From: Azolla caroliniana | Lineage: Eukaryota; Plantae; Polypodiophyta | Length of the DNA stretch: 64,000 nucleotides | Direction of reading: 5' to 3' | Assembly: GCA_043228905.1 (NCBI GenBank) | Contig: JBHGNT010000022.1 | Span: 12,152,001-12,216,000 of the forward strand | Shown: positions 1 through 64,000 of the stretch, in pieces | Numbering within the stretch: position 1 is the stretch's first letter | Layout: the number at the start of each line of letters is the position of its first letter | Position numbers and translations under genes: made by a program | Notes under the pieces: generated by a model | Seen by the model: only the letters and a program-made list of their open reading frames with translations | Database searches by the model: none | What the model was told of the DNA's origin: nothing

Positions 1-3000
1 GCCGATTTTCAACATTGTCATCATCACCTAAAAAGATAAAGAATGTTTCAGTTGATAAAAAGTAATCTCCCAACATACAAAAGAAAAACCCTCTCAGATT
101 TTAACCCAAAAGAAAAACTCGACGAATGTCATCTTGTCATGAATGCCATAAGGCTTTCAATGCATTTTTGCAACTTGACAAGGCTGGAGATGTTTTACCT
201 GTCAGGAAAAAATTACATTAACTGAAGCTATGTGTATACTTCACATGCCTCTTAAGTTTTCTTTTTTCCCTAATGTCCTTTGGTCAACCATATGTATTAT
301 TTGAGCAAGTATTGGGGTAAGTAAGATGCAACCATATGTATTATTTAAGAAATTATCCGTTTTTCTCTCCTGAAGGGCGTCTGCGAAATAATAAAAACTC
401 AAGGTCATTTGCGGAAATAAAGCAAAACTTATGTACTTGGGGAGTTTTCTCTGATAAGAATCAAGAATCCAAGTCAGGATAATGTCCAAATCTACAATAA
501 AAGCATTCTCCCTCTCGCCACAATGCTTTTGGTAATAGATCCCTGATCCCAAACCTAATCTGGAGTTAATGCTGCATCAACATAAGTAAGCAACATTGAA
601 AATGAACACCTTACCTTCATCCATGGGTTCAAACCGTATGTGTCCTGGTCTTACAACAATCGGAAGTCTTTCTTCTTCAGCCTCACCATCATCCTCAGTT
701 TTACTCCTTAGCACAGGCAAAACTTGGTTGCTTGTATCATTTGTAACATCAGGTTTCTCCATCTGAGGAACAGCTGAAATAACATTATTATATGCATGAC
801 AGAAACACTTCCCAGAGGAAAAAAATAGTAATGATTACATTACCCTATCTAACATTTGTTTGTTCTCTCGTTTCCAAAAACGTTTCGCCTTCTTCCTTCG
901 GGAACTACGACTGGGTTTCTGGTAAACCATATACACAATGATTATGAGAAATTCAAGTATTACAACAGTTTCAATAAAGATTCAGAAAACATACTTTTAC
1001 ACTTTCCGTTTCTATTGGCAGATCTAGCCTCTTCTGTTCATCCTTCGACGTTTCACTAGTTGAACTGAAAAAGGCTTTTAATAAACTGAATGAACTTTAT
1101 AAAAGCCGTGCACTTTACATACTTGTATATCACAAAAGAACACAGTAACTAGGTTAAGTATCTGTGTATGTTTAAAGAAACACTCATAGGAGTAGATTAT
1201 GATCAAATACAAAACTCTGGTGCTCAAACATTGCTCATTGTCGCATTGTATTCTGTCCAAAAGGCAGGCACTATACACATAAACTTTGTGTAGCTTATTA
1301 TGAATGAAAACAGAATAGGTTTTTTACTGAAATAGTTCTGAAGACGCATGAAGAAAATGTTATTGGTATAGAAATGATCCCTCAGAGCTTGTTCAAAACT
1401 TGTTTCTCACCTTCAGTATATACACATACATACATACATACACACACACATATATATATATCAAATTTGTTGAGTACATACTCCAAAGGTAAAAAAATTA
1501 TATGCAAAGATGTACAATTTTTTGCATCTGCTTCATTTAGTTAATTTCAATATCACAATGGTTCAGGACATAGAACGAGAATAACTTATTATGAATTGCA
1601 AATCTTGTGATACCTTGAAGAGGACGAATCATGTTTCTCATCCTTCTTTGTAGCAGCACACTCCTTGTCAATACTCTCTGTTGCATCATTATTCACTTTT
1701 ACCTTGGCCTCACTGGACAACTTATTTTTCTCCTTCATTTGTACCTTTGGAACATTAATTTCGTTAAGGCTCTTTTCCACAGTACTCTTCAGAACCTCAT
1801 TTTTGTCATTATGTTGAGTGATCTTTTTCTTTCTCTTCGATTTTCCAACTTCATTTGCAGCATTCTCTTTTGTAGCTTCAAGCTTCAAGCTTCTCCCTTG
1901 CTCATCATCTCTAAAATGTGACATTATTATGGCTTCAGATATAAAAAGTCTTAATAAAACTATCAATAATAAACTAAAGTGCATAAAGGTACGAATGCTA
2001 TTTGAGATAATTGTCTCTTAGGGGAATGTAGATGATGCACATGAATGAGAATTCCTGCAATGGCTGTACAAAGTTCCTATAAGTGTCAAGTATGACCAAA
2101 TATCTTGATTCTCTTCTCATTTTACTTCCGAATACTGCAGAGAAAGGTCTAACCCAACCAAGCTGATTAAATAAAGCACCAGATTTAATTGCAACACCAC
2201 ACTCTTCATAAGCAAACACATCCTGTTTGGGACTCTGGTATGTCTAGCAATAATTCTACAATATCATCATGTTGAACTTTCGAGGACTATTAAGGTTACA
2301 TTTTTCCAGCTATGATTTAATATTGAGATGATAGAATCAGAATTATGCAATGTTGTAGAGCACAAATCCTCATTGTTTTCCATTAAAAATCTTACAAATC
2401 CGAACCAGTGCAGAAATTATCTACCACAATACCAACAGTTTTTTAGGAGAACTATGAGGAGCATATCCTGCAGTTCTCCTCCTCAAAAAAAAAACTCCGA
2501 AAATGATGCATTTCTCCACTGTTTTCTGGGACATTCAAGTACACCTTATACTGACTCAAACATCAATATTCAATCTATCAACAAGCACTTCAAGATGGTT
2601 TAGGGAAGAGAAACAACTACAGATTAATGAAGATGCCAAAGATTCAATTAAGAGGATTGAACAAGGGATTTAAGATCCTCTAGATGCATGATTCAAATAA
2701 CTATTTCTATAGATAACCACAACTTGGTTATTTGGGGAATGTAATGCAAAAAAATGGCCATACATGCAATACTGCAACAAAGCTCTCGACAAAGTCAAGT
2801 TACCTTGATTAGTAGGAGAATATAACACAAAAGCAAATTATTGCACTAGCAATACTGCAAAAAAATACATCACCAAGTCACACTAGATGGCAGAAGTGTA
2901 AGGCTCAAGTTTCTCTCCTTGCTCTTAGCTACACCTATCCACTTTCCCTCGCTCTTGCTCAATCATTGATAGTTTCTCTATTCCTATACTTGAAATAATC

Positions 3001-6000
3001 AGCTAGAAAGTTTTTAGAGCTGAAAAATGAACCTAAATACCTAAGCGCCAAATATCAAGTTACAAAATCTTTTAGTTTTCATGCACAAAATCAACACGAA
3101 AATTTGTACCAAGACTTAGCTCTTAAGTATGGCATGATTGGACTTCCTCAAAAGTCTTCAATTCTGCTTATCTAATTCATCCCAAGCCATGAGATAAACC
3201 CTCATGCTTTAAACTACAGAAATGGCGTCTAATCATCCACATAAATCATCAAATTTTCTAAAGTAAACTTAGACCCTGGATAACAAAAGAACATGCATCA
3301 GCCCCACAACATCTCTTGGTAGAAAGATGGCCCACTACAAGACATAGTTTTTACACACATCGAAAGATGGATACATCATGCCCTCTTATACGGATATGCA
3401 TCTATTGCATGTGTTCCATAGTGTGATAGGGTAGCTGCAAACCTCTTAACATTAGTTAAGAGACTGAGGTAGGCAGATATGCACACACACCTCTGGAAGA
3501 AAGAATCTGCCACTGCACAATTCTTTACAAAATAAGATGAAGGTGCCATTGCCTCTTTAGCCAAGGCTTTGGACTATGCAAGGTCATGGAATATGTGGGG
3601 ACCATAGAACTATTCTTGCTAGAACTCTCAAGACACAAGGAGAAGTTGCACTTGAAATTTACGAAGGCTACAATAAGTTACAAATGATCAGTAAGAAAGA
3701 AGCTCATCAAGAGCAAAAGCAATATTTAGGGCTGTGAAATATAATAAATATCTAAATTATATATGTACTCAAGGATATATGTACATGTTTCTTGGAGAAC
3801 TAACCTCTCAATTCTGGTATGTTTCCTTCTCTTTTCTTTTGATTTCTTCAAACTTGTATCCAAGTCCCTGGTAATACAGAGAAGCTATGAATAAGGTAAC
3901 ATGTGATAAAGCAATGTGTTATATCTAAATAAGGATGCGTGTTCTATAATAAAACTACAATCAAAGAGAAAACCTTTCACTATCAATATGTTTCCGCTTC
4001 TTATGCTTTGTCTTAGAAGAAGTCATGTCCAGAACTTCAGTGATAGCATCATGTGGTATCTCTTGTGGATCTTCTTCCTCTTTTTCGCTTTCATACCCTC
4101 CAGATTCCCTCTCAAATTCATCAAGGGCATAAGATTTGATGCCAAGAGGCCCACTTGAATCAAATCTGTCAAGACTAGAGCTATCACCCAGCTTAGACCT
4201 TCCATGGACAAAGTCACTTGCAATGACTTTCTTATTAATGCTGCAAAAGAAAATGTTTGATAACATCATGACCACGTACTAGATCTTATTACTCAAACAT
4301 ATAGCACACATTGATGCATTGAAGCAAAAATATGTTTGATATCAAAATATATTTCACTATTAAGATATTGGGCAGTTAACCCCTGATAGATTTTGTTCTA
4401 TTACAACATTGATGCAACATCAAGAAGAGTAAAGATATAGTTTTATACCATATAATATCCTTGTCTTTGATAAGGTGAATCGGTTGTGAAGGCGGCAATG
4501 TGAAATTCTCCATCTAAACAACATTTTCAAAAATAAAGATGATTCATTAGGCCTCAGGAAATTGATAAGAAAACCATCCAAACAAAAGTCAAATTTTAAC
4601 TTTAAACAGCCCAAAATGTCCATAGCTACGACGAAATATTATTCAGGTGAAGATCATCTTACATATTTTTCAATAAACTAAAAAGCATTACACAGCCTTC
4701 TGAGGCTATGCACAAAGTGGATAAAACACCTAATATCATAAAATGATTGTTTGGCTACATATCATAAACAAAAGAAGATGTTTTGATTATGCATAAAACA
4801 GTCATAATTTTTCTAGTTGTTGGTCACTATAATGATGTAATTGATGTCCGCAAGGTGGAAATGACAATGATGGTGGAAAAAATGGTTCAATCTCTATGTC
4901 AACACCAATTGTGAAGCAATCGGACATTAGGATGAATTGAAGTATGGTATATGCAAAGACTCAAATAATAAATCCTTCTCCTAATTGATAGAAATATATG
5001 GGTCCTATTGTCTAATACCTGTGAAGAATGGCCTTATATTGGATTCATGTGCATACAACCCTATCATGCCACAACATAAGAGAATTTGTTTTGACATCAT
5101 CAATGCACCGATTTGTACCATAGTTTCTGGCACATTTTGCTGATCTGTGGCACTTTGTATGCTTTCCAGCAAAAATATAATTTCTTCTTATAAATATACA
5201 TATATGGAGCACATACCATGTACATCGTATATACACATACATATAGATATATATAAATATATTGTGTGTATTTGTATATATACACATACAAATGTATGTG
5301 TATGTGTTTATAAATAATGCACTCACAAGTATGTACATATGTTTGTGGATGTGTTTGTAAGTTTTATACATACACCTAAAAACAAGTGAACATTCCCACC
5401 TCCCATCTTTTGTATGTATATGTATGCGTATACATACATATAAACATACATACATGCATATATATTTATCTACCCACATGCTTACATGTGTAAGTATGAT
5501 ACATGTGCATACACATACACATAAGCATACATACATATGTATGCATGTAGGTAGGTAAACATATATGCATTTATACACATTGTACGTTTTATATGCCTAA
5601 GCAAAGAGAATAGATATGAATAAAGAGCATTTCTCCCTCTCAATGTATAATAGATATGAATGTACGTATGTATTTATATATGTATGCATACTTGCTGTGT
5701 ACGTTTTACAGATAGACCTAAGAAAGGAGAAGAGAGTGCCACCCCCCATATGTGTGTGTATATACATATGTAAATATTGTGTGTATATGTATGTATGTAT
5801 GTATGTATACAAATGTATTTATGTATGTACGTATATACAAATGTATGTATGTATGTATGTATATACAAATGTATGTATGTATGTGTGTGTATACAAATGT
5901 ATGCATGTATGCATGTATATACAAGTGTATGTACGTAGGTATGTATATGTATAAATGTATGCATTATACAAACGTAGATACGTAGGTATGTGTGTATGTG

Positions 6001-6044
6001 TGTATATTAGGCACGTGCGTATGTACGTAGGTATGTACGAACGT

Positions 6045-6086
<42 letters not shown>

Positions 6087-6360
6087 AGAAGGTATTTACC
6101 CGGAGAGAGATGCCATAGGGGCAGGAGGTGAGGAGGTGGAAGGAGGCGGCGATGTCAGCAGAGAGGTCAGCGATGGATCGGAGGTGGGGGCGGAGAAGGA
6201 ACCAGGAATTGGAGAGGCCTTCTTGCACCTGGACAGGGCTCAGGATCGCTGGGCTGTCGAACCGAAGCTTGATTCTCACATTCCCGTCCATCATGGGTCC
6301 ACCTGCAGCAGCTGCAGAAGAAGCAGAAGCATACCTGGGAGGTAGTGGGGCGAGCTCCAT
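1..6360 (-). CDS. COIL: Coilin (Cajal body scaffold), multi-exon, 3' end outside window
   Basis: Exon 1 (6360-6100) RIKLRF...ILS...GLSNSWFLL...CPYGISLR and exon 2 (4513-4449) MENFTLPPSQPIHLIKDKDIIW match the plant coilin N-terminal domain. Further GT-AG exons at 4240-3974, 3867-3805, 1910-1614, 1055-995, 918-844 (KPSRSSRRKKAKR) and 773-615 (VVRPGHIRFEP, plant coilin motif); exon phases are consistent. Confidence 0.9.
5200..6085. repeat. TATG/TACA and (GT)n microsatellite-rich tract in coilin intron 1
   Basis: Degenerate (TATG)n and (TACA)n runs, ending in a pure (GT)n run at ~6052-6084. Confidence 0.9.
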
Positions 6361-6436
6361 AGCTTCTCTCCACCAAAAAATGAAGAAGGAACAAAGGGGT
6401 ATACAGGGAAGCTTTTACATACATACATTATACATA

Positions 6437-6681
6437 CATGGTATGAACCATACGTGCATTCGCGAATGTTTTCAAACATTCGAGTATGGGGTAAACACCC
6501 TTGAAGAATGGTAAATACCAATACTTTTTGGATTAACTATTTATTATGAGATAAATAAACCTAAAAATGGGAAAGGAAAAAAAAACACACATGAATGTTT
6601 GAATAACATTCGCATTCTTTTTCCAACGTATGAAAAAAAAACGAATGTTATGCTAGACGAACACGAAATTTACGTACTATG
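6437..6681. mobile_element. MITE, CATAGTA-TIR family (copy 1), directly upstream of the coilin ATG
   Basis: catggtatgaaccatacgtgcattcgc...tttacgtactatg; aligns by eye with 29804-30054. Confidence 0.75.
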
Positions 6682-6766
6682 AATTACATTCATACAAACA
6701 TATACATACATATGTACATATGTATTGTGGGTTGACAATATGTATGCATGTCAGGAAGGAAGTTAA

Positions 6767-6974
6767 AATAGTATGAATCATACGTGCATTCGCATTCGGG
6801 AATGTTTCAAACACTCGAGTATGGTAAATACCATACTTTTTGTATTCATTGTTTATTATAAGGTAAAATGTGTAAAAAAAAACACATAATAATGTTTCAA
6901 TAACATGTGCATTCTTTTTCATTCGTATGAAAAAAGAATGTTTGCCAATTCATTCGAGTACATTACGTACTATG
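6767..6974. mobile_element. MITE, same family (copy 2, more degenerate)
   Basis: atagtatgaatcatacgtgcattcgcattcg...ttacgtactatg. Confidence 0.7.
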
Positions 6975-7989
6975 GAAGGAACTAAAGGCAATCCAAGGAG
7001 GCTTTTATTACATACATACATGTGTGTGTGTGTGTGTGTGTGCACATACATATTGTGGGTTAACAACTAAGGAAGACTCAAGGATCATGATACATGTCCA
7101 CAGGGTCCGAAGATGAAGTTTTGAGGTTCCTACATCACCAAAATGTAGATGCTTACAAATGGGGCTTGCACATGTAGTGTATGGATGGATGTAGTTGCTT
7201 GCATGTAGGTATGGAGATGAATTCTGTAAGCTTTCCGACCATTTGTTAGACTTTGATGGGAGAATTATGTAATTAGTGCTCACTAGAGAGAACGACTCAT
7301 TAGGTTGACCTGGTTTGAACCTTCCAAGCCCAAGGACACGTATGACGATTTTAGGCTATTATTGGATGCAATGCGCTTTTAAGGTTGATGCATTTAGAGA
7401 CTTGTCGAGTGGGAGAGTAACTCTTGTACATCATTATATGGGCCTAATATCATGAATAGTGAAGCTACCATTTCCCATGTTTGTGGATTGACTATATGTG
7501 TGTTTCTTGTGGAATCTTTTAGTGTTGTGTTTTTTTTTTGTGATCTTGGCATGGTTCATTTTAAAGTCATGGTGTAGGAACTTCAAGTTTCGAGAGATTA
7601 AGTCACGTTGTATGTTACCCTAACCCCATCCGTCTTCACAAATACTCCAAAATTATTGACTTGAGAATCTTAGGGTTATTTTTACTCATTATTGCTTTAA
7701 TGTTACGGAAAAAGGGAGATTGTTCCTCTTTCAAAGACCCAAATTATTATTATTCTCATCTCGTATGCATATGAAACCTCTCCCCAACAACCACAAACTA
7801 ATCTAGACTGTCATTAGAAGTCAAATCAAGAACAAATGTTTAATACATGATGACTTTTCCAATGTAATTGTCGGTACGAACAATGATATTGCAGATAGTG
7901 GGAAGTATTGTGCTTGATTGGTGGCTAATGCAATAGCCTGTGAGATTTGCAACTATTTGCTAGGTTTGAAAAAACATGTAAAAATGCAT

Positions 7990-10900
7990 CTTGATAATAA
8001 TGGACATGTCAAGACCTAGACAACAAGTGTGTGTGTGTTCTACCACACATGGACATTGCATTACATATACATTGACATCCCATTATACCACTTACTACAA
8101 AAAGGGAAAAAGGTGTGAATTGATGGAAGGGCATAGTGGAGCTATATTGAAGTTAAAGAGAGCATTGGTCAACGCTATGGCACTAAGAATTGCCAAATTA
8201 TGACTTTGGAATGCCATTCCATTATAGTTAACACAATTCCAATCGGGATTGAGTGGGTTGTTAACAAAAGGGATAAAGAAGGGTGCAACATCAATTTTGT
8301 TTCAAAAACAATGTTTCAAATGAATGACAATGAGCGTATCCACAAATCAAAAGATAGTTGTGGGAAATACTTTTAACATTCAAGACCAACTTACACTAAA
8401 GGAGCCAATTGTAATTGTCACGATGGATTGTCCTCGAATAATCAATATGATAACAAACTACATGATGTTGGATGTGAAAGTGCGCCAATTTGTAGCATAC
8501 ATACAAATTATTGGCATGAATATTCAACATATATTGGGTTGCAACAATAATGTTGTGGATATGCTATTACAAGTGAGGTGTGAAGATGAAGACAACTTAC
8601 AATTGAACAATTCAGAGGTAGGAAAATAATCCTTCCCCACCAATTTCATCATAGAATTTGATGATCAATTTGACTTCAAATAGGACGAGTAAGAGGATAA
8701 GCTTCTTGAGATAGGAAGACTAGTAAACATGGTAAAACAAGAAGATTGTGAATCAATATCAACGAAGGTGAAGGGGAGCATACAATTCCTTCTTCTAACA
8801 CTACAACACAAGGTGGCATTAACGATATGACCCTTTTTACTAAAAACGCAATGCAAAGTAAAAAAAGTTCTAAGTGGTTAAGGTTGAAGGATATCCTTAA
8901 GGAGGTAGTGAGTTTAAACATCCAAAATGATATGCATCTGTGAGTATATGCTCATGACACTATCCTCCTCTATTATTGATGTTCCGTGAGTTGTGAGGCA
9001 CAAACTATGGTTGGGCTTGTGGAAAGAGTATGGGTGTTAGCAATATTTTCAATAATTCAATAGGTGGAAATCCATAATAGAGCTCAAAGTACAAGGTTCT
9101 AAAATTGATACATGGAACACTTGATGAAAATACATATTGGAAGTGAGAGAAATAGAACACCGTCCATTTGGCTAGAGTTCCAAAATGGACCAAGTCATTG
9201 ATAATCTAACTTATCACATGGCTTAATGGTTTTCACATTGTATTGTAATGATCAAGCATAATCCCTAACTTGGAACTTAGGTTCTTTTGATGCCAAATTG
9301 CAGCTAGCTTGTGTAAGACTTGGTTAGCAAGCATCGCGTATGACCTAGGAAGATTGAAGAAGGTGACTGGGAGCTCGTATATGGCATATTATTGTTTGAA
9401 ATTTCACTTCTTCATGGTTCAACCTATTTAAAGTTGATCAAACATACAGTAACGTTGCCTATTGACTAAGCAATCAAACGGGACATTGCCTTCGGTTCCC
9501 ATCGTAGGAAAGCGTGTCAAGATATTCAAAGGCATTAGGCAATATCTTGGACCACAAACTAATGAGTTGAATGAGTTGAACTAATGAGTTGAATGAATAT
9601 TAATACGAAGACATGCTCGTTGTAGAAGAGGACGAGGAACTTTTATAAGACACACATTGGGTGATGCGAGGGTTGAATGGGGGTGAGTGTCATATTTCCT
9701 TTACCACATGGTGTGAATCACCTTAGAAACAAGTTTGATTCAAATTGCAAGTGAATATATATTGAATGGAGAAGATTGATCATGCACATGTGCACAACAT
9801 AAATGTAACATTGTGAAATATTCCCACTTAGCGTAGAAATTAGATAACAAGGAAAATCATGCACACATTTGCTTTAATAGTGCCACGTGGCATACAATTA
9901 TCAAGCTAAATGAAGAAAATCAAAAGTAAAAAGAAAGCTAAGTTATGCAATCTTGAGATAAAGGAAATGAGGTTATAGACAAGGAGATCTTAGGGATTTT
10001 TGAGTACCATCATTTTTCCTATTCAAGTTTTATCATTGATCCCATTATCACAATATTGTAATCAATCTCTACCATTGATCCAAGGATTTACATGTTGTAA
10101 CCAATGTCTTTTATTGTAATATACATCAATAATTTTGTGCATAACAATCGTCTATTATCTACTATACTATCTTGTTTCTTGACTCTTCCTCAACTCCTAT
10201 CATCCACTAGCTCGTATCACTTTGAATACATCTCTTGGTCAACAACTTCAACAATTCCAACATCAAATAGGGTGATTTGTCATAAATCACGATGACAATT
10301 GTTTAACCTACTCCCACTTGACAATTTGATCATGCATAAAATAATAGAGAAAACTAGTAAACTCCATTGTTTGTTCCACAAAAAAATAAAGACTTAGTAG
10401 ACAAGCCCAAAATATAGAAATCCAAATTCCACGAGAGTATGGCAAAACCAAAGGATTGTATCAAATTTTTTGGTTCTACTGCCAAACACTCATGCATGAT
10501 GATTGGATGTTGAAATAGACTTTGAAAGAAATGTTCTAATAGGTGTTATGATGTGACAAATGATTCAATTGAAGAACAATTGGGAGTAGTTTATAAGAAC
10601 CACAAAGGAAATGAAGGAGCAATCAAGGCACTAGAGGAACGCAACACTTGGTTGAATTTCATTGGATTGACTCCAAACAAAGTTCCCATTGAGAGGCAAC
10701 AATCTTATGCAAACTGAAAATGAGGAACTAAAACCAAAAGTTTATGGAAATATGGCCACACAAGTCAAAAAACAAATATTGAAGTGGATTGTGGGATAAT
10801 TAGATCTTTAGTAGAACCATATCAACGAAGTTGTTGGTTACTACTAAAGATCAAACTCTACTTAGAGAGTCAATGATAATAACTTCTTACTTTGCCTTTT
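7990..10900 (+). mobile_element. Old, heavily decayed Ty3/Gypsy remnant with possible LTR at ~9688-10558
   Basis: RNase H-like fragment DFGMPF at ~8202; purine tract gaatgggggtgag followed by TGTCA at 9688 and TGACA ending at 10558; no intact ORFs. Confidence 0.45.
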
Positions 10901-12039
10901 AGATAATGATCAATAATGTAGCATATACTTCTCAAATTTAAGAGAGTGGGAAATTTAAAATAAACTTTTTTTGAAGGTTCATCCTCTCTAAACAAGTTGT
11001 CGCATGTGTAATGCCAAAATGTTAGACTAGTAGGTTAACACAATATCTTATAAGTGGATAATGTCAATATGGTATAAGTAAAAAGAAATGGCTAAGTGTC
11101 AATGTTTTGAAAGGTGTTGTAACATTGAAGATATCAATTGGAATATCTCTTATTGTAAACTATGCATGCATTTAAGAGCCATGAAATACATAATCAAAAC
11201 ATTATATACTAGATCCTTATTGATGTGCATTGTCATTGCGTATCATTGTGGTATACATATAATTGACTTTATGACGACAAAACCCTCCCCCTCCCCCTTA
11301 CATAAAGAGTTATCATCCTTGAAAAGAAAATCAAGATGACTATTAAATATTTCGCACTCATCCAAGATAAAATTGATCCATAACATAGATTTCCAGTCCG
11401 AAACATAAATATGTTTATTTGGCGTGCACGTTGGAGTCGAGCTTTCAGACTTATTTTTGTAGGTTTTTGAATTGAAGGCTTGATGACATGTATAATATGG
11501 TTGTTATACATTGATCCATACGCATGACCCATCCATGCCATTGTGAATGACTTTAATAAAGCACATCACACACACAAATGTAGGGTCAATTGGAACGTGA
11601 TATCGATAATAAGGGAGTAATTACGATAAGAATAAACGTGGCACACGAGCCTTGATGATTGTTGTACAAACTTAAAACTAACACGCACAATAGTTACCGC
11701 ATTAAACTGTTACATTGCATTTTTTCCTTACATGAGTAATGATCTCTCTCCTCACGTTACATTGCATGTACATTGCACTTTGCGAGAGTTCAAGGATATA
11801 ATTGCCAACTTGCTTTAGAGCAATAACGTGCATGCTAGTACATTAGTTTAGGAATTATCATATATTTACTTTCAGACAAACTATTCCAAAGAAATGGTCA
11901 GCATGTTGATATATCGATGTAAGGTTTGTTGTTTGTTTAGAGCAATATGTTGATGGGTATACCCACGAGAAAGTAGAAAAGCTACAGTGATGGGCCAAAT
12001 AATGTGATGGAGGCTTTAACGTTAATTTAGCACATATGC

Positions 12040-12205
12040 AGCTTCACCATATGTTGCATGAACTACTTTATTATTGAATCGTTTGCATGTTTTTCCCACT
12101 TCTAATCCAATAGGAACAAGTAAAGAGCTTCACCATATGTTGCATGAACTACTTTATTATTGTATCCTTTGCATATTTTTCCCACTTTTAATCCAATTGG
12201 CACAA
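12040..12205. repeat. ~87-bp tandem duplication
   Basis: gcttcaccatatgttgcatgaactactttattattg at ~12042 and ~12128. Confidence 0.85.
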
Positions 12206-12559
12206 TCATGTAGCTAGGTCACCTATGTAAGTGGGGATTTATTTTGACTTGCATCAACTTTATAACATCCTTTTTCCCCACCTTTAATTCATATAAAGAC
12301 ACGCCTACATGGTGGGAGGTGTTCACCTATAAGTAGGGGTTGATTTGGACATATTCCACTTTCAAGAGTGTTACAATATCGTGACATCCCTCTCTATTTA
12401 TATCTCATATAAAGGTCGTGGTCATGTTTTCCTTATGTGTGTTAGGCTAGCACTTGTATATGAAGGTTTTTCGTGTTTTTTCATTAAAATGCAAATGCAA
12501 ATTGTGACTATTGTCACCTTATTGTCAAGTGTTGCAATAATCATGGGAGTCGTGCGACA

Positions 12560-13018
12560 ATGATTACTAGAATCTTGTATGTTGTGACTTATGCATCAGT
12601 ACAAGTAATAGGCCAACAATGTTGGTAGTAGCAAATCCATCAATTCTTTGTACATCTATGTGGTAGGGAGTTATACTTGAAATCATCTACACAAATGGTA
12701 CATAAATTGGGAGCTTTGGTGTCATAATCTTCTAACCCTACGATTGGTAGCAAGAGAGACATCGAATGCACTAATACACGTCACAATGTTTGCTAGAATC
12801 TCGTATCCTTTGACGTATGCTTCAATATGAGTAATAGGCCAATGATGTTGATTGTAGCAAATCCATCAATTCATTGTACAACTATGTGGTAGGAGTTATA
12901 CTTGAAATCGATTGCACAAACATAAGCACAAATGGCACATAAAGTGGGAGCTTTGGTGTCGTTATCTTCTAACATGTGATTGGTAGTGAAAGAGATATTG
13001 AATGCACTAATACACGTG
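12560..13018. repeat. ~230-bp tandem duplication
   Basis: ctagaatct..gtat...gtagcaaatccatcaatt...gaatgcactaatacacgt occurs twice (~12567 and ~12793). Confidence 0.85.
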
Positions 13019-13398
13019 AATCATAAGCAACGTAGAGTCAAAACTGAAGATTTGAAATGCTAGAGAAGTGCTTAAAACTTAATAAAAAAACGTTATTCCT
13101 AACATCATCATCAAGGCTACCAAAGTGGAACCCATGTCAATGTGACAAACACTCTAGGTTTGGCTACGCAGGGGGGGGGGGGGGGGGGGGGATAAATTTA
13201 TTCCAGATGCTGCAAATATATACATATTGGCTGTTGTAGGCGGACATAAATCTCGATAGTTGCATTGTTGATCGATAAACAAAAATCCCAAATGGATGGG
13301 GGTTCTATAGGGCCGAGATTAGCACACCATAGAAGAGATTCACATAATATGTGAAGATACATGCATGCATGCATCCATCCTACAAGACATACATAACA

Positions 13399-13432
<34 letters not shown>

Positions 13433-13714
13433 CATTACATACATTACATACATAGTTCATACTTTGAAGGGTCAATGGGATGGTATAGTTGGAGATTCCG
13501 ATGCTAAAATTGTTCAACGGCATGAGTTTCTTATCGTCTGGACAACTACTCCATTCATGACATCCAATTACGGCACTTCTTATTGGCATTTTCAGCCTCC
13601 GAAATGGTTGTTTTCCCCATCCCGATCGGCGATCACATAGAGTTTAAAAATCTTGTAAAAATGTTTACACTAATGACAAGATATCTTAAAAAAAAAACAA
13701 AAAAAACAAAAAAA

Positions 13715-14330
13715 ACATTACATAAATAGCATACATAGCATACATAGCATACATTACATACATAACATACATAACATACATGTACATACATACATACATA
13801 CATACATACATACATACATACCTACATACATACCTACATACCTACATACATGTACATAGATACATAGATACATGTACATACATACATATATACATGCACA
13901 TACATACCTATGTACATGTACATACATATATACATGCACATACATACCTATATACATGTACATACATATATACATGCACATACATATATACATGCATATA
14001 TACATGCACATACATACCTATATACATGTACATACATATATACATGCACATACATATATACATGTATATATACATGCACATACATACATACATACATACA
14101 TACATGCACATACATACATACATACATGTACATACATACATACATGTACATACATGAACATACATACATGACCATACATACATACATACATACATACATA
14201 CATGAACATACATACATACATACATACATGAACATACATACATACATACATGAACATACATACATACATACATGAACATACATACATACATACATACATA
14301 CATACATACATGAACATACATACATACATG
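13715..14330. repeat. Complex TACA-based micro/minisatellite
   Basis: (TACA)n with recurring tacatgcacatacatata and catgaacata subunits. Confidence 0.9.
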
Positions 14331-14688
14331 ATGTTAGGCTTGCAGGCATGGGGGGGGGGGGGGGGGAGCACGTGAGGCTGCCACAATTACTACAGAGACA
14401 CACGTGAGGCTGACCGAGGCTGCAGAGAGAAAGAACAAGACACAGACAGACAGAGAGACAGAGATCCAGATGGATTTAGAGAGTATGTGGGTGGGTTGGG
14501 GGGGGGGAGCATCGCCATGGCCATGAATCCATCTGGGTGTGGGTGTGGGTGTGTGTGTGAAACGCCAAATCCATCTGGATCTCCTTTTCTGAGGCAGAGT
14601 CTCTCTCTCTCTCCATCGCCATCGCCATCGCCATCGCCATAGCCATCAGAGCTTCCTCTTTCCTTTACCTCAAGTTACTGTAGTTATC

Positions 14689-14730
<42 letters not shown>

Positions 14731-15071
14731 GTCTGTGTGTGTGTGTCTATTCATCTTTCTTTCTTTCTTTCTTTCTTCCTTTCTTCCTTCCTTCATCGCC
14801 CATGTCTGCTGACACGACTCGAACCAGTAGAAATAATTGTTGTAGTACTAGTAGTAGAAATAGCAGTAGCAGCAGCAGAAGAAGAAGAACAACGACAGCA
14901 CCAATAAGGAAGAAGAAGAAGACACCCATGTCTTCTTCTATCTTAACACGACAAGAATAAGGAATGGTATAATTGAAGCAGGGTTCAAATCCCGCTATCG
15001 ACAACATACGAGAAGAAGAAAAGAAGAAGAAGAAGAAGAAGAAGAAGAAGAAGGGATCAGGTAGAAGAGAG

Positions 15072-18000
15072 ATGATGGTTCGAGCCCCTGACCACCATAG
15101 ACCCTCTGCAACTACCATTCCTTCGATTACAGCTACTACTGCATCTTCTTCCTTTGTGGCTCGGAAATTCAGATTCCAATTTGTATTCCTCTGTTCTCAG
15201 CTAACGTGGATCTTACCCTTGTCTCTCACCCTCACCATCTCCCTCTTCTTCTTCTTCAGTATTCGCACCACATCTCCCAGTATTCTCATCACTGAGTATC
15301 AAAATGCTACCCTCGACATCAGTACTGTCGGGTTCGCAGGCCCCCTCAAGATTCTCTCCGAGATCGATACAGAGCGAATTGAGAAAATCAGATCGAAATG
15401 GACCGAATTCTGGCCAACTGTGAAAGACGACCTCAAATCAAAAGGATTCCTTCCATCACAAGAAAGGACATGCTACATGTGGCTCCCGGATTGCCATACC
15501 ATAGCCAAGCATGAAAAAATAGTACAGGTAAATCAAATCGGTCTTATTTATATGTTTTCCTTCTCTCTCAGGGGCCAATTTTGGCCTTAGAAGACGTTAA
15601 TATATCTTTCTTGCTTTCTTTCTCTCTCTCTCTATACATATAGGTGTAGATATCCAAGTGTGTGTATATATTGTATAAATATATGTATACATGTGCCATG
15701 AATGCTCACACACATTCACACATATGTATACATATATGCTTGTATATGCATGCACACATAATAAAACACATATTGTGTGTGGCCTCACCAATAATGTATT
15801 GCAATGCTAAAGAAGAAGTGTACATGTCTGTACATATATGGGCGTCTTACGGACTAGCATGACCTCCCTTATCTAATGATGGCCCTTATGGGGCTAGGAG
15901 TTTTGTGAGTTTGCAGATCTTTGGGGGGAAGTGCTAGTATTTCTATTAACCAGTTTAATGAGACACAGTGTATATATGTGTTTTCTAATCCGAGATGCTA
16001 TGAGTATTATTTGTTAAGTTTCTGCATCAATGTTCGGTTTCCCAGCAGTAATATAATGTATTGTCAAAGAGAAGGGTGTAAATATATCTATGTATCTATC
16101 TATTGATATGTATGTATGTATGTACGTATGTTTATGTGCTAGTATATCTATGCGTGTATGATCATTTTCTCTATGATATCTTTTTTTTTTTATCAGATTG
16201 TAAAGGAGGCTATTGGACCTACTGCACTGCTCTATGGGATGAGCGTATGGAAAGGGAGAAACAATTATGAGGCTTTGCATCGGTTTCACCGAGATGGAGT
16301 TGTCACAAATGGGTGTCAGAAGACTATCAATTTTATCTCTGGAGCGAATGTTCAGCTCATAAGTCAATCTCATAAGATTCCGGAGCGCCTCTCGCAAGCT
16401 TTGCTAAGAAGCATTTTGCTCGTTGAAGATGAATCGTTAAAGTTTTCGAACAAACAGGATCAGCTTGCCTTCCTAGAACATGTGAGTAAGACTCTCTCTC
16501 TCGAAGGTCTCCTCTAGTCATCATCAGTACCATGATGAGATGTTTTAGAAATTTTCATCCTGTGATGAGATGTTTTAGACATTACGGCAGATATTAGGAC
16601 CTAAAATTATGAGCTTCTGTAATCAACATGCAGATCTCTTTGCAGTTACATGGGAAACTGTTCTAATCATAGAAAGTGGGCTCTTTCCCACATGGGAAAA
16701 TGTGAATAAATCTCTTTGGGAAAATGTAGGTAACTTGAAAGTACGTAACAGCTTGAGCCTTGTAGGCAGAGCCAAGATCCTTCCACCACCTGTGGAACTG
16801 TTCTAAACCTAGAAAGAGGGTTCTTTCCATAATGGGGAAATATGGAAAACTGGAGAAGCAGGTTCTTTCCACTTTGGAAGCAGCTTCCTCCTCTGGGGCT
16901 GGCAATCCACCTATCCCCACTGCATCCATCTTGCATGCACAAGTTCATCATGTTGAACACTCTAGGGTGGTTTTTCTTTGCTATGTGGGAAATTGTCAAA
17001 AACTCTGAAAATGAGCTCTTTTCCTCATGTGAAGACTACCAAAATGCCGTCAACTTCATCTAGCTAGGTATGCTAGAGCCGACACAAGCTATATAATATT
17101 GAACACCAGGTAAAATATGAGGGAAAGTGGGAGTCTTTTTCTCCGACATGGGAAACTGTTGGGTGGTTCTTTTCCGCATGGAAATTTTCTCAAGCTGCCT
17201 TTAGTGCTAGGTCTTTCCCACATACACAAATGTCTAAACCTGGAAACTGAATCATTCCCCACATGGAAAAATGTCGAAAAGTTGGAAAGTGGGTTCTTGG
17301 GAAAATTCAAAATTCCCGTCAGACCCTGATCTGGCTGGCAGCCCGCTTGTCCCCATCTGAGATCAGCTCATAATGAATGTTGAACATATTTAAGCAACAT
17401 GAGTGAAATTGGTTTCTTTTCTTAAAACTGAAAAGTAGCTTCTCGCCCATAATGGGAAAAACGTGGATTTCTTTCCCGGACATGGTAAAATGTGCAAAAT
17501 GCAAACTCCCAGTTGATCTGATCTACCTCTCATATCTGCATGCTAATCTTGTTGAGCATGAGGGAAAGAGCTTAATTTGATGCTATTATGGGAAAATGTT
17601 TAAAACTTCTTGTATATCATTCATGCGAATGCTCTGGCCATGTAAATTAATGTAAAACTTTTTTGGCACAGTCATTTTCAGCAAGAATCAAGAAGATGAT
17701 AAGAACACCTAATATCTGGCTAGAGAACTTGGAAATTCAGGATGGATATGGTGTCTTCTTCCATGGTGGCTCCACCTATCGAGTCGAGGAGGTTCTTGGA
17801 GATAACACTGGATTGTTGCTACAATTCATCTCAGGGGATTGCAAAGTTAGAGAACAAGGAGATTATGCATGGGGGTCACATGGAACAAGTAATGCTCTGT
17901 ACATGCCGCCAGTGCTACTTGTGGCAGGTGATTCTTCCCAATTGGGTGCTTCAAATGATGTTAGGATGAAGTTGATTCCAGATGAAAATGTCAAATTGAA

Positions 18001-18844
18001 GCCTGGTAATGGCGATGTCCTAGGAAATCTACTTGGAAGCACTAATAGTGACCCTATTGGTTATGAAAGTAACACACTTGATGAAATACATAATATAACT
18101 GTCTTTTCGGGGCTAAATGCCACAACACCGTGGGAAGAGGGGGGTATTTGGAAGTCACGTCTTGTCGGAGAAGTGTCGACCAAAATAATGGGATGGGGTA
18201 GAATCAAGCACTTCTTGCTAGGAAGCCAAAGGAAACTGGCTATGGACTTTGGCATGGTGCCGGGTGATGGTGAGCAAGTGATACTGGTGGTTCGCGAGGG
18301 GTTGCTGTATGTGAGAGCCATCAATGCTGATGAATTTCAGTTCTCGGAGATACTTGAGCTTCGACCAGGAAGCGCAGTGCTCTTATCCAAGAGACTCTTG
18401 CATGCCTTTGTGCCACTAGATCCAGAGACAGCCTTTGTTTCTTTTAGATGGCAAAATTTGTTTCTAAAGCCATGGGGTGATGATAAAAAGGCTAAGCTAC
18501 ATGATCTTGGTATAGGTGTCGGGCCTCCTAACAGCATGGTCAATGATTCCTCTCAGGCAACTCAAGGGTGTACCATTGTGCTTTCGAGTGGGCAAGCCTA
18601 TGATCCAGATAACAATGAGAATTGTGATGTTATGGTGTTTGTGGTGGAGGGTGAATTTCTTCAAATTTTGCCATCCAATGTTACCTTGCGGGCTTTTGAC
18701 GCATTGCTTATTCCTGCGAATGAGACGTGTGTTTTGTGGAACATCAGTGGCTCAACCGTGAAACTCTTTGCCATCCACATTTGCAGCTATGAAGATACCA
18801 TGCAAATCATGACTTCTTTTGGAGCGAGTGGGAAAATATTTTGA
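15072..18844 (+). CDS. Uncharacterised ~637-aa protein: N-terminal TM anchor, PhyH-like Fe(II)/2OG dioxygenase-like region and C-terminal cupin-like domains; 3 exons
   Basis: Exons 15072-15527, 16197-16481 and 17672-18844 joined by GT-AG phase-0 introns with no stops. Hydrophobic LTWILPLSLTLTISLFFFF; FHRD (HxD), LISQSH and GVFFHGGSTY motifs; cupin-like VILVVREG...LRPGSAVLL...LLHAF and VFVVEGE...LRAFDALLIPANE. Gene model is solid; domain calls are inference. Confidence 0.7.
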
Positions 18845-20321
18845 TCCATTCTTGGCGAAGACGACTAAAAATCTACTCTTGCAGCTAAATTCTTGGATTA
18901 ATTCGGGGCCGAAAATCGACCTCTTTTCTACGCATCGAAAGAAATGGAGTGTCCAAGCGAAGAAGTGTGTTTGGCAAATGCAAGTCTATTTGTTTGGCAG
19001 AAGGATATTTGTCTATTCATAGAATTGTTTACAGAGCGAGTGCCATCATTTTTTGGCCGCTTGTTCGCGAATCTAACATAAAAGGGAGATTGGCGAAACA
19101 ACGGAAGTGAAGAGGATAGGATGGAGTGGGTGAGGTTTTGTGCTTCTATATCCATTTTCTTTCATGTTGTTATGTATTGGGTGAGGTTCGCGTATTCACG
19201 AGCGAGTCTTATCCACCATTCATTTTATTATTATTATTATTTTTATATTTTATTTCTCCATGTATCATGCACAATTTTTTTTTATGCATTTTGGGAAGCT
19301 ATAGTTTCGGTTACCTTCGTTTGCTTTTTGCTTTTTTATATTTGAGCATTTACTCTCTCGGGCTTTAGATATCAGCTTCCAACGATCCAACGATTTAAAG
19401 GATTTGGTTGATTCCTTTCTTGTCATCTACACAAGAAGCTTTGTGCCTCCCACAAAGACTGAGTGTTTGGAGGTGTATGGCCGTTTCTCATCCATTGGAT
19501 GATGCTCTCATATGGAATTAATTATCATTGTATATATGTGTGAGTATGTATGACATTTATGTGTATGCATTTTTGTGTATGTGCACCTATAAGGATGTCT
19601 TACAGCCTTGAGCCCTTATTGCACCTCTAGGCAAGAAATGGTAAGTTAAGAAAATTTGATAGTAGTCAAATGGAACTTTTTTAAGTCATGGAGAAAAGGG
19701 CAACGGAAAACCTAAATCTAGAACAAATTGAGAACTGAGGGGGATGATATTTATGCGATCAAGGGATGGTATGCCTTGTTATATATATGATATGTAGAAA
19801 ACCTACAATATGAAGAAACACCCATCTAGTATTCTTGAGTTCTTTTGCATCCTCATAAGCTATTTTGGTTTTGATGAATTCATTGCTCGTGTGCTATTAT
19901 TAAGCTCTTTGATGAGCGGGCAGATGCATTGAATAGGAAATATGGGTTTAACGTGAACTTGTCATCGATCTCTTATGGCATAACATAAACTTGAAGTCAC
20001 TATGACCAAGTTAGCAAACCGATAGGATTTTGGCTCTAGTTCAAAAAGAAATACAAATTTAAAACTGATAAAAAATTAAAGAGTATGTATCCTTAATTCT
20101 TATTTTCCAACTTTGTCAATGTTTACCATAAGATCTAAAATAGGTTTCTCCTACTCGTGCAAGGGTTTTAGAAAGGTCTTTGTTACTTCACCCAAAGCTT
20201 TTAGATGAAGTAGGACAAGCGCTATGCCAATGATCATCTTCTTTAATGCTCATGTAAGTTATAAATTTGCCGAAATTTCTGTAACTTATGTATGGGTAAT
20301 AACGAATGTAATATCCACAAA

Positions 20322-20865
20322 TAGCTATGGGCTTGATTTTGCCTAAAACCAAACTGAACTGTTAAGCCATGGTTTAAAGGTTTATTAGTTCCAAAAAAAT
20401 TAAATGGTTTGAATTATTATTAAATGGTTTGGTTTTAGTTAGGTTTGGTTCTAAAATTGGGGTTTATTGGATTATAGGTTTAGGTGGTTTGGTTTAAAGG
20501 TTTTTGGGCTAACTTTTTTTATCCCTTAAATCTTTATGTAATTTAATGGTTTAAGTAATGTATTTTATTGATTAAATTCATTTAAGTTAAATGTTTATTT
20601 AATCTAATGGTTTAATTAAACTTTATTTATTTAATTAATTATTTAACATAAATGCTTATTTATTTGAGTGCATTTTTATTTATTTAATTTTTTAATTAAT
20701 TTGGCTTAAAATGGTTTAAACTTTTATTAAATGGTTCGGTTTGGTTTCAACTTTTCCCTAAATGGTTTTAGTTTAAATGGCTTGAAAGTTCATAAACAAT
20801 TTGGTTTGGTTTAGTTTGGTTTGGTTTCAAGGCAAAGAAACCGAACCGAATCGGGTCCATTGCTA
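20322..20865. mobile_element. AT-rich hAT-type MITE
   Basis: Ends TAGCTATGGGC / GTCCATTGCTA (imperfect TIR), subterminal GGTTT/AAACC repeats, 8-bp TSD tccacaaa / tccataaa. Confidence 0.75.
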
Positions 20866-21007
20866 TCCATAAACAATATTTGGTTTTGAGTCATGTTTGT
20901 AGAATGTATATTTGTGTTCCTAGACCTATTTGCCCTTATTTATTCTCGTGTGAATTGAGGTCTCTTGCCGAAGAAGACATCAAAATCTCCACCGACGAGG
21001 AACGAAT

Positions 21008-21079
21008 CTCCTCGGATAGGACTTAAACCTACAACCAATTAGTTACCAACCGACCGCTCTACCATTGAGCTATCGAGGA
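21008..21079 (-). pseudogene. trnN: Degenerate organelle-type tRNA-Asn (trnN-GUU) insertion
   Basis: Reverse complement TCCTCGATAGCTCAATGGTAGAGCGGTCGGTTGGTAACTAATTGGTTGTAGGTTTAAGTCCTATCCGAGGAG resembles plastid trnN-GUU as I recall it; anticodon and T-loop are mutated. Confidence 0.65.
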
Positions 21080-22299
21080 AAAGTAGGAAATTTTGCTTCA
21101 CAAACAACAAAAGACCCTTTTTATTTCTAGATTATCATTTTTGTTACTTATATACTACTTTATAACTAGCATGGCATCTACAATGTTTAGTTTTGTGTCA
21201 TATCTATTGATGCATGTTTGTGATCTCAAAACTTAGTGAGGTTTTTTTTGGAAAAAAAAAAAAAAAACTTAGTGAGGTTGTAGTCAATATGTTGGGAATA
21301 GGCTCCACTATTTTAATGTGCATACAAAACTCATGGAGTCCAATTCACATCTACGCTATTGAGAGTAGATGAGTAGAAGGAAGTGCGTTGCATGTTTGAA
21401 ATTCAACTCCAAGGTACACATTTCTTGTTAGTAATTGAATCATGACTATAATGATCATGCGGCACGTGTGTGAAGCCACAATTAGTGACACAATGAAAAA
21501 TTCAATCTTGTACTAATTTGGCATTGCCTTTACAGTCTAGCGAGAAATGAAACTTCAAATGAAAAGTGGTAAAATATTAGAGATTACGTTTGACATTAAA
21601 CTTTCAAGATTGTCAATGTTTACCATAGGGTTTTAAAATGGTAAATTGTAATGGTGTAAGTGCTATAAAATGATGTGCATGAGTTCAAATCCTACAATTG
21701 TCAATTGTCTAATCATTGTAAGGAAAAGAATGTACCCTGTTTTTTTGGAACAATTATTAGATAGAAGAATATGACCATCCTAGTGTATAGAGACAATGTT
21801 TTGTTTTGTTTTATAGGTATACGTGTTTGTGTTTCCCAAATATGTAGTGAGGTCATGAGCATGCTAGGGATAGGCTATATTATTGTACTTTGCATACAAA
21901 GGTCATTGAGAAGAAACAACTTTTGACTTACGAAGGAGAATTGATTAAAAAGAATATCTCATCATAAATTTGTGTTTAAAGTAGTCAAGAAGAAACCACT
22001 TTTGGCTAATCAACGAGAGTTGATAAAAAAAAACTCATTATAAATTTTGTTTAAGGTATAAATTTGAATGGCGAGTTATCATCATGTCGTCTTGAAGTTC
22101 ATGTTTAAGGACAAGCCGGCTAGCCAATTTAGTTCGTGTCCCACTCGACTAGAACAAATTCAGGTGAGCCAGTTCGTTGCACCCTCCTACTGTTTATGGT
22201 CACCTCCAGGCAGAATCCCCAATCACACAAATGTAGAATGACATCCACATTCGGCTCATCAGAGATGAGTCTCACAATGTTTGACAGATTGAACTTCAA

Positions 22300-22731
22300 C
22301 TTCGCAAATGCAAGATTATTTGATAGTAAAGGGTTAGATCGACCCAATTGAGAATGAAAATGCTCCAAAAGGACACAAGCCAAATGAGTGGATGAAGTTG
22401 GACTGAATTGTCCGCGCCACCATTCGGATGCACCTATCTGAATCCGTCTACTACACAGTATACTCGTGTACGACAACTTTTGAACTATGAAAAACATTGT
22501 CGGACACTTACGAGAAGAAGGTAGCAGTCACCGAGATATATTTGATCCGGCATCTCAATAACCTTAAGATGAAAGAGTCCGATTCAGTCCAGGCACACCT
22601 CAACGAGTACAAAAGTTTAAACTCCCAAATTTCGGCTTAGGGGACGATGATTGAAGATGAGTTGAAAGTTGTGTTGCTAATGATTAGGCTCCCCCCTTCA
22701 TGGGAAACTTTCATCACCACCGTGTGCAATG
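22300..22731 (+). mobile_element. Copia gag remnant
   Basis: TLSDTYEKK...LKMKESDSVQAHLNEY...LPPSWETFITTVCN (UBN2-type gag) with stops. Confidence 0.7.
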
Positions 22732-23020
22732 TGTTGAATGTTGATGTTTATGCAACTTGTTGAGGACTTGTGATTGAGTCAAGCAAGACAACACAGATAA
22801 CTAGAAAGAAGAATATTTGTGTGCTGTTACAAAGAAGAATAGACAACTGTTACATAGAGTAGCTCAAAGTAGACTATCTTACATTACCATCGAGTTGTAT
22901 TACAATACAGAGTCTCTCACATATATAGTTAGGGTAACTTAGCCCTAACTATGAGGACATGTTCACACTAGAGTTACAATATTTGGGTGGAGTTGGCCTT
23001 TTACGCCAACAAACTCCCCC
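22732..23020 (-). mobile_element. LTR with adjacent polypurine tract
   Basis: TGTTG...CAACA ends (22732-23011), followed by aactccccc (PPT on - strand). Confidence 0.55.
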
Positions 23021-23098
23021 GTAAAAGGACTAATTCGTTAATCATACAATTTAGTGGGGTTATCTTCCCCGTAAGTCTAAATTACATTTCAAGTTTAA

Positions 23099-23490
23099 AC
23101 TACTAGGTAATCATTGTCTCGTAGTTAGTGTCAGTCGCTCATATGAGCATTGAAGTACATAGTACTTCTATCAGTCCTTTTGAGGACTTGTATAAATAGT
23201 GATGTTTAGCACATTGTAGGTACATAGTGTTTTTATTATTTTGAATCTACGTTTACGTTCTGCTCTCTCTGTCTCTCCTGCGTATACTCTCTGTGTATTA
23301 AGCTTCTCCATTAATCCTTCATCTTATTCTCTATTGCTATCTGGTTGAGCCGGTTCTGTCTAACGCTTCTGCACGTTAACATTCACAAGTCGGAATGAGC
23401 CTTGTATTCGTGATAAAGCAGAAGGCCAATTTGATGGCGTCGAGCACCTCGAAACCGAAGGAGGTCTGGTATGTAGATCTTGGCGCATGT
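23099..23490 (+). mobile_element. Truncated LTR of the same Copia family as 27049-27500, joined to a protease-region fragment
   Basis: 23099-23387 aligns closely with 27215-27500, ending attcaca; followed by KANLMASSTSKPKEVWYVDLGA. Confidence 0.8.
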
Positions 23491-23624
23491 TACCACACAA
23501 GATGTACGAGAGATTTACAAGTGTGATGAGTGAGGGTGAAAGACTTAATGTTGTTGTTGTGTAATTCTGAATGTGCGTAAGTGTCAAACGTTTAGGCAAC
23601 GAGTTGACTTCGTCAACGGAAACG

Positions 23625-24560
23625 GATGAGGTGGTCGAGTTGGTCTAAGGCACCAAATTACGGTTCTACTCTGAAAGGGTATGGGTTCAAATCCCAATCT
23701 CATCATCGATGTAAAATAAACATGTAACATTTCAACAACAAGTTGATAGGGTCTAGATTAAAATTCTCGTTCGAAAGGGCGCACGTTCAAATCCCATACT
23801 CAATGTAAAATGAACATGTAACTTTTAGGCAACGAGTTGACATGGTCTAGATTAAAGTTCTCGTCCGAAAGGAACTAAGCTGCATTGGTCTAAGCCGCTA
23901 GATTAAGGGCATGAGCTCAAATCCAATGTCATCATCAATGTAAAATGAACATGTAACATTTAGGCTATGGGCTGATATTGTAAACGGAAAATAGATGAGG
24001 TGGCCAAGTTTTTCTAAGGCGATATATTAAGAGCATGGGTTCAAATCCCACCATCATCATCGATGTAAAATGAACATGTATTGTTTAGGAAACGAGTTGA
24101 TATAAAAAGGGAAGTGGATGAGGTGGCCGAGATGGATTAAGGGCATGTGTTCAAATCTCACCATCATCATCGATGTAAAATGAACATGTAACGTTTAGGA
24201 AACGAGTTGATATAAAAAACAGAAGTGGATAAGGTGGCCGAGTTGGTCTAAGGCGCTAGTTTAAGGTTCTAGTCCGAAAGGGCATGGTTTCAAATCCCAC
24301 TCTCATCATCGACCTAAAATGAATATGTAAATTTAGGCAATGAGTTGACTATGTAACACGATAAGTGGATGAGGTGGCCAAGTTTGTCTAAAGCGCTCGA
24401 TTAAGTTTCTAGTCCGAAAGGGCGTGGGTTCAAACCCCACTCTCATCATCGATGTAAAATGAACATGTAACTTTTAGGCTACGAGCTGATATCGTAAATG
24501 GACATGGATGAGGTGGCCGAGTTTGTCTAAGGCGCTAGATTAAGGTGCTAGTTCAGAAAG
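23625..24560 (+). pseudogene. Left, degenerate block of the tRNA-Leu(AAG) array (~8 units)
   Basis: Units at ~23625, 23750, 23845, 23994, 24117, 24228, 24368 and 24507, with internal deletions and the shared spacer tcgatgtaaaatgaacatgtaac. Confidence 0.85.
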
Positions 24561-24565
24561 TCGAG

Positions 24566-25045
24566 TGTTACCCGTATAGGTGTAATGTGGAAGGTGTGTA
24601 AGGTGTAATATGAAATGTTAATGTGTGAGTGTTAGGTGGGGTAAGTAGGTGTAGGTACATTGACTCGGCTTTTTGTAATGAGAAGATCTTGTATTATTTA
24701 AAACCCCACCCGTGGGGCATGAAAAAAGGAGAAATAATATTGAAGTTACCCTCAACTTGTGTATCAGTCTCAATTCCCTCTCTCTCATTCATTCTCACTC
24801 ACTCTCTCTGTGCATCTCTCCCTCCCTCCTCTCACATTCGAACCCCCTTGGGAGGGGGGTGGAGCCGATCTGTCTGTCTATCTGTCTCTCCTTCTATGCA
24901 TGTCTGTGTCTTTGTTAGGAAGTGGTGTGTGTGGACTCTCTCTATGAGAGCCAATCTGCGATGGCTATGGCGACGGAGCAAGAAGAACACCTATTAGATA
25001 TGAAAAAATGGTTTGATAAAGAAGCCCTAAATCAAGTGAAAGGTA
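24566..25045 (+). mobile_element. Probable LTR-element 5' fragment (short LTR, PBS-like site, gag start)
   Basis: Starts TGTTAC just after a truncated tRNA unit; TATA-like tatttaaaa; ...tcaac tt gtgtatcag PBS-like; short MAMATEQEEHLLDMKKWF frame. Confidence 0.4.
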
Positions 25046-27048
25046 CATTCTCTCTCCCTCCCTTTCTGTCTCTCTCTTCCCGTAGGGTTTGTCCCTACAA
25101 TGGCAAACACTCGAAACGCCGCCGCAAAGTTCGGGGGTGTGATTGATAATGAGCTAAGATCACCAACAAATCTCGATTCCAATGCAATGGACAAAATGCT
25201 TATGAGTCACTTGATTTCTCTTCAAGAAACCATAAGCAAGCAAGGTGAAGAGATTAGGACGTTAATGAAAGAGAATGCTAAGCTCCAAATTGTTGCAAAA
25301 CTTCGAGAAGAGATTCAAGAATGTAAAAGAGCTTCTTTCGAAACAAATGAGCGCCTTAACAAGATTGAGTTAAAGGAAGCATTAAAAGAAGAAAAATTGG
25401 ACATGATGAGGCAGGATGTAAGTGAGATGAAAAATGTATGTACAACGAAGTCATGGGCCGATGTATGTGGTGGGGATGTGGTATCAAACTCATCTAAAAT
25501 GCATGTGATGCATCAAGAGAAGAATATAGAAAACATAGATGTTCGAGAATTGAAAGAACGTGAACGATAATCAAAGAACATTGTTGTCCGTGGGATTAAA
25601 GAAGAGAGTATGGAAACACTCGCATCCCTTGGAAAGGTCATTGGTGAATTTTTTAGCATGCATTATGGGATGTCAGATGTGAATGTATATGGGGCACACC
25701 GAGTTGGGAAACATGGTGTTACTCGCTCCGGAGAAAGGCCTATTGTACGCACAATGACAGATGATACAAAGCGGCGGATCATACTCGAAAATAGTTGGGT
25801 ATACCTCAAAGGTACGAATGCTTTGTGAGTGAAGATCATACTATCTCACAACAAAATGCTCGTCATAAAGCATATGAAGAAAGATTGAAAAATAAGGTTA
25901 AGGATGTGCCTAAAGATGGAAATGTAGGCAAATAGGGACATGTGACCTATGAAACTAACCCACGCCTTTTACGACTATGCTTTTGGAATTGCAATGGATA
26001 CCCATGGAATGCGGGATTTGGCATAGAGGAGTTCACCGATGACTCAGATATCACACTTCTTGTTGAAACATGGGAGCATGATACTCAAAAGATTCAAGGT
26101 TTAGGAAACTATAATGTACACTCTTTGATATGGAAGAAAAATCCAAGACAAAGAAGAGGACAAGGAGGGGTGGCATGTTTGATTAAGAAGTGTAAAGAAT
26201 CAAGAGATGGATTCTTGTGAAGCGGAATAGGTGTGAACTGTGTGTGTATGTGTGTATGAGATAGAGAGAGAGACACACACACAGAGTATACGCAAGGTTA
26301 AGTATATTAGCAAAGGAGAAAGACTCAACATTTTACAAGGTGGGAGGAGGGTGCTTTATGTAGTCACCCTCTCTCTTCATTAACTACAAGGCTCATGGAG
26401 CATGGGGAATGTGAAAGCTCATAAGTTATGTGTCATAGAATATGATTCTATGACTCATACTAAATGCTAGAATACAAAGTGGTGACATAATGGTGACTCT
26501 TGACTGTTGGAGTGTCTCTTCACTCTCAAGGTGAGTTCACACACTAGACCAAGTTGAGCTTGATTCTCAACAAGAAGGAAATAGAGAAATATGTGTCAAT
26601 CATAAAAAATGATGAACATAAATGCTACATATGGCTCAAAATAGAAACACCTAATGATTTGCCCACTTTTGTAGTTGGATGTTACATTCCTCATCAAGAT
26701 TCTAACTTTTATGCTTGTTTGGATAAAGATCAACCTTTTGCCAATCTAGAAGATGATATTGCTGATTTCAAATCCAAAGGGGAAGTTATTGTCTTTGGTG
26801 ACATGAATACTCGTACAAGAAGTTTCCAACTTTATTCACAAGAATATTACATGCCACATATCTCAAGGATGCAAGAGGATATGCAAATTATAGCTACTCT
26901 TCTAGCGATGAAAAAGATCCGGACCAATTTGGGAAATTACTCCTACAAATGTGCAATAGTACCGGATTGCTTACTGCAAATGGTATTTCCTTATGGCCCA
27001 ACACTAATGGTTTTACATGTAGAAAACACAACGGAAATAGTGTGATCG
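25046..27048 (+). mobile_element. LINE retrotransposon 5' part: ORF1 and APE endonuclease of ORF2 (pseudogenised)
   Basis: ORF1 25100-~25935 (coiled coil, SWADV, NIVVRGIKE, AHRVGK); endonuclease motifs WNCNG, LVETW, GGVACLIKK, GCYIP, FGDMN, NG...FT. Confidence 0.9.
26191..26572. mobile_element. Solo LTR (382 bp) inserted in LINE ORF2
   Basis: TGTAAAGAATC...GATTCTCAACA termini with perfect 5-bp TSD AGAAG on both sides; removal restores ...LIKK|EIEKYV. Confidence 0.9.
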
Positions 27049-29803
27049 TGTTGAGCGAGCAAGCTCAACCAAATCCGGATTGGCTGAATAAGCCAGAGCC
27101 AGATCGGTATCCAGATGATATTTGGAAGGATGAGCCGGATCGGTATTCGGAAACAAGAGCCAGATCGGAGAGCCGGATTCGAGTGCAAACCGGAAGCCTA
27201 GTAGTAGCATAGACTACTAGGTAATCCTTGTCCCTTAGTTAGTGTCAGTTGCTCGTATGAGCATTGAAGTACATAGTACTTCTGTCAGTCCTTTTGAGGA
27301 CTTGTATAAATAGTGTTGTTTAGCACGTTGTATGTACAGAATGTTTTTATTATTTTGAATCTACGTTTACGTTCTGCTCTCTCTGTCTCTCTTGCGTATA
27401 CTCTCTGTGTATTAAGCTTCTCCATTAAACCTTCATCTTATTCTCTGTGCTATCCGGCTGAGCCGGTTCTGTCTAATGCTTCCGCATGTTAACATTCACA
27501 TGGTATCAGAGTGCGAGGGTTGAGAACCTCTGTAGCCGACACTTGCTTTCGTAGACGAACCCTAGAACCCGGTAACAATAGACAGAGAGAAGATATGGAC
27601 AAAGGAATGGCAAGTTCACTTCCAACAGAGAAGCTCGACCGGAGGAACTATGCGTCTTGGTCATACAAGATGCACTAGTACCTGCTGGGGCATGGATATT
27701 GGAGCTTTGTGGAAGGAACAAACGAGGTAGCGCCGGAGCCGGCACACGAGGACTTCCCGATATGGAAGCAAGGAGCGAGCCGAGTATTGTACTGCCTTGC
27801 ATCCTGTGTGCACGGCCAGATGCTCAACTACATAAAGGATGCAAAAACGCCAAAGGAGGCCTGGGGAAATCTGAGGAAGATTTTCGTCGCGAGTACCACA
27901 AGCCGTAAGTTGCAGCTCCGACAAGAGCTGAACAACATTCGACAAAGAGACATGTCGGTTACGGATTACACCCGATTACACCACCAAGATAAACGAGATT
28001 TGTGACGCACTCGGGTCCATCAACGTGAGGGTGGACGAAGATGAGATGGTACAAATTTGCCTCGGTGGTCTAGTGCAAAGGTATGAGCCAATTCGGACAA
28101 CGATCTGCACCCAGAGAAGCCATCGTCCTTCTTCGATTTACAATCAATGCTGATGATCGAAGAAAACCACGCGAGTGGGTCGAGGATCACTCAAAGGACG
28201 GTCGGATGCTATACATGGAGACAGATCGGCCCCATGGACGTGGTGGGTCAGCACACAATGGAGGCGGCCGACAAGAGCAGGACCGAAGGCACCGAGGTAG
28301 TGTCGACAACAGTTATAGACCCTCCACAAGCATGGGGAGTCAAAGTGACGTTGGAAGCCGGCAAGGAAAAGCCGACACGAAATGCAGGTACTATGGCAAA
28401 AAGGGTCACAGGGAAAGTGAGTGCTGGAAGAAGCGCACCGATTTGGACAAATCCGGATCTGGCAAGGCTGGTCGGGAAAACTGACAAAGCTCGCACTACC
28501 CGGAAGGATCAGAAGGATCCGAAATCGGGAAGACCGGTAAACAGGGCCAACCTTCGTAATGAAGTACAAGGCTAACTTGATGAAGAAGACTACTTCCGGA
28601 TCGGAGGAAGTATGGTACGTTGATTCCGGAGTGTCCAACCACATGATGAGCCATGAAGAGTGGTTCTCGTTTTTGGAGAAATCGGAACAACCGGGAATCG
28701 TCGAAACCGGAGACGACAACCCTCACTCGATTGTGCATGTTGGAGAAGTCCCTTTGAGCCATGTAAGATAGAAGGGGAAGCTGATGAACGTATTACATGT
28801 ATCGACAATCATAAAGAACCTGGTGTCGGTCGGGCAAATCGTTGACTAGGGGATGCAGGTGCGGTTTACGCACCTTGGGTGCTTCATAGAGGAAGAAGGC
28901 TAGATAATCGCGCAAGGGCGCAGAGAAAGGAGGATGTTCATCCTCAACACCAATGACGTCGCCACTGCCATGTTTGCCAAAGGACAACAGATTGAATCAG
29001 ACATCGACCTCTGGCATAAGCGGATCGGCCACGTCAATTACCGGAGGCTTCAGGACTTGCAATCAAAACAAGTTGTTTTCGGTTTGCTGAAATTTAGCAG
29101 CCGAAAGGCCGAAATTTGTGAAGCCTGCCAACTAGGGAAGCAACACCGGCTTCCATTCCCCACCGAACGAAACCGGAGTCATAACAAGCTCGACCTAATC
29201 CATTCGGATGTATGGGGACCGACACAGAATGTTAGCCTTGGTGGGAGTCGATACTTTGTCTCCTTCGTCGACAACTACAACTGGCACACATGGATCTACC
29301 TCATCGATAGGAAGAGCGAAATCTTCGAGTGTTTCCGGAACTTGCGGAGCTTAGTTGAATGGGAAACAGAGAGGAAGATAAAGTGCCTGCAGTTGGATGG
29401 CGGAAAAGAATACTTTTCCGGCGAATTCAACAATTATCTACAACAGAACGGAATTTGGAGAGAATTCAGCTGCCTATACACATCGGAACAAAACGGTGTA
29501 GCCGAGAGGAAGAACCGGTCGATTGTCGACGCAACAAGGGCAATGCTGGAGGAGAAGAGCATGCCCCAAGTCTACTGGGCTGAGGCAATCCGGACGACCG
29601 TCTACATCCAAAACCGGATAGGAGACAAGGTGTCAGCACACAAGTTGTATTTCGGGCGCAAGCCGAATTTGAGGCACCTTCGGATATTCGGTAGCATAGC
29701 ATATGTGCATGTACCGGATGAGAAGCGGAAGAAGCTTGATCTGAAGTCAAAGAAGTGCATCCTAGTTGGTTACTCGCATGAGCAGAAGGGGTATAAGTGT
29801 TAT

Positions 29804-30054
29804 CATAGTATGAACCATACGTACCATACATGCATTCGCATTCGCGAAAGAAAAACACCCTCAAAGGATGATAAATACCATACTTTTGGATTAACTATTT
29901 ATTATGAGGTAGATAAGCCTAAAAATGAAAAAAAAAACATTAAAAAAATGGGAAATAAAAAAACACACAAGAATGTTTGGATAAAATTCGCATTTGTTTT
30001 CCAACATAGGAAAACAAATGTTATACTTGACGAACACGAATTTTACGTACTATG
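29804..30054. mobile_element. hAT-type MITE inserted in the Copia A integrase
   Basis: CATAGTA...TACTATG TIR; 8-bp TSD agtgttat/actgttat; excision restores KGYKCYNP. Confidence 0.88.
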
Positions 30055-30896
30055 ACTGTTATAATCCCCAGGCTAAACAGGTACGAGTAAGTCGAGATGT
30101 CGAGTTTGATGAGTCGGCATCATGGTACCCTACCGACTCCAACTCCCGACGAAGACCTGATTTTGGAAGATGAGGCTAGTGAGCCCGAGGAGGTCCAGGA
30201 AGAAGATGAAGACTTCGGAACTCTAGAAGAGAATCCAATCTCATTCCGGCTAAGTGGGCCGAATGAGCGGCTGAGTCGAGATGACCAGTCGGTTGAAGAA
30301 TCGGCGAGTAGTGGAGACTCTACCTTGCGCTCCCCGCGCAAGGAACTAAGGAGACAATTCACGCGTAAAGAGAAAGGGAAGAAGAAGATGCCGAAATACG
30401 AAACTTGCAACATTGAGTCGGATTGGAGCGAATCCGACCCCGGAAAGGATGAAGGTGGATCTTCGGGAACAAAGTCCGAACCGGCCAAGAAGGGCCCCAA
30501 ACCGGGTGATGACAAGTTACGATGGTCTTCCCGCCAAAAGAACCCCGTTACGCGGTACGAGTACAATGAGTACATGGCGCATCACTATGTGTACATGACT
30601 AAGGTGGCGGAAGTGCGTGAGCCGGAGAGCTACGCAGAAGCGGCAAAGGACGCAAATTGGCATGCTGCTATGGAGGAAGAAATGCGGGCACTAGATGTCA
30701 ACGACACATGGGACCTGGTTGACCCTCGCCGATAGTGTAAACCAATCGGTTGCAAATGGGTGTACAAGGTAAAGTACAATGGCGACGGTTCGGTCAATCG
30801 GTACAAGGCCCGGTTAGTCACAAAGGGATACGCCCAGACCCATGGAATCGACTACGACGAGACCTTCGCTTCGGTAGCGAAGATGACGACGGTTCG

Positions 30897-31240
30897 TGTG
30901 GGGTTAGATATAGACAATAAGAAGAAAGAGTATGTCTATTATTAACCCTCTTTGCTAAGAGGTCTACCACCACAAGGAGAGAGATTAGTGTTCTCTAACT
31001 CAACACTTCACTTATCTCTCTCTCTTAGTTACAAGAAAGAGGAGAGGAAGCTCTAGCTCTAATCAATAGGAGATCTTTACAAATGGGAGAACCCCCACAA
31101 AGCCACTACTATGTGGTTTATATAGCTTTCACGTTTAGGGTATGGGCCTTTCACATTTGGCCGTCTCTTTGCTTTCCTTTCCTCTTGCCGTTTCCTCTTC
31201 GTACTACGTCCTGGTTGTGTTGTTATCCCAACGCTTAACA
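30897..31240 (-). mobile_element. LTR-like segment between Copia A RT and Copia B integrase
   Basis: Non-coding; ends ...CTTAACA, cutting Copia B at KCIFVG; no matching TSD. Confidence 0.5.
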
Positions 31241-33325
31241 CCAACAAAAATACATTTTTCTGCTTTTGGATCCAGCTTACTTCTTACTTCTGCAGGCACA
31301 TGTACATATGCAAGGCATCCAAACACTTTTAAGTGTTCTAAACTAGGTTTCCTTCCATAGAAACACTCTTCAGGAGTTGCTTCATGTACTCCCGATGTTA
31401 TACATCTATTTAGAATATAATTTGTTGTATTTACAACTTCTGCCCAATAGTACAATGGCATATTCTTCTCTGTCATCAAAGCCCTTGCAATGTTCACCAA
31501 TGTTCTGTTTTTCCTCTCAGCAACTCCATTTTGTTGTGGAGTATATCTACATGTGAACTGTCTTCTTATTCCTTGATTGCATAGAAAATCAGAAAATTCA
31601 TTGGAGAAATACTCTCCTCCTCCATCAGATCTTAAACATTTTATTCTTGTACCTGCCTGCTTTTCTACCATGCATTTAAACTTACGAAAACATTCAAACA
31701 CTTCACTTTTCTCTTTCATGAAGTACACCCATATTTTCCTTGAGCAATCATCAATAAAAGTTACATAGAATCAGCAGCCACTGATAGATGCATTCTAGTT
31801 GGTCCCCATACATCCGTATGTACCAAATCCAACAAATTTTTACTTACATGTCTTTCATGAGGGAATGACAACCTATTTTGCTTTCCATATTGACATGCTT
31901 CACATATCTTTCCCATTTCACAATTTTTCAGTTTTGGCAGTCCAGCCACTGCATCTTTTCTCAACATATTCTTTAGGGTTTGCATACTTATGTGGCCAAT
32001 CCTTTTATGCCACATTTCCACATATGAGACTACACTCATTCCATTTGCAAACATAGCTGAAATCTGTCTAGGCATATCAACATCCAAAATAAACATTCTT
32101 CCTTGTCGTTTTCCTTTTGCAATGAGCTTCCCATTCTTTTCTATATAGCATCCACTTTGCTTAAACTTTACTTGCATACCTTGCTCTACTATCTATCCAA
32201 CAGAAATTAGATTCTTAGCAAGATTTGGAACATGCATTACATTCAACATATACTTAGTCTTTCCTTTTTCTTCCCGCAATGGAATATCTCCAACATGTTC
32301 TATTTGGTGAACATAGCCAGGAATCTCTGGTTCTCTTAACCTTTCAAACCAGTTTGCATGTCCAATCATATGGTTAGATGCCCCCAAGTCTACATACCAT
32401 GTAAACTCTTCATTACATTTCTGTGAGCTTTCAGCCACTGCTGCTATCTCATGTTGTACCACAAATGCACCATCTTTTTCGCAATCTTCACTAGTTTGGG
32501 AATTAGTTATTCTGCTGTCTCTTTCCTCTTTGCTCATCATTTTGCTTCTTGTAACATTCAGCCTGTGTGTGGCCTGGTTTTCCACAATACCAACAACCAT
32601 CATCATTTACATATTTTTGCTTACCTCTACCTTGGTTGCTCCCCCTGCCTCTGTTGTTGTTTCTTCCTCTAATGGTTTGTTGTCCTCTTCCTTGATAACC
32701 ATTACTGTTGGTTCTTGCTGAGCCAAATCTTCCATGGCCTCTTCCTCGGCCTCTTCCAGCACTATTATATAGGGCTTGCTCCTCATTCTCAAGATTTCCT
32801 TTATTTACATCATCCATCTAATTCCTCTCTTCTACTACAAGCATTGAAACCAGATCTGGAAAGCTTGGGATACTATCCCTTGTAAGCATAGAGGTTTTAA
32901 AGCTTTTGTATTGAGGTCCTAAGCCTCTCAAGCATATTTCTACCTTATCATCATCTTCTATCTTTACATTGATAGAAGCAAGTGATTCACATATGCTCTT
33001 TATTTTCAAGGCATACTCATTTATTAACATCTTACCTTTTTCTAAGGTATTTAGCTCAGTCTTCAACTGTAGCTTTCTAGCTTTTGTGTTTACTGCAAAC
33101 AGTTTTACCAAACTGTCCCAAGCTTCTTTTGGGAGCATAGCATCATGTATGTGCCCAAGCATCGAATCTGAGATGCTAAGTGAGAGCCAATGCATTACCT
33201 TCCTTGCCCCTTGATTCCAATCTTTGAATGCGTTAATCTGTGCTGCTGTGGCATTTTCTTCTGGGATCTCCGGAGCCTCTTCGAGGTCTCCTTCAATGTA
33301 ATCCCAATATCCTTTCCCCATTAGG
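31241..33325 (-). mobile_element. Ty1/Copia element B internal fragment (gag-PR-INT), inverted
   Basis: GYWDYIEG gag, CWYCGKPGHTQAEC zinc knuckle, WYVDLGASNH, MWHKRIGH, HTDVWGP, RSDGGGEY, QNGVAER. Confidence 0.92.
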
Positions 33326-33920
33326 AATGCGAAGATCACGCACTGGTTGCATAAGATGGGGTTTGTGACCTCTAAATCCGACTCATCGTTGTTCATCAGG
33401 CAAGGTCCGGACGGTCCGGTTTGCATCTTACTTTATGTAGATGATTTAGTCATCACCGGACCCAGACTCAATGAAATCGGCTGTGTCAAGGCCCAACTGT
33501 CGGACGCATTTGAGATGAAGGACCAAGGGGACCTTCATTATTTCCTTGGGATCAAGGTGATCCGAACCCCCGACGACTATGTATTGAATATGTCGTACAA
33601 GTTCGGCATGATGGAATGCCGACCTGTCTCCACACCCTCAGACCAAATTGAGAAGCTATGTCTCGACTCCGGACCGGACTGCGATGAGAAACGGTTCTGA
33701 CAAATAGTCGAAAGCCTGATATACTTGACAATCACCCGACCCTACATCAGTTATACGGTTGGTGTGATCAGCCAATTCATGCAGAAGCCAACCGTGGAGC
33801 AGCTTCAATGCGCACATCGAATATTGCGGTATGTGTGCGGCACGAAGGATCGGGGACTGTTATACCGACATGGTATAACTGAAGAGCTAGTTGGAGCTAG
33901 TTTATATCCTAAATGGAAGT

Positions 33921-33988
33921 GGATGAGGTGGCCGAGTTGGTCTAAGGCGCTAGATTAAGGGCATGGGTTCAAATCCTACTCTCGTCAT
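33921..33988 (+). pseudogene. Isolated tRNA-Leu array unit with 3' anticodon stem and variable arm deleted
   Basis: gatgaggtggccgagttggtctaaggcgctagattaag|ggcatgggttcaaatcctactctcgtca. Confidence 0.85.
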
Positions 33989-34024
33989 CGATGTAAAATG
34001 AGCTTGTAATGTTTAGGTGATGAG

Positions 34025-34848
34025 TGTTAAGAAAACGTGAAGAAGGCACTCGGGCTCTTCTTATGTGCGTGGCGGATCGTGGTGTGCTAGATCATTTAGT
34101 GCTCAAACACAGAAGGGAAGGGGGAAGGAGACTTACCTCTGTAGCAGCCAAAACTTCTTCTATTTCATTACACGCGGAGCTCTACTTGCTCTCGTCTGTT
34201 TCTCTCTTTTGCTCTCACTCTCTGAGTTCTTCCTCTCTTTCCTCACTCTCTCTCTCAGAGTTCTACTTCCTGTGTTTCTTACTTACCTACTCTCTTACTT
34301 TTTACCTAAGTAATAAGTTACTTACGTATGCAACTAATTAGCTGTCAGTCGCTAAATAGCTGTCAGTAGCTAATTAGCTGTCAGTCGCTAAATAACTGTC
34401 AGTAGCTAATTAGCTGTTTCTCCTTTATGTTCACAAGTAGCTAAATAGCTACTATAGCTTATTTCCCAATAAGCATCACATACCATGTTGAGCTTGCTTC
34501 TCAACACTCCCCCTCAAGCTCAACTTATCCTTTCTTGGGGTTATCTACAACTTCTTTTCCATGATGCTTTTCAGCCATCATATCAGTGTCTACAACTCCC
34601 ATCATGTTCCGAAACAGTGTAAGCTTTTCGACACTCAATCCCTTTGTGAGAATAACAGCAACCTGCTGATTTGTATTCACATACACCAGATCAACTTCTC
34701 CTTCAATCACTTTTTCTCTAACAAAGTGATAATGCACTTCAATGTGCTTTGTTCTTGCATGGAACACTGGGTTTTTTGCAAGCTGAATGGTGCTCATGTT
34801 GTCACACCAGATTGTGACAGTACCGTCTATATACTCTCCCAAATCAGC
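34025..34848 (-). mobile_element. Copia 3' fragment: RNase H end, PPT and 3' LTR
   Basis: CDN...NPVFHARTKHIEVHYHFVRE; PPT ctccccctcaag at 34507; LTR 34025-34506 TGTTAAGAA...TTCTCAACA with internal ctaattagctgtcagt repeats. Confidence 0.9.
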
Positions 34849-34902
34849 CTCATCATCGATGTAAAATGAATTGGCTGAGAACTGATATTCTAAAAAGAAG
34901 TG

Positions 34903-37900
34903 GATGAGGTGGTCGAGTTGGTCTAAGGCGCTAGATTAAGGTTCTAGTCCGAGAGGGCGTGGGTTCAAATCCCACCCTCATCATTGCTCGATGTAAAATG
35001 AGCATGTAACATTTTGGTGACGAGCAGATGTCCTAAACAAAAGTGGATGACGTGGCCGAGTTGGTCTAAGGTGCTAGATTAAGGTTCTAGAAGGAAAGGG
35101 CGTGGATTCAAATCCCACCCTCATCATCGATGCAAAATGAATTGGCCGAGAACTGATATTTATATAGAAGTGGATGAGGTGGCCGAGTTGGTCTAAGGCG
35201 CTAGATTAAGGTTCTAGTCCGAAAGGGCGTGGGTTCAAATCCCACCCTCATCATTGCTCGATGTAAAATGAGCAGCATGTAACGTTTTGGTAACAAGCAC
35301 ATATTCGAAAAAGAAGTGGATGAGGTGGCCGAGTTGGTCTAAGGCGCTAGATTAAGGTTCTAGTCCGAAAGGGCGTGGGTTCAAATCCCACCCTCATCAT
35401 TGCTCGATGTAAAATGAGCATGTAACATTTTGGTGACGAGAATATGTCCTAAACAAAAGTGGATGACATGGCCGAGTTGGTCGAAGGCGCTAGATTAATG
35501 TTATAGTAGGAAAGGGCGTGGATTCAAATCCCACCCTCATCATCGATGTAAAATGAATTGGCCGAGAATTGATATTCTAAATAGAAGTGGATGAGGTGGC
35601 CGAGTTGTTCTAAGGCGCTAGATTAAGGTTCTAGTCCGAAAGGGCGTAAGTTCAAATCCCACCCTCATCATTGCTCGATGTAAAATGAGCAGCATGTAAC
35701 GTTTTGGTGACGAGCACATATTCTAAAAAGAAGTGGATGAGGTGGTCGAGTTGGTCTAAGGCGCTAGATTAAGGTTCTAGTCCGAAAGGGCGTGGGTTCA
35801 AATCCCACCCTCTTCATTGCTCGATGTAAAATGAGCATGTAACGTTTAGGTGACGAGCAGATGTCCTAAACAAAAGTGGATGACATGGCCGAGTTGGTTT
35901 AAGGCGCTAGATTAAGGTTCTAGTAGGAAAGGGCGTGGGTTCAAATCCCACCCTCATCATCGATGTAAAATGGATTGGCCGAGAACTGATATTCTAAATA
36001 GAAGTGGATGAGGTGGCCGAGTTGGTCTAAGGCGCTAGATTAAGGTTCTAGTCCGAAAGGGCGTGGGTTCAAATCCCACCCTCATCATTGCTCGATGTAA
36101 AATTAGCAGCATGTAACGTTTTGGTGACGAGCACATATTCTAAAAAGAAGTGGATGAGGTGGCCGAGTTGGTCTAAGGCGCTAGATTAAGGTTCTAGTCC
36201 GAAAGGGCGTGGGTTCAAATCCCACCCTCATCATTGCTCGATGTAAAATGAGCAGCATGTAACGTTTTGGTGACGAGCACATATTCTAAAAAGAAGTGGA
36301 TGAGGTGGCCGAGTTGGTCTAAGGCGCTAGATTAAGGTTCTAGTCCGAAAGGGCGTGGGTTCAAATCCCACCATCATCATTGCTCGATGTAAAATGAGCA
36401 GGTAACATTTAGGTGACGAGCAGATGTCCTAAACAAAAGTGGATGACGTGGCCGAGTTGGTCTAAGGCGCTAGATTAAGGTTCTAGTAGGAAAGGGCGTG
36501 GGTTCAAATCCCACCCTCATCATCGATGTAAAATGGATTGGCCGAGAACTGATATTCTAAATAGAAGTGGATGAGGTGGCCGAGTTGGTCTAAGGCGCTA
36601 GATTAAGGTTCTAGTCCGAAAGGGCGTGGGTTCAAATCCCACCCTCATCATTGCTCGATGTAAAATGAGCAGCATGTAACGTTTTGGTGACGAGCAGATA
36701 TTCTAAATAGAAGTGGATGAGGTGGCCGAGTTGGTCTAAGGCACTAAATTAAGGTTCTAGTTCGAAAGGGCGTGGGTTCAAATCCCACCCTCTTCATTGC
36801 TCGATGTAAAATGAGCATGTAACGTTTAGGTGACGAGCAGATGTCCTAAACAAAAGTGGATGACGTGGCCGAGTTGGTCTAAGGTGCTAGATTAAGGTTC
36901 TAGTAGGAAAGGGCGTGGGTTCAAATCCCACCCTCATCATCGATGCAAAATGAATTGGCCGAGAACTGATAATCTAAATAGAGGATGAGGTGGCCGAGTT
37001 GGTCTAAGGCGCTAGATTAAGGTTCTAGTCCGAAAGGGCGTGGGTTCAAATCCCACCCTCATCATTGCTCGATATAAAATAAGCAGCATGTAACGTTTTG
37101 GTGACGAGCACATATTCTAATAAGAGGCACATATTCTAGTCCGAAAGGGCGTGGGTTCAAATCCCACCCTCATCATTGCTCGATATAAAATAAGCAGCAT
37201 GTAACGTTTAGGTGACGAGCACATATTCTGATAATCTAAATAGAGGTTGAGGTGGCCGAGTGGTCTAAGGCGCTAGATTAAGGTTCTAGTCCGAAAGGGC
37301 GTGGGTTCAAATCCCACCCTCATCATTGCTCGATGTAAAATGAGCGTGTAACGTTTAGGTGACGAGCAGATGTCCTAAACAAAAGTGGATGACGTGGCCG
37401 AGTTGGTCTAAGGCGCTAGATTAAGGTTCTAGTCCGAAAGGGCTTGGGTTCAAATCCCACCCTCATCATTGCTCGATGTAAAATGAGCAACATGTAACGT
37501 TTTGGTGACGAGCACATATTCTAAAAAGAAGTGGATGAGGTGGCCGAGTTGGTCTAAGGCGCTAGATTAAGGTTCTAGTCTGAAAGGGCGTTGGTTCAAA
37601 TCCCACCCTCTTCATTGCTCGATGTAAAATGAGCATGTAACGTTTAGGTGACGAGCAGATGTCCTAAACAAAAGTGGATGACATGGCCGAGTTGGTTTAA
37701 GGCGCTAGATTAAGATTCTAGTAGGAAAGGGCGGGATTTGAATCCCACCCTCATCATCGATGTAAAATGAATTGGCCGAGAACTAAGATTCTAAATAGAA
37801 GAGGATGAGGTGGCCGAGTTGGTCTAAGGCGCTAGATTAAGGTTCTAGTCCGAAAGGGCGTGGGTTCAAATCCCACCCTCATCATTGCTCGATGTAAAAT

Positions 37901-38444
37901 GAGCATGTAACGTTTAGGTGACGAGCAGATGTCCTAAACAAAAGTGGATGACATGGTTGAGTTGGTCTAAGGCGCTAGATTAAGGTTCTAGTCCGAAAGG
38001 GCGTGGGTTCAAATCCCACCCTCATCATTGCTCGATGTAAAATGAGCATGTAACGTTTAGGTGACGAGCAGATGTCCTAAACAAAAGTGGATGACATGGT
38101 TGAGTTGGTCTAAGGCGCTAGATTAAGGTTCTAGTCCGAAAGGGCGTGGGTTCAAATCCCACCCTCATCATCGATGTAAAATGAATTGGCCGAGAACTGA
38201 TAATCTAAGTAGAAGTGGATGAGGTGGCCGAGTTGGTCTAAGGTGCTAGATTAAGGTTCTAGTCCGAAAGGGCGTGGCTTCAAATCCCACCCTCATCATT
38301 GCTCGATGTAAAATTAGCAGCATGTAACGTTTTGGTGTCGAGTAAATATTCTAAAAAGAAGTGGATGAGGTGGCCGAGTTGGTCTAAGACGCTAGATTAA
38401 GGTTCTAGTCCGAAAGGGCGTGGGTTCAAATCCCACCCTCATCA
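34903..38444 (+). tRNA. Core tandem array of tRNA-Leu(AAG): 25 full-length units plus 1 half unit
   Basis: 81-nt consensus GATGAGGTGGCCGAGTTGGTCTAAGGCGCTAGATTAAGGTTCTAGTCCGAAAGGGCGTGGGTTCAAATCCCACCCTCATCA: acceptor GATGAGG/CCTCATC, anticodon stem CTAGA/TCTAG with loop TT-AAG-GT, variable arm CC-GAAA-GG, discriminator A. Consensus-identical copies start at 35173, 35319, 36007, 36153, 36570, 36984 and 37804. Confidence 0.95.
35173..35253 (+). tRNA. tRNA-Leu(AAG), representative intact copy
   Basis: Complete cloverleaf with A box TGGCCGAGTTGG and B box GGTTCAAATCC. Confidence 0.95.
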
Positions 38445-38501
38445 TTGCTCGATGTAAAATGAGCATGTAACGTTTAGGTGACGAGCAGATGTCCTAAACA
38501 G

Positions 38502-41500
38502 AAGATCTGGTGTCGGTATGGATGTCCGATAGAGTTAATAAGTGACCAAGGTGGGCACTTTTTAGGTCAAGTAGTGGAAAGTTTGACGACATTCTATGCG
38601 GTGGTGCACAAACGGAGCACTCCCTATTATACGCAAGCCAACGGATTAGCCGAGTCAACAAATAAAACACTACAGAACATCCTTCGAAAAATCGTCAATG
38701 AGAACCAGACGGATTGGGATACAAAGCTACACAGTGCACTCTGGGCCTATCGAACGGCATATAAGACAAGTATCCGCACAACACCGTTTCTCCTAGCATT
38801 CGGATTGGAATCAGTGATGTCGGTCGAGTTCCAGGTACTGAGTTTACGAATACAGATTCGGGAACGCCTAAATGAGAAGGAATCGGAAGCGATCCGGTTA
38901 GCCGCACTGTGCGAATTGGAAGAACACGGCTAGCCAGCATCATGCACCTAGAACTTGAGCAGCAGCGAAGGAAAGCGTTCGTGGACCGTCATCGAAAAGG
39001 GAACGAAAAGATGTTTGGAATCGGTAAGCCGGTACTAGTATTCTAGACCTGGATGGGTAAGATGTCGGGGAAGCTACGGTTTCGGTGGACCGAACCATAC
39101 TGGATTACGCGTGAGTTCAACGGTTCCTACCAGTTAGGGACACTTGCCAGCGAGGTTCTAGGTAAATGGGTCAATGAGTTCTGACTCAAACCATACAATG
39201 GACCCATGCCAAGAAACCCATTTGAACAAGTAAAGACCGACACAGAACCGGACACCAGTAAGTCGGAAGAGACGGCAACACATTTAGCAATCGGCAAGCG
39301 CGAAGTCGGTAAGAGGGAGCACGAGCCGGCAAACAACAAGAACGACGCGACGACAAGCAATCCAGCGGCCAACAAGTCCCACAATCTGGATAGGGTTCCA
39401 GTGGGACTAGATGCGAATTAACCAAACCATTTTTATTAAAAAATATATAATAAAAAATAAAAAATCAAATCAAATCAAAGTAAATCATGCAAAGGTGAGG
39501 GGTGAACGGACACATGCAAGAACAAGGAGTGAACATGCACTTTGAAAAGGTACGTAGTGGGCTATTAATAGGATATTAAACCGCCGCCACATGGCACGTC
39601 ATTCTATTTTAGTACACGACGTGCACACACGTGAGTAAGAAAAAAGGCGTCAACATGCAGCAAGAAAACTCCCACCGCGTGGAAGCCTTCACATTTCACG
39701 AACAAACGAGCACAGGCGATTGAAGATCATTAGACGTGAGCCCACGCACACAGAGCCTCCTCAAACACACCCCTCACCAGCGCTCACCGACCTCGATGAA
39801 GCCATGGACTGCCAAGCACTCTCTGAAGCGGCCAAGAAGTGGCCAAGGCAACACGGGTTAGAAGGTTTCCTCACAATCATGGAGGCTCCACCGCACCAGG
39901 AGGCGGAGAAGATAGTAAAGGAGATCGACACGGAACTTATCACGGAGGCCATCCATGCTTTGATTGGCCTTCCGGAGGGGGGCATCTTCACTATCGACAA
40001 CCCTACCCCATAGCAGCTTCGAAAATATTTTGGGGAATACTCTCTGGCCAGCAAGGCTTACCAGACACAGGGCGGCGAAGATCCCCTATTTCGAGAGATT
40101 GCCCATGTACTCCATGAATTTGGACATGTATACCCTCGACCCCCGTGCATGCCTTAGAACCAAGCCGGCTTAATCATAGCAACATATGAAGGCGTGAAGG
40201 TGGACTGGCCAGTACTAATTGCAGATGGCCTCTGTGTGGCCATCGACTCTGTAAGAGGCAAGGAGGGTTGGAAGATATGGACGGCACTGGCGCAATGGCT
40301 CACCCTATTGGCGCCACCTATCGAGCCCGTCAAGACCACAAAGTGGGGAAGAACAACCGAAGGCACCCCGAAAATGGCCTTGAAACGACAACAGTTGTTG
40401 GCCTCTAAGGCAACCAAACGGAAGGCGGCCGACACGGACCAGGCGGCAAAGGAGTGCGCCAATAGGAAGCGGTAGGTGGAAACGCAGGAGGAGCCACCGG
40501 CACGGCCAATCAAGATCAGACTTCACCAACCGGTTCAACAAGAGCCGGACCCCTTGGCAGCAAAAATCAACATCGGGACTCAGGAGAAGGAAGTGGAGGA
40601 GGAACCGTTAGAGCACCTCCAGCAGCGCCAGAAGGCAAGCACCTCCGAACAGGCCGGGGAGCGTTCGGACCCAAAGAAGGATGGAACGCCTCTACCCCGC
40701 ACTGAGCATCCCGCACCAAGGGTGGAATCGGAACCAGTTCGGACAGAACCGGTCACAGAGCTCCCTGCACAACAAGCTATACCGGCAGGTCAAGTTACGG
40801 CAAGACCCGAAATGCAAGCGCCGGAAGTACAGTGGCCTACCCCACCGGCAAGTCAAGAGCAATCAGAGGCAGAGCGGCCAACGGAGCCACAACCAGAACC
40901 AAAACGGCAAAGTGGTCACCAACCAGAGACAAAGTTGCATCTCAACGCAACCGGACAAAGCCGACCACTAGCCAGCGACACCAAAAGCCAACCCTCCGAG
41001 CAGACGCAACAACAGGACACCGGCAACCAATGGCTCCGGTGGATTGGAGAATAAATTGCCGGAGTAGTGCAGTACATAGAGGCGGAAGAGAAAGCGCAGA
41101 TGGACCGGTTGCTCGTCACAACCGGAGAACTAGAGACGGCCCGGTCAAGGATCCGGAGCCTAAAACAAGACTTGGACCTGGCCACAGAAGAATTGGCCAA
41201 AATGGCCTTAACCGGACCACCGATCCAAGCACCGGTGACTCCGGTAGATGTACAGAATAAAGACACACCGACACCTGTACATAACAATAAGACCCCGGAG
41301 ACGGAACCAATCCCGGAGATAGTGGCGGCGCAAGCAAAAGAGCTTGTTGAATTGAAAGATGAACTGGCCGCACAAGAAGCATTACGCACCCGAGAAAGGG
41401 ACTTGAAGAAAGCGGCAGAAGAAGAACAAAGGAAGACTGTTGAGAACCTCCGCCGGGCAGAAGACAATTTGCGGAAAGGACATCAAGCATATGACCGGCT

Positions 41501-43151
41501 TAAGGAGGAGAAAGAGAAAGCGCTGCAAGAAATGGAGAAGCTGTTACGGATGGCGGAAACGGAGATTGAAAGACTTAAAGAAGAACTCTGTCAATAGAAG
41601 GATCGGGAAGACTGCGCTCGCCGGCAACTCAACCAGAAGTTGAAGCAAAAGACCGATGATTTTGAGCACCTGCACCGGGACTACAAGCACTTGGATACGG
41701 AGCATAAGAAATAGCAAGAGAAGATGGCAGAGCTCCGGTAGGAGGTGCATCGAGCGGAGATGGCGCTAGCGGAGGAACAGGTTGAAAGAACCACGCTACT
41801 GGAGGAAGCCGCGCAAGAACGTATAGAGCTCCATAACCAGCATTATGAAGAGAAGGAAAGAGCGACAATGGTATTGCGGAGGTTGCAAAACACCTACCAA
41901 CACCAATTGTCACATTACCGGGAGCGGGAGGCGGACACGTTGGCGCTGATCAAGCAATTGAAGGAAGAACAGCAAGCCACGGAGGACAAATCGAAGATGG
42001 GATTGGAGCGGATCCAGTTCATTGTCCAAGCATGGAGGAACAAGACAAAACGCTTGATTGACGAAAGCTCCGTGCAATGGTGGGACAAATGGGCAAAACA
42101 AACAGCCGAGCTCCAGTTGCTAAGGGCGGACGCGAAAAACCGGCAGAAGGATGACGACGACGGTTACATGCTAACAAAGGAGGACTTCACCGCCGTAAGA
42201 GATGAGTTAGCCGAAGATTTTGTAACTCTAGCGAAGGAACAATCAGCAGTGGTCCGGCAACTGGTAGCACAGCTGGACGATGATCGATTGGATGCTCAAA
42301 TCCAGTTTGAAAGCTATGAGCGGACCAGGCTACGGAAAGAAGACGCAAAGCATGCGGCGACCGTCAACCTCAGCGATGAGGAGCCATCGCCGGAGCAAGG
42401 ACTGGATGGAGACAAGGCCAGGTCGAGTCAACCGGAGTCAAATCCAACAGAGCAGCTAACGGAGGAATCATCGCCACAACCGCCAGTACCGAGAGCCGAA
42501 CAGACGCCATCTAAGGAGCAACAATCGGAGGAGCTGGAGCCACAACAACAACAGCAACATCAGCAACATCAGCCGCAACAACAACAACAACAGAGTTCCG
42601 AAGAACCATTGGATACCCTGGAGCAGAGTATTCTGGATATCTTGGACGAAGGCTAAGGGCCGGATAGTGGGATTCGACATACAAGGTACTGTCCCACAAG
42701 CGTGCAATGTGTTACCCGGCCGGCAAAGGAGTTAAAGATCAGAATGTGAAAGGGATTGTTATTCGGAATCTATTTTACTTAAGTAGAATAGTGGGACATG
42801 AACGGACGGACCGGAATCGGTATGCCGATCCGGATCCGGACCGGTTCTGAACGGGTGCCGGTTGGCACCGTTTTGTACTCAGCACCGGTGACCTATATAA
42901 AGGCCCAGTTACAATGTAAAACTTTGATGGATAATTAATAGAGCTTCTTGTTTTATCCTTAAGTGTTGATTACCGTTTTGTACTAATTGTTCTATCATAC
43001 GTGTGTATCGAATTTAATGCCATATTGCTAAGTAGCCAATTAAGTCTGATTAATCGTTGTGTCTTAAGTTATCTCGCCGTAACACCCCTTTGGTGAAGTG
43101 TCTTCCGTAGACACCCTGTGTTAGGCCATTGTCCGGCCCTAAGGATTAACA
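38502..43151 (+). mobile_element. Ty3/Gypsy 3' half: integrase, extra ORF and 3' LTR
   Basis: RYGCPIELISDQGGHF, QANGLAESTN, ALWAYRT integrase; extra ORF 39804-42656; LTR ~42757-43151 (TGTTA...TTAACA) after gaaagggat; an alternative LTR start at 42710 is possible. Confidence 0.88.
39804..42656 (+). pseudogene. Gypsy accessory ORF (~950 codons; P/Q/E-rich linker, long coiled coil) with in-frame stops
   Basis: ORF-track pieces 39720, 40194, 40476, 41067 and 41745 share one frame, separated only by TAG/TAA codons. Confidence 0.8.
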
Positions 43152-45007
43152 AAGGGCGTGGATTCAAATCCCACCCTCATCATCGATGTAAAATGAATTG
43201 GCCGAGAATTGATACTCTAAATAAAAGTGGATGAGGTGGTCGAGTTGGTCTAAGGCGCTAGATTAAGGTTCTAGTCCGAAAGGGCGTGGGTTCAAATCCC
43301 ACCCTCATCATTGCTCGATGTAAAATGAGCATGTAACGTTTTGGTGACGAGCAGATGTCATAAATAGAAGTGGAGAGACGTGGCCGAGTTGGTCTAAGGC
43401 GCTAGATTAAGGTTCTAGTCCGAAAGGGCGTGGGTTCAAATCCCACCCTCATCATTGCTCGATGTAAAATGTGCATGTAACGTTTTGGTGACGAGCAGAT
43501 GTCCTAAACAGAAGTGGATGAGGTGGCCGAGTTGGTCTAAGGCGCTAGATTAAGGTTCTAGTCCGAAAGGGCGTGGGTTCAAATCCCACCCTCATCATTG
43601 CTCGATGTAAAATGAGCATGTAACGTTTAGGTGACGAGCAGATGTCCTAAACAAAAGTGGATGACATGGTTGAGTTGGTCTAAGGCGCTAGATTAAGGTT
43701 CTAGTCCGAAAGGGCGTGGGTTCAAATCCCACCCTCATCATCGATGTAAAATGAATTGGCTGAGAACTGATAATCTAAGTAGAAGTGGATGACATGGTTG
43801 AGTTGGTCTAAGGCGCTAGATTAAGGTTCTAGTCCGAAAGGGCGTGGGTTCAAATCCCACCCTCATCATCGATGTAAAATGAATTGGCCGAGAACTGATA
43901 ATCTAAGTAGAAGTGGATGAGGTGGCCGAGTTGGTCTAAGGCGCTAGATTAAGGTTCTAGTCCGAAAGGGCGTGGGTTCAAATCCCACCCTCATCATCGA
44001 TGTAAAATGAACGTGTAATGTAAAACAGAAGAGGATGAGGTGGCCGAGTTGGTCTAAGGCGCTAGATTAACTTTCTAGTGCGAAAGGGCGTTGGTTCAAA
44101 TCCCATCCTCATCATGGATGTAAAATGAATGTATAACGTTTTTGCAACAACTGATGACCTAAGTGGAAGTGGATGAGGTTGATGAGTTGGTCTAAGGCAA
44201 TAGATTAAGGTTCTAGTCTGAAAGGGCGTGGGGTCAAATCCCACTCCTATCATCGATGTAAAAGTAACATGTAATGTTTTGGCAACGAGTTGATGTCCTA
44301 AGCAAAAGTGAATGAGGTGATCGAGTTGGTCTAAGGCGCTAGATTAACTTTCTAGTGCGAAAGGGCGTTGGTTCAAATCCCATCCTCATCATGGATGTAA
44401 AATGAATGTATAACGTTTTTGCAACAACTGATGACCTAAGTGGAAGTGGATGAGGTTGATGAGTTGGTCTAAGGCAATAGATTAAGGTTCTAGTCTGAAA
44501 GGGCGTGGGGTCAAATCCCACTCCTATCATCGATGTAAAAGTAACATGTAATGTTTTGGCAACGAGTTGATGTCCTAAGCAAAAGTGAATGAGGTGATCG
44601 AGTTGGTCTAAGGCCGGTAGATTAAGGTTCTCGTCCGAAAGGGCGTGGGTTGAAATCCCACTCCTATCATTGATGTATGATATCCTAAATGGAAGTGGAT
44701 GAGGTGGCCGAGATGCTCTAAGGAGGTAGATTAAGGTTCTCATCCGAAAGGGCGTGGGTTCAAATCCCACTCTCATCATAGATGTAAAAATAATATGTAA
44801 CGTTTTGGCAATGAGACAAGTCCCTCCGGATGGGACGTGTTCGACAGTCGGATCCGGAAAGTATTCGAAAACTTGATCGAGCCATAGTGGATTAGAGGCA
44901 CAGATATTTTTAAATGTATGGAAGTGGATGAGGTGGCCGAGTTTGTCAAAGGCGCAAGATTAAGGTTCTAGTCCGAAAGGGCGTGGGTTCAAATACCACT
45001 CTCATGA
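43152..45007 (+). tRNA. Right block of the tRNA-Leu(AAG) array (13 units plus a 3' half), degenerating rightwards
   Basis: Units start at 43230, 43373, 43517, 43660, 43788, 43916, 44034, 44172, 44311, 44449, 44588, 44698 and 44927; 43517 and 43916 are consensus-identical. Confidence 0.92.
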
Positions 45008-45149
45008 TCGATGTAAAATGAACAAGAAACGTTTGTTGGTAGACAAGTCCCTCTAGATGGGATGCGTTGGACAGTCGGATCCGAACGAGGAACTGTATCA
45101 ACTGGAAGACATTCGAACGAAAAGTATCTTGATCGAGTCGTAGAAGATT

Positions 45150-46220
45150 AGAGGCTATATTGGTAAATAACCCTTACAAGTGTATAAGTATAAATACACG
45201 TATGGCTAACATCAAAATAGAGAGGTCATTACATAGTTGACCATGTGGTTGTACAGAGTTGAAATTTGAGCGAGGTAAGAGAGAGAGAGAGTGTGCTAGT
45301 AATCGTGGGTTAGACAAAAACGAGCTCGAGGTTGTTGGGCTCCCATGGTTTTCCACGTTAACATCTCGTATCTCTATGTTTAGTTCTCAGTTTTTCTCTC
45401 TAGACCTTGAAGTTCGGTTATGGCCGAACCCATTTTTCTATCAAACTAATATCAAAGCGTGGTTTATAACCTTCAAGCAAAGGAATATGGATGACTCATT
45501 CGGTGGATTGTTCACGCTGGCCGGCTCCAACTACTCTGTCTGGAAGTCGAAGATGAGGGATATGCTTGTCTGTAAAGACTTATGGTTGTCGGTGCAATAC
45601 GGCAAGACCAAGCCTGACAAGATCGATGCATCGACTTGGGAACTCGTGCATCAGAAGGCAGCGGCATACATAAGGTGTTTTATAGACATGAGTCTATACA
45701 ATAACTTCAATGAGAAGATAGATGTCAAAGTCCTGTGGAAGAAGATCGGGTTCATGTTCGAGAACAATAACTCTGTAAATTGAGTGTTAGTCTTCAGAAA
45801 GATAGTGAGACTGAGGTACCATGATGGCTCAAGCATTGCTAAGCACCTGAACACCTTCGAAGGACTAATCAACTAAACCAAGTCTCTGGAAGTACCTTTG
45901 GCTGACGAGGTATTGGCACTAATGCTGTTGGGATCCCTTCCGAATAGCTGGAGGACGCTTTTGGTGACCCTTGGTAATGAAGGACCACAATGCAAGCAAT
46001 TATCCCTAGAGATGGTGAAGTCGAGCTTGCTGAATGAAGAAGCTGACAGAGAATCCATCTCTGATCACAAGGCCCTTGTCGCATAAGGTGACTCCAATAG
46101 AGGAAGGGGTAAGCAAAGAAGTCCTCAAAATAGAGACATGTCCAGACCAAGGTCAACATCGAAGGGAAGGGCGTGCTTCTACTGTGGAAAGCTGGGACAT
46201 CCAGTCATCGATTTCGGCTA
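45150..46220 (+). mobile_element. Copia LTR/gag remnant
   Basis: Degenerate PBS tatcaaagc at ~45450; MDDSFGGLFTLAGSNYSVWKSKMRDML, LLGSLPNSW and CFYCGKLGH knuckle. Confidence 0.8.
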
Positions 46221-47264
46221 AAAAAATTAGTAAAGGATGCTACTACACACTTCGAAGTTAGAATTAAAATCTAAGAATTCCATCACAATCATCGTGATGA
46301 AGGCTTCATCGATTAAAATTATATAGATAATAATAAAACACGTAACTCTCATAGTACATGAGCAAAAATTTGATCTTTGTGTCCATCCATTTTCATTTCT
46401 CTCGTCAATCCCATTTATCGACGATTCATCCATCATAGGTAGGTTCAAAGAACACTCAAACCCTCAACCATCCACACCTAGTGTAAGTTCTTTTCAATTG
46501 AGCTACACATTTTTCTTTATCTTTAACTTGCCTCATCCAATCACCTTTCTTTCTTCTTTCCGCATGTAAATCTTTTAAATATATATTTATATATATAGTC
46601 TAAATCATTTTTTCATGTGTGCGCCTCACATCATGTCATCATCATGGCACTATGAAGAAGGGGAAAAGGGGTAAGGGGCAGGCAATATCAAAAAGTAGTT
46701 GGTGCGGGCTAGTGGAACATACCTTGGCAGTCCTATTGAGGTAGCCACAATGCATGTGATAGAGCAGAGTCCGCCATGGTGTTTGACTACTATAGCATGC
46801 AATAGTGGTGCAATAGAGCCCACCATGTTCGCTCGACCAAGCCTGCCAAGATGACACATCAGGGCACCAAACCCAAACAAACAACATGTACCATGAGACA
46901 ACAACACCACAAAACATTGGCACCACCCCTTTTGCTCATGGAAAAACCGAGGTTAGTGCCACAACAACACCATGTTTGCATCTCCTTGGCATAAACACCA
47001 CATTGGCATATACACATAAGGGCAAAAATAAATAAACTCATTCATTAAAAAATAGACATGGTAACGTAATACATTATACGACATGAACGTTGGAGGAAAA
47101 ATTTATCACCCAAATTAAGCTTTTCCATTACAAAGAGAAGAAAGAGAGAAACATAGGAGAATATTGAAGTTATTGAGTTGCTTGCTCTTGGATCAAGAAG
47201 ATGAATTGTTTTAGTTGCTCCAAGGTTAGCAATAAAAAAGCAATCACAAGAACACGATAACCCT

Positions 47265-47659
47265 GCTCTGATACCAAATGTAAGAAACTCATTAATGTTG
47301 GGCAATAACATTAAAGAAGAAATAATGAAAAAGGATGCTAGACCACCTACTAACGAAGTTGAGAGACAAATTTGAGCTTCTCTCACCCTGGCCCCCCGGG
47401 TCTCCAATATTATCAAGTACAGAAATGAATCGTATTGTGGGTTTGAATGAAGAACATGTGTATGCAACTAAAGCTCACTAGAACCTAATAACTCGTGTCC
47501 CCTCTATGACGATAGTGAGCCTTCTTTTATAGGCTAAAACTCTAGGTTCTTGTATCATGTCAAGTGGGGGTAAGGAGTCCAAGAGGCTCTTTCGATGCCC
47601 TAACTTGGGTATGTATATCATTCAAGACCCAATTTTCCATCTTCGTATTGCTCTATACA
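47265..47659 (-). mobile_element. LTR plus tRNA-Met PBS of a - strand LTR element
   Basis: gctctgatacca (reverse of TGGTATCAGAGC) at 47265-47276, next to TGTAAG...TATACA at 47279-47659. Confidence 0.7.
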
Positions 47660-47677
47660 TATCCTCTTAATCTACCA

Positions 47678-48210
47678 AATGCCACTACGGAATGTCAGGG
47701 TTGAAACCATGACCTTTGGGTCCCCATTGGGCAAGGAAAACATTAGTATCTTTGCTTCTTGCTTTTTGGGTGCTTGAAAAGAGCGGGGAAAGCAGAAAAG
47801 CGAGCTTTTTCTTTCATCAATCTTGGAAAACTGCACCTCCTCTTAATATACTTAGATGCCATTGCGGGATGTGGGGGGGTTGAACCCATGACCTTCGAGT
47901 CTCCATTGGGCAAGGAAAGCATTAGTCTCTTTGCGTTTTGCTTTTTGGGTGCTTGAAAAGAGCGGGGGGGAAAGCAGAGAAGCAAGCTTTTTCTTTTCGT
48001 CAATCATTGGAAAAGTGTTACCTCCTCTTTTAATCTACTTAGATGCCACTGCGGGAAGTAGGATTTGAGCCCATGACCTTCGAGTCTCCGGTTGGGCAAG
48101 GAAAAGCATCGGTCTCTTTGCGTTTTGCTTTTTGCTTTTTGGGAGCCTGGAAAAAGCAGGGAAAGCAAGCTTTTTGCTTTTCTTCAATCTTGGAAAAGTG
48201 TACCTCCTCT
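47678..48210. repeat. Three ~180-bp tandem repeats with a tRNA-like B box on the - strand
   Basis: atgcca(c/t)t.cgg.a...tga..ccatgacctt..gtc.cc..ttgggcaaggaaa at ~47679, ~47856 and ~48043. Confidence 0.85.
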
Positions 48211-48217
48211 TCTGCTG

Positions 48218-48265
<48 letters not shown>

Positions 48266-48367
48266 ATTCTCTCTCTTCCCCTGCTTCTTCCCCTTTCCCC
48301 CCGCGCGCCATAGATCTCTGCAGTTTCTGCAGAGAAAGAAAGCAAAGCAGAAATCAAGGAAGCAGAG

Positions 48368-49986
48368 ATGGGCAGTGTTCCTACGCCAGAAGAAGAAGAA
48401 GACGAAACAGCATCAGCAGGAAAATCCCATCCCCCCCTTCCTTCCTCCTCCTCCTCCTCCTCTTCTTCTTCTTCTTCTTCTGCTGCTGCTGCTGCTGCTG
48501 CTCCACAGCGATGGCAGAACGATTCACAGAACAGCTCTCGCTTCCATAATGACTTCCGCATTCCTCACCATCCCCCTCGTTCTCCCCACCACTACGAGTG
48601 GCGAGTAAGGGAAACAGTCATCAATGGAACAACATGGTATCCTCAACCCCCTCGATCTGGCCCTAACCCTAGGTATGCAAAACAAAACAATACAAACACA
48701 CAAAAAAAAAGGACCTCTGTATTGCTTTCTTTTCTCTGTTTTTTCTGTCTTTGTTTGTTAAATATGGCCTTTCATGGTGTCTAGTCTTAAGACCACTTCT
48801 TAGCAGACATTACAGGCATCCTCATGATGGTTCCTATCAGCAACATCCACATAGAACCATGCATTATCATGATAAGAATCATGATGATGATGATGTTGTT
48901 GAGGATGATGATCATGATTTGGCACATGATGGGTCTTACTTCATGCATCATCATGGACGGCAACATCAATATGATGGGGTCTATGGTCATATGCATCCTT
49001 ATCAACATCAGCAGCATGATGGGACTTATGCCATGATGCCCTACCATGATGGAGGTATGTATGGTAGTAGTCATGCTGTTACTTATGATGATGGATCGGC
49101 ACATGCCCCACCATGGTACTATTCTTATGATCATAATGCTTCGATGTTGAGGAGGCCGTACAATAATGCCGTGATGCCACATGGCGGTTACAATGTGGGG
49201 CCACGCGGCTATGGTGACTCGAGGTCACATGGTAGTTATGATGATGGCAGGTCTTCTTATATTCGCATTAGCCCACGTGGTGGCGAGAATGCAAGGTCAA
49301 GATCAAGGTCCTCGCATGGTGGGCAATATGTTGAGCACGAGAATCCTTACCATAGCTATAATGAGATGAATGGGTGCCCGATGGGGGGCCCACCTTTGTA
49401 TGGAATGCCGAGCACCGGGAACACGAGCCGGCACGTGGTCACGTGGTGCGGACACACGATGCCTGTCACCATCACCAGCCAGGCGGCTGCGGTGATCGAA
49501 TGGGTTCACCGCCAGACGGGTGGCCTCTTCGGCTTCGACCTCGAATGGAAACCAAATTTCTCTCCCGGCCAAGACAACAAAGCTGCCCTTCTACAGCTTT
49601 GTGGACCCGAAGACTGCTTGATCGTCCAGCTGCTCTACGCAGACATGATACCCCGTGCCTTGGTGGATTTCCTATTGGACGCGGGCAAGTCTCTTGGAGG
49701 CGTCGGGATCAGGCAAGATGTGAGTAAACTGGAGCGTGATCACGGGCTCGCGTGTCAGGGCCAAGTCGAGCTCGGGGCACTGGCTTCGGAGAAGCTCGAA
49801 AGGCAAGACCTACATGGAGGTGGGCTGAAGAAACTGGTAGACCAAGTGCTGGGGAAGACACTGGTGAAGGTGAAGAAGATTACCATGAGCAACTGGGAGA
49901 AAGAGTATCTTGATCAGAAGCAAATCGAGTATGCTTGTATCGATGCCTGGGCAGCCTTGGCACTCTTGCAAAAATTGATGGGTTAG
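48368..49986 (+). CDS. Werner-syndrome-like (WEX/RNase D family) DEDDy 3'-5' exonuclease with long low-complexity N-terminus; 2 exons
   Basis: Exon 48368-48672 (ag|gtatg) joins exon 48807-49986 (or 48816) in phase 2; motifs GFDLEW (ExoI), ALLQLC, IRQDVSKL (ExoII), SNW...YACIDAW (ExoIII). Confidence 0.88.
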
Positions 49987-50173
49987 AAGAAAGGAGTAGA
50001 AGAGTAAGGAAGGAAGGAGCAGCAGCAGCAGCAAAACAGAAACTGAGGCTAGGGTCTTTTCTTGTTTTAGGTTAGATGGTTTGTAACACAAACAAAAAAG
50101 AAGTCATGGATTTCTCATGTCTTCTCTTTCTTTTCAGAAGCTCACTTAGATTGTAAGGTAAGGTTAGGCTCAT

Positions 50174-50225
<52 letters not shown>

Positions 50226-52367
50226 GGTTAATGGTAGAGAATTGTAGCTAACAAAGACTACCCCAATATGTATGTACATGGAATGAATCCCTGCTTTTTG
50301 TTTTTGTTGTTAGTTACTTAGTTTAGATTTGATGGTATTGGATGGAAATTGACCTTGGTTTTCTTTGTGCTGATCTAAACTCTTTTCAAAGTATTTTAGT
50401 CCTTTTCTTACAAAATGTGACGGACGACAACTACTCTACTCGCTTGCGAACAAATGCAGAGAAAAACGCAGTGGTTTCTCAACCACTATCTTTATCATAG
50501 AGGAGGTGCTGTTAGTACCTTCAAGTTTAGATCTTTGCTGATGTTTTTGAATCGGATTAGGGTTTTCTATGGATGTATATGATTCGCAAGAAAACATGCT
50601 AATATATTTATACATGTTGGAATAGATGAAGTGTTGCCAGTATCTTTAAAAAAATGGCAGTGTAAGTTTGGTTTCCATGAGCTGAGGCATGGTAGTTGTG
50701 CTGATATGTAAGTTCAATGACATTGATTTAATTCTAAGGTCAAGAATGGGATTTGATTTCAGTTGACAACTATTCGATTTTGATGCATCACTTTCGTTAG
50801 AGAGCCAAAAAACATTAATTGTGCTCCTTAATCCTCACTTGTGCTCAATTCACACTAGGCATGTTGCTTAATCACTTTCTCTTTACCAATGGCCATTTGT
50901 CATCTTTCTAAATCAATAGTGACGGCTTGAATAGTGCGGTGGGATAAGATGTGACATTGTGTAACAGTCATTTATCTAATATTCTATCATTGCGCGATCA
51001 TTTTGCTTTTTGATAAAGACATTTGTCACACTCAATTGCTCACAAAAAGTTTGATTGATCATAACAATGTGGATATTCTATAGCTCACAAAAAGTTTGAT
51101 TGCTTAAAGACAAGAGAAGATGGTTCGCATTAGAAAGAAAACATTCTCTAGTACATGCCCTATTATGGATTACCCTCTCCCCTAGATACATGTTTTGATT
51201 CCTTCATGAATAAAAAAAGTCAGAGCTCATGTTCATAATTAAGTTGAAGCAAAGATACACCAGTGATTAATTAGAAACATTGTAACTTCACAAAGACCGT
51301 GAATATGCATAATGAGGATGAGTTGCGAGAGCTCGATTACAATGTTTGATAAGCGGACCATCCATAGATAGTCCAAAATACCCAAAATCTTGTCCATTGG
51401 AAGAAATAAGCATTGCTTGTCCCAAACATTTGTCTAGGAGATATTGCATGTATTCTTTGTATACATGGGTTGTTGAATGAGCAAGTCCATAAAAAGTCTT
51501 GAGGTCATTTTGAATTGTTGACCACATCACACATGATGAGACAACACCATTTCTCTTCCAAAGATTCCGCCCAATGGGGAACACAAGCCAATGAGCATCT
51601 CCATAGGAATACACTTTGCTTAAGAGAAAGACTAGACCTCCATTTACCCATTAACTTTGTTTTCTCACCAAGATATTCCCTTGTATAAGTGCCACAAAGC
51701 ATTTGCATGTTTTTGAAACCGCGAGGAGGGTTATAACAACATATACACATAATGCATATCAAATTTATCCATTGGATTCATGTTGAAGAAAGCAATCACA
51801 GTGTCTGCATTCGCAATGGCCTTCTTCTTGTTGTACAAACTCATCGACCATTCCCTCTAATTCATCGACAACCGAACTAATGAGAAAGGAAAGAGTGCAT
51901 ATACATCCATTAGCTTCCTGTTTTGTATGAGCTCTTCCTCATTTCTCAACTCTATACATTGGGTGTGCGATGCCATTTCCATTGTTTCTTAGCTCCAAAA
52001 CACCCTGGTGCTCAATGCCATTGAAAACCCACTCTACCTTATTGGTGTGTGCTCGACAAACATCCCCTCTTGCCAAAGCCCAATGTGGGGCAAAGACATG
52101 GTGTTAATCCGATTTGGACTCTCTCAATCATAACTGTGAGTCGAGAGGAGGGCAGAGACACAATTGGCTCAGAGTGAGTTACTGATTGCCTTTGATCCAA
52201 TCACATGATTGGGATGGAGTTAATTAAGACCTTCCATATGATCGCTTGTCCGACATGGAGTTAATAATCAATACCTTTGATCCAATCGATTTTAGGTTTT
52301 CCAATCACATGGTGACTTGAGACCTGAGTGACCCATAAGACACCGTCATAGGCAAAAGGTAGAGAGA

Positions 52368-52422
<55 letters not shown>

Positions 52423-53669
52423 TATATTCTATTATCATCTTCAAAGGTCAAATATGACCCGTGCAACAAAAAATATTACATTTCATGTGAACATGTGAGA
52501 GTGAGTAGCAACTCTCAACGTTCAAGAACTTTACCAATGAATGTTGCAATCGAGAGTGCATATTGTGGTTTTGAGAGAAATTTGTGCAAGGATTGGGGTT
52601 GGTCAAATATGTGTGGAAAGCATGGTCAATATATGATCAATATCAAAGTGTGATATTCCGACTCTCGAACTTGTTTAAGGCAAAGTGTGTATAGTCTACC
52701 ACTCTCATCACTTGTGCCCTAATGCCTTGTCTCACTTCGCAATGCATGTGAGCTAAGTTGCATGGAAACAATGGTTCAAATGGTAGGCAAAGGGATGAAC
52801 TCTAACATGTATCGATATGTACGGTTTCCCCATTCCATGAAGAATATGGTTTTGTAGTTAGGTGCAATGTGTGTAGTATAACGTGTGAAGCATGAGTCTC
52901 CACAATTTTCCCATGTCATGATACATTGGCATTGCAAAAAGGCTTCATTTATAGAGGAAGCTAGTGATGCACGATGAACCAAGTGTGTTCATGAAAGATG
53001 AGAGAGAGAGTATGAAAGATAAGAAAGTGGGGAAAGATTACAATGATAAGTGTATTCTTAAGCAAAGTTTAATGATCTATGTACTCAACTATGTTATGAA
53101 CTCTTTGTATAAGAGATTGTCTTGGTTTATATAGTACTACACTCTCATTCCTCATCATGAAGAGAATGGATGGGATATGAGATGTCCTTTACAATGAATA
53201 TAATGATTAACGTTCTACATATGACAAACTTCAAAGGTGGTTACATTCTTAAGATAAAGGTATGACAAGTGAGAGATTCTTTGGTTGCCGAACCACACAC
53301 GTGGTCAAGGGTGAAAACATGGGAATGAGAATAATTAGACGTGTCCTTGACATAACTAATTAGTTATGCAGAAAACAAAATGTGATTTTACTACTTGTTT
53401 GGTAGTTTTTGGGATTATCAAAATGTGATCTCAAATAAAGTTAGAATTAAATGTGTACCATAAACAGGAATATTAGAAGGGTTTAATCATATGCCAATCC
53501 ACCTAGGATTCAATGCCCCATTATGCATGATCAATCACATTGGCAAAGTGTTTGGCATTGTTCCTCGCTCATCATTCCCCTGCAACCTTCCTTCCCTCGT
53601 ACATGTTTCTATCCGCCTCTGTAAGTACATATTGTTGTTGCAATCCCTCCTTACCACCACTGCATGTAT

Positions 53670-53935
53670 GTATTTCTGCTACAATCGTTCTTGACCACCT
53701 CAGTTTGTACCGCCATTACAATCGCTCATTATAATGCCTATGTCGGGTCTGTATCATCGATGCAATCGCTCATTCTCGGCTCTACAAGTATTGTGCTTGC
53801 CTCCTATAGTCATCACCGCCTCAGTTTGTACTGCCATTACAATCGCTCATTATAAGGCCTATGTCAGTATCATCGCTGCAAGCGCTCATTCTTGGGTCTA
53901 CAAGTATTATTGTTGCGTATAGTCATCGCCGCCTT
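53670..53935. repeat. ~122-bp tandem duplication
   Basis: cctcagtttgtac.gccattacaatcgctcattataa.gcctatgtc at ~53698 and ~53819. Confidence 0.85.
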
Positions 53936-54086
53936 TGTGAGTATCGTGTCTCTCTGGCCGCCTGGAGTTAATAATGAATACCTTTTGATCCGATGGGTCT
54001 TCGGTTGTCCGATTGCCTGGCGACCCGAGACCCCGAGTGAGTGATCTTGAAGACATGAAGACAGAGTCAGAGGCACAGGGAGAGAC

Positions 54087-54089
<3 letters not shown>

Positions 54090-54145
<56 letters not shown>

Positions 54146-54570
54146 AAGAGAGAGAGAGAGAAGAGAGAGAGAGAAGAGAAGAGAAGAGAAGAGAAGAGAG
54201 AGAGACTTGATATGAAGAAGAAGGAAGAAGAAGAAGAAGAAGAATTAGAAGAAGAAAGAAAGAAGAAGAAGAAGGAGAAGGAGAAGGAGAAGAAAGACAG
54301 TGTTGATTGAGTAAGGTTCGAATTTCCCGCTACCCGCGAAACCCTATCTCTCTCTCTCTCTCTCTGTTTTAGGTTTCCTGCAAAAACCCTAATCACAGTA
54401 TCCTGCTACAGTGGCAAGCGCTCTGTTTCTCTGTTTTTTCTATATTTTTTTCCTTTTGTTTCCTCCCATTTTGTTTCTCTCATTCTCTCTCTCTCTCTCT
54501 GTTTTGGGTTTCCTGCAAAACCCCTAATCTCAGTATCCTGCTAGAGTGGGAAATTCTCTGTTTTTCCTTT
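54090..54570 (+). promoter_or_regulatory. TOP1 promoter/5' UTR: (GA)n tract, telo-boxes and a duplicated ~90-bp block
   Basis: (AG)n 54090-54205; AAACCCTA at ~54339 and ~54385; ctctgtttt.ggtttcctgcaaaa.ccctaatc.cagtatcctgcta.agtgg occurs twice. Confidence 0.55.
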
Positions 54571-54588
54571 TTGTTGCTGCCTTTGGCT

Positions 54589-57500
54589 ATGCCTGACGAC
54601 TCAGACGATGACTTGCTGCTGGATTTCCACCTCAAGCGAAGCAGGGCCGCAATGGCATCCTCTGGGAGAAGAGGGAAGGAAGGTTTGCTGAAGAAGGATT
54701 CATCACACCGAGCTTCTTCTCGGGTAATGCCGAAGAATCGCAAAGGAAATGAAGATGGAGCTGAAGATAATGATGATGACGAAGAAGAAGTAGATGATGA
54801 TGATGCTGATGATAAGCCTCTGTCAGTTTCTTTTCTATCAAAGAGATCCAGTAAAAAAGCAGCAGAGAGATTATCAGGTAAGTGCCTTGTTAAGTCCAAC
54901 AATCAAGACTCTACTACTACTGTAACAACAGTTGAGCAAAGGAGAGTCACATTGAAAGTATACAATAAAGAGGTAAATTCAGGTAATTGTCAAAAAAATG
55001 GCTCAACAAATAGTGCAAGATATGGTGTTGTTGATGATGATATGCCTCTGATACACATGCCAAAAAATACCAAAAAGAAAAACCAATCTTGTCACGTATC
55101 AGGTGGCTCCAGAAGTGGTATAGTTGTTGTTGATGATGATGATGATATGCCTCTCATGCATATGTCAAATAATATAAAAAAGAGGAAACAATCTTCTGAG
55201 GTTTCTTCTACGAAACACATCAAAGTGCATGTCAATTCGCTGAATATGAGCACAGAGGAGAAGAGACAAGCAAGAATAGCTGTGTTCTCAAAAGAAGAAC
55301 ATGAGGAAGAAGAGGAACCCAAAATACATGTAGAACCATCAAGGTCCTCTATAGAGAGGAATGCAGTGCCAATAAGAGAAGCCAATTCAGAAGATGAGCA
55401 GCACGAAGAGGAAGAGAAAGAGTCTAAAGTTCATGCCAACTCATCAAATGCGGATATAGAGTCTAATGGAGTATCATTAGTTGCAGCTGATTCAGAAGTT
55501 GATGAAGAGGAAGAAACTGAAAAGAAAGACTCTAAAATGTGTGTTAACTCATCAAATGAAGCTATAGAGAGACAGAGAGTAGCAATAGTAGTTGCTGACT
55601 CAGAGAACAAACAAGAAGAGAACGAAGTGAAAGAGAAGGAGGACAAGGATGCAATGGCTGATTTGCAAGAAATTGAGAAAGGAAAAATTGAGGTTGCAAC
55701 ATCAGAGGAGGAGGAAGAGGATGGGGAGGAGGAATCACACGAGGAGGAAGAGATAGAGTTAGGGAAGGAGCAGGAAGAGGTAGAGTTAGGGAAGGAGCAG
55801 GAAGAAGAAGACATCGACAAAAAACTCGGAGGAAAGTTAAAAAGAGAGCTTGCTGCAATCAGCAATGCTAACAACAATGAATCGGATGAGGATGAATATA
55901 ACATACCACTCAGACAAGGGCATGTCAATGGTAAGAAGAAGAATCGTGGAAACATTTTAATTGTCGATGATCACAGATCCATGGAGACCGCTAGTTTACA
56001 GAACCTTAAGGTTTCCTTTGCACAATCAATCAAATTGGTTGACGAGGAAGAAGAAGATGACAACGATGATATTCCTTTGGCAAAGATGTTATGCATTAAG
56101 TCCAAAAAGAGTGTTTCTACCAAACAGAAGGTATCAGTGGCTGTGAATGTTGTCAAGGAAGAGAATGTTGTAGATGATAATGACGATTATGACATTCCTT
56201 TGAGCCGACAGTTTGCCTTTAAGAGGAAGAAACATACCGGTGATGGTGCTATTCAAAAGCTCAAACAAGCAGGCATAAAGAAGGAGAAGCATGATGATGA
56301 TGATGATGATGATGATATTCCTTTGGGTAAAATGCTATGCTTAAACAAAGGTAAGGCTGCAGTTTCAAAAGCTAGTGCGACTTTTTTTGTTCCTCCAAAG
56401 TCAGAGACAAAAACAGTTACAGATAATATCGATGAGGATGACAGTGAGGATTATAATCAGCCCATAGTCAAGAAGACCTTTTTGAAGAAGAAAACATCTA
56501 CTACAAAAAGGCTTGTTTCTGAGAGAATGGTGCCTGATTCTAAGAAAAAGAAGCTAAAAACTCCATCAAAAAGGAGAGATTCAGATTCAGATGAAGAAGA
56601 TTCTGGCAATGATAACGATTTACTTCTGGTACAAACAATTTCTTCAGAGAAGAAAAATTATGTGGACAGGAAAGCAAAGTTTAATGCTGAAAAAAGGAAA
56701 CCAAAGACTCCATTGAAGGATGAGGATTCCGATGATGAGGATGATGAATGGGAGGAAGATGAAGGAGACGATGATGAAGATGAGGATTATGATGCATCAG
56801 TTGTAAAGAAGAGTCACATAGTGTCCAAGTCCAAGACCAATACTAAGAAAGATGCTAAATTGCGCTTGAAGAAAAAGGCAAAGAAGATGAAAGATATTAT
56901 GGAATCAGGTGGAGGACAGAAGTGGACTACTCTTGAGCATAATGGTGTCATATTCCCTCCTCCTTATCAACCACATGGTGTCAAGATGCTATACAATGGG
57001 AAACCTGTGGATCTTACTTCAGAACAAGAGGAGGTGGTAGTTAAATTGTGTTATAGGATTTAATTTTTGTTTGTTTTGGTGTTTCTTTAATGTTCCTCTC
57101 TTGTTTACATGCTTAACTTTGTAAGTATCTTCTGTTGATTTAATGTTTTAGTGTTTTGGATGTAGGTTGCAACAATGTTTGCAGTAATGCACGATACTGA
57201 TTATGCAGCAAAGGCTAAATTTGTGGAGAACTTTTGGAACGATTGGAAAAACATATTGGGTGAGGATCATGTGATTCAAGGGTTGGAAGGCTGTGATTTC
57301 ACTCCCATATATAATTGGCATATTGGTGAAAAAGAAAAAAAGAAACAAATGACTACTGAGGTATACTCACTTTTACTCATTAATGTTGGTTGATGCCTAA
57401 AAATATATTTATACAGAACCTTTCACGCTCTGTTGGGAATATAATAGGAGAAGAAAGCAGCCAAAGAAGAGAAGATGAAACAGGAAGAAAACTATATGTG

Positions 57501-60500
57501 GGCTCTTGTGGATGGTGTGAAGGAAAAGGTTTAATATTTTACTCATGCTATGGCAAAAAAGGATACTGTTATATTGTTTTAAAATTTAGGGAATTCTGAA
57601 ATACCCTTGCAGTTCTCATTATTTCTGCAACGCTCATAGTCAACCCCTCTGTTTCTGAGTTATGTGCTATTATAGTCAATTCATCCCCGTTTTCTCTCTT
57701 TTGAGGGTTGAACTAGGGCATTTGCAAAAATAATAGAAACTCAGGGCCATAGGAAAAAATAAATAAATAAAGGGCATTTTTGGTGTTTCTCCAAAATTGT
57801 ATTTTGTGGAATATGAGCTTGTTGTGTCTTCTGTTGCGTACTTAAGGTTGGAAACTTCCGAGTGGAGCCACCTGGCTTGTTCCGGGGTCGTGGGGAGCAT
57901 CCAAAGGTTTGGTTCATGCCATAAATGTTTTACTATTATTATTAATCATCAATCTTTGTATATTATTCAGCTGATTTTCACTTTTGTTAGATGTCATCTA
58001 GTATCATAGTGTATGCAGTTTTGTTCTGGATCATATTTTTTTAGCATTCAGTTGGTTTGTTTGCTTGCTGGATTGTTTTCTTCATTTTATATATCCATAT
58101 TTTCTCATGCATGGCTCTATTTTAGTGATTCTTTGATTGTTTTGTTGATTTTAGATGGGAAAAGTGAAGAGACGCATATGTCCTGAAGAGATTGTGATTA
58201 ATATTGGAGCAGAAGCACCTATACCTGAGTGTCCAATTCCTGGTCGACGGTATGAGTGACAAAATGCTTGCTTTTTATGCATTTAAAATCTAATGAAAAT
58301 TTGTGTTGCCAGCATCATTGTTATAGCCAGGTGTATACAAGAAGAAATTCTTCTCAATTTGTATTTTCTTTCCCTCTATGGGATATACAGGATTTTCCAA
58401 GATTAGTTTGCCTTGTAGATGTCCATGTGCTGATTTTGGACTTTTATTGTGATAAATTATATCTTTCTTTCTTTTTCTCTCTCCCACACACATACTCATG
58501 GAGTCTTTCTTATCCTCCCGAAAACGTTTTTTAATCAAGTCCCTTTATCTGAAGGTGGAAGGAGATAAGGCATGATAACACTGTCACTTGGCTTGCATAT
58601 TGGAATGACCCAATTAACTCAAAGGAGCAGAAGTATGTCTTTTTGGCTGCAAGCAGTAACTTGAAAGGCCAGAGTGACAAGGAAAAGTATGAGAAGGCTC
58701 GACTCTTGAAGGTATAGTTATATATATATTTTTTGTTGTTGTTTCTGTTGCAAGTTCAATCTGACCAAGGATTAAAGCGAATTATTATCTGTCAGGATTA
58801 TATTGATGACATTCGCAGAACTTACACTGCAAATTTGACCTCATCTAATCCAACAACAAGACAAATAGCTGTGGCAACCTACCTCATTGATCGACTTGCT
58901 CTTAGAGCAGGAAATGAGAAGGTATGTATTTTATGCTCTTGCATGTGTATAATGATGAATATCCATTGAAGTTGGGACCATGCTATGTTAGTATAGAGAT
59001 GCAACAAGTCTTGAATTATGCTCGTGTGTAAGATGAGAAACTGGTTTTTCTCTCTCTTGCATGCATATACTGGTGAATATCCAGTGAATTTCTAAAGATC
59101 AATAACTGTATGATGAGAAGTGCTTAGCTGTACTGGTTAATCAAGTTGTTTACAATGCAGGATGACGATGAAGCAGACACAGTTGGTTGCTGTTCCCTGA
59201 AGGTAGACCACGTAGCACTATTTCCTCCAACGTCACTCGAGGTAATAGCAGAAGTCTGCAAGATATTCTGTATATAAGAATTGCATCTTCGAGGTCAAAA
59301 ATTGGAATCAATGAAATACCAATCTATTAGATATTGTTGATTCACTACATAATCCTTGAAATTGGTGGGATTTGAAGCCAATCCCACTCTTTAATAAAAA
59401 TACGGCTTACCACTAGGGTATAAGCCCCAATATGAGAGACTGACTTTTATTATATACAGTTTGATTTTCTTGGGAAAGATTCCATTAGGTATTATAACAA
59501 GGTGGAAGTAATTGAACCTGTTTATAACGCCATTGGAGACTTCAAAAAAGGTGGGTAAAATTTGTGCATATTTGTCTTATAGTTTATTTTTCGTTTCATC
59601 TGAACCTTATGAAGCATGTGCAGACAAAGTCAATGGAGAGGATCTCTTTGATAAATTAGACACAAACAAGCTGAACACACATCTCAAGAACATAATGCCA
59701 CAACTAACTGCTAAAGTCTTCCGTACATATAATGCGTCCATCACATTGGACACTCTGGTGTGTATCTTTTCAACACTGTCGTTAATATCTAAGAATATAA
59801 ATTTTGATAAACACAAGTTTTCTTTAACCATACTGTGATATTTTTCTAGTAGCTTATGGACACTGATGGACAATTGATTCCAGAAAAAATTGCAGCTTAT
59901 CAAAAGGCCAATAAAGAGGTATCTAATTCCCAAGACTTAATATTATACTTTGCCATTTAAACGAAAAACAGTGACATTTTGCCAACGGATGCACTTTTGC
60001 AGGTTGCTATTTTGTGTAACCATCAAAGGTCTGTCTCAAAGACCCATGGAGCTCAAATGGAGAAGCTAGAAGGAAAATTAGCAGAGCTTACTGTATGTTC
60101 TTTTTAGGTTTTGTAATTGTTTAATCTATGTTATCTATTTTCTCGTTCTCATGGAAACCATTCTTTTGTTTACATTCTGTGAACAATTTGAACGAGATCA
60201 TTATGAGGTTAAGGATGAAGTATCTTAATGTGCTTGTAGATCTTCCCACAGCAAATCGAGGATAGTAGGTCTCCAATGCTAGATTATTGGAATTGCTGCA
60301 AAGTTGTTACTGTCAAGAGCTATAATTCAACTTGGGTTTTATCCAGCTGGGTTCATCCAGAAATAGAGTGCTAGGTGCTTTAGTGTAATTGGATTGTTAG
60401 GACTTGCCTACAAACATGTGAGGGATATTATTTGCTAACCTAAATTTACAGACACAAGACCATCTGCAATTTCTAACAGTCGCATAAGATTATGCTTCAT

Positions 60501-61581
60501 CATATAGCATTGGGTACTATACTGCCATTAGATAGCAGAGAATATCTTGCAACTTTATTAAGAAGTCAGCATTATATACAGATTTGCAATCCACCTTAAT
60601 AGCCTAATCTATTTCTCATTTTCATTGCATGTTGTTTCTCTTAATTGCATTTTTAGCTTTAATGCATTGATATTATTCATGGCTGTAATGCAGTATTGGC
60701 ATGTTTTTTGTCATTTGAGACCATATACACTTATAAACTTGATATCACCATATAGTTTCTTCTCTTTTACTGTCTGCATCATCTGATGACATGCAAAAGT
60801 CAATTCATAATCATATCTTTTTTGCATCAGGAACTGCTTGATGAACTGGAGAAAGAATTGAAAATGGCCCAGAAAGGGAAATCTGTCAAAAAAGATGCAG
60901 ATGGGAATTCTAAAAGGAACCCAAATCCTGAAATGTATAGAAGATTATGTTTTTACCATTAGCCTATAATTCAAACCATTTTAGGATATACTAAACTAGT
61001 CTATGTAACAATGCCAGGTTGGAGAGAAAGATTCTACAAACGAGGCACAAGATAGAGAGGATGAAGTTGGACATGATGATTAAAGAAGACCTTAAAACAG
61101 TTGCATTGGGCACATCCAAAATCAATTATATGGACCCTCGCATTACTGTGGCATGGTGCAAACAGCATGAAGTCCCAATTGAGAAGGTCACATCTTCTCT
61201 CTTCATCGTCTAGCATTAAATGCATGCTCTTTTTTCTGCTTTTTTTTGTCTGAGGGTTTGTCCAAGTGCATTTGGGGAATTAACAAAAACTTAGGGTCGT
61301 ATGGGAGACAGAACTAATATGGAATTGAAATTTTGTGCTCAACTTCAACATTAATTTTATATAAATGGCAGATGGGTGCTAGTTGTCATTGTAGTAGAGC
61401 CCTGACTAACATCTTTTTAGCATATAATTTTCCTTAATTCTAGTGGCACTTTGAATCTGATACGCAAAAAAAATAAAAAATAAAAGAAATAAACAATTCG
61501 ACTCATCAACAGGTATTTAACAAATCTCTTTTGGCGAAGTTTGCGTGGGCAATGGAGGTGGACATGAGCTTCCGTTTCTGA
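54589..61581 (+). CDS. TOP1: DNA topoisomerase I (type IB), multi-exon
   Basis: Exon 1 ends [16 protein letters not shown]...EQEE; later exons carry [72 protein letters not shown] and catalytic SKINYMDPR; last exon 61513-61581 ends [12 protein letters not shown]. Confidence 0.97.
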
Positions 61582-64000
61582 AGCATCGAGAATGACTTGA
61601 CATGTGTACTGATATTGTAGAGAGCTAGTTAACAAAAGCTGGTGTTTTCAAAGTAATGCCCCTGTCCTATACAGGTGTTAGGAGCCATTATATATATATA
61701 TATGTAAATGTATGGGCGCGTGTTTTGGCACATTGATTGAAACAGAGTAAGCTAACATACAAGGCAAAAAGCACTCTTCCAACACCAATACACGCAAATA
61801 TTGTTACAGCTGTGATCTGATAGCCAAAGCTAACTAACTACAACCATCTCATTGGGAAGAGGGTGCATTTTCCTACTCCCTCAGTTTATTATGTCCATAT
61901 GGACAATTGATTTATCGGAGTTGTCTACAATACAAGGTGGAGATCTTAGAAGATTTTGAGAGGGAATCTATTGTACATAATTTTTTCAAAATTTTGGTGA
62001 AATGGAGCTTGTTGTATAACATAACATCGTTTTGAATTGAAGGTTCTTTATATTCTGTGGAAGCCTCAATAAGCTTGCCTGAAGCAGTCATAAACCAATA
62101 ATTTGTGGGTTCAACAATGGTGACTGAATTGTGGGCAGCGAGGTGGAAAACACGGTGTATTTGTGCAGATTTGATTGAACTAAGTAAAGAGTATTAGTAA
62201 AAGTAGTCACACTTTTCTTGGGACTTACTATTAATATTGTCTTTACCTTGCACTTAATAAGGCCAATGTGCATAATTTGTGGTATGCACACAATATGCTT
62301 GTTCATTTTGGCTTGCAAGGTTTATTTGTTCTTTGAAAAATGAGGTGGAAAAGTCAGATCAAATCATCAATAGGGTTACCATTGGTGAGAACATTCTTGT
62401 CATGATTTGTGTACATAAGAGAGCAGTAGTTCACCAAGTTAACAGAAGATGAAGATGAAAAGTGAGTGTAGGGTGAGAGATGGATGTTGTTAGTTATCAG
62501 ACCCACCCAAGTGTACCAGCAAAAACAGAGACTTCAGTGGCAAGAACAAATGATTATTCAGTGGAGTGATATAAAAGCCTTCTTTAGTGTAACTGGATGT
62601 AAACATAATTGTTGACTAGCCCCTACGAGTTAGTCTCCATTCCTGTGAAAAAAATCCATTTCTGGTAATGGTTCATAACCAACTTGGAAGAAACATAGTA
62701 GTATTTTGGGTAGGACCACTTATCACAAGCAACAACACTGAAATCATTATATTGGAATAAGGAGTTCCATGTCTTTGTACATGCATCTGATGCACCAATA
62801 AGAAGTGTGATGATGTAACATTGGTCCAAAGTGTCGAAGTAAAGAGAAATATAGTGCAAGTTTTCTACTCACACAATATATTTCTCTTCACGAGGATTGA
62901 TCGAGCAACACTCAACATGATATATAATGCAAACAAATTCTGACATTGTCTATTATGAAAGAAGTTTTTTTTCGATGAGCACATCACATTATTTTACTTG
63001 GTTACGAATGTGCAAAAACATGGAAATTTACACAATAGATGTTTCATCATATTGGAATCAAATTATCATGAGCCTATGACATTTTGCATATAACATTGTA
63101 CATGTTCACATTATTGTGACCCTCTATGCTTTAGTTATCATAGCACCTTATTGTCACCAAGTGAGAAGCATGCATCATACCTAGGTCACAAGCATGCATA
63201 AGATTAAGTGTACTAAGTAGGGCAGCTCTCAATGTTGTCAAACCATCCATTTGAACGTTAGTCTTCGACATAATCTTGGAACTCTTGTTCATCTTGTCTA
63301 TAATAAACTCCCTTTTCCTTATTTTCCTTTCTTGATCCAATATTGTTTTTGGCTTTGGCCCTTAACATGGCCCTTAACATAAAATTAGTCCATACACATG
63401 GAGGTACACTACTTGTCTAGATTGAAAAATGGTGAAGTTATATTTAAGGTAGCCAATGATTTCCTATTTGAAGAAATCCTCCACCTCAAATTGGTGGTGC
63501 AGATTATCAATGTGAATACACATTTTAGTTTATGGCTCCTAAATATGATGTTCTTCCTACATTTAAGTTTATGGTAGGACTTTCCTTAACTCTTGAGAAA
63601 GTTGCTTAAGTTCTACAACTACAACGTATAATGATGGTCATGGCCTAGTGGTTCCAGAATAAGAGTTTTTCAACCAGATTCCTTCAAATATCACAATGCT
63701 CATAACATCACATGTTGAACTTTGATATTAGCAATATGGCAATATGCTAGTAATTACAAATGGGCATCAAGCTCAGGTTGTATTTATTGCCATTTTGTTT
63801 TTACATGCATACACAATGTTTCTTCATTATAATTACCTGAAATAGTTTGTGATACATAATGTGATAGGGGAGAATGACCTCTTTGGACCAAAATTTGACA
63901 AATGTTATGTAGATTTGTAGACTTATTTACTTTTGTCTATGAGTCTAACACTTAATGGCTTCTAGTTTCCCTTTTTAATTCTTGAAGGTTTGGTTTTGTT

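What the first reader, a model, noticed from the sequence alone, without database searches (positions are those of the whole stretch)
23625..45007. ~50-unit head-to-tail tRNA-Leu(AAG) array behaving like a satellite
Seen: about 50 same-strand units (manual count) at mostly 128-146 bp period; 9 are identical to a perfect cloverleaf with intact A/B boxes. Known: plant tandem tRNA clusters exist (Arabidopsis Ser-Tyr and Pro clusters, largely methylated). I do not recall a Leu(AAG) array of this size and compactness. Inference: either a dosage amplification, a source of tRNA fragments/siRNAs, or a TFIIIC-dense chromatin organiser or barrier between genes.
Basis: partly seen in the sequence, partly recalled or inferred. 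Interest (0 to 1): 0.85.

Follow-up and report, generated by a model that had tools for sequence, protein, structure and literature searches.

The report
Fern leucine tRNA gene satellite family
A fern genome holds 50 head-to-tail copies of one leucine tRNA gene, split into blocks by jumping genes; it is likely one of many such arrays, in which intact genes likely found new runs of copies that then decay, which would explain how some ferns came to list thousands of tRNA genes.

Summary
The repeat is real: 50 same-strand tRNA-Leu(AAG) units, 9 identical perfect cloverleaves. It is not one 21-kb array. Only about 6.7 kb is repeat, in three blocks plus a lone unit, separated by retroelement wreckage. 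The young core is a 417-bp three-unit repeat; the edges are older. The host is a fern (protein hits); species not established. Public DNA contigs show a large family: hundreds of contigs carry this tRNA body, some with alleles and spacers absent here, and another species label carries a similarly large family with different flanks. Recent copies decay neutrally (tRNA as fast as spacer; stems break at the chance rate; 11 of 38 full-length units keep all stems). Yet between unit classes the tRNA is almost frozen while spacers diverge, and the three long-lived stem changes keep pairing. Best reading: birth-and-death tandem amplification, founded by intact genes, mostly silent afterwards. This is a variant of known plant tRNA homoclusters (Arabidopsis Ser-Tyr-Tyr). 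No expression or methylation data were obtained. The scan noted a similar tRNA-Ala run in another genome; no sequence match to this one.

The parts
23625..24560 (+). Block A: 9 old, decayed tRNA-Leu(AAG) units; several share a 15-bp deletion between the anticodon and variable arm; last unit cut in the variable arm
   Evidence: 78-86% identity to the young consensus
24561..33900 (.). Retroelement stack: LINE-like piece (weak endonuclease hit) with a solo LTR (26191-26572, 5-bp target duplication), a Copia element (+) with a nested Copia (-) and a MITE-like insert; ends in a deletion-type junction
   Evidence: Pfam; junctions; sequence
33922..34024 (+). Lone unit of the block A type (same 15-bp deletion), cut in its spacer by an LTR
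   Evidence: (groups with block A units in the tree)
34025..34847 (-). 3' LTR, purine tract and RNase-H-like end of a Copia-type element, truncated against block B
   Evidence: junctions; ORF; RNase H identity is my reading, Pfam gave no such hit
34848..38504 (+). Block B: 26 young units, mostly a 417-bp higher-order repeat of three unit classes (146, 143, 128 bp); the 128-bp class has a broken acceptor stem and, in 6 of its 7 copies in this block, a broken variable arm
35173..35253 (+). Reference copy: intact type-II tRNA-Leu(AAG) gene, one of 9 identical copies (35173, 35319, 36007, 36153, 36570, 36984, 37804, 43517, 43916)
35173..35589 (+). One full 417-bp higher-order unit (146 + 143 + 128 bp)
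38505..43151 (+). 5'-truncated Gypsy-like LTR element (integrase remnant, long coiled-coil ORFs, 3' LTR about 42707-43151) ending inside a tRNA unit at about position 50
   Evidence: LTR end is high-copy in DNA runs
43152..44033 (+). Block C, young part: 7 units (first one cut) of the block B classes
44034..45007 (+). Block C, old edge: 7 diverged units including a 277-bp dimer duplication
   Evidence: 83-86% identity to the young consensus
44779..44926 (+). Longest spacer (148 nt; 229-bp unit), repeated after the last unit; likely the ancestral spacer from which the 37-65-nt spacers shrank
   Evidence: direction of change inferred

Best explanation
This is a tandem run of 50 tRNA-Leu(AAG) gene units in a fern, split by retrotransposons, and it is likely one locus of a genome-wide family that grows by birth and death: intact genes likely found new head-to-tail runs through unequal recombination, after which most copies decay neutrally and are likely silenced. 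Shown: the units, the 417-bp three-unit repeat, older edges, the interruptions, equal recent decay of tRNA and spacer, a nearly frozen tRNA between unit classes, and many more copies in public DNA contigs. Inferred: unequal crossing-over or slippage as the copying step, spacer shrinkage from a 229-bp unit, methylation, and that a minority of intact copies are transcribed and keep the founding lineage functional.
For: Recent decay is neutral: within spacer classes 34 alleles in 243 tRNA sites against 27 in 174 spacer sites, p 0.68 (26 of 27 core units classed); unit-to-class distance 2.2% vs 2.1% (class B), 4.0% vs 4.3% (C), 1.2% vs 2.4% (A). 18 of 24 stem alleles in 29 core units break the pair, 17.3 expected; no compensatory change inside any of 38 units. 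Stem-breaking G6C stands in 11 units, G7A in 6, C47A+C48G in 5. Long-lived lineage is constrained: old consensus vs class A or B differs at 1 of 81 tRNA sites but 9 and 8 of 56 spacer sites (p 0.001, 0.003); A vs B 0 of 81 vs 6 of 62. That one change turns G-U into G-C in the acceptor stem; the old T is 88% and 95% of depth in runs X3 and X2. The anticodon-stem pair 30-44 is T-A here, C-G in 2-3% of X1 depth and about 99% of X10 depth, mixed in X11 and X14. Three of three such changes keeping a pair has a rough chance of 0.02. Family size: 453, 490 and 462 contigs lie on one unit in X1, X11, X14; G49A, absent from all 38 ungapped window units, is in 49 X1 contigs; X1 shows many tandem joints with other spacers. 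Summed depth on the tRNA body is roughly 100-350 times that on the window's own spacers in X1, X2, X3 (not a copy number). Transitions favour CG/CHG sites: 9 of 10 vs 15 of 33 CHH sites, p 0.026. Precedent: Arabidopsis Ser-Tyr-Tyr array, unequal crossing-over and drift (PMC2886086); clustered genes silent and methylated (PMC7544208 abstract).
Against: No RNA, methylation or Pol III data. The CG/CHG excess is only p 0.055 in the 29 core units, and CpG is not depleted in the array (observed/expected 0.84-0.91). A frozen tRNA between classes could come from gene conversion among tRNA bodies rather than function. Class C fixed 4 stem-breaking changes and was amplified anyway, so intactness is not needed for every copied unit. 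In old edge units the tRNA has decayed less than the spacer (7.7% vs 13.9%, 9.1% vs 16.5%), which neutral decay alone does not predict. The 3-of-3 figure is post hoc and two of the three changes are methylation-type transitions. No genome was available, so other loci are seen only as short contigs.
Confidence: 0.62

Rival explanations
1. Pure inert satellite: one tRNA gene seeded a tandem repeat that was never under selection again; gene conversion among the many tRNA bodies keeps them alike.
For: Neutral recent decay and amplified broken units; no T4 run in +1..+25 of any of 38 units, T4 by +45 in 18 of 38; none of the 9 exact copies has CAA at -10..-3; retroelement island context.
Against: Long-lived stem changes keep pairing. 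The young core fixed C74 against a family majority of T74, so the outside pool is not overwriting it. Class C kept 4 private tRNA changes, so conversion inside the array is weak. CAA and T-runs are generally weaker outside angiosperms (PMC13437025 section 7).
Confidence: 0.18
2. Selected dosage or conditionally active cluster: the array supplies extra tRNA-Leu(AAG), perhaps in one tissue or as read-through multi-tRNA precursors, as proposed for the Arabidopsis Ser-Tyr-Tyr cluster in root tips.
For: 11 of 38 full units keep all stems; the same tRNA is expanded in a second species label with other flanks; units lacking a T4 run would allow read-through; reactivation of the Arabidopsis cluster is reported (passages in PMC13437025).
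Against: No purifying selection among recent copies; broken units copied in register; three interruptions tolerated.
Confidence: 0.1
3. Mobile-element origin: the unit is a tRNA-headed SINE, or a tRNA gene carried by a transposon, that disperses the family and then expands in tandem.
For: Hundreds of contigs with a shared short 3' flank; in X11 and X14 the family shows almost no short tandem joints, so its unit there is longer or dispersed; SINE-derived satellites exist in reptiles (PMC10702118 abstract).
Against: The unit is a complete cloverleaf with pair-keeping history, not a decayed head; upstream flanks are shared among copies (agreement 0.69-0.78 in the largest groups), unlike independent insertions; no poly(A) tail or target duplication in the units.
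Confidence: 0.07
4. Chromatin barrier or TFIIIC-dense organiser kept between the flanking genes.
For: tRNA genes act as barriers and fork-pause sites in yeast and animals (bioRxiv 10.1101/412247, passages); B-box positions 62-70 carry no substitution in 29 ungapped core units.
Against: The array lies within retroelement debris on both sides, 3-5 kb from the nearest genes; loop sites are not significantly more conserved than stem sites when matched for base (p 0.33 and 0.19); the invariant B-box G is changed in 3 of 29 core units.
Confidence: 0.03

Closest known systems
Arabidopsis chromosome 1 Ser-Tyr-Tyr tRNA array (PMC2886086 abstract and section 17; PMC7544208 abstract and section 13)
   Same: Same-orientation tandem tRNA genes, a three-unit repeat, broken genes towards the ends, unequal crossing-over with drift as the model, intergenic location.
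   Different: There three genes of two isotypes, about 500 bp per gene, Pol III flanks conserved, one locus. Here one isotype, 128-146 bp per gene, no T4 within +25, retroelement interruptions, and a family with hundreds of contigs and species-specific flanks.
Plant tDNA homoclusters: Brassica napus chrA9 (26 Ile-AAT in 4.0 kb), maize chr2 (39 Ile-AAT in 18 kb), B. oleracea chrC5 (9 Leu-TAG in 26.7 kb), Ceratodon Ile/Cys runs of up to 26 identical genes (PMC13437025 Table S3 summary sheet; PMC12652284 parts 1-2)
   Same: Single-isotype tandem clusters; the B. napus one is about as compact.
   Different: No Leu(AAG) homocluster and no fern row in the summary sheet read; those clusters are a small share of each genome's tRNA genes.
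Azolla filiculoides tRNA gene excess: 7,848 annotated genes and over 10,000 tRNA-like sequences (PMC13437025 Table S1; PMC13578239 section 5; bioRxiv 10.1101/2021.12.21.473619 passages)
   Same: A fern with a very large tRNA gene and pseudogene count; ascribed there to genome duplication and repeats without a described structure.
   Different: The window's species was not established; the texts read do not describe tandem arrays or which isotypes are expanded.
SINE-derived satellites of squamate reptiles (PMC10702118 abstract)
   Same: Tandem repeats built from a Pol III-type unit, lineage-specific, modest array length.
   Different: Those derive from parts of SINEs; this unit is a whole tRNA gene with pair-keeping history.

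Membership tests
Functional nuclear tRNA-Leu(AAG) gene | Cloverleaf with AAG anticodon, long variable arm, discriminator A | tested here: met
   Met by the consensus and 11 of 38 ungapped units; not by the rest
Functional nuclear tRNA-Leu(AAG) gene | Internal A and B boxes | tested here: met
   Present in the 9 exact copies; box positions are recalled from general tRNA knowledge
Functional nuclear tRNA-Leu(AAG) gene | Pol III terminator (4 or more T) in +1..+25 | tested here: inconclusive
   0 of 38 within +25; 18 of 38 within +45, including 6 of the 9 exact copies; weak terminators are common outside angiosperms
Functional nuclear tRNA-Leu(AAG) gene | Transcribed, processed and charged | not testable with these tools
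   No raw RNA reads were offered
Plant tDNA homocluster (Hummel et al. 2026) | At least 5 genes of one isotype within 5 kb | tested here: met
   24 ARAGORN genes in 3.5 kb of block B, 23 Leu(AAG); definition
Plant tDNA homocluster (Hummel et al. 2026) | Methylated and silent, as in Arabidopsis | tested here: inconclusive
   CG/CHG transition excess p 0.026 (38 units) and 0.055 (29 units); CpG o/e about 0.9; no bisulfite data
Plant tDNA homocluster (Hummel et al. 2026) | Minor, localised share of the genome's tRNA genes | tested here: not met
   453-490 contigs per run on one unit, with alleles and spacers absent from the window
Satellite DNA | Head-to-tail monomers with higher-order repeat, homogeneous core and diverged edges | tested here: met
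   417-bp trimer; edges 78-86% vs core classes A and B 92-100% to the young consensus
Satellite DNA | Long high-copy arrays in heterochromatin | tested here: inconclusive
   Longest block here 3.7 kb; other loci seen only as contigs; no genome
Satellite DNA | No constraint on the monomer | tested here: inconclusive
   Met for recent changes, not for class-level changes
tRNA-derived SINE | tRNA-like head plus body and simple-repeat or poly(A) tail with target-site duplications | tested here: not met
   No tail or duplication in the 50 units; whole tRNA retained
tRNA-derived SINE | Dispersed single insertions with unrelated upstream flanks | tested here: inconclusive
   Largest loose-end groups share upstream flanks, but 124 rows were not shown and no genome could be scanned

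The most novel reading that the evidence does not exclude
Runaway tRNA genes: in this fern lineage tRNA-Leu(AAG) has been amplified to hundreds or thousands of copies more than once, each time with a different flank, because Pol III-active intact genes promote their own tandem duplication; such self-amplifying tRNA arrays, not translational demand, account for the roughly 7,800 tRNA genes listed for Azolla, and the terminator-poor 128-146-bp units are read as multi-tRNA precursors.
Probability: 0.25. Interest if true: 0.72.

Novelty: new variant of a known kind. Interest (0 to 1): 0.45.

Why it matters
tRNA gene copy number is used as a proxy for tRNA supply, and the extreme fern count (7,848 in Azolla) is unexplained in 2026 reviews, which suggest duplication, repeats or fast growth. 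If arrays like this one make up that excess, the count measures repeat dynamics, not translation, and curated databases hold thousands of likely silent genes. The array-specific alleles (T30-A44, C74) make the question directly testable by tRNA-seq. The contrast between a frozen founding lineage and neutrally decaying copies also offers a compact test of whether Pol III activity drives tandem amplification.

Tried and rejected
Whole-genome scan: no genome is held for this window. Expression: no RNA holder listed; X15 gave 1 contig, on the LTR only, and X17 none; X14 is probably DNA; none of this is evidence either way. Junction check at 43151: no listed contig bridges it, but 3,164 pieces were not shown, so the junction is neither confirmed nor doubted. 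Targeted insertion of the Gypsy-like element into tRNA genes: other LTR ends run into a primer-site-like or mixed sequence (agreement 0.39-0.44), no listed joint into a tRNA; not supported, list cut. One element spanning 24566-43151: no matching target duplication; rejected. Promoter-only conservation: loops vs stems not different. Three short motifs seen in or derived from run contigs were sought in the window: 1 chance-level match, 0 and 0. ARAGORN's Ile, Val and Glu calls inside the array are mutated or misfolded Leu units. Earlier scan findings by sequence: none. Literature: 10 searches gave no description of a fern tRNA-Leu(AAG) tandem family. Two supplements that may bear on this could not be seen: the supplementary discussion of Li et al. 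2018 (PMC6786969, file too large), which I recall, unverified, as discussing very high tRNA counts in Azolla and Salvinia, and the tables of PMC12652284, which include one fern.
Full report
Observation. nhmmer with window 35173-35253 finds 50 matches between 23625 and 45005, all on the + strand, 9 of them exact. ARAGORN genes in that span and Rfam passes 36. The exact copy pairs in all stems, with anticodon AAG, a long variable arm and discriminator A. 32 of 49 spacings are 128-146 bp. The count and the nine identical copies are therefore right. The array is not continuous: units cover about 6.7 of 21.4 kb, as block A (9 units, 23625-24560), a lone unit (33922), block B (26 units, 34903-38504) and block C (14 units, 43151-45007).

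What lies between. Pfam finds Copia gag, integrase and reverse transcriptase domains on both strands in 27.6-33.7 kb and a weak endonuclease hit at 25.9 kb. The ORF remnant at 38478-38933 matches retroviral-type integrases. Junctions show a solo LTR with a 5-bp target duplication, an LTR starting in the spacer of the lone unit, an LTR ending inside a tRNA at 43151, and three deletion-type joins. The whole region from about 21.5 to 47.4 kb is a retroelement island between a cupin-like gene and a 3'-5' exonuclease gene followed by topoisomerase I. The best named relatives of both flanking proteins are from Adiantum and Ceratopteris, at 69-74% and 44-51%. The host is a fern; the species was not established and no genome is held.

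Internal history. Block B is mostly a 417-bp repeat of three unit classes, 146, 143 and 128 bp. Units at both outer edges are 78-86% identical to the young consensus and mostly group together in the tree. The last two units have a 148-nt spacer whose ends resemble the short spacers, so shrinkage from a 229-bp unit is inferred. This fits repeated unequal exchange in the middle of an older array, the model proposed for the Arabidopsis Ser-Tyr-Tyr array (PMC2886086, abstract and section 17).

Recent copies decay neutrally. Within spacer classes, the tRNA carries 34 alleles in 243 sites and the spacer 27 in 174 (p 0.68). Of 24 stem alleles in 29 core units, 18 break a pair against 17.3 expected, and no unit of 38 has a compensatory change. 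Only 11 of 38 ungapped units keep all stems. An acceptor-stem break stands in 11 units and was copied with the trimer. No unit has four T within +25; 18 of 38 have them by +45; CAA at -10..-3 occurs before 10 of 38 units, none of them an exact copy. Such flanks are weaker outside angiosperms anyway (PMC13437025 section 7). Transitions hit 9 of 10 CG/CHG sites against 15 of 33 CHH sites (p 0.026; core only p 0.055), but CpG is not depleted overall, so methylation is likely, not shown.

The founding lineage is constrained. Between old and young consensus the tRNA differs at 1 of 81 sites and the spacer at 8-9 of 56 (p 0.001-0.003); classes A and B differ at 0 of 81 and 6 of 62. The one change makes a G-U acceptor pair G-C. 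Class C is the exception, with 4 fixed stem-breaking changes. In public DNA contigs the anticodon-stem pair 30-44 appears as C-G (2-3% of depth in X1, about 99% in X10), as a mixture in X11 and X14, and as T-A here. All three long-lived changes keep pairing, which has a rough post hoc chance of 0.02. Gene conversion could also hold tRNA bodies together, but the core kept C74 against a family majority of T74 (88% and 95% of depth).

The family is larger than this locus. Of 17 runs listed, 8 were laid. On one unit, 453 contigs of X1 (organism A), 490 of X11 and 462 of X14 (organism D, two studies) and 6 of X10 aligned. X1 shows many tandem joints with spacers not in the window, and 49 contigs with an allele absent from all 38 ungapped window units. 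X11 and X14 cover only the tRNA body, none of the window's spacers, and have their own shared upstream and downstream flanks; a minor flank of similar type appears in X1 and X2 and not in the window. X2 (organism B) and X3 (organism A, another study) hold the window's spacers at low depth, with the tRNA body roughly 100-350 times deeper. Summed contig depth is no copy number, so 'hundreds or more' is an inference from contig counts. These data make an invented repeat unlikely, but unit number and junctions were not confirmed.

Mechanism. Most likely (0.62) a birth-and-death tandem family: intact genes found runs, runs turn over by unequal exchange, most copies decay and are probably silenced as in Arabidopsis (PMC7544208 abstract and section 13), and retroelements accumulate. 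Whether founders are favoured by selection on tRNA or by Pol III-linked recombination is open; tRNA genes are fork-pause sites in yeast (bioRxiv 10.1101/412247 passages). Rivals: inert satellite 0.18, dosage or conditional cluster 0.10, mobile-element origin 0.07, barrier 0.03.

Comparison with what is known. Plant homoclusters are known (PMC12652284 parts 1-2 of 4; PMC13437025 sections 7, 10, 14 and passages). The 5-genes-in-5-kb summary sheet of Table S3 (part 1 of 23 read) lists an equally compact Ile cluster in B. napus, one plant Leu homocluster (TAG), no Leu(AAG) homocluster and no fern. Azolla filiculoides is listed with 7,848 tRNA genes and over 10,000 tRNA-like sequences (PlantRNA 2.0 preprint passages); the 2026 review ascribes this to duplication and repeats (PMC13578239 section 5). 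The main text of Li et al. 2018 does not discuss nuclear tRNA genes in the passages found; its supplementary discussion could not be read and may already report high counts. Ten paper searches found no description of this family.

Verdict. A real feature, a new variant of a known kind: a member of the plant tRNA homoclusters by definition, working like a satellite in its recent history, and unusual in being part of a high-copy family with species-specific flanks. Interest 0.45. The bold reading, that self-amplifying tRNA arrays explain the fern tRNA excess, has probability about 0.25.

Noticed in passing
window 21008-21079 (-): Lone decayed tRNA called Thr(GGT) by ARAGORN; it looks to me like a mutated plastid tRNA-Asn(GUU) copy (recalled, not tested).
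   Followed up: partly
window 47667-48211: Three tandem copies of a 179-bp unit just upstream of the 3'-5' exonuclease gene, with a B-box-like motif on the minus strand; no tRNA call by ARAGORN or Rfam. Possibly another Pol III-derived tandem repeat.
   Followed up: partly
window 42670-42710: The Gypsy-like element has no clear purine tract before its 3' LTR but a tRNA-3'-end-like stretch, as other notes on this genome describe for a Gypsy lineage.
   Followed up: no
window 43060-43150: The last 90 bases of this LTR are about ten times deeper in DNA contigs than the rest of the LTR laid, so this end is shared by a much larger family.
   Followed up: no
window 6425-6690, 6770-6970 and 29806-30060: A short element with inverted ends (MITE-like) occurs three times, once inside the Copia integrase region (read).
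   Followed up: no
window 21640-21700: Another faint tRNA-like remnant (A-box- and B-box-like pieces) between the Thr-called gene and block A.
   Followed up: no
window 54590-57060: Topoisomerase I gene with a very long (about 780 codons) acidic and lysine-rich N-terminal region in a single exon.
   Followed up: no
window 35046, 35462, 35879, 36442, 36859, 37388, 37947, 38090, 43660, 44311: The only units with an upstream CAA at -10..-3 are ones with broken acceptor stems; probably linkage within the trimer.
   Followed up: partly
run X10 on window 35127-35318: Holds a deep short contig of the C30-G44 tRNA form with adapter-like ends, plus one shallow contig that joins two tRNAs through the window's class B spacer.
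   Followed up: no

What the first reader, a model, noticed from the sequence alone, without database searches (positions are those of the whole stretch)
35173..36983. Higher-order repeat: A-A'-B trimer of 417 bp
Unit lengths cycle 146, 143, 128 bp, each with its own diagnostic spacer (gagcagcatg...gcacatattc; gagcatg...gatgtcctaaacaaaag; gaattggccgagaactgatattc). Starts 35173, 35590 and 36007 are 417 apart; 36007-36570 is 417+146 (extra A); 36570-36984 is 414. This resembles centromeric HOR organisation but is built from tRNA genes, implying amplification by unequal exchange at the trimer level.
Basis: seen in the sequence. Interest (0 to 1): 0.75.

Follow-up and report, generated by a model that had tools for sequence, protein, structure and literature searches.

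The report
Three-gene repeat in leucine tRNA array
This is a real but small and imperfect three-gene repeat inside a tandem array of leucine tRNA genes, probably of a fern; it likely arose by ordinary unequal recombination, as in the known Arabidopsis tRNA triplet array, and shows no sign of being centromeric.

Summary
tRNA-Leu(AAG) units of 146, 143 and 128 bp cycle A-A'-B, and monomers group by class, not by neighbour. There are five complete trimers, 94-98% identical, in a 3.7-kb core. The array is cut by Copia and Gypsy remnants and has older decayed ends.

The period of three is not special. Sister arrays in this probable fern genome hold block duplications of 2 to 17 units. Variants are not inherited as whole trimers, and phase slips map inside the shared tRNA body. 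B is a likely pseudogene slot with broken stems and no terminator. Since amplification, gene and spacer have mutated equally.

The closest known case is the Arabidopsis Ser-Tyr-Tyr triplet array (PMC2886086). The scan noted a similar tRNA-Thr array in another genome.

The better side result: the arrays carry their own tRNA-Leu version. It differs from eight dispersed genes by three compensatory base pairs and occurs with other spacers in three other organisms. A few near-perfect copies persist among hundreds of decayed ones.

The parts
34848..38504 (+). Young core of the tRNA-Leu(AAG) tandem array: a partial B unit followed by 26 units of classes A (146 bp), A' (143 bp) and B (128 bp)
34903..35172 (+). 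A'-B pair before the first full trimer (no A between it and the partial B at 34848-34902)
35173..35589 (+). Trimer 1 (A, A', B), 417 bp
35590..36006 (+). Trimer 2, 417 bp
36007..36152 (+). Extra A unit (one-unit phase slip)
36153..36569 (+). Trimer 3, 417 bp
36570..36983 (+). Trimer 4, 414 bp (3 bases short at the end of the B spacer)
36984..37387 (+). Disturbed stretch: A unit with a 111-bp internal duplication and half gene, then an A' unit; no B spacer follows
37388..37803 (+). Trimer 5, 416 bp; its first gene is a hybrid (B-type base at gene position 6, intact variable arm, A spacer)
37804..38217 (+). A', hybrid A' (B-type 5' end), and a B variant with intact variable arm
38218..38504 (+). 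A and A' units; the array is cut in the A' spacer
38505..43150 (+). Ty3/Gypsy-type remnant interrupting the array: begins inside an integrase-like frame, ends with an LTR-like end abutting gene position 50; its 5' part and the first 49 bases of the next gene are missing
   Evidence: the integrase motif was recognised by eye (recalled), Pfam gave no hit at E<=0.001
43151..44033 (+). Continuation of the young core (partial B, three A'-type units, two B variants, one short unit); shares the B variant of 38090
44034..45007 (+). Older diverged end of the array (71-76 of 81 bases match), with its own recent 277-bp dimer duplication
34025..34847 (-). Ty1/Copia-type remnant (RNase H-like frame and one LTR, bounds approximate) that cuts the array on the left
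   Evidence: motif recognised by eye (recalled), no Pfam hit at E<=0.001
33922..34024 (+). Decayed array unit (gene with internal deletion) left of the Copia remnant
23625..24560 (+). Oldest decayed copies of the same gene family, 139-140-bp units and fragments

Best explanation
This is a short higher-order repeat of three tRNA-Leu(AAG) gene units, and it likely arose as a neutral by-product of unequal recombination in an old tandem tRNA gene array. Shown: three monomer classes in cyclic order, five complete trimers, a young uniform core with older diverged ends, a B slot with broken stems and no T4 terminator, hybrid genes at phase slips, and mosaic variants. Inferred steps: (1) a roughly 139-bp unit (gene plus spacer with a T4 run) was tandemly repeated; (2) three neighbours diverged in their spacers (A' gained 4 bases, A a further 3, B lost the terminator stretch and gathered damaging changes in the gene); (3) a misaligned exchange duplicated the three as a block; (4) pairing in register of three is then favoured, because it aligns spacers as well as genes (about 96% over 417 bp), so the phase perpetuated itself for a few rounds; (5) the near-identical gene bodies still allow out-of-register exchange and conversion, which gave the extra A, the lost B, the hybrids and the patchwork of variants; (6) LTR elements inserted and deletions trimmed both junctions. 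Most copies now drift. Selection likely keeps only a few working genes per array, best placed in the A slot, the only slot that always has a terminator.
For: Class clustering and order tests. Trimer identity 94.2-97.6% over 10 pairs. The end of an A' spacer is followed by the B-type base at gene position 6 in 10 of 11 cases and other spacers by the normal base in 18 of 20 (one of the two exceptions is an A' end that the motif missed), so slips lie downstream, inside the gene; hybrids at 37388 and 37947. A' position 78 and B position 95 show all four allele combinations over trimers 1-4 (read). Within-class changes: 34 per 2025 gene sites against 26 per 1436 spacer sites, p=0.79 (25 monomers). 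B: 0 of 9 with all stems intact and 0 of 9 with T4 in the own spacer; A: T4 in 7 of 7, stems intact in 4 of 7; A': T4 in 2 of 9, stems intact in 4 of 9. Block duplications at lags 2, 4, 7, 11, 12, 13, 15, 17 and others in sister Leu arrays, and in 5 of 8 arrays of other isotypes. The same model is published for Arabidopsis (PMC2886086).
Against: In Arabidopsis the elements of a triplet share one history and crossovers fall between triplets (PMC2886086); here they do not, so clean trimer-level crossing-over alone does not fit and conversion must be added. The Mantel test rests on 8 blocks and few variants, some at mutable C/G sites (C>T plus G>A are 25 of 60 changes). A and A' have identical gene consensus but 6 of 62 spacer differences (p=0.006), so the gene was constrained or homogenised while the classes diverged. 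Sequence cannot tell crossing-over from replication slippage or template switching. The ancestral 139-bp unit is inferred from the flanks and the C6 array, not from a rooted tree.
Confidence: 0.7

Rival explanations
1. Blocks are amplified by replication slippage or template switching provoked by RNA polymerase III complexes on intact genes, so blocks that hold a working gene are copied more often.
For: Array consensus genes are intact and differ at 1 of 81 sites while spacers differ at 10-31 of 47-61 sites. The three youngest local blocks in the C22 3.14-Mb cluster each hold a near-perfect gene, although such genes are 11 of 261 there. tRNA genes are fork-pause and instability sites in yeast (PMC5413955 and 10.1101/2020.01.29.925644, search listing and start of abstract only).
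Against: Young duplications without an intact gene exist: window 44034-44588, 43660/43788, C22:3266513/3266783, C22:11478749/11480680. The three blocks are neighbours and not independent. Whole-unit similarity favours units with conserved genes. Selection on a few copies explains intact founders as well.
Confidence: 0.15
2. The trimer is a selected transcription unit: A' and B lack terminators, so polymerase III would read A'-B-A as one precursor ending at the T4 run of A, or the extra copies supply tRNA dosage.
For: T4 lies at +32 in 7 of 7 A units; for most A' and all B units the first T4 lies 157-716 bases on. 9 of 42 full copies in the window are identical and intact.
Against: Gene and spacer mutate at equal rates since amplification; 9 perfect of 19 against 6.3 expected by chance; the phase breaks in 7 of 25 steps; B is structurally broken; upstream DNA is 63% AT against 78% for dispersed genes. 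Arabidopsis clusters are reported silent and methylated (PMC7544208, abstract).
Confidence: 0.08
3. The trimer is a centromere-type higher-order satellite built from tRNA genes.
For: Formal likeness: ordered diverged monomers, near-identical multimers, a uniform core with diverged ends.
Against: Five complete copies in 3.7 kb against multi-megabase arrays in human (PMC3975068, passages). One locus only. It lies about 0.6 Mb from the end of a 12.8-Mb contig, with protein-coding frames within 20 kb. Plant tRNA genes are reported depleted from centromeres (PMC13437025, passages).
Confidence: 0.04
4. The periodic pattern is an assembly artefact.
For: No independent contig spans the array; copy number and order beyond about 110 bases are unverified.
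Against: Trimers differ by 10-24 substitutions. Contigs from runs of three studies match the variant-rich stretch at about 35444-35548 with no difference, and one matches 37741-37832; one of these runs may be the source of the assembly.
Confidence: 0.03

Closest known systems
Arabidopsis chromosome 1 tRNA-Ser/Tyr/Tyr array, 27 triplet units (PMC2886086: abstract, Results part 1 of 2 and section 22 read; PMC13437025: sections 10-11 read; PMC7544208: abstract and section 13 read)
   Same: Head-to-tail tRNA genes repeated as triplets; copies of one isotype cluster by slot (TyrA/TyrB); one locus; pseudogenes among the copies; diverged ends; unequal crossing-over and drift proposed.
   Different: Here all three slots are one isoacceptor; spacers are only 47-65 bp; one slot is a fixed likely pseudogene; only 5 complete trimers; elements of a trimer do not share one history; exchange points lie inside the genes.
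[quoted passage not shown]
   Same: Multi-gene tRNA units repeated in tandem in a seed-free plant.
   Different: The figure examples mix isotypes (Ala-Leu; Val-Glu-Phe) with identical copies; here slots differ by spacer and by decay.
Alpha-satellite higher-order repeats (PMC3975068, passages)
   Same: Diverged monomers in fixed order, repeated as a more similar multimer, with variant units that skip a monomer.
   Different: Scale (kb against Mb), monomers are genes, monomer classes differ by only 7-16%, no evidence of centromere function.
Very large tRNA gene counts reported for the fern Azolla filiculoides (more than 7500 genes, PMC13578239; more than 10,000 tRNA-like sequences, 10.1101/2021.12.21.473619; passages)
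   Same: A fern genome rich in tRNA genes and pseudogenes; here about 58,700 rough first-look candidates.
   Different: Those papers put it down to genome duplication and repeat content; the passages read describe no tandem arrays. The genus of this genome was not established.

Membership tests
Higher-order tandem repeat (structural class) | Monomers fall into classes more alike within than between | tested here: met
   0.043 against 0.121, p=1e-4; 24 of 24 nearest neighbours in class
Higher-order tandem repeat (structural class) | Classes recur in fixed order | tested here: met
   11 of 12 steps in the finding (p=4e-4); 18 of 25 over the core
Higher-order tandem repeat (structural class) | Multimer copies more alike than neighbouring monomers | tested here: met
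   Trimers 94.2-97.6%; lag-3 distance 0.057 against 0.114 at lag 1
Centromeric HOR satellite | Large homogenised array | tested here: not met
   5 complete trimers; B spacer 10 of 10 hits inside this window
Centromeric HOR satellite | CENH3 chromatin | not testable with these tools
   No chromatin data
Plant tRNA gene homocluster (PMC13437025: at least 5 genes within 5 kb, one isotype) | At least 5 same-isotype genes within 5 kb | tested here: met
   ARAGORN genes in 34903-38444, 23 Leu(AAG) and 1 anticodon mutant
Plant tRNA gene homocluster | Silent and methylated, as in Arabidopsis | not testable with these tools
   Only indirect: C>T and G>A are the two commonest changes in all four regions
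Arabidopsis-type triplet tRNA array | Copies cluster by slot within the unit | tested here: met
Arabidopsis-type triplet tRNA array | Elements of a unit share one history (unit kept whole during expansion) | tested here: not met
   Mantel r=-0.19, p=0.91, 8 blocks, low power; hybrids and slips. It works like this array but is not a homologue or an exact match
Functional tRNA-Leu(AAG) gene | Intact cloverleaf and anticodon | tested here: met
   Met for 9 identical copies of 42 (Rfam 60.3 bits); not met for B, 0 of 9
Functional tRNA-Leu(AAG) gene | Structure kept by compensatory change | tested here: met
   6 of 6 differences from the dispersed gene form 3 stem pairs; simple after-the-fact chance 5.5e-6
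Functional tRNA-Leu(AAG) gene | Transcribed, processed and charged | not testable with these tools
   No tRNA sequencing data available
Dead tRNA-derived satellite | Gene part evolves as freely as the spacer at all time scales | tested here: not met
   Equal rates within the young core, but array consensus genes differ at 1 of 81 sites while spacers differ at 10-31 of 47-61; excess of near-perfect copies

The most novel reading that the evidence does not exclude
This fern lineage keeps an array-specific tRNA-Leu(AAG) isodecoder, separate from its dispersed genes, that lives only in self-renewing tandem arrays. A few expressed copies per array are held by selection, seed new block amplifications through polymerase III-linked replication stress, and leave hundreds of decaying copies behind. 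The same process in other isotypes would explain the extreme tRNA gene counts reported for a fern, and the arrays would record a compensatory walk through G-U intermediates.
Probability: 0.2. Interest if true: 0.65.

Novelty: new member of a known kind. Interest (0 to 1): 0.33.

Why it matters
The trimer itself is a small new example of a published kind and mainly shows that higher-order structure arises readily in any tandem array, without centromere function. The wider picture is more useful. This genome holds arrays of several tRNA isotypes in which most copies decay and a few stay intact. If that holds for the ferns with record tRNA gene counts, those counts reflect array turnover and not translational demand, a link that PMC13578239 says is unproven. 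The array-type tRNA differs from the dispersed one at six bases, so its expression can be tested directly by tRNA sequencing.

Tried and rejected
Co-inheritance of variants at trimer level: tested, not found. A possible 13-unit (about 1.8 kb) duplication on top of the trimer is hinted by shared variants (35046/36859, 35736/37534, 35879/37677) but other variants conflict; left open. Small RNA in the spacers: Rfam at gathering score finds only tRNA, 37 of 37 matches; no E-value scan was run. Expression: no RNA holder listed; the one run guessed as RNA that was laid is probably DNA; no evidence either way. Telomere at the contig end: 1 repeat motif in the last 10 kb, so chromosome position stays unknown. 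Enrichment of intact genes in young duplications: mixed, and the single-linkage family that joined scattered 141-bp units is an artefact of short units, so it was not used. Dating by LTR pairs: not possible, each flanking element keeps one LTR in the window. Organism C gave only 6 contigs and was not used. Summed contig depths were not used as copy numbers. Literature: searches listed no paper on tandem tRNA arrays or tRNA higher-order repeats in ferns; the library lacks most subscription papers. The supplement of PMC12652284 could not be read and may list related Leu arrays.

Full report
Observation. The window holds 52 BLAST matches to the tRNA-Leu(AAG) gene at 35173, in four groups. The core at 34903-38444 has 26 units. 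A is not resolved as one clade, but the three labels need only the minimum of two changes. With gaps ignored, distance is 0.043 within and 0.121 between classes. The order follows A>A'>B in 11 of 12 steps within the finding (p=4e-4) and 18 of 25 over the core. Five trimers are complete (35173, 35590, 36153, 36570, 37388) and are 94.2-97.6% identical.

Setting. A 3'-5' exonuclease frame at 48673 has its best named relatives in ferns (Adiantum, Ceratopteris), so the host is probably a fern; the genus was not established. The window lies at 12.15-12.22 Mb of a 12.78-Mb contig in a 523-Mb assembly. The core is cut on the left by a Copia-type remnant and on the right by a Gypsy-type remnant (motifs recognised by eye). 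It resumes at 43151 with the same B variant as at 38090. The ends of the array are older: 70-76 of 81 bases match for most outer copies (one has 58), against 71-81 in the core, mostly 77 or more. The B spacer occurs nowhere else (10 of 10 hits).

What the slots are. A has a T4 run at +32 in 7 of 7 units and intact stems in 4 of 7. A' has the same gene consensus, T4 in 2 of 9 and intact stems in 4 of 9. B has a broken acceptor pair in 9 of 9, a broken variable arm in 6 of 9 and no T4 in its spacer. B is therefore a likely pseudogene carried along with the block. Since amplification, gene and spacer have changed at the same rate (34 of 2025 against 26 of 1436 sites, p=0.79), but A and A' differ at 0 of 81 gene sites and 6 of 62 spacer sites (p=0.006). 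Nine of 19 A-type genes are perfect, against 6.3 expected, so present selection in the core is not shown.

How it changes. The B-type base at gene position 6 follows an A' spacer end in 10 of 11 cases, even where the rest of the unit is A or A' (37388, 37947). Phase slips therefore occur inside the gene body, the long sequence shared by all slots. Variants in A' and the next B are not co-inherited (Mantel r=-0.19, p=0.91, 8 blocks, low power), and two sites show all four allele combinations. The trimers are patchworks. This fits unequal exchange in several registers plus conversion, not clean trimer copying alone. The mechanism is inferred; sequence cannot separate crossing-over from slippage or template switching.

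Is three special? No. I fetched three sister regions and found 282, 86 and 17 full-length copies of the same gene with unit lengths near 141, 167 and 124-139 bp. They hold block duplications at lags 2, 4, 7, 11, 12, 13, 15 and 17, among others, including 4-mers only about 2% apart. Of 16 further stretches (14 picked from the best tRNA hits), 8 hold arrays of Lys(UUU), Ile(UAU), Arg(UCU) or Thr(UGU), and 5 of those 8 show block runs. The trimer is one block that reached a few more copies.

The array-type tRNA. Eight dispersed genes on four contigs are identical to each other and have unique, AT-rich flanks. The core's gene differs from them at six sites that form three stem pairs (standard positions 3:70, 7:66, 28:42). 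A simple after-the-fact chance is 5.5e-6. Two of the pairs sit in CG and CHG contexts, where methyl-C deamination raises the rate, but other such sites are unchanged and the third pair runs the other way. The older arrays have G-U at 7:66, between the A-U of dispersed genes and the G-C of the core. In them, stems and loops decay alike, yet near-perfect genes are in excess: 11 of 261 against 0.5 expected, and 13 of 83 against 1.3, with spacers as diverged as the rest. Six of the 11 come from one amplified cluster, two pairs of the 13 from one segmental copy, and the counts are over-dispersed, so the excess is smaller than it looks. Runs labelled as organisms D, E and F gave 485, 291 and 345 contigs on the gene, with tandem joints and no cover of this spacer. 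One contig of F matches 36144-36229 exactly, so G-C at 7:66 is not unique to this core. In D, 61% of the depth has G at position 42 with no listed change at 28, which hints at a second G-U intermediate; a missing row is no proof. Together this points to long-term selection on the gene in a minority of copies, or to conversion from them. Expression is untested.

Assembly. No independent contig spans the array. Contigs from three studies match about 35444-35548 exactly and one matches 37741-37832; one run may be the assembly's source. With 10-24 substitutions between trimers, an artefact is unlikely.

Known cases. Kane, Freeling and Lyons (PMC2886086; abstract, Results part 1 and section 22 read) describe 27 tRNA triplets in Arabidopsis, clustering by slot, unequal crossing-over, drift, and pseudogenes at the ends. 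PMC13437025 (sections 10-11) repeats the slot clustering. PMC12652284 (passages) reports 2- and 3-gene units repeated up to 37 times in a bryophyte. This array differs in having one isoacceptor in all slots, very short spacers, a fixed pseudogene slot and exchange inside the genes. It meets the structural definition of a higher-order repeat and fails the size test of a centromeric one; CENH3 could not be tested. My searches listed no description of such arrays in ferns. An earlier scan note (e1-10328714) gave the lead to PMC2886086 and reads a tRNA-Thr array in another genome the same way.

Verdict. Real, correctly described, and a new member of a known kind. Interest 0.33, most of it from the array-specific tRNA and the genome-wide turnover of tRNA arrays.

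Noticed in passing
window 42662-42705: Just before the LTR of the Gypsy remnant lies a copy of the 3' part of this genome's tRNA-Arg(UCU), split by a short insert, where a polypurine tract is expected. It fits the earlier scan notes on Gypsy elements with a tRNA site in place of the PPT.
   Followed up: partly
L011-L029 (G000:C22:3128469-3286139): About 350 matches (282 full length) to the same tRNA-Leu gene in 141-bp units, broken into sub-arrays; several sub-arrays keep one or a few near-perfect genes, and the 3138971-3141920 cluster has young 4-mer and 2-mer blocks.
   Followed up: yes
L031-L036 (G000:C22:11405587-11484034): Array of the same gene with a 167-bp unit on the minus strand; 13 units are duplicated about 8.2 kb apart. 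Its spacer resembles loose ends in the run of organism D.
   Followed up: partly
L051-L056, L059, L064: Tandem arrays of tRNA-Lys(UUU), Ile(UAU), Arg(UCU) and Thr(UGU), several with dimer or larger blocks; about 58,700 rough tRNA candidates in the genome.
   Followed up: partly
window 35462, 44034, 44311: Anticodon mutants in decayed copies: AAU at 35462 and AAC at 44034 and its duplicate; annotation tools call them Ile and Val although the body is leucine-type.
   Followed up: partly
window 21007-21080 (-): A single tRNA-Thr(GGU) gene in AT-rich DNA; this anticodon is typical of plastids (recalled), so it may be an organellar insertion.
   Followed up: no
window 47667-48211: Three copies of a 179-bp repeat whose consensus has a tRNA-like stretch on the minus strand by eye; not called by ARAGORN or Rfam.
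   Followed up: no
window 48673-49986 and 54373-57063: Host genes close to the array: a 3'-5' exonuclease (PF01612) and a DNA topoisomerase I exon (PF02919).
   Followed up: partly

What the first reader, a model, noticed from the sequence alone, without database searches (positions are those of the whole stretch)
35254..36983. Pol III terminators in only some spacers: possible polycistronic pre-tRNAs
Seen: the spacer after A units has cgTTTTgg (T4) about 30-35 nt downstream, most A' spacers have only gTTTagg (T3), and the spacer after B units has no T run at all. Known: Pol III needs about four or more T's. Inference: transcripts from A' or B would read through as A'-B-A multimers needing RNase P/Z cleavage and would release defined ~47-62 nt spacer RNAs, a natural polycistronic tRNA-spacer cassette.
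Basis: partly seen in the sequence, partly recalled or inferred. Interest (0 to 1): 0.75.

Follow-up and report, generated by a model that had tools for sequence, protein, structure and literature searches.

The report
Decaying tandem leucine-tRNA gene array
In this plant's tandem array of leucine tRNA genes only some copies still carry the four-T stop signal, most likely because the repeat is mutating away rather than because it was built to make multi-tRNA transcripts, so the finding is largely ordinary.

Summary
The T-run pattern is real. In 35254-36983, 5 of 5 A spacers have T4, 3 of 4 A' spacers have T3, and 4 of 4 B spacers have no run above T2. The cassette reading is not supported. The block is the youngest of four tRNA-Leu(AAG) tandem arrays in this genome (549 BLAST hits). 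T4 is the ancestral state, shared by three diverged spacer families. B lost it by an 11-nt deletion and A' by one substitution also seen in a decayed block. All 9 units before a B spacer have a damaged tRNA. Changes within arrays look near-neutral (20 of 30 variants damaging, 63% expected) and are biased to CG sites, as in methylated repeats. The spacers match no Rfam family, fold no better than shuffles and match nothing outside the arrays. In favour of function: tRNA consensus is 80-81 of 81 identical between arrays, so founders were probably real genes, and 11 of 31 young copies are intact. If transcribed, read-through of 2-6 units would follow as a by-product. Expression could not be tested. 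Three look-ups of earlier scan notes showed no report of this array type.

The parts
34903..38444 (+). Young tandem tRNA-Leu(AAG) array, left part: 25 near-full units plus one half unit (37134-37175), spacers 44-65 nt in an A / A' / B higher-order pattern
35173..35253 (+). Intact A-type tRNA-Leu(AAG) gene (reference unit); differs from the 8 dispersed Leu(AAG) genes at 6 sites forming 3 compensated stem pairs
   Evidence: Rfam 60.3 bits
35254..35318 (+). A spacer (65 nt), T4 at 35285-35288; same type at 35671-35735, 36088-36152, 36234-36298, 36651-36715
35400..35461 (+). A' spacer (62 nt) that keeps T4 at 35428-35431
35817..35878 (+). A' spacer (62 nt) with T3 at 35845-35847 (one T-to-A change); same at 36380-36441 and 36797-36858
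35879..35959 (+). B-type unit: acceptor pairs 6 and 7 and two variable-arm pairs broken; other B units in range at 35462, 36442, 36859 are also damaged
   Evidence: fold z -1.3 against -3.3 for an A unit
35960..36006 (+). B spacer (47 nt): an 11-nt deletion removed the 5' half of the T4; same type at 35543-35589, 36523-36569, 36940-36983
   Evidence: alignment A1
38505..43150 (+). LTR-retrotransposon-like fragment that splits the array; the array resumes at tRNA position 50
   Evidence: the two ORFs scanned here had no Pfam hit, so the label is read from the sequence
43151..45007 (+). Right part of the array: 6 young full units, then 7 older, more damaged units
23625..24560 (+). Older, decayed block of the same repeat; already carries the T3 spacer variant
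33922..33987 (+). Internally deleted unit left between Copia-type elements

Best explanation
This is a tandem array of tRNA-Leu(AAG) genes in which the ancestral T4 stop signal was lost from some repeat units by one substitution (A') and one 11-nt deletion (B), likely as part of unselected decay in a probably methylated, silenced repeat. Steps: (1, inferred) a working single-gene unit, tRNA plus T4 about 25-35 nt downstream, seeded several arrays; (2, inferred from the mosaic of unit types) unequal crossing-over multiplied units and spread whatever variants they carried, giving the A-A'-B pattern; (3, shown) copies then collected changes almost regardless of tRNA structure, fastest at CG sites, and LTR elements broke the arrays; (4, inferred from Arabidopsis clusters) most copies are kept off by DNA methylation, and the 8 dispersed genes supply the tRNA. 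Any read-through would be a side effect.
For: T4 is ancestral: present in 149 of 179 units of the C22 3.13-3.29 Mb array, 42 of 71 units of the C22 11.4-11.5 Mb array, and in both consensus spacers. Loss by deletion and by point change is visible in alignment A1, and T3 already occurs in the decayed 24-kb block. 9 of 9 units before a B spacer are damaged; intact units are 8 of 12 with T4 and 3 of 19 without (Fisher p 0.007, copies not independent). 20 of 30 distinct tRNA variants in the young array break a stem or an invariant base, against 154 of 243 (63%) possible changes. In the old array, tree-counted changes in the tRNA are 0.81 of the spacer rate, invariant bases change as often as other tRNA bases (5.0 vs 5.8-6.2 events per A/T site; 13.3 vs 12.4-13.5 per non-CG G/C site), CG sites change about 4 times faster than A/T, and 9 of 171 copies keep all stems. 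C>T/G>A exceeds T>C/A>G about fourfold. Copia gag and integrase flank the array. Upstream A+T is 0.50-0.67 in array units and 0.73-0.90 in the 8 dispersed genes, 6 of 8 of which have T>=4 within 40 nt. Other isotype arrays here also mostly lack a near terminator (Lys 0 of 39, Arg 1 of 12 and 1 of 12, Ile 3 of 7 within 50 nt). Clustered tRNA genes in Arabidopsis are methylated and silent despite normal cis-elements (PMC7544208, passages).
Against: tRNA consensus is 80-81 of 81 identical between arrays while spacers share only 41 of 89, 42 of 67 and 44 of 87 columns. The array isodecoder differs from the dispersed genes by three compensated pairs; two complete pairs from four random CG/CHG changes has chance 0.002. 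The one tRNA change fixed in this young array turns a G-U into G-C (G7-C in 23 of 33 units, 6 more carry the C with a later A7). So selection acted on founders, and exact-pattern hits for this isodecoder lie only in arrays (52 of 52; lower-bound search). 11 of 31 young units are intact. The tRNA still changes about 20% less than the spacer (p 0.005 for non-CG G/C sites in one array), and T4 had 0 events in 38 units of one array against 0.95 per other spacer T. The T4-intact link is weaker in other counts (p 0.07, 0.03, 0.59). Methylation and silencing are inferred from mutation spectrum only. The Arabidopsis SYY cluster is reactivated in root tips (PMC13437025 passage).
Confidence: 0.62

Rival explanations
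1. The array is transcribed in some cells. Pol III starting at A' or B runs through to the next T4, giving 2-6-unit precursors that RNase P and RNase Z cut where the tRNA folds; spacers are released and degraded. Read-through is real but incidental.
For: 11 of 31 young units intact; founder-level constraint; no canonical or scanned non-canonical signal in T3 and most B spacers; isolated T3 is nearly inactive for human Pol III (PMC3141230 passages); plant RNase P/Z cut engineered tRNA-gRNA arrays (PMC13370227 passage); the SYY cluster is reactivated in root tips.
Against: Near-neutral, CG-biased decay; weak upstream A+T context; B units have broken acceptor pairs, so cleavage around them would be uncertain.
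Confidence: 0.27
2. Pol III of this lineage stops at T3 or at TATTCT-like stretches, so every unit ends in its own spacer and nothing is polycistronic.
For: T3/T2 elements can terminate in some contexts (PMC3141230 passages); non-flowering land plants have the lowest share of tRNA genes with T>=4 (PMC13437025 passage); 2 of 8 dispersed genes have their first T4 only at +80 and +104.
Against: The A' T3 is isolated and 8 of 9 B spacers lack the scanned motifs; 5 of 8 dispersed genes have T>=5 within 40 nt.
Confidence: 0.07
3. One reading: a selected polycistronic cassette whose product includes defined 47-62-nt spacer RNAs.
For: Natural tRNA-leader dicistrons exist (tRNA-tRNA, tRNA-snoRNA, tRNA-5S, tRNA-RUF70; PMC2566860 passages); A and A' spacers begin with a 6-bp hairpin.
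Against: Spacers have no Rfam match at E<=5, fold z -1.1, -1.5 and +0.75, and the A' spacer matches only array places (29 of 29). Spacers diverge strongly between arrays. Terminator-less units are the damaged ones. In the Yarrowia dicistrons the gaps are 4-17 nt and the partner genes look intact.
Confidence: 0.04

Closest known systems
Plant tRNA gene homoclusters: Arabidopsis Pro, Cys and Ser-Tyr-Tyr clusters, maize Ile, barley Gln (PMC7544208, PMC13437025, PMC13578239; passages)
   Same: Same-strand tandem copies of one isotype, at least 5 genes in 5 kb, with a cluster-specific isodecoder beside dispersed genes, in a repeat-rich setting.
   Different: Far more copies (549 hits in four arrays), very tight spacing (128-146 bp), Leu(AAG) isotype, most copies damaged; Arabidopsis Pro clusters are reported to keep uniform poly(T) tracts, whereas here T4 is being lost.
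Expanded tRNA gene set of the fern Azolla filiculoides, about 7500 genes (PMC13578239 and PMC13437025; passages)
   Same: A non-flowering plant genome with large tRNA-gene expansions; here arrays of Leu, Lys, Arg and Ile were seen. The plastid chlB gene with in-frame stops fits a fern or hornwort (editing link recalled).
   Different: The species was not established. The review leaves open whether the expansion serves translation; the arrays tested here mostly decay.
Natural Pol III dicistrons: yeast tRNA-tRNA dimers, plant tRNA-snoRNA, Yarrowia tRNA-5S and tRNA-RUF70 (PMC2566860; passages). Chlamydomonas polycistronic pre-tRNAs are recalled only; the paper was not held.
   Same: A tRNA gene with no terminator before the next gene; processing would use RNase P and Z.
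   Different: Known cases are shown by RT-PCR or northern and have intact partners; here nothing is shown transcribed, gaps are 44-65 nt and the read-through units are mostly damaged.
Engineered polycistronic tRNA-gRNA arrays (PMC13370227; one passage)
   Same: Layout tRNA-spacer-tRNA that plant RNase P and Z can cut.
   Different: Those are driven by an outside promoter and carry a designed RNA; these spacers have no known cargo.

Membership tests
Plant tandem tRNA homocluster | At least 5 genes of one isotype within 5 kb | tested here: met
   24 ARAGORN calls in 34903-38444, 23 of them Leu(AAG)
Plant tandem tRNA homocluster | Cluster isodecoder distinct from dispersed genes | tested here: met
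   6 fixed differences from 8 identical dispersed genes
Plant tandem tRNA homocluster | DNA methylation and transcriptional silencing | not testable with these tools
   Only indirect: CG-biased C>T/G>A excess
tRNA-derived decaying tandem repeat | No purifying selection on tRNA structure among copies | tested here: met
   20 of 30 variants damaging vs 63% expected; invariant bases change like other tRNA bases in 153 units; a uniform 20% deficit against spacers remains
tRNA-derived decaying tandem repeat | No constraint on the tRNA between arrays | tested here: not met
   Consensus 80-81 of 81 identical while spacers diverge; three compensated pairs
Natural polycistronic Pol III tRNA unit | No terminator between neighbouring genes | tested here: met
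   19 of 31 young spacers lack T4; 18 of them also lack the scanned non-canonical motifs
Natural polycistronic Pol III tRNA unit | Junction-spanning precursor RNA exists | not testable with these tools
   No RNA holder listed
Natural polycistronic Pol III tRNA unit | All member tRNAs intact, so usable by RNase P and Z | tested here: not met
   16 of 19 units without T4 are damaged, 9 of 9 before B spacers; a single acceptor mismatch may still be cut, which was not tested
tRNA-ncRNA dicistron (tRNA-snoRNA, RUF70 type) | Downstream RNA is a conserved or structured RNA | tested here: not met
   No Rfam spacer match, fold no better than shuffles, spacers diverge between arrays

The most novel reading that the evidence does not exclude
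The array-only tRNA-Leu(AAG) isodecoder is a live, conditionally switched-on reserve, and this youngest array makes it from natural 2-6-unit Pol III precursors (243-800 nt) cut by RNase P and Z, releasing defined spacer RNAs: a land-plant counterpart of engineered tRNA-gRNA arrays.
Probability: 0.1. Interest if true: 0.65.

Novelty: new member of a known kind. Interest (0 to 1): 0.27.

Why it matters
As most likely read, it matters modestly. It shows that large tRNA-gene counts in such a genome can be decaying tandem repeats, which bears on the open question of whether the roughly 7500 tRNA genes reported for a fern serve translation (PMC13578239, passage). The array-specific isodecoder makes expression easy to test by sequence. 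If the bold reading held, it would be a natural multi-tRNA Pol III transcript in a land plant and a source of new small RNAs.

Tried and rejected
Expression: the look-up of sequencing runs listed no RNA holder. X1 is probably DNA of another organism. X2 and X3 (guessed RNA, same species label) laid nothing on the array; this blank is no evidence either way. X1 contigs covered the tRNA bodies but not the A, A' or B spacers at 80% likeness; uncovered parts are no evidence, so conservation of the terminator-less spacers in a relative stays open. snoRNA or other cargo in spacers: rejected. Guide-like targets elsewhere: none for the A' spacer (one spacer type tested, repeat words skipped). Weak Rfam RF04351 matches on the minus strand are the tRNA T-arm hairpin, far below cut-off. 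Errors of my own: one search started the mature tRNA one base late, and one search used wrong D- and anticodon-stem indices; stem counts come, while the T-run counts are unaffected. The RF00005 genome search scored only 63 of about 58,700 candidates and returned organellar and array genes, so it was not used as a terminator baseline; the 8 dispersed Leu(AAG) genes were. Cognat 2008 (Chlamydomonas) and one further paper sought for tRNA-gRNA arrays were not held. No supplements were read; species tables of PMC13437025 might already list such clusters.

Full report
Observation. The region is a head-to-tail array of 81-nt tRNA-Leu(AAG) genes on the + strand. In 35254-36983 there are 13 spacers: five of 65 nt with T4 at +32..35, four of 62 nt (three T3, one T4) and four of 44-47 nt with no run above TT. 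The array is larger than the finding: 34903-38444 and 43151-45007, split by an LTR-element-like fragment, with older remnants at 23625-24560 and 33922-33987. Copia gag and integrase domains lie on both sides.

Genome context. The window lies on C22 of a 523-Mb genome. A plastid-type chlB with in-frame stops points to a non-flowering plant, likely a fern or hornwort (the link to U-to-C editing is recalled). BLAST of one unit against the fetched regions gave 51 hits in and beside the window, 356 at C22 3.13-3.29 Mb, 118 at C22 11.41-11.48 Mb and 24 at C6 8.77 Mb; 398 of these 549 are near full length. Eight dispersed Leu(AAG) genes on C1, C4, C5 and C11 are identical to each other and differ from the array A unit at six sites that form three compensated pairs. 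Six of the eight have T>=4 within 40 nt, five have T>=5, and their upstream A+T is 0.73-0.90 against 0.50-0.67 for the 31 young array units. Arrays of other isotypes exist, and few of their genes have T>=4 within 50 nt: Lys(TTT) region 0 of 39 (27 of 33 short spacers have one further down), Arg(TCT) regions 1 of 12 and 1 of 12, Ile(TAT) 3 of 7 (relaxed ARAGORN threshold).

Direction of change. T4 is ancestral. It is in 149 of 179 and 42 of 71 units of the two sister arrays on C22 and 4 of 8 on C6, and at a homologous place in spacer families that otherwise share about half to two thirds of their columns. Alignment A1 shows the B spacer arose by an 11-nt deletion that cut into the T run, and the T3 form by one T-to-A change that is also present in the decayed 24-kb block (14 hand-picked spacers).

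Who lacks a terminator. Of 31 young units, 11 keep all 23 scored stem pairs and 15 invariant bases. Intact units are 8 of 12 with T4 and 3 of 19 without (Fisher p 0.007), and all 9 units before a B spacer are damaged, 8 scored with a mismatch at acceptor pair 6 and one with an indel. Copies share ancestry, so the p value overstates the case. An automatic extraction gave weaker links: window 7 of 16 vs 3 of 20 (p 0.07), 12 of 42 vs 2 of 29 (p 0.03), 6 of 149 vs 0 of 30 (p 0.59). A cassette that relies on RNase P and Z would need the read-through units to be good tRNAs; the trend is the reverse.

Selection within arrays. In the young array 20 of 30 distinct tRNA variants break a stem or an invariant base, against 63% of all possible changes (the two indel units were left out). 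For the old array I used 153 of 179 units (spacer 59-61 nt) and for the second 38 of 71 (85-87 nt). Mismatch to consensus was 0.105 in the tRNA and 0.133 in the spacer, transversions 0.058 and 0.054, CG sites 0.22-0.26; 9 of 171 full-length copies keep all stems. Tree-counted changes in the tRNA were 0.81-0.82 of the spacer rate after context correction, with invariant bases no better kept than other tRNA bases in the larger array (0.63 of expectation in the smaller one). T4 positions had 5.0 events per site against 7.4 for other spacer Ts in the first array, and 0 against 0.95 in the second. C>T/G>A outweighs T>C/A>G about fourfold. This is the pattern expected of a methylated repeat under little or no selection; methylation itself is inferred.

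Evidence for function. Between arrays the tRNA consensus is 80-81 of 81 identical while spacers diverge. Two complete compensated pairs from four random CG/CHG changes has chance 6 of 3060. The single change fixed in this array restores a Watson-Crick pair at 7-66. All 52 exact-pattern hits for this isodecoder lie in arrays (lower bound). Founders were therefore probably working genes, each with its own T4, and some intact young copies could be active. This supports live single genes, not designed read-through.

Spacer RNAs. No Rfam family matches a spacer at E<=5. Folding z-scores are -1.1, -1.5 and +0.75. All 29 genome matches of the A' spacer are array places.

If transcribed. Using T4 as the rule, the first 24 units would give runs of 1, 2, 1, 2, 3, 1, 3, 3, 2 and 6 units, 113-800 nt. 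Isolated T3 is almost inactive for human Pol III, though some T3/T2 contexts terminate (PMC3141230, passages); only one terminator-less spacer has such a motif. T4 is the generally accepted minimum in plants, and non-flowering land plants have the lowest share of tRNA genes with it (PMC13437025, passages). Plant RNase P and Z cut engineered tRNA-gRNA arrays (PMC13370227, one passage). So read-through and cutting are plausible consequences, conditional on transcription, which I could not test: no RNA holder was listed.

Comparison. It belongs with plant tandem tRNA homoclusters, which in Arabidopsis are methylated and silent despite normal cis-elements (PMC7544208, passages) and can be reactivated in root tips (PMC13437025 passage; PMC12308677, abstract start and passages, with no hit for 'polycistron' or 'read-through'). 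Natural Pol III dicistrons are known and were shown by RT-PCR (PMC2566860, passages). A fern with about 7500 tRNA genes is noted in two 2026 papers without an explanation being shown. Searches listed no title on Leu(AAG) tandem arrays or read-through in fern tRNA arrays; I saw listings only, and subscription papers are not held.

Verdict. Observation confirmed; cassette interpretation unsupported; a new, unusually large member of a known kind. Odds: by-product in a mostly silent array 0.62, incidental read-through 0.27, non-canonical termination 0.07, selected cassette 0.04. Interest 0.27.

Noticed in passing
window 42660-42710: Just before the LTR-like end of the element that splits the array lies a split copy of a tRNA-Arg(TCT) 3' arm instead of an obvious purine tract, as earlier scan notes describe for Gypsy elements of this genome; local alignment to L082.
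   Followed up: partly
G000:C22:3128471-3286219, C22:11405507-11484034, C6:8771945-8774767: Three sister tRNA-Leu(AAG) arrays (356, 118 and 24 hits) broken into blocks by multi-kb insertions; same tRNA consensus, different spacer families.
   Followed up: yes
G000:C5:17976001-18025000, C11:681001-707000, C4:19564292-19572000, C2:20107000-20112000: Tandem arrays of Lys(TTT), Arg(TCT) and Ile(TAT) genes; the Lys region has 37 distinct sequences among 39 genes, some with a changed anticodon.
   Followed up: partly
run X1 on window 35736-36152: Another organism (probably DNA) holds many tRNA-Leu(AAG) copies whose flanks resemble the C22 11.4-Mb spacer family; over half the depth reads G at tRNA position 44, the dispersed-gene state.
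   Followed up: no
window 35254-35274 and equivalents: A and A' spacers of the young array gained four bases at their start that complete a 6-bp hairpin right behind the tRNA, about 10 nt before the T run; older spacers and B lack it. Not significant against shuffles.
   Followed up: partly
window, A and A' spacers: The T run of each unit sits at -34..-31 of the next gene, where TFIIIB would bind (recalled), so terminator and upstream element may overlap; CAA near -8 precedes mostly the damaged B-type units.
   Followed up: no
window 47667-48211: 179-bp tandem repeat (3 copies) whose unit holds a T-arm-like motif on the minus strand, read by eye; not called by ARAGORN.
   Followed up: no
window 21007-21080: tRNA-Thr(GGT) on the minus strand; this anticodon is typical of plastids (recalled), so possibly an organellar insertion.
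   Followed up: no
window 48673-49986 and 54373-57063: ORFs with a 3'-5' exonuclease domain and the start of a DNA topoisomerase I DNA-binding domain: host genes lie within 4-10 kb of the array.
   Followed up: no
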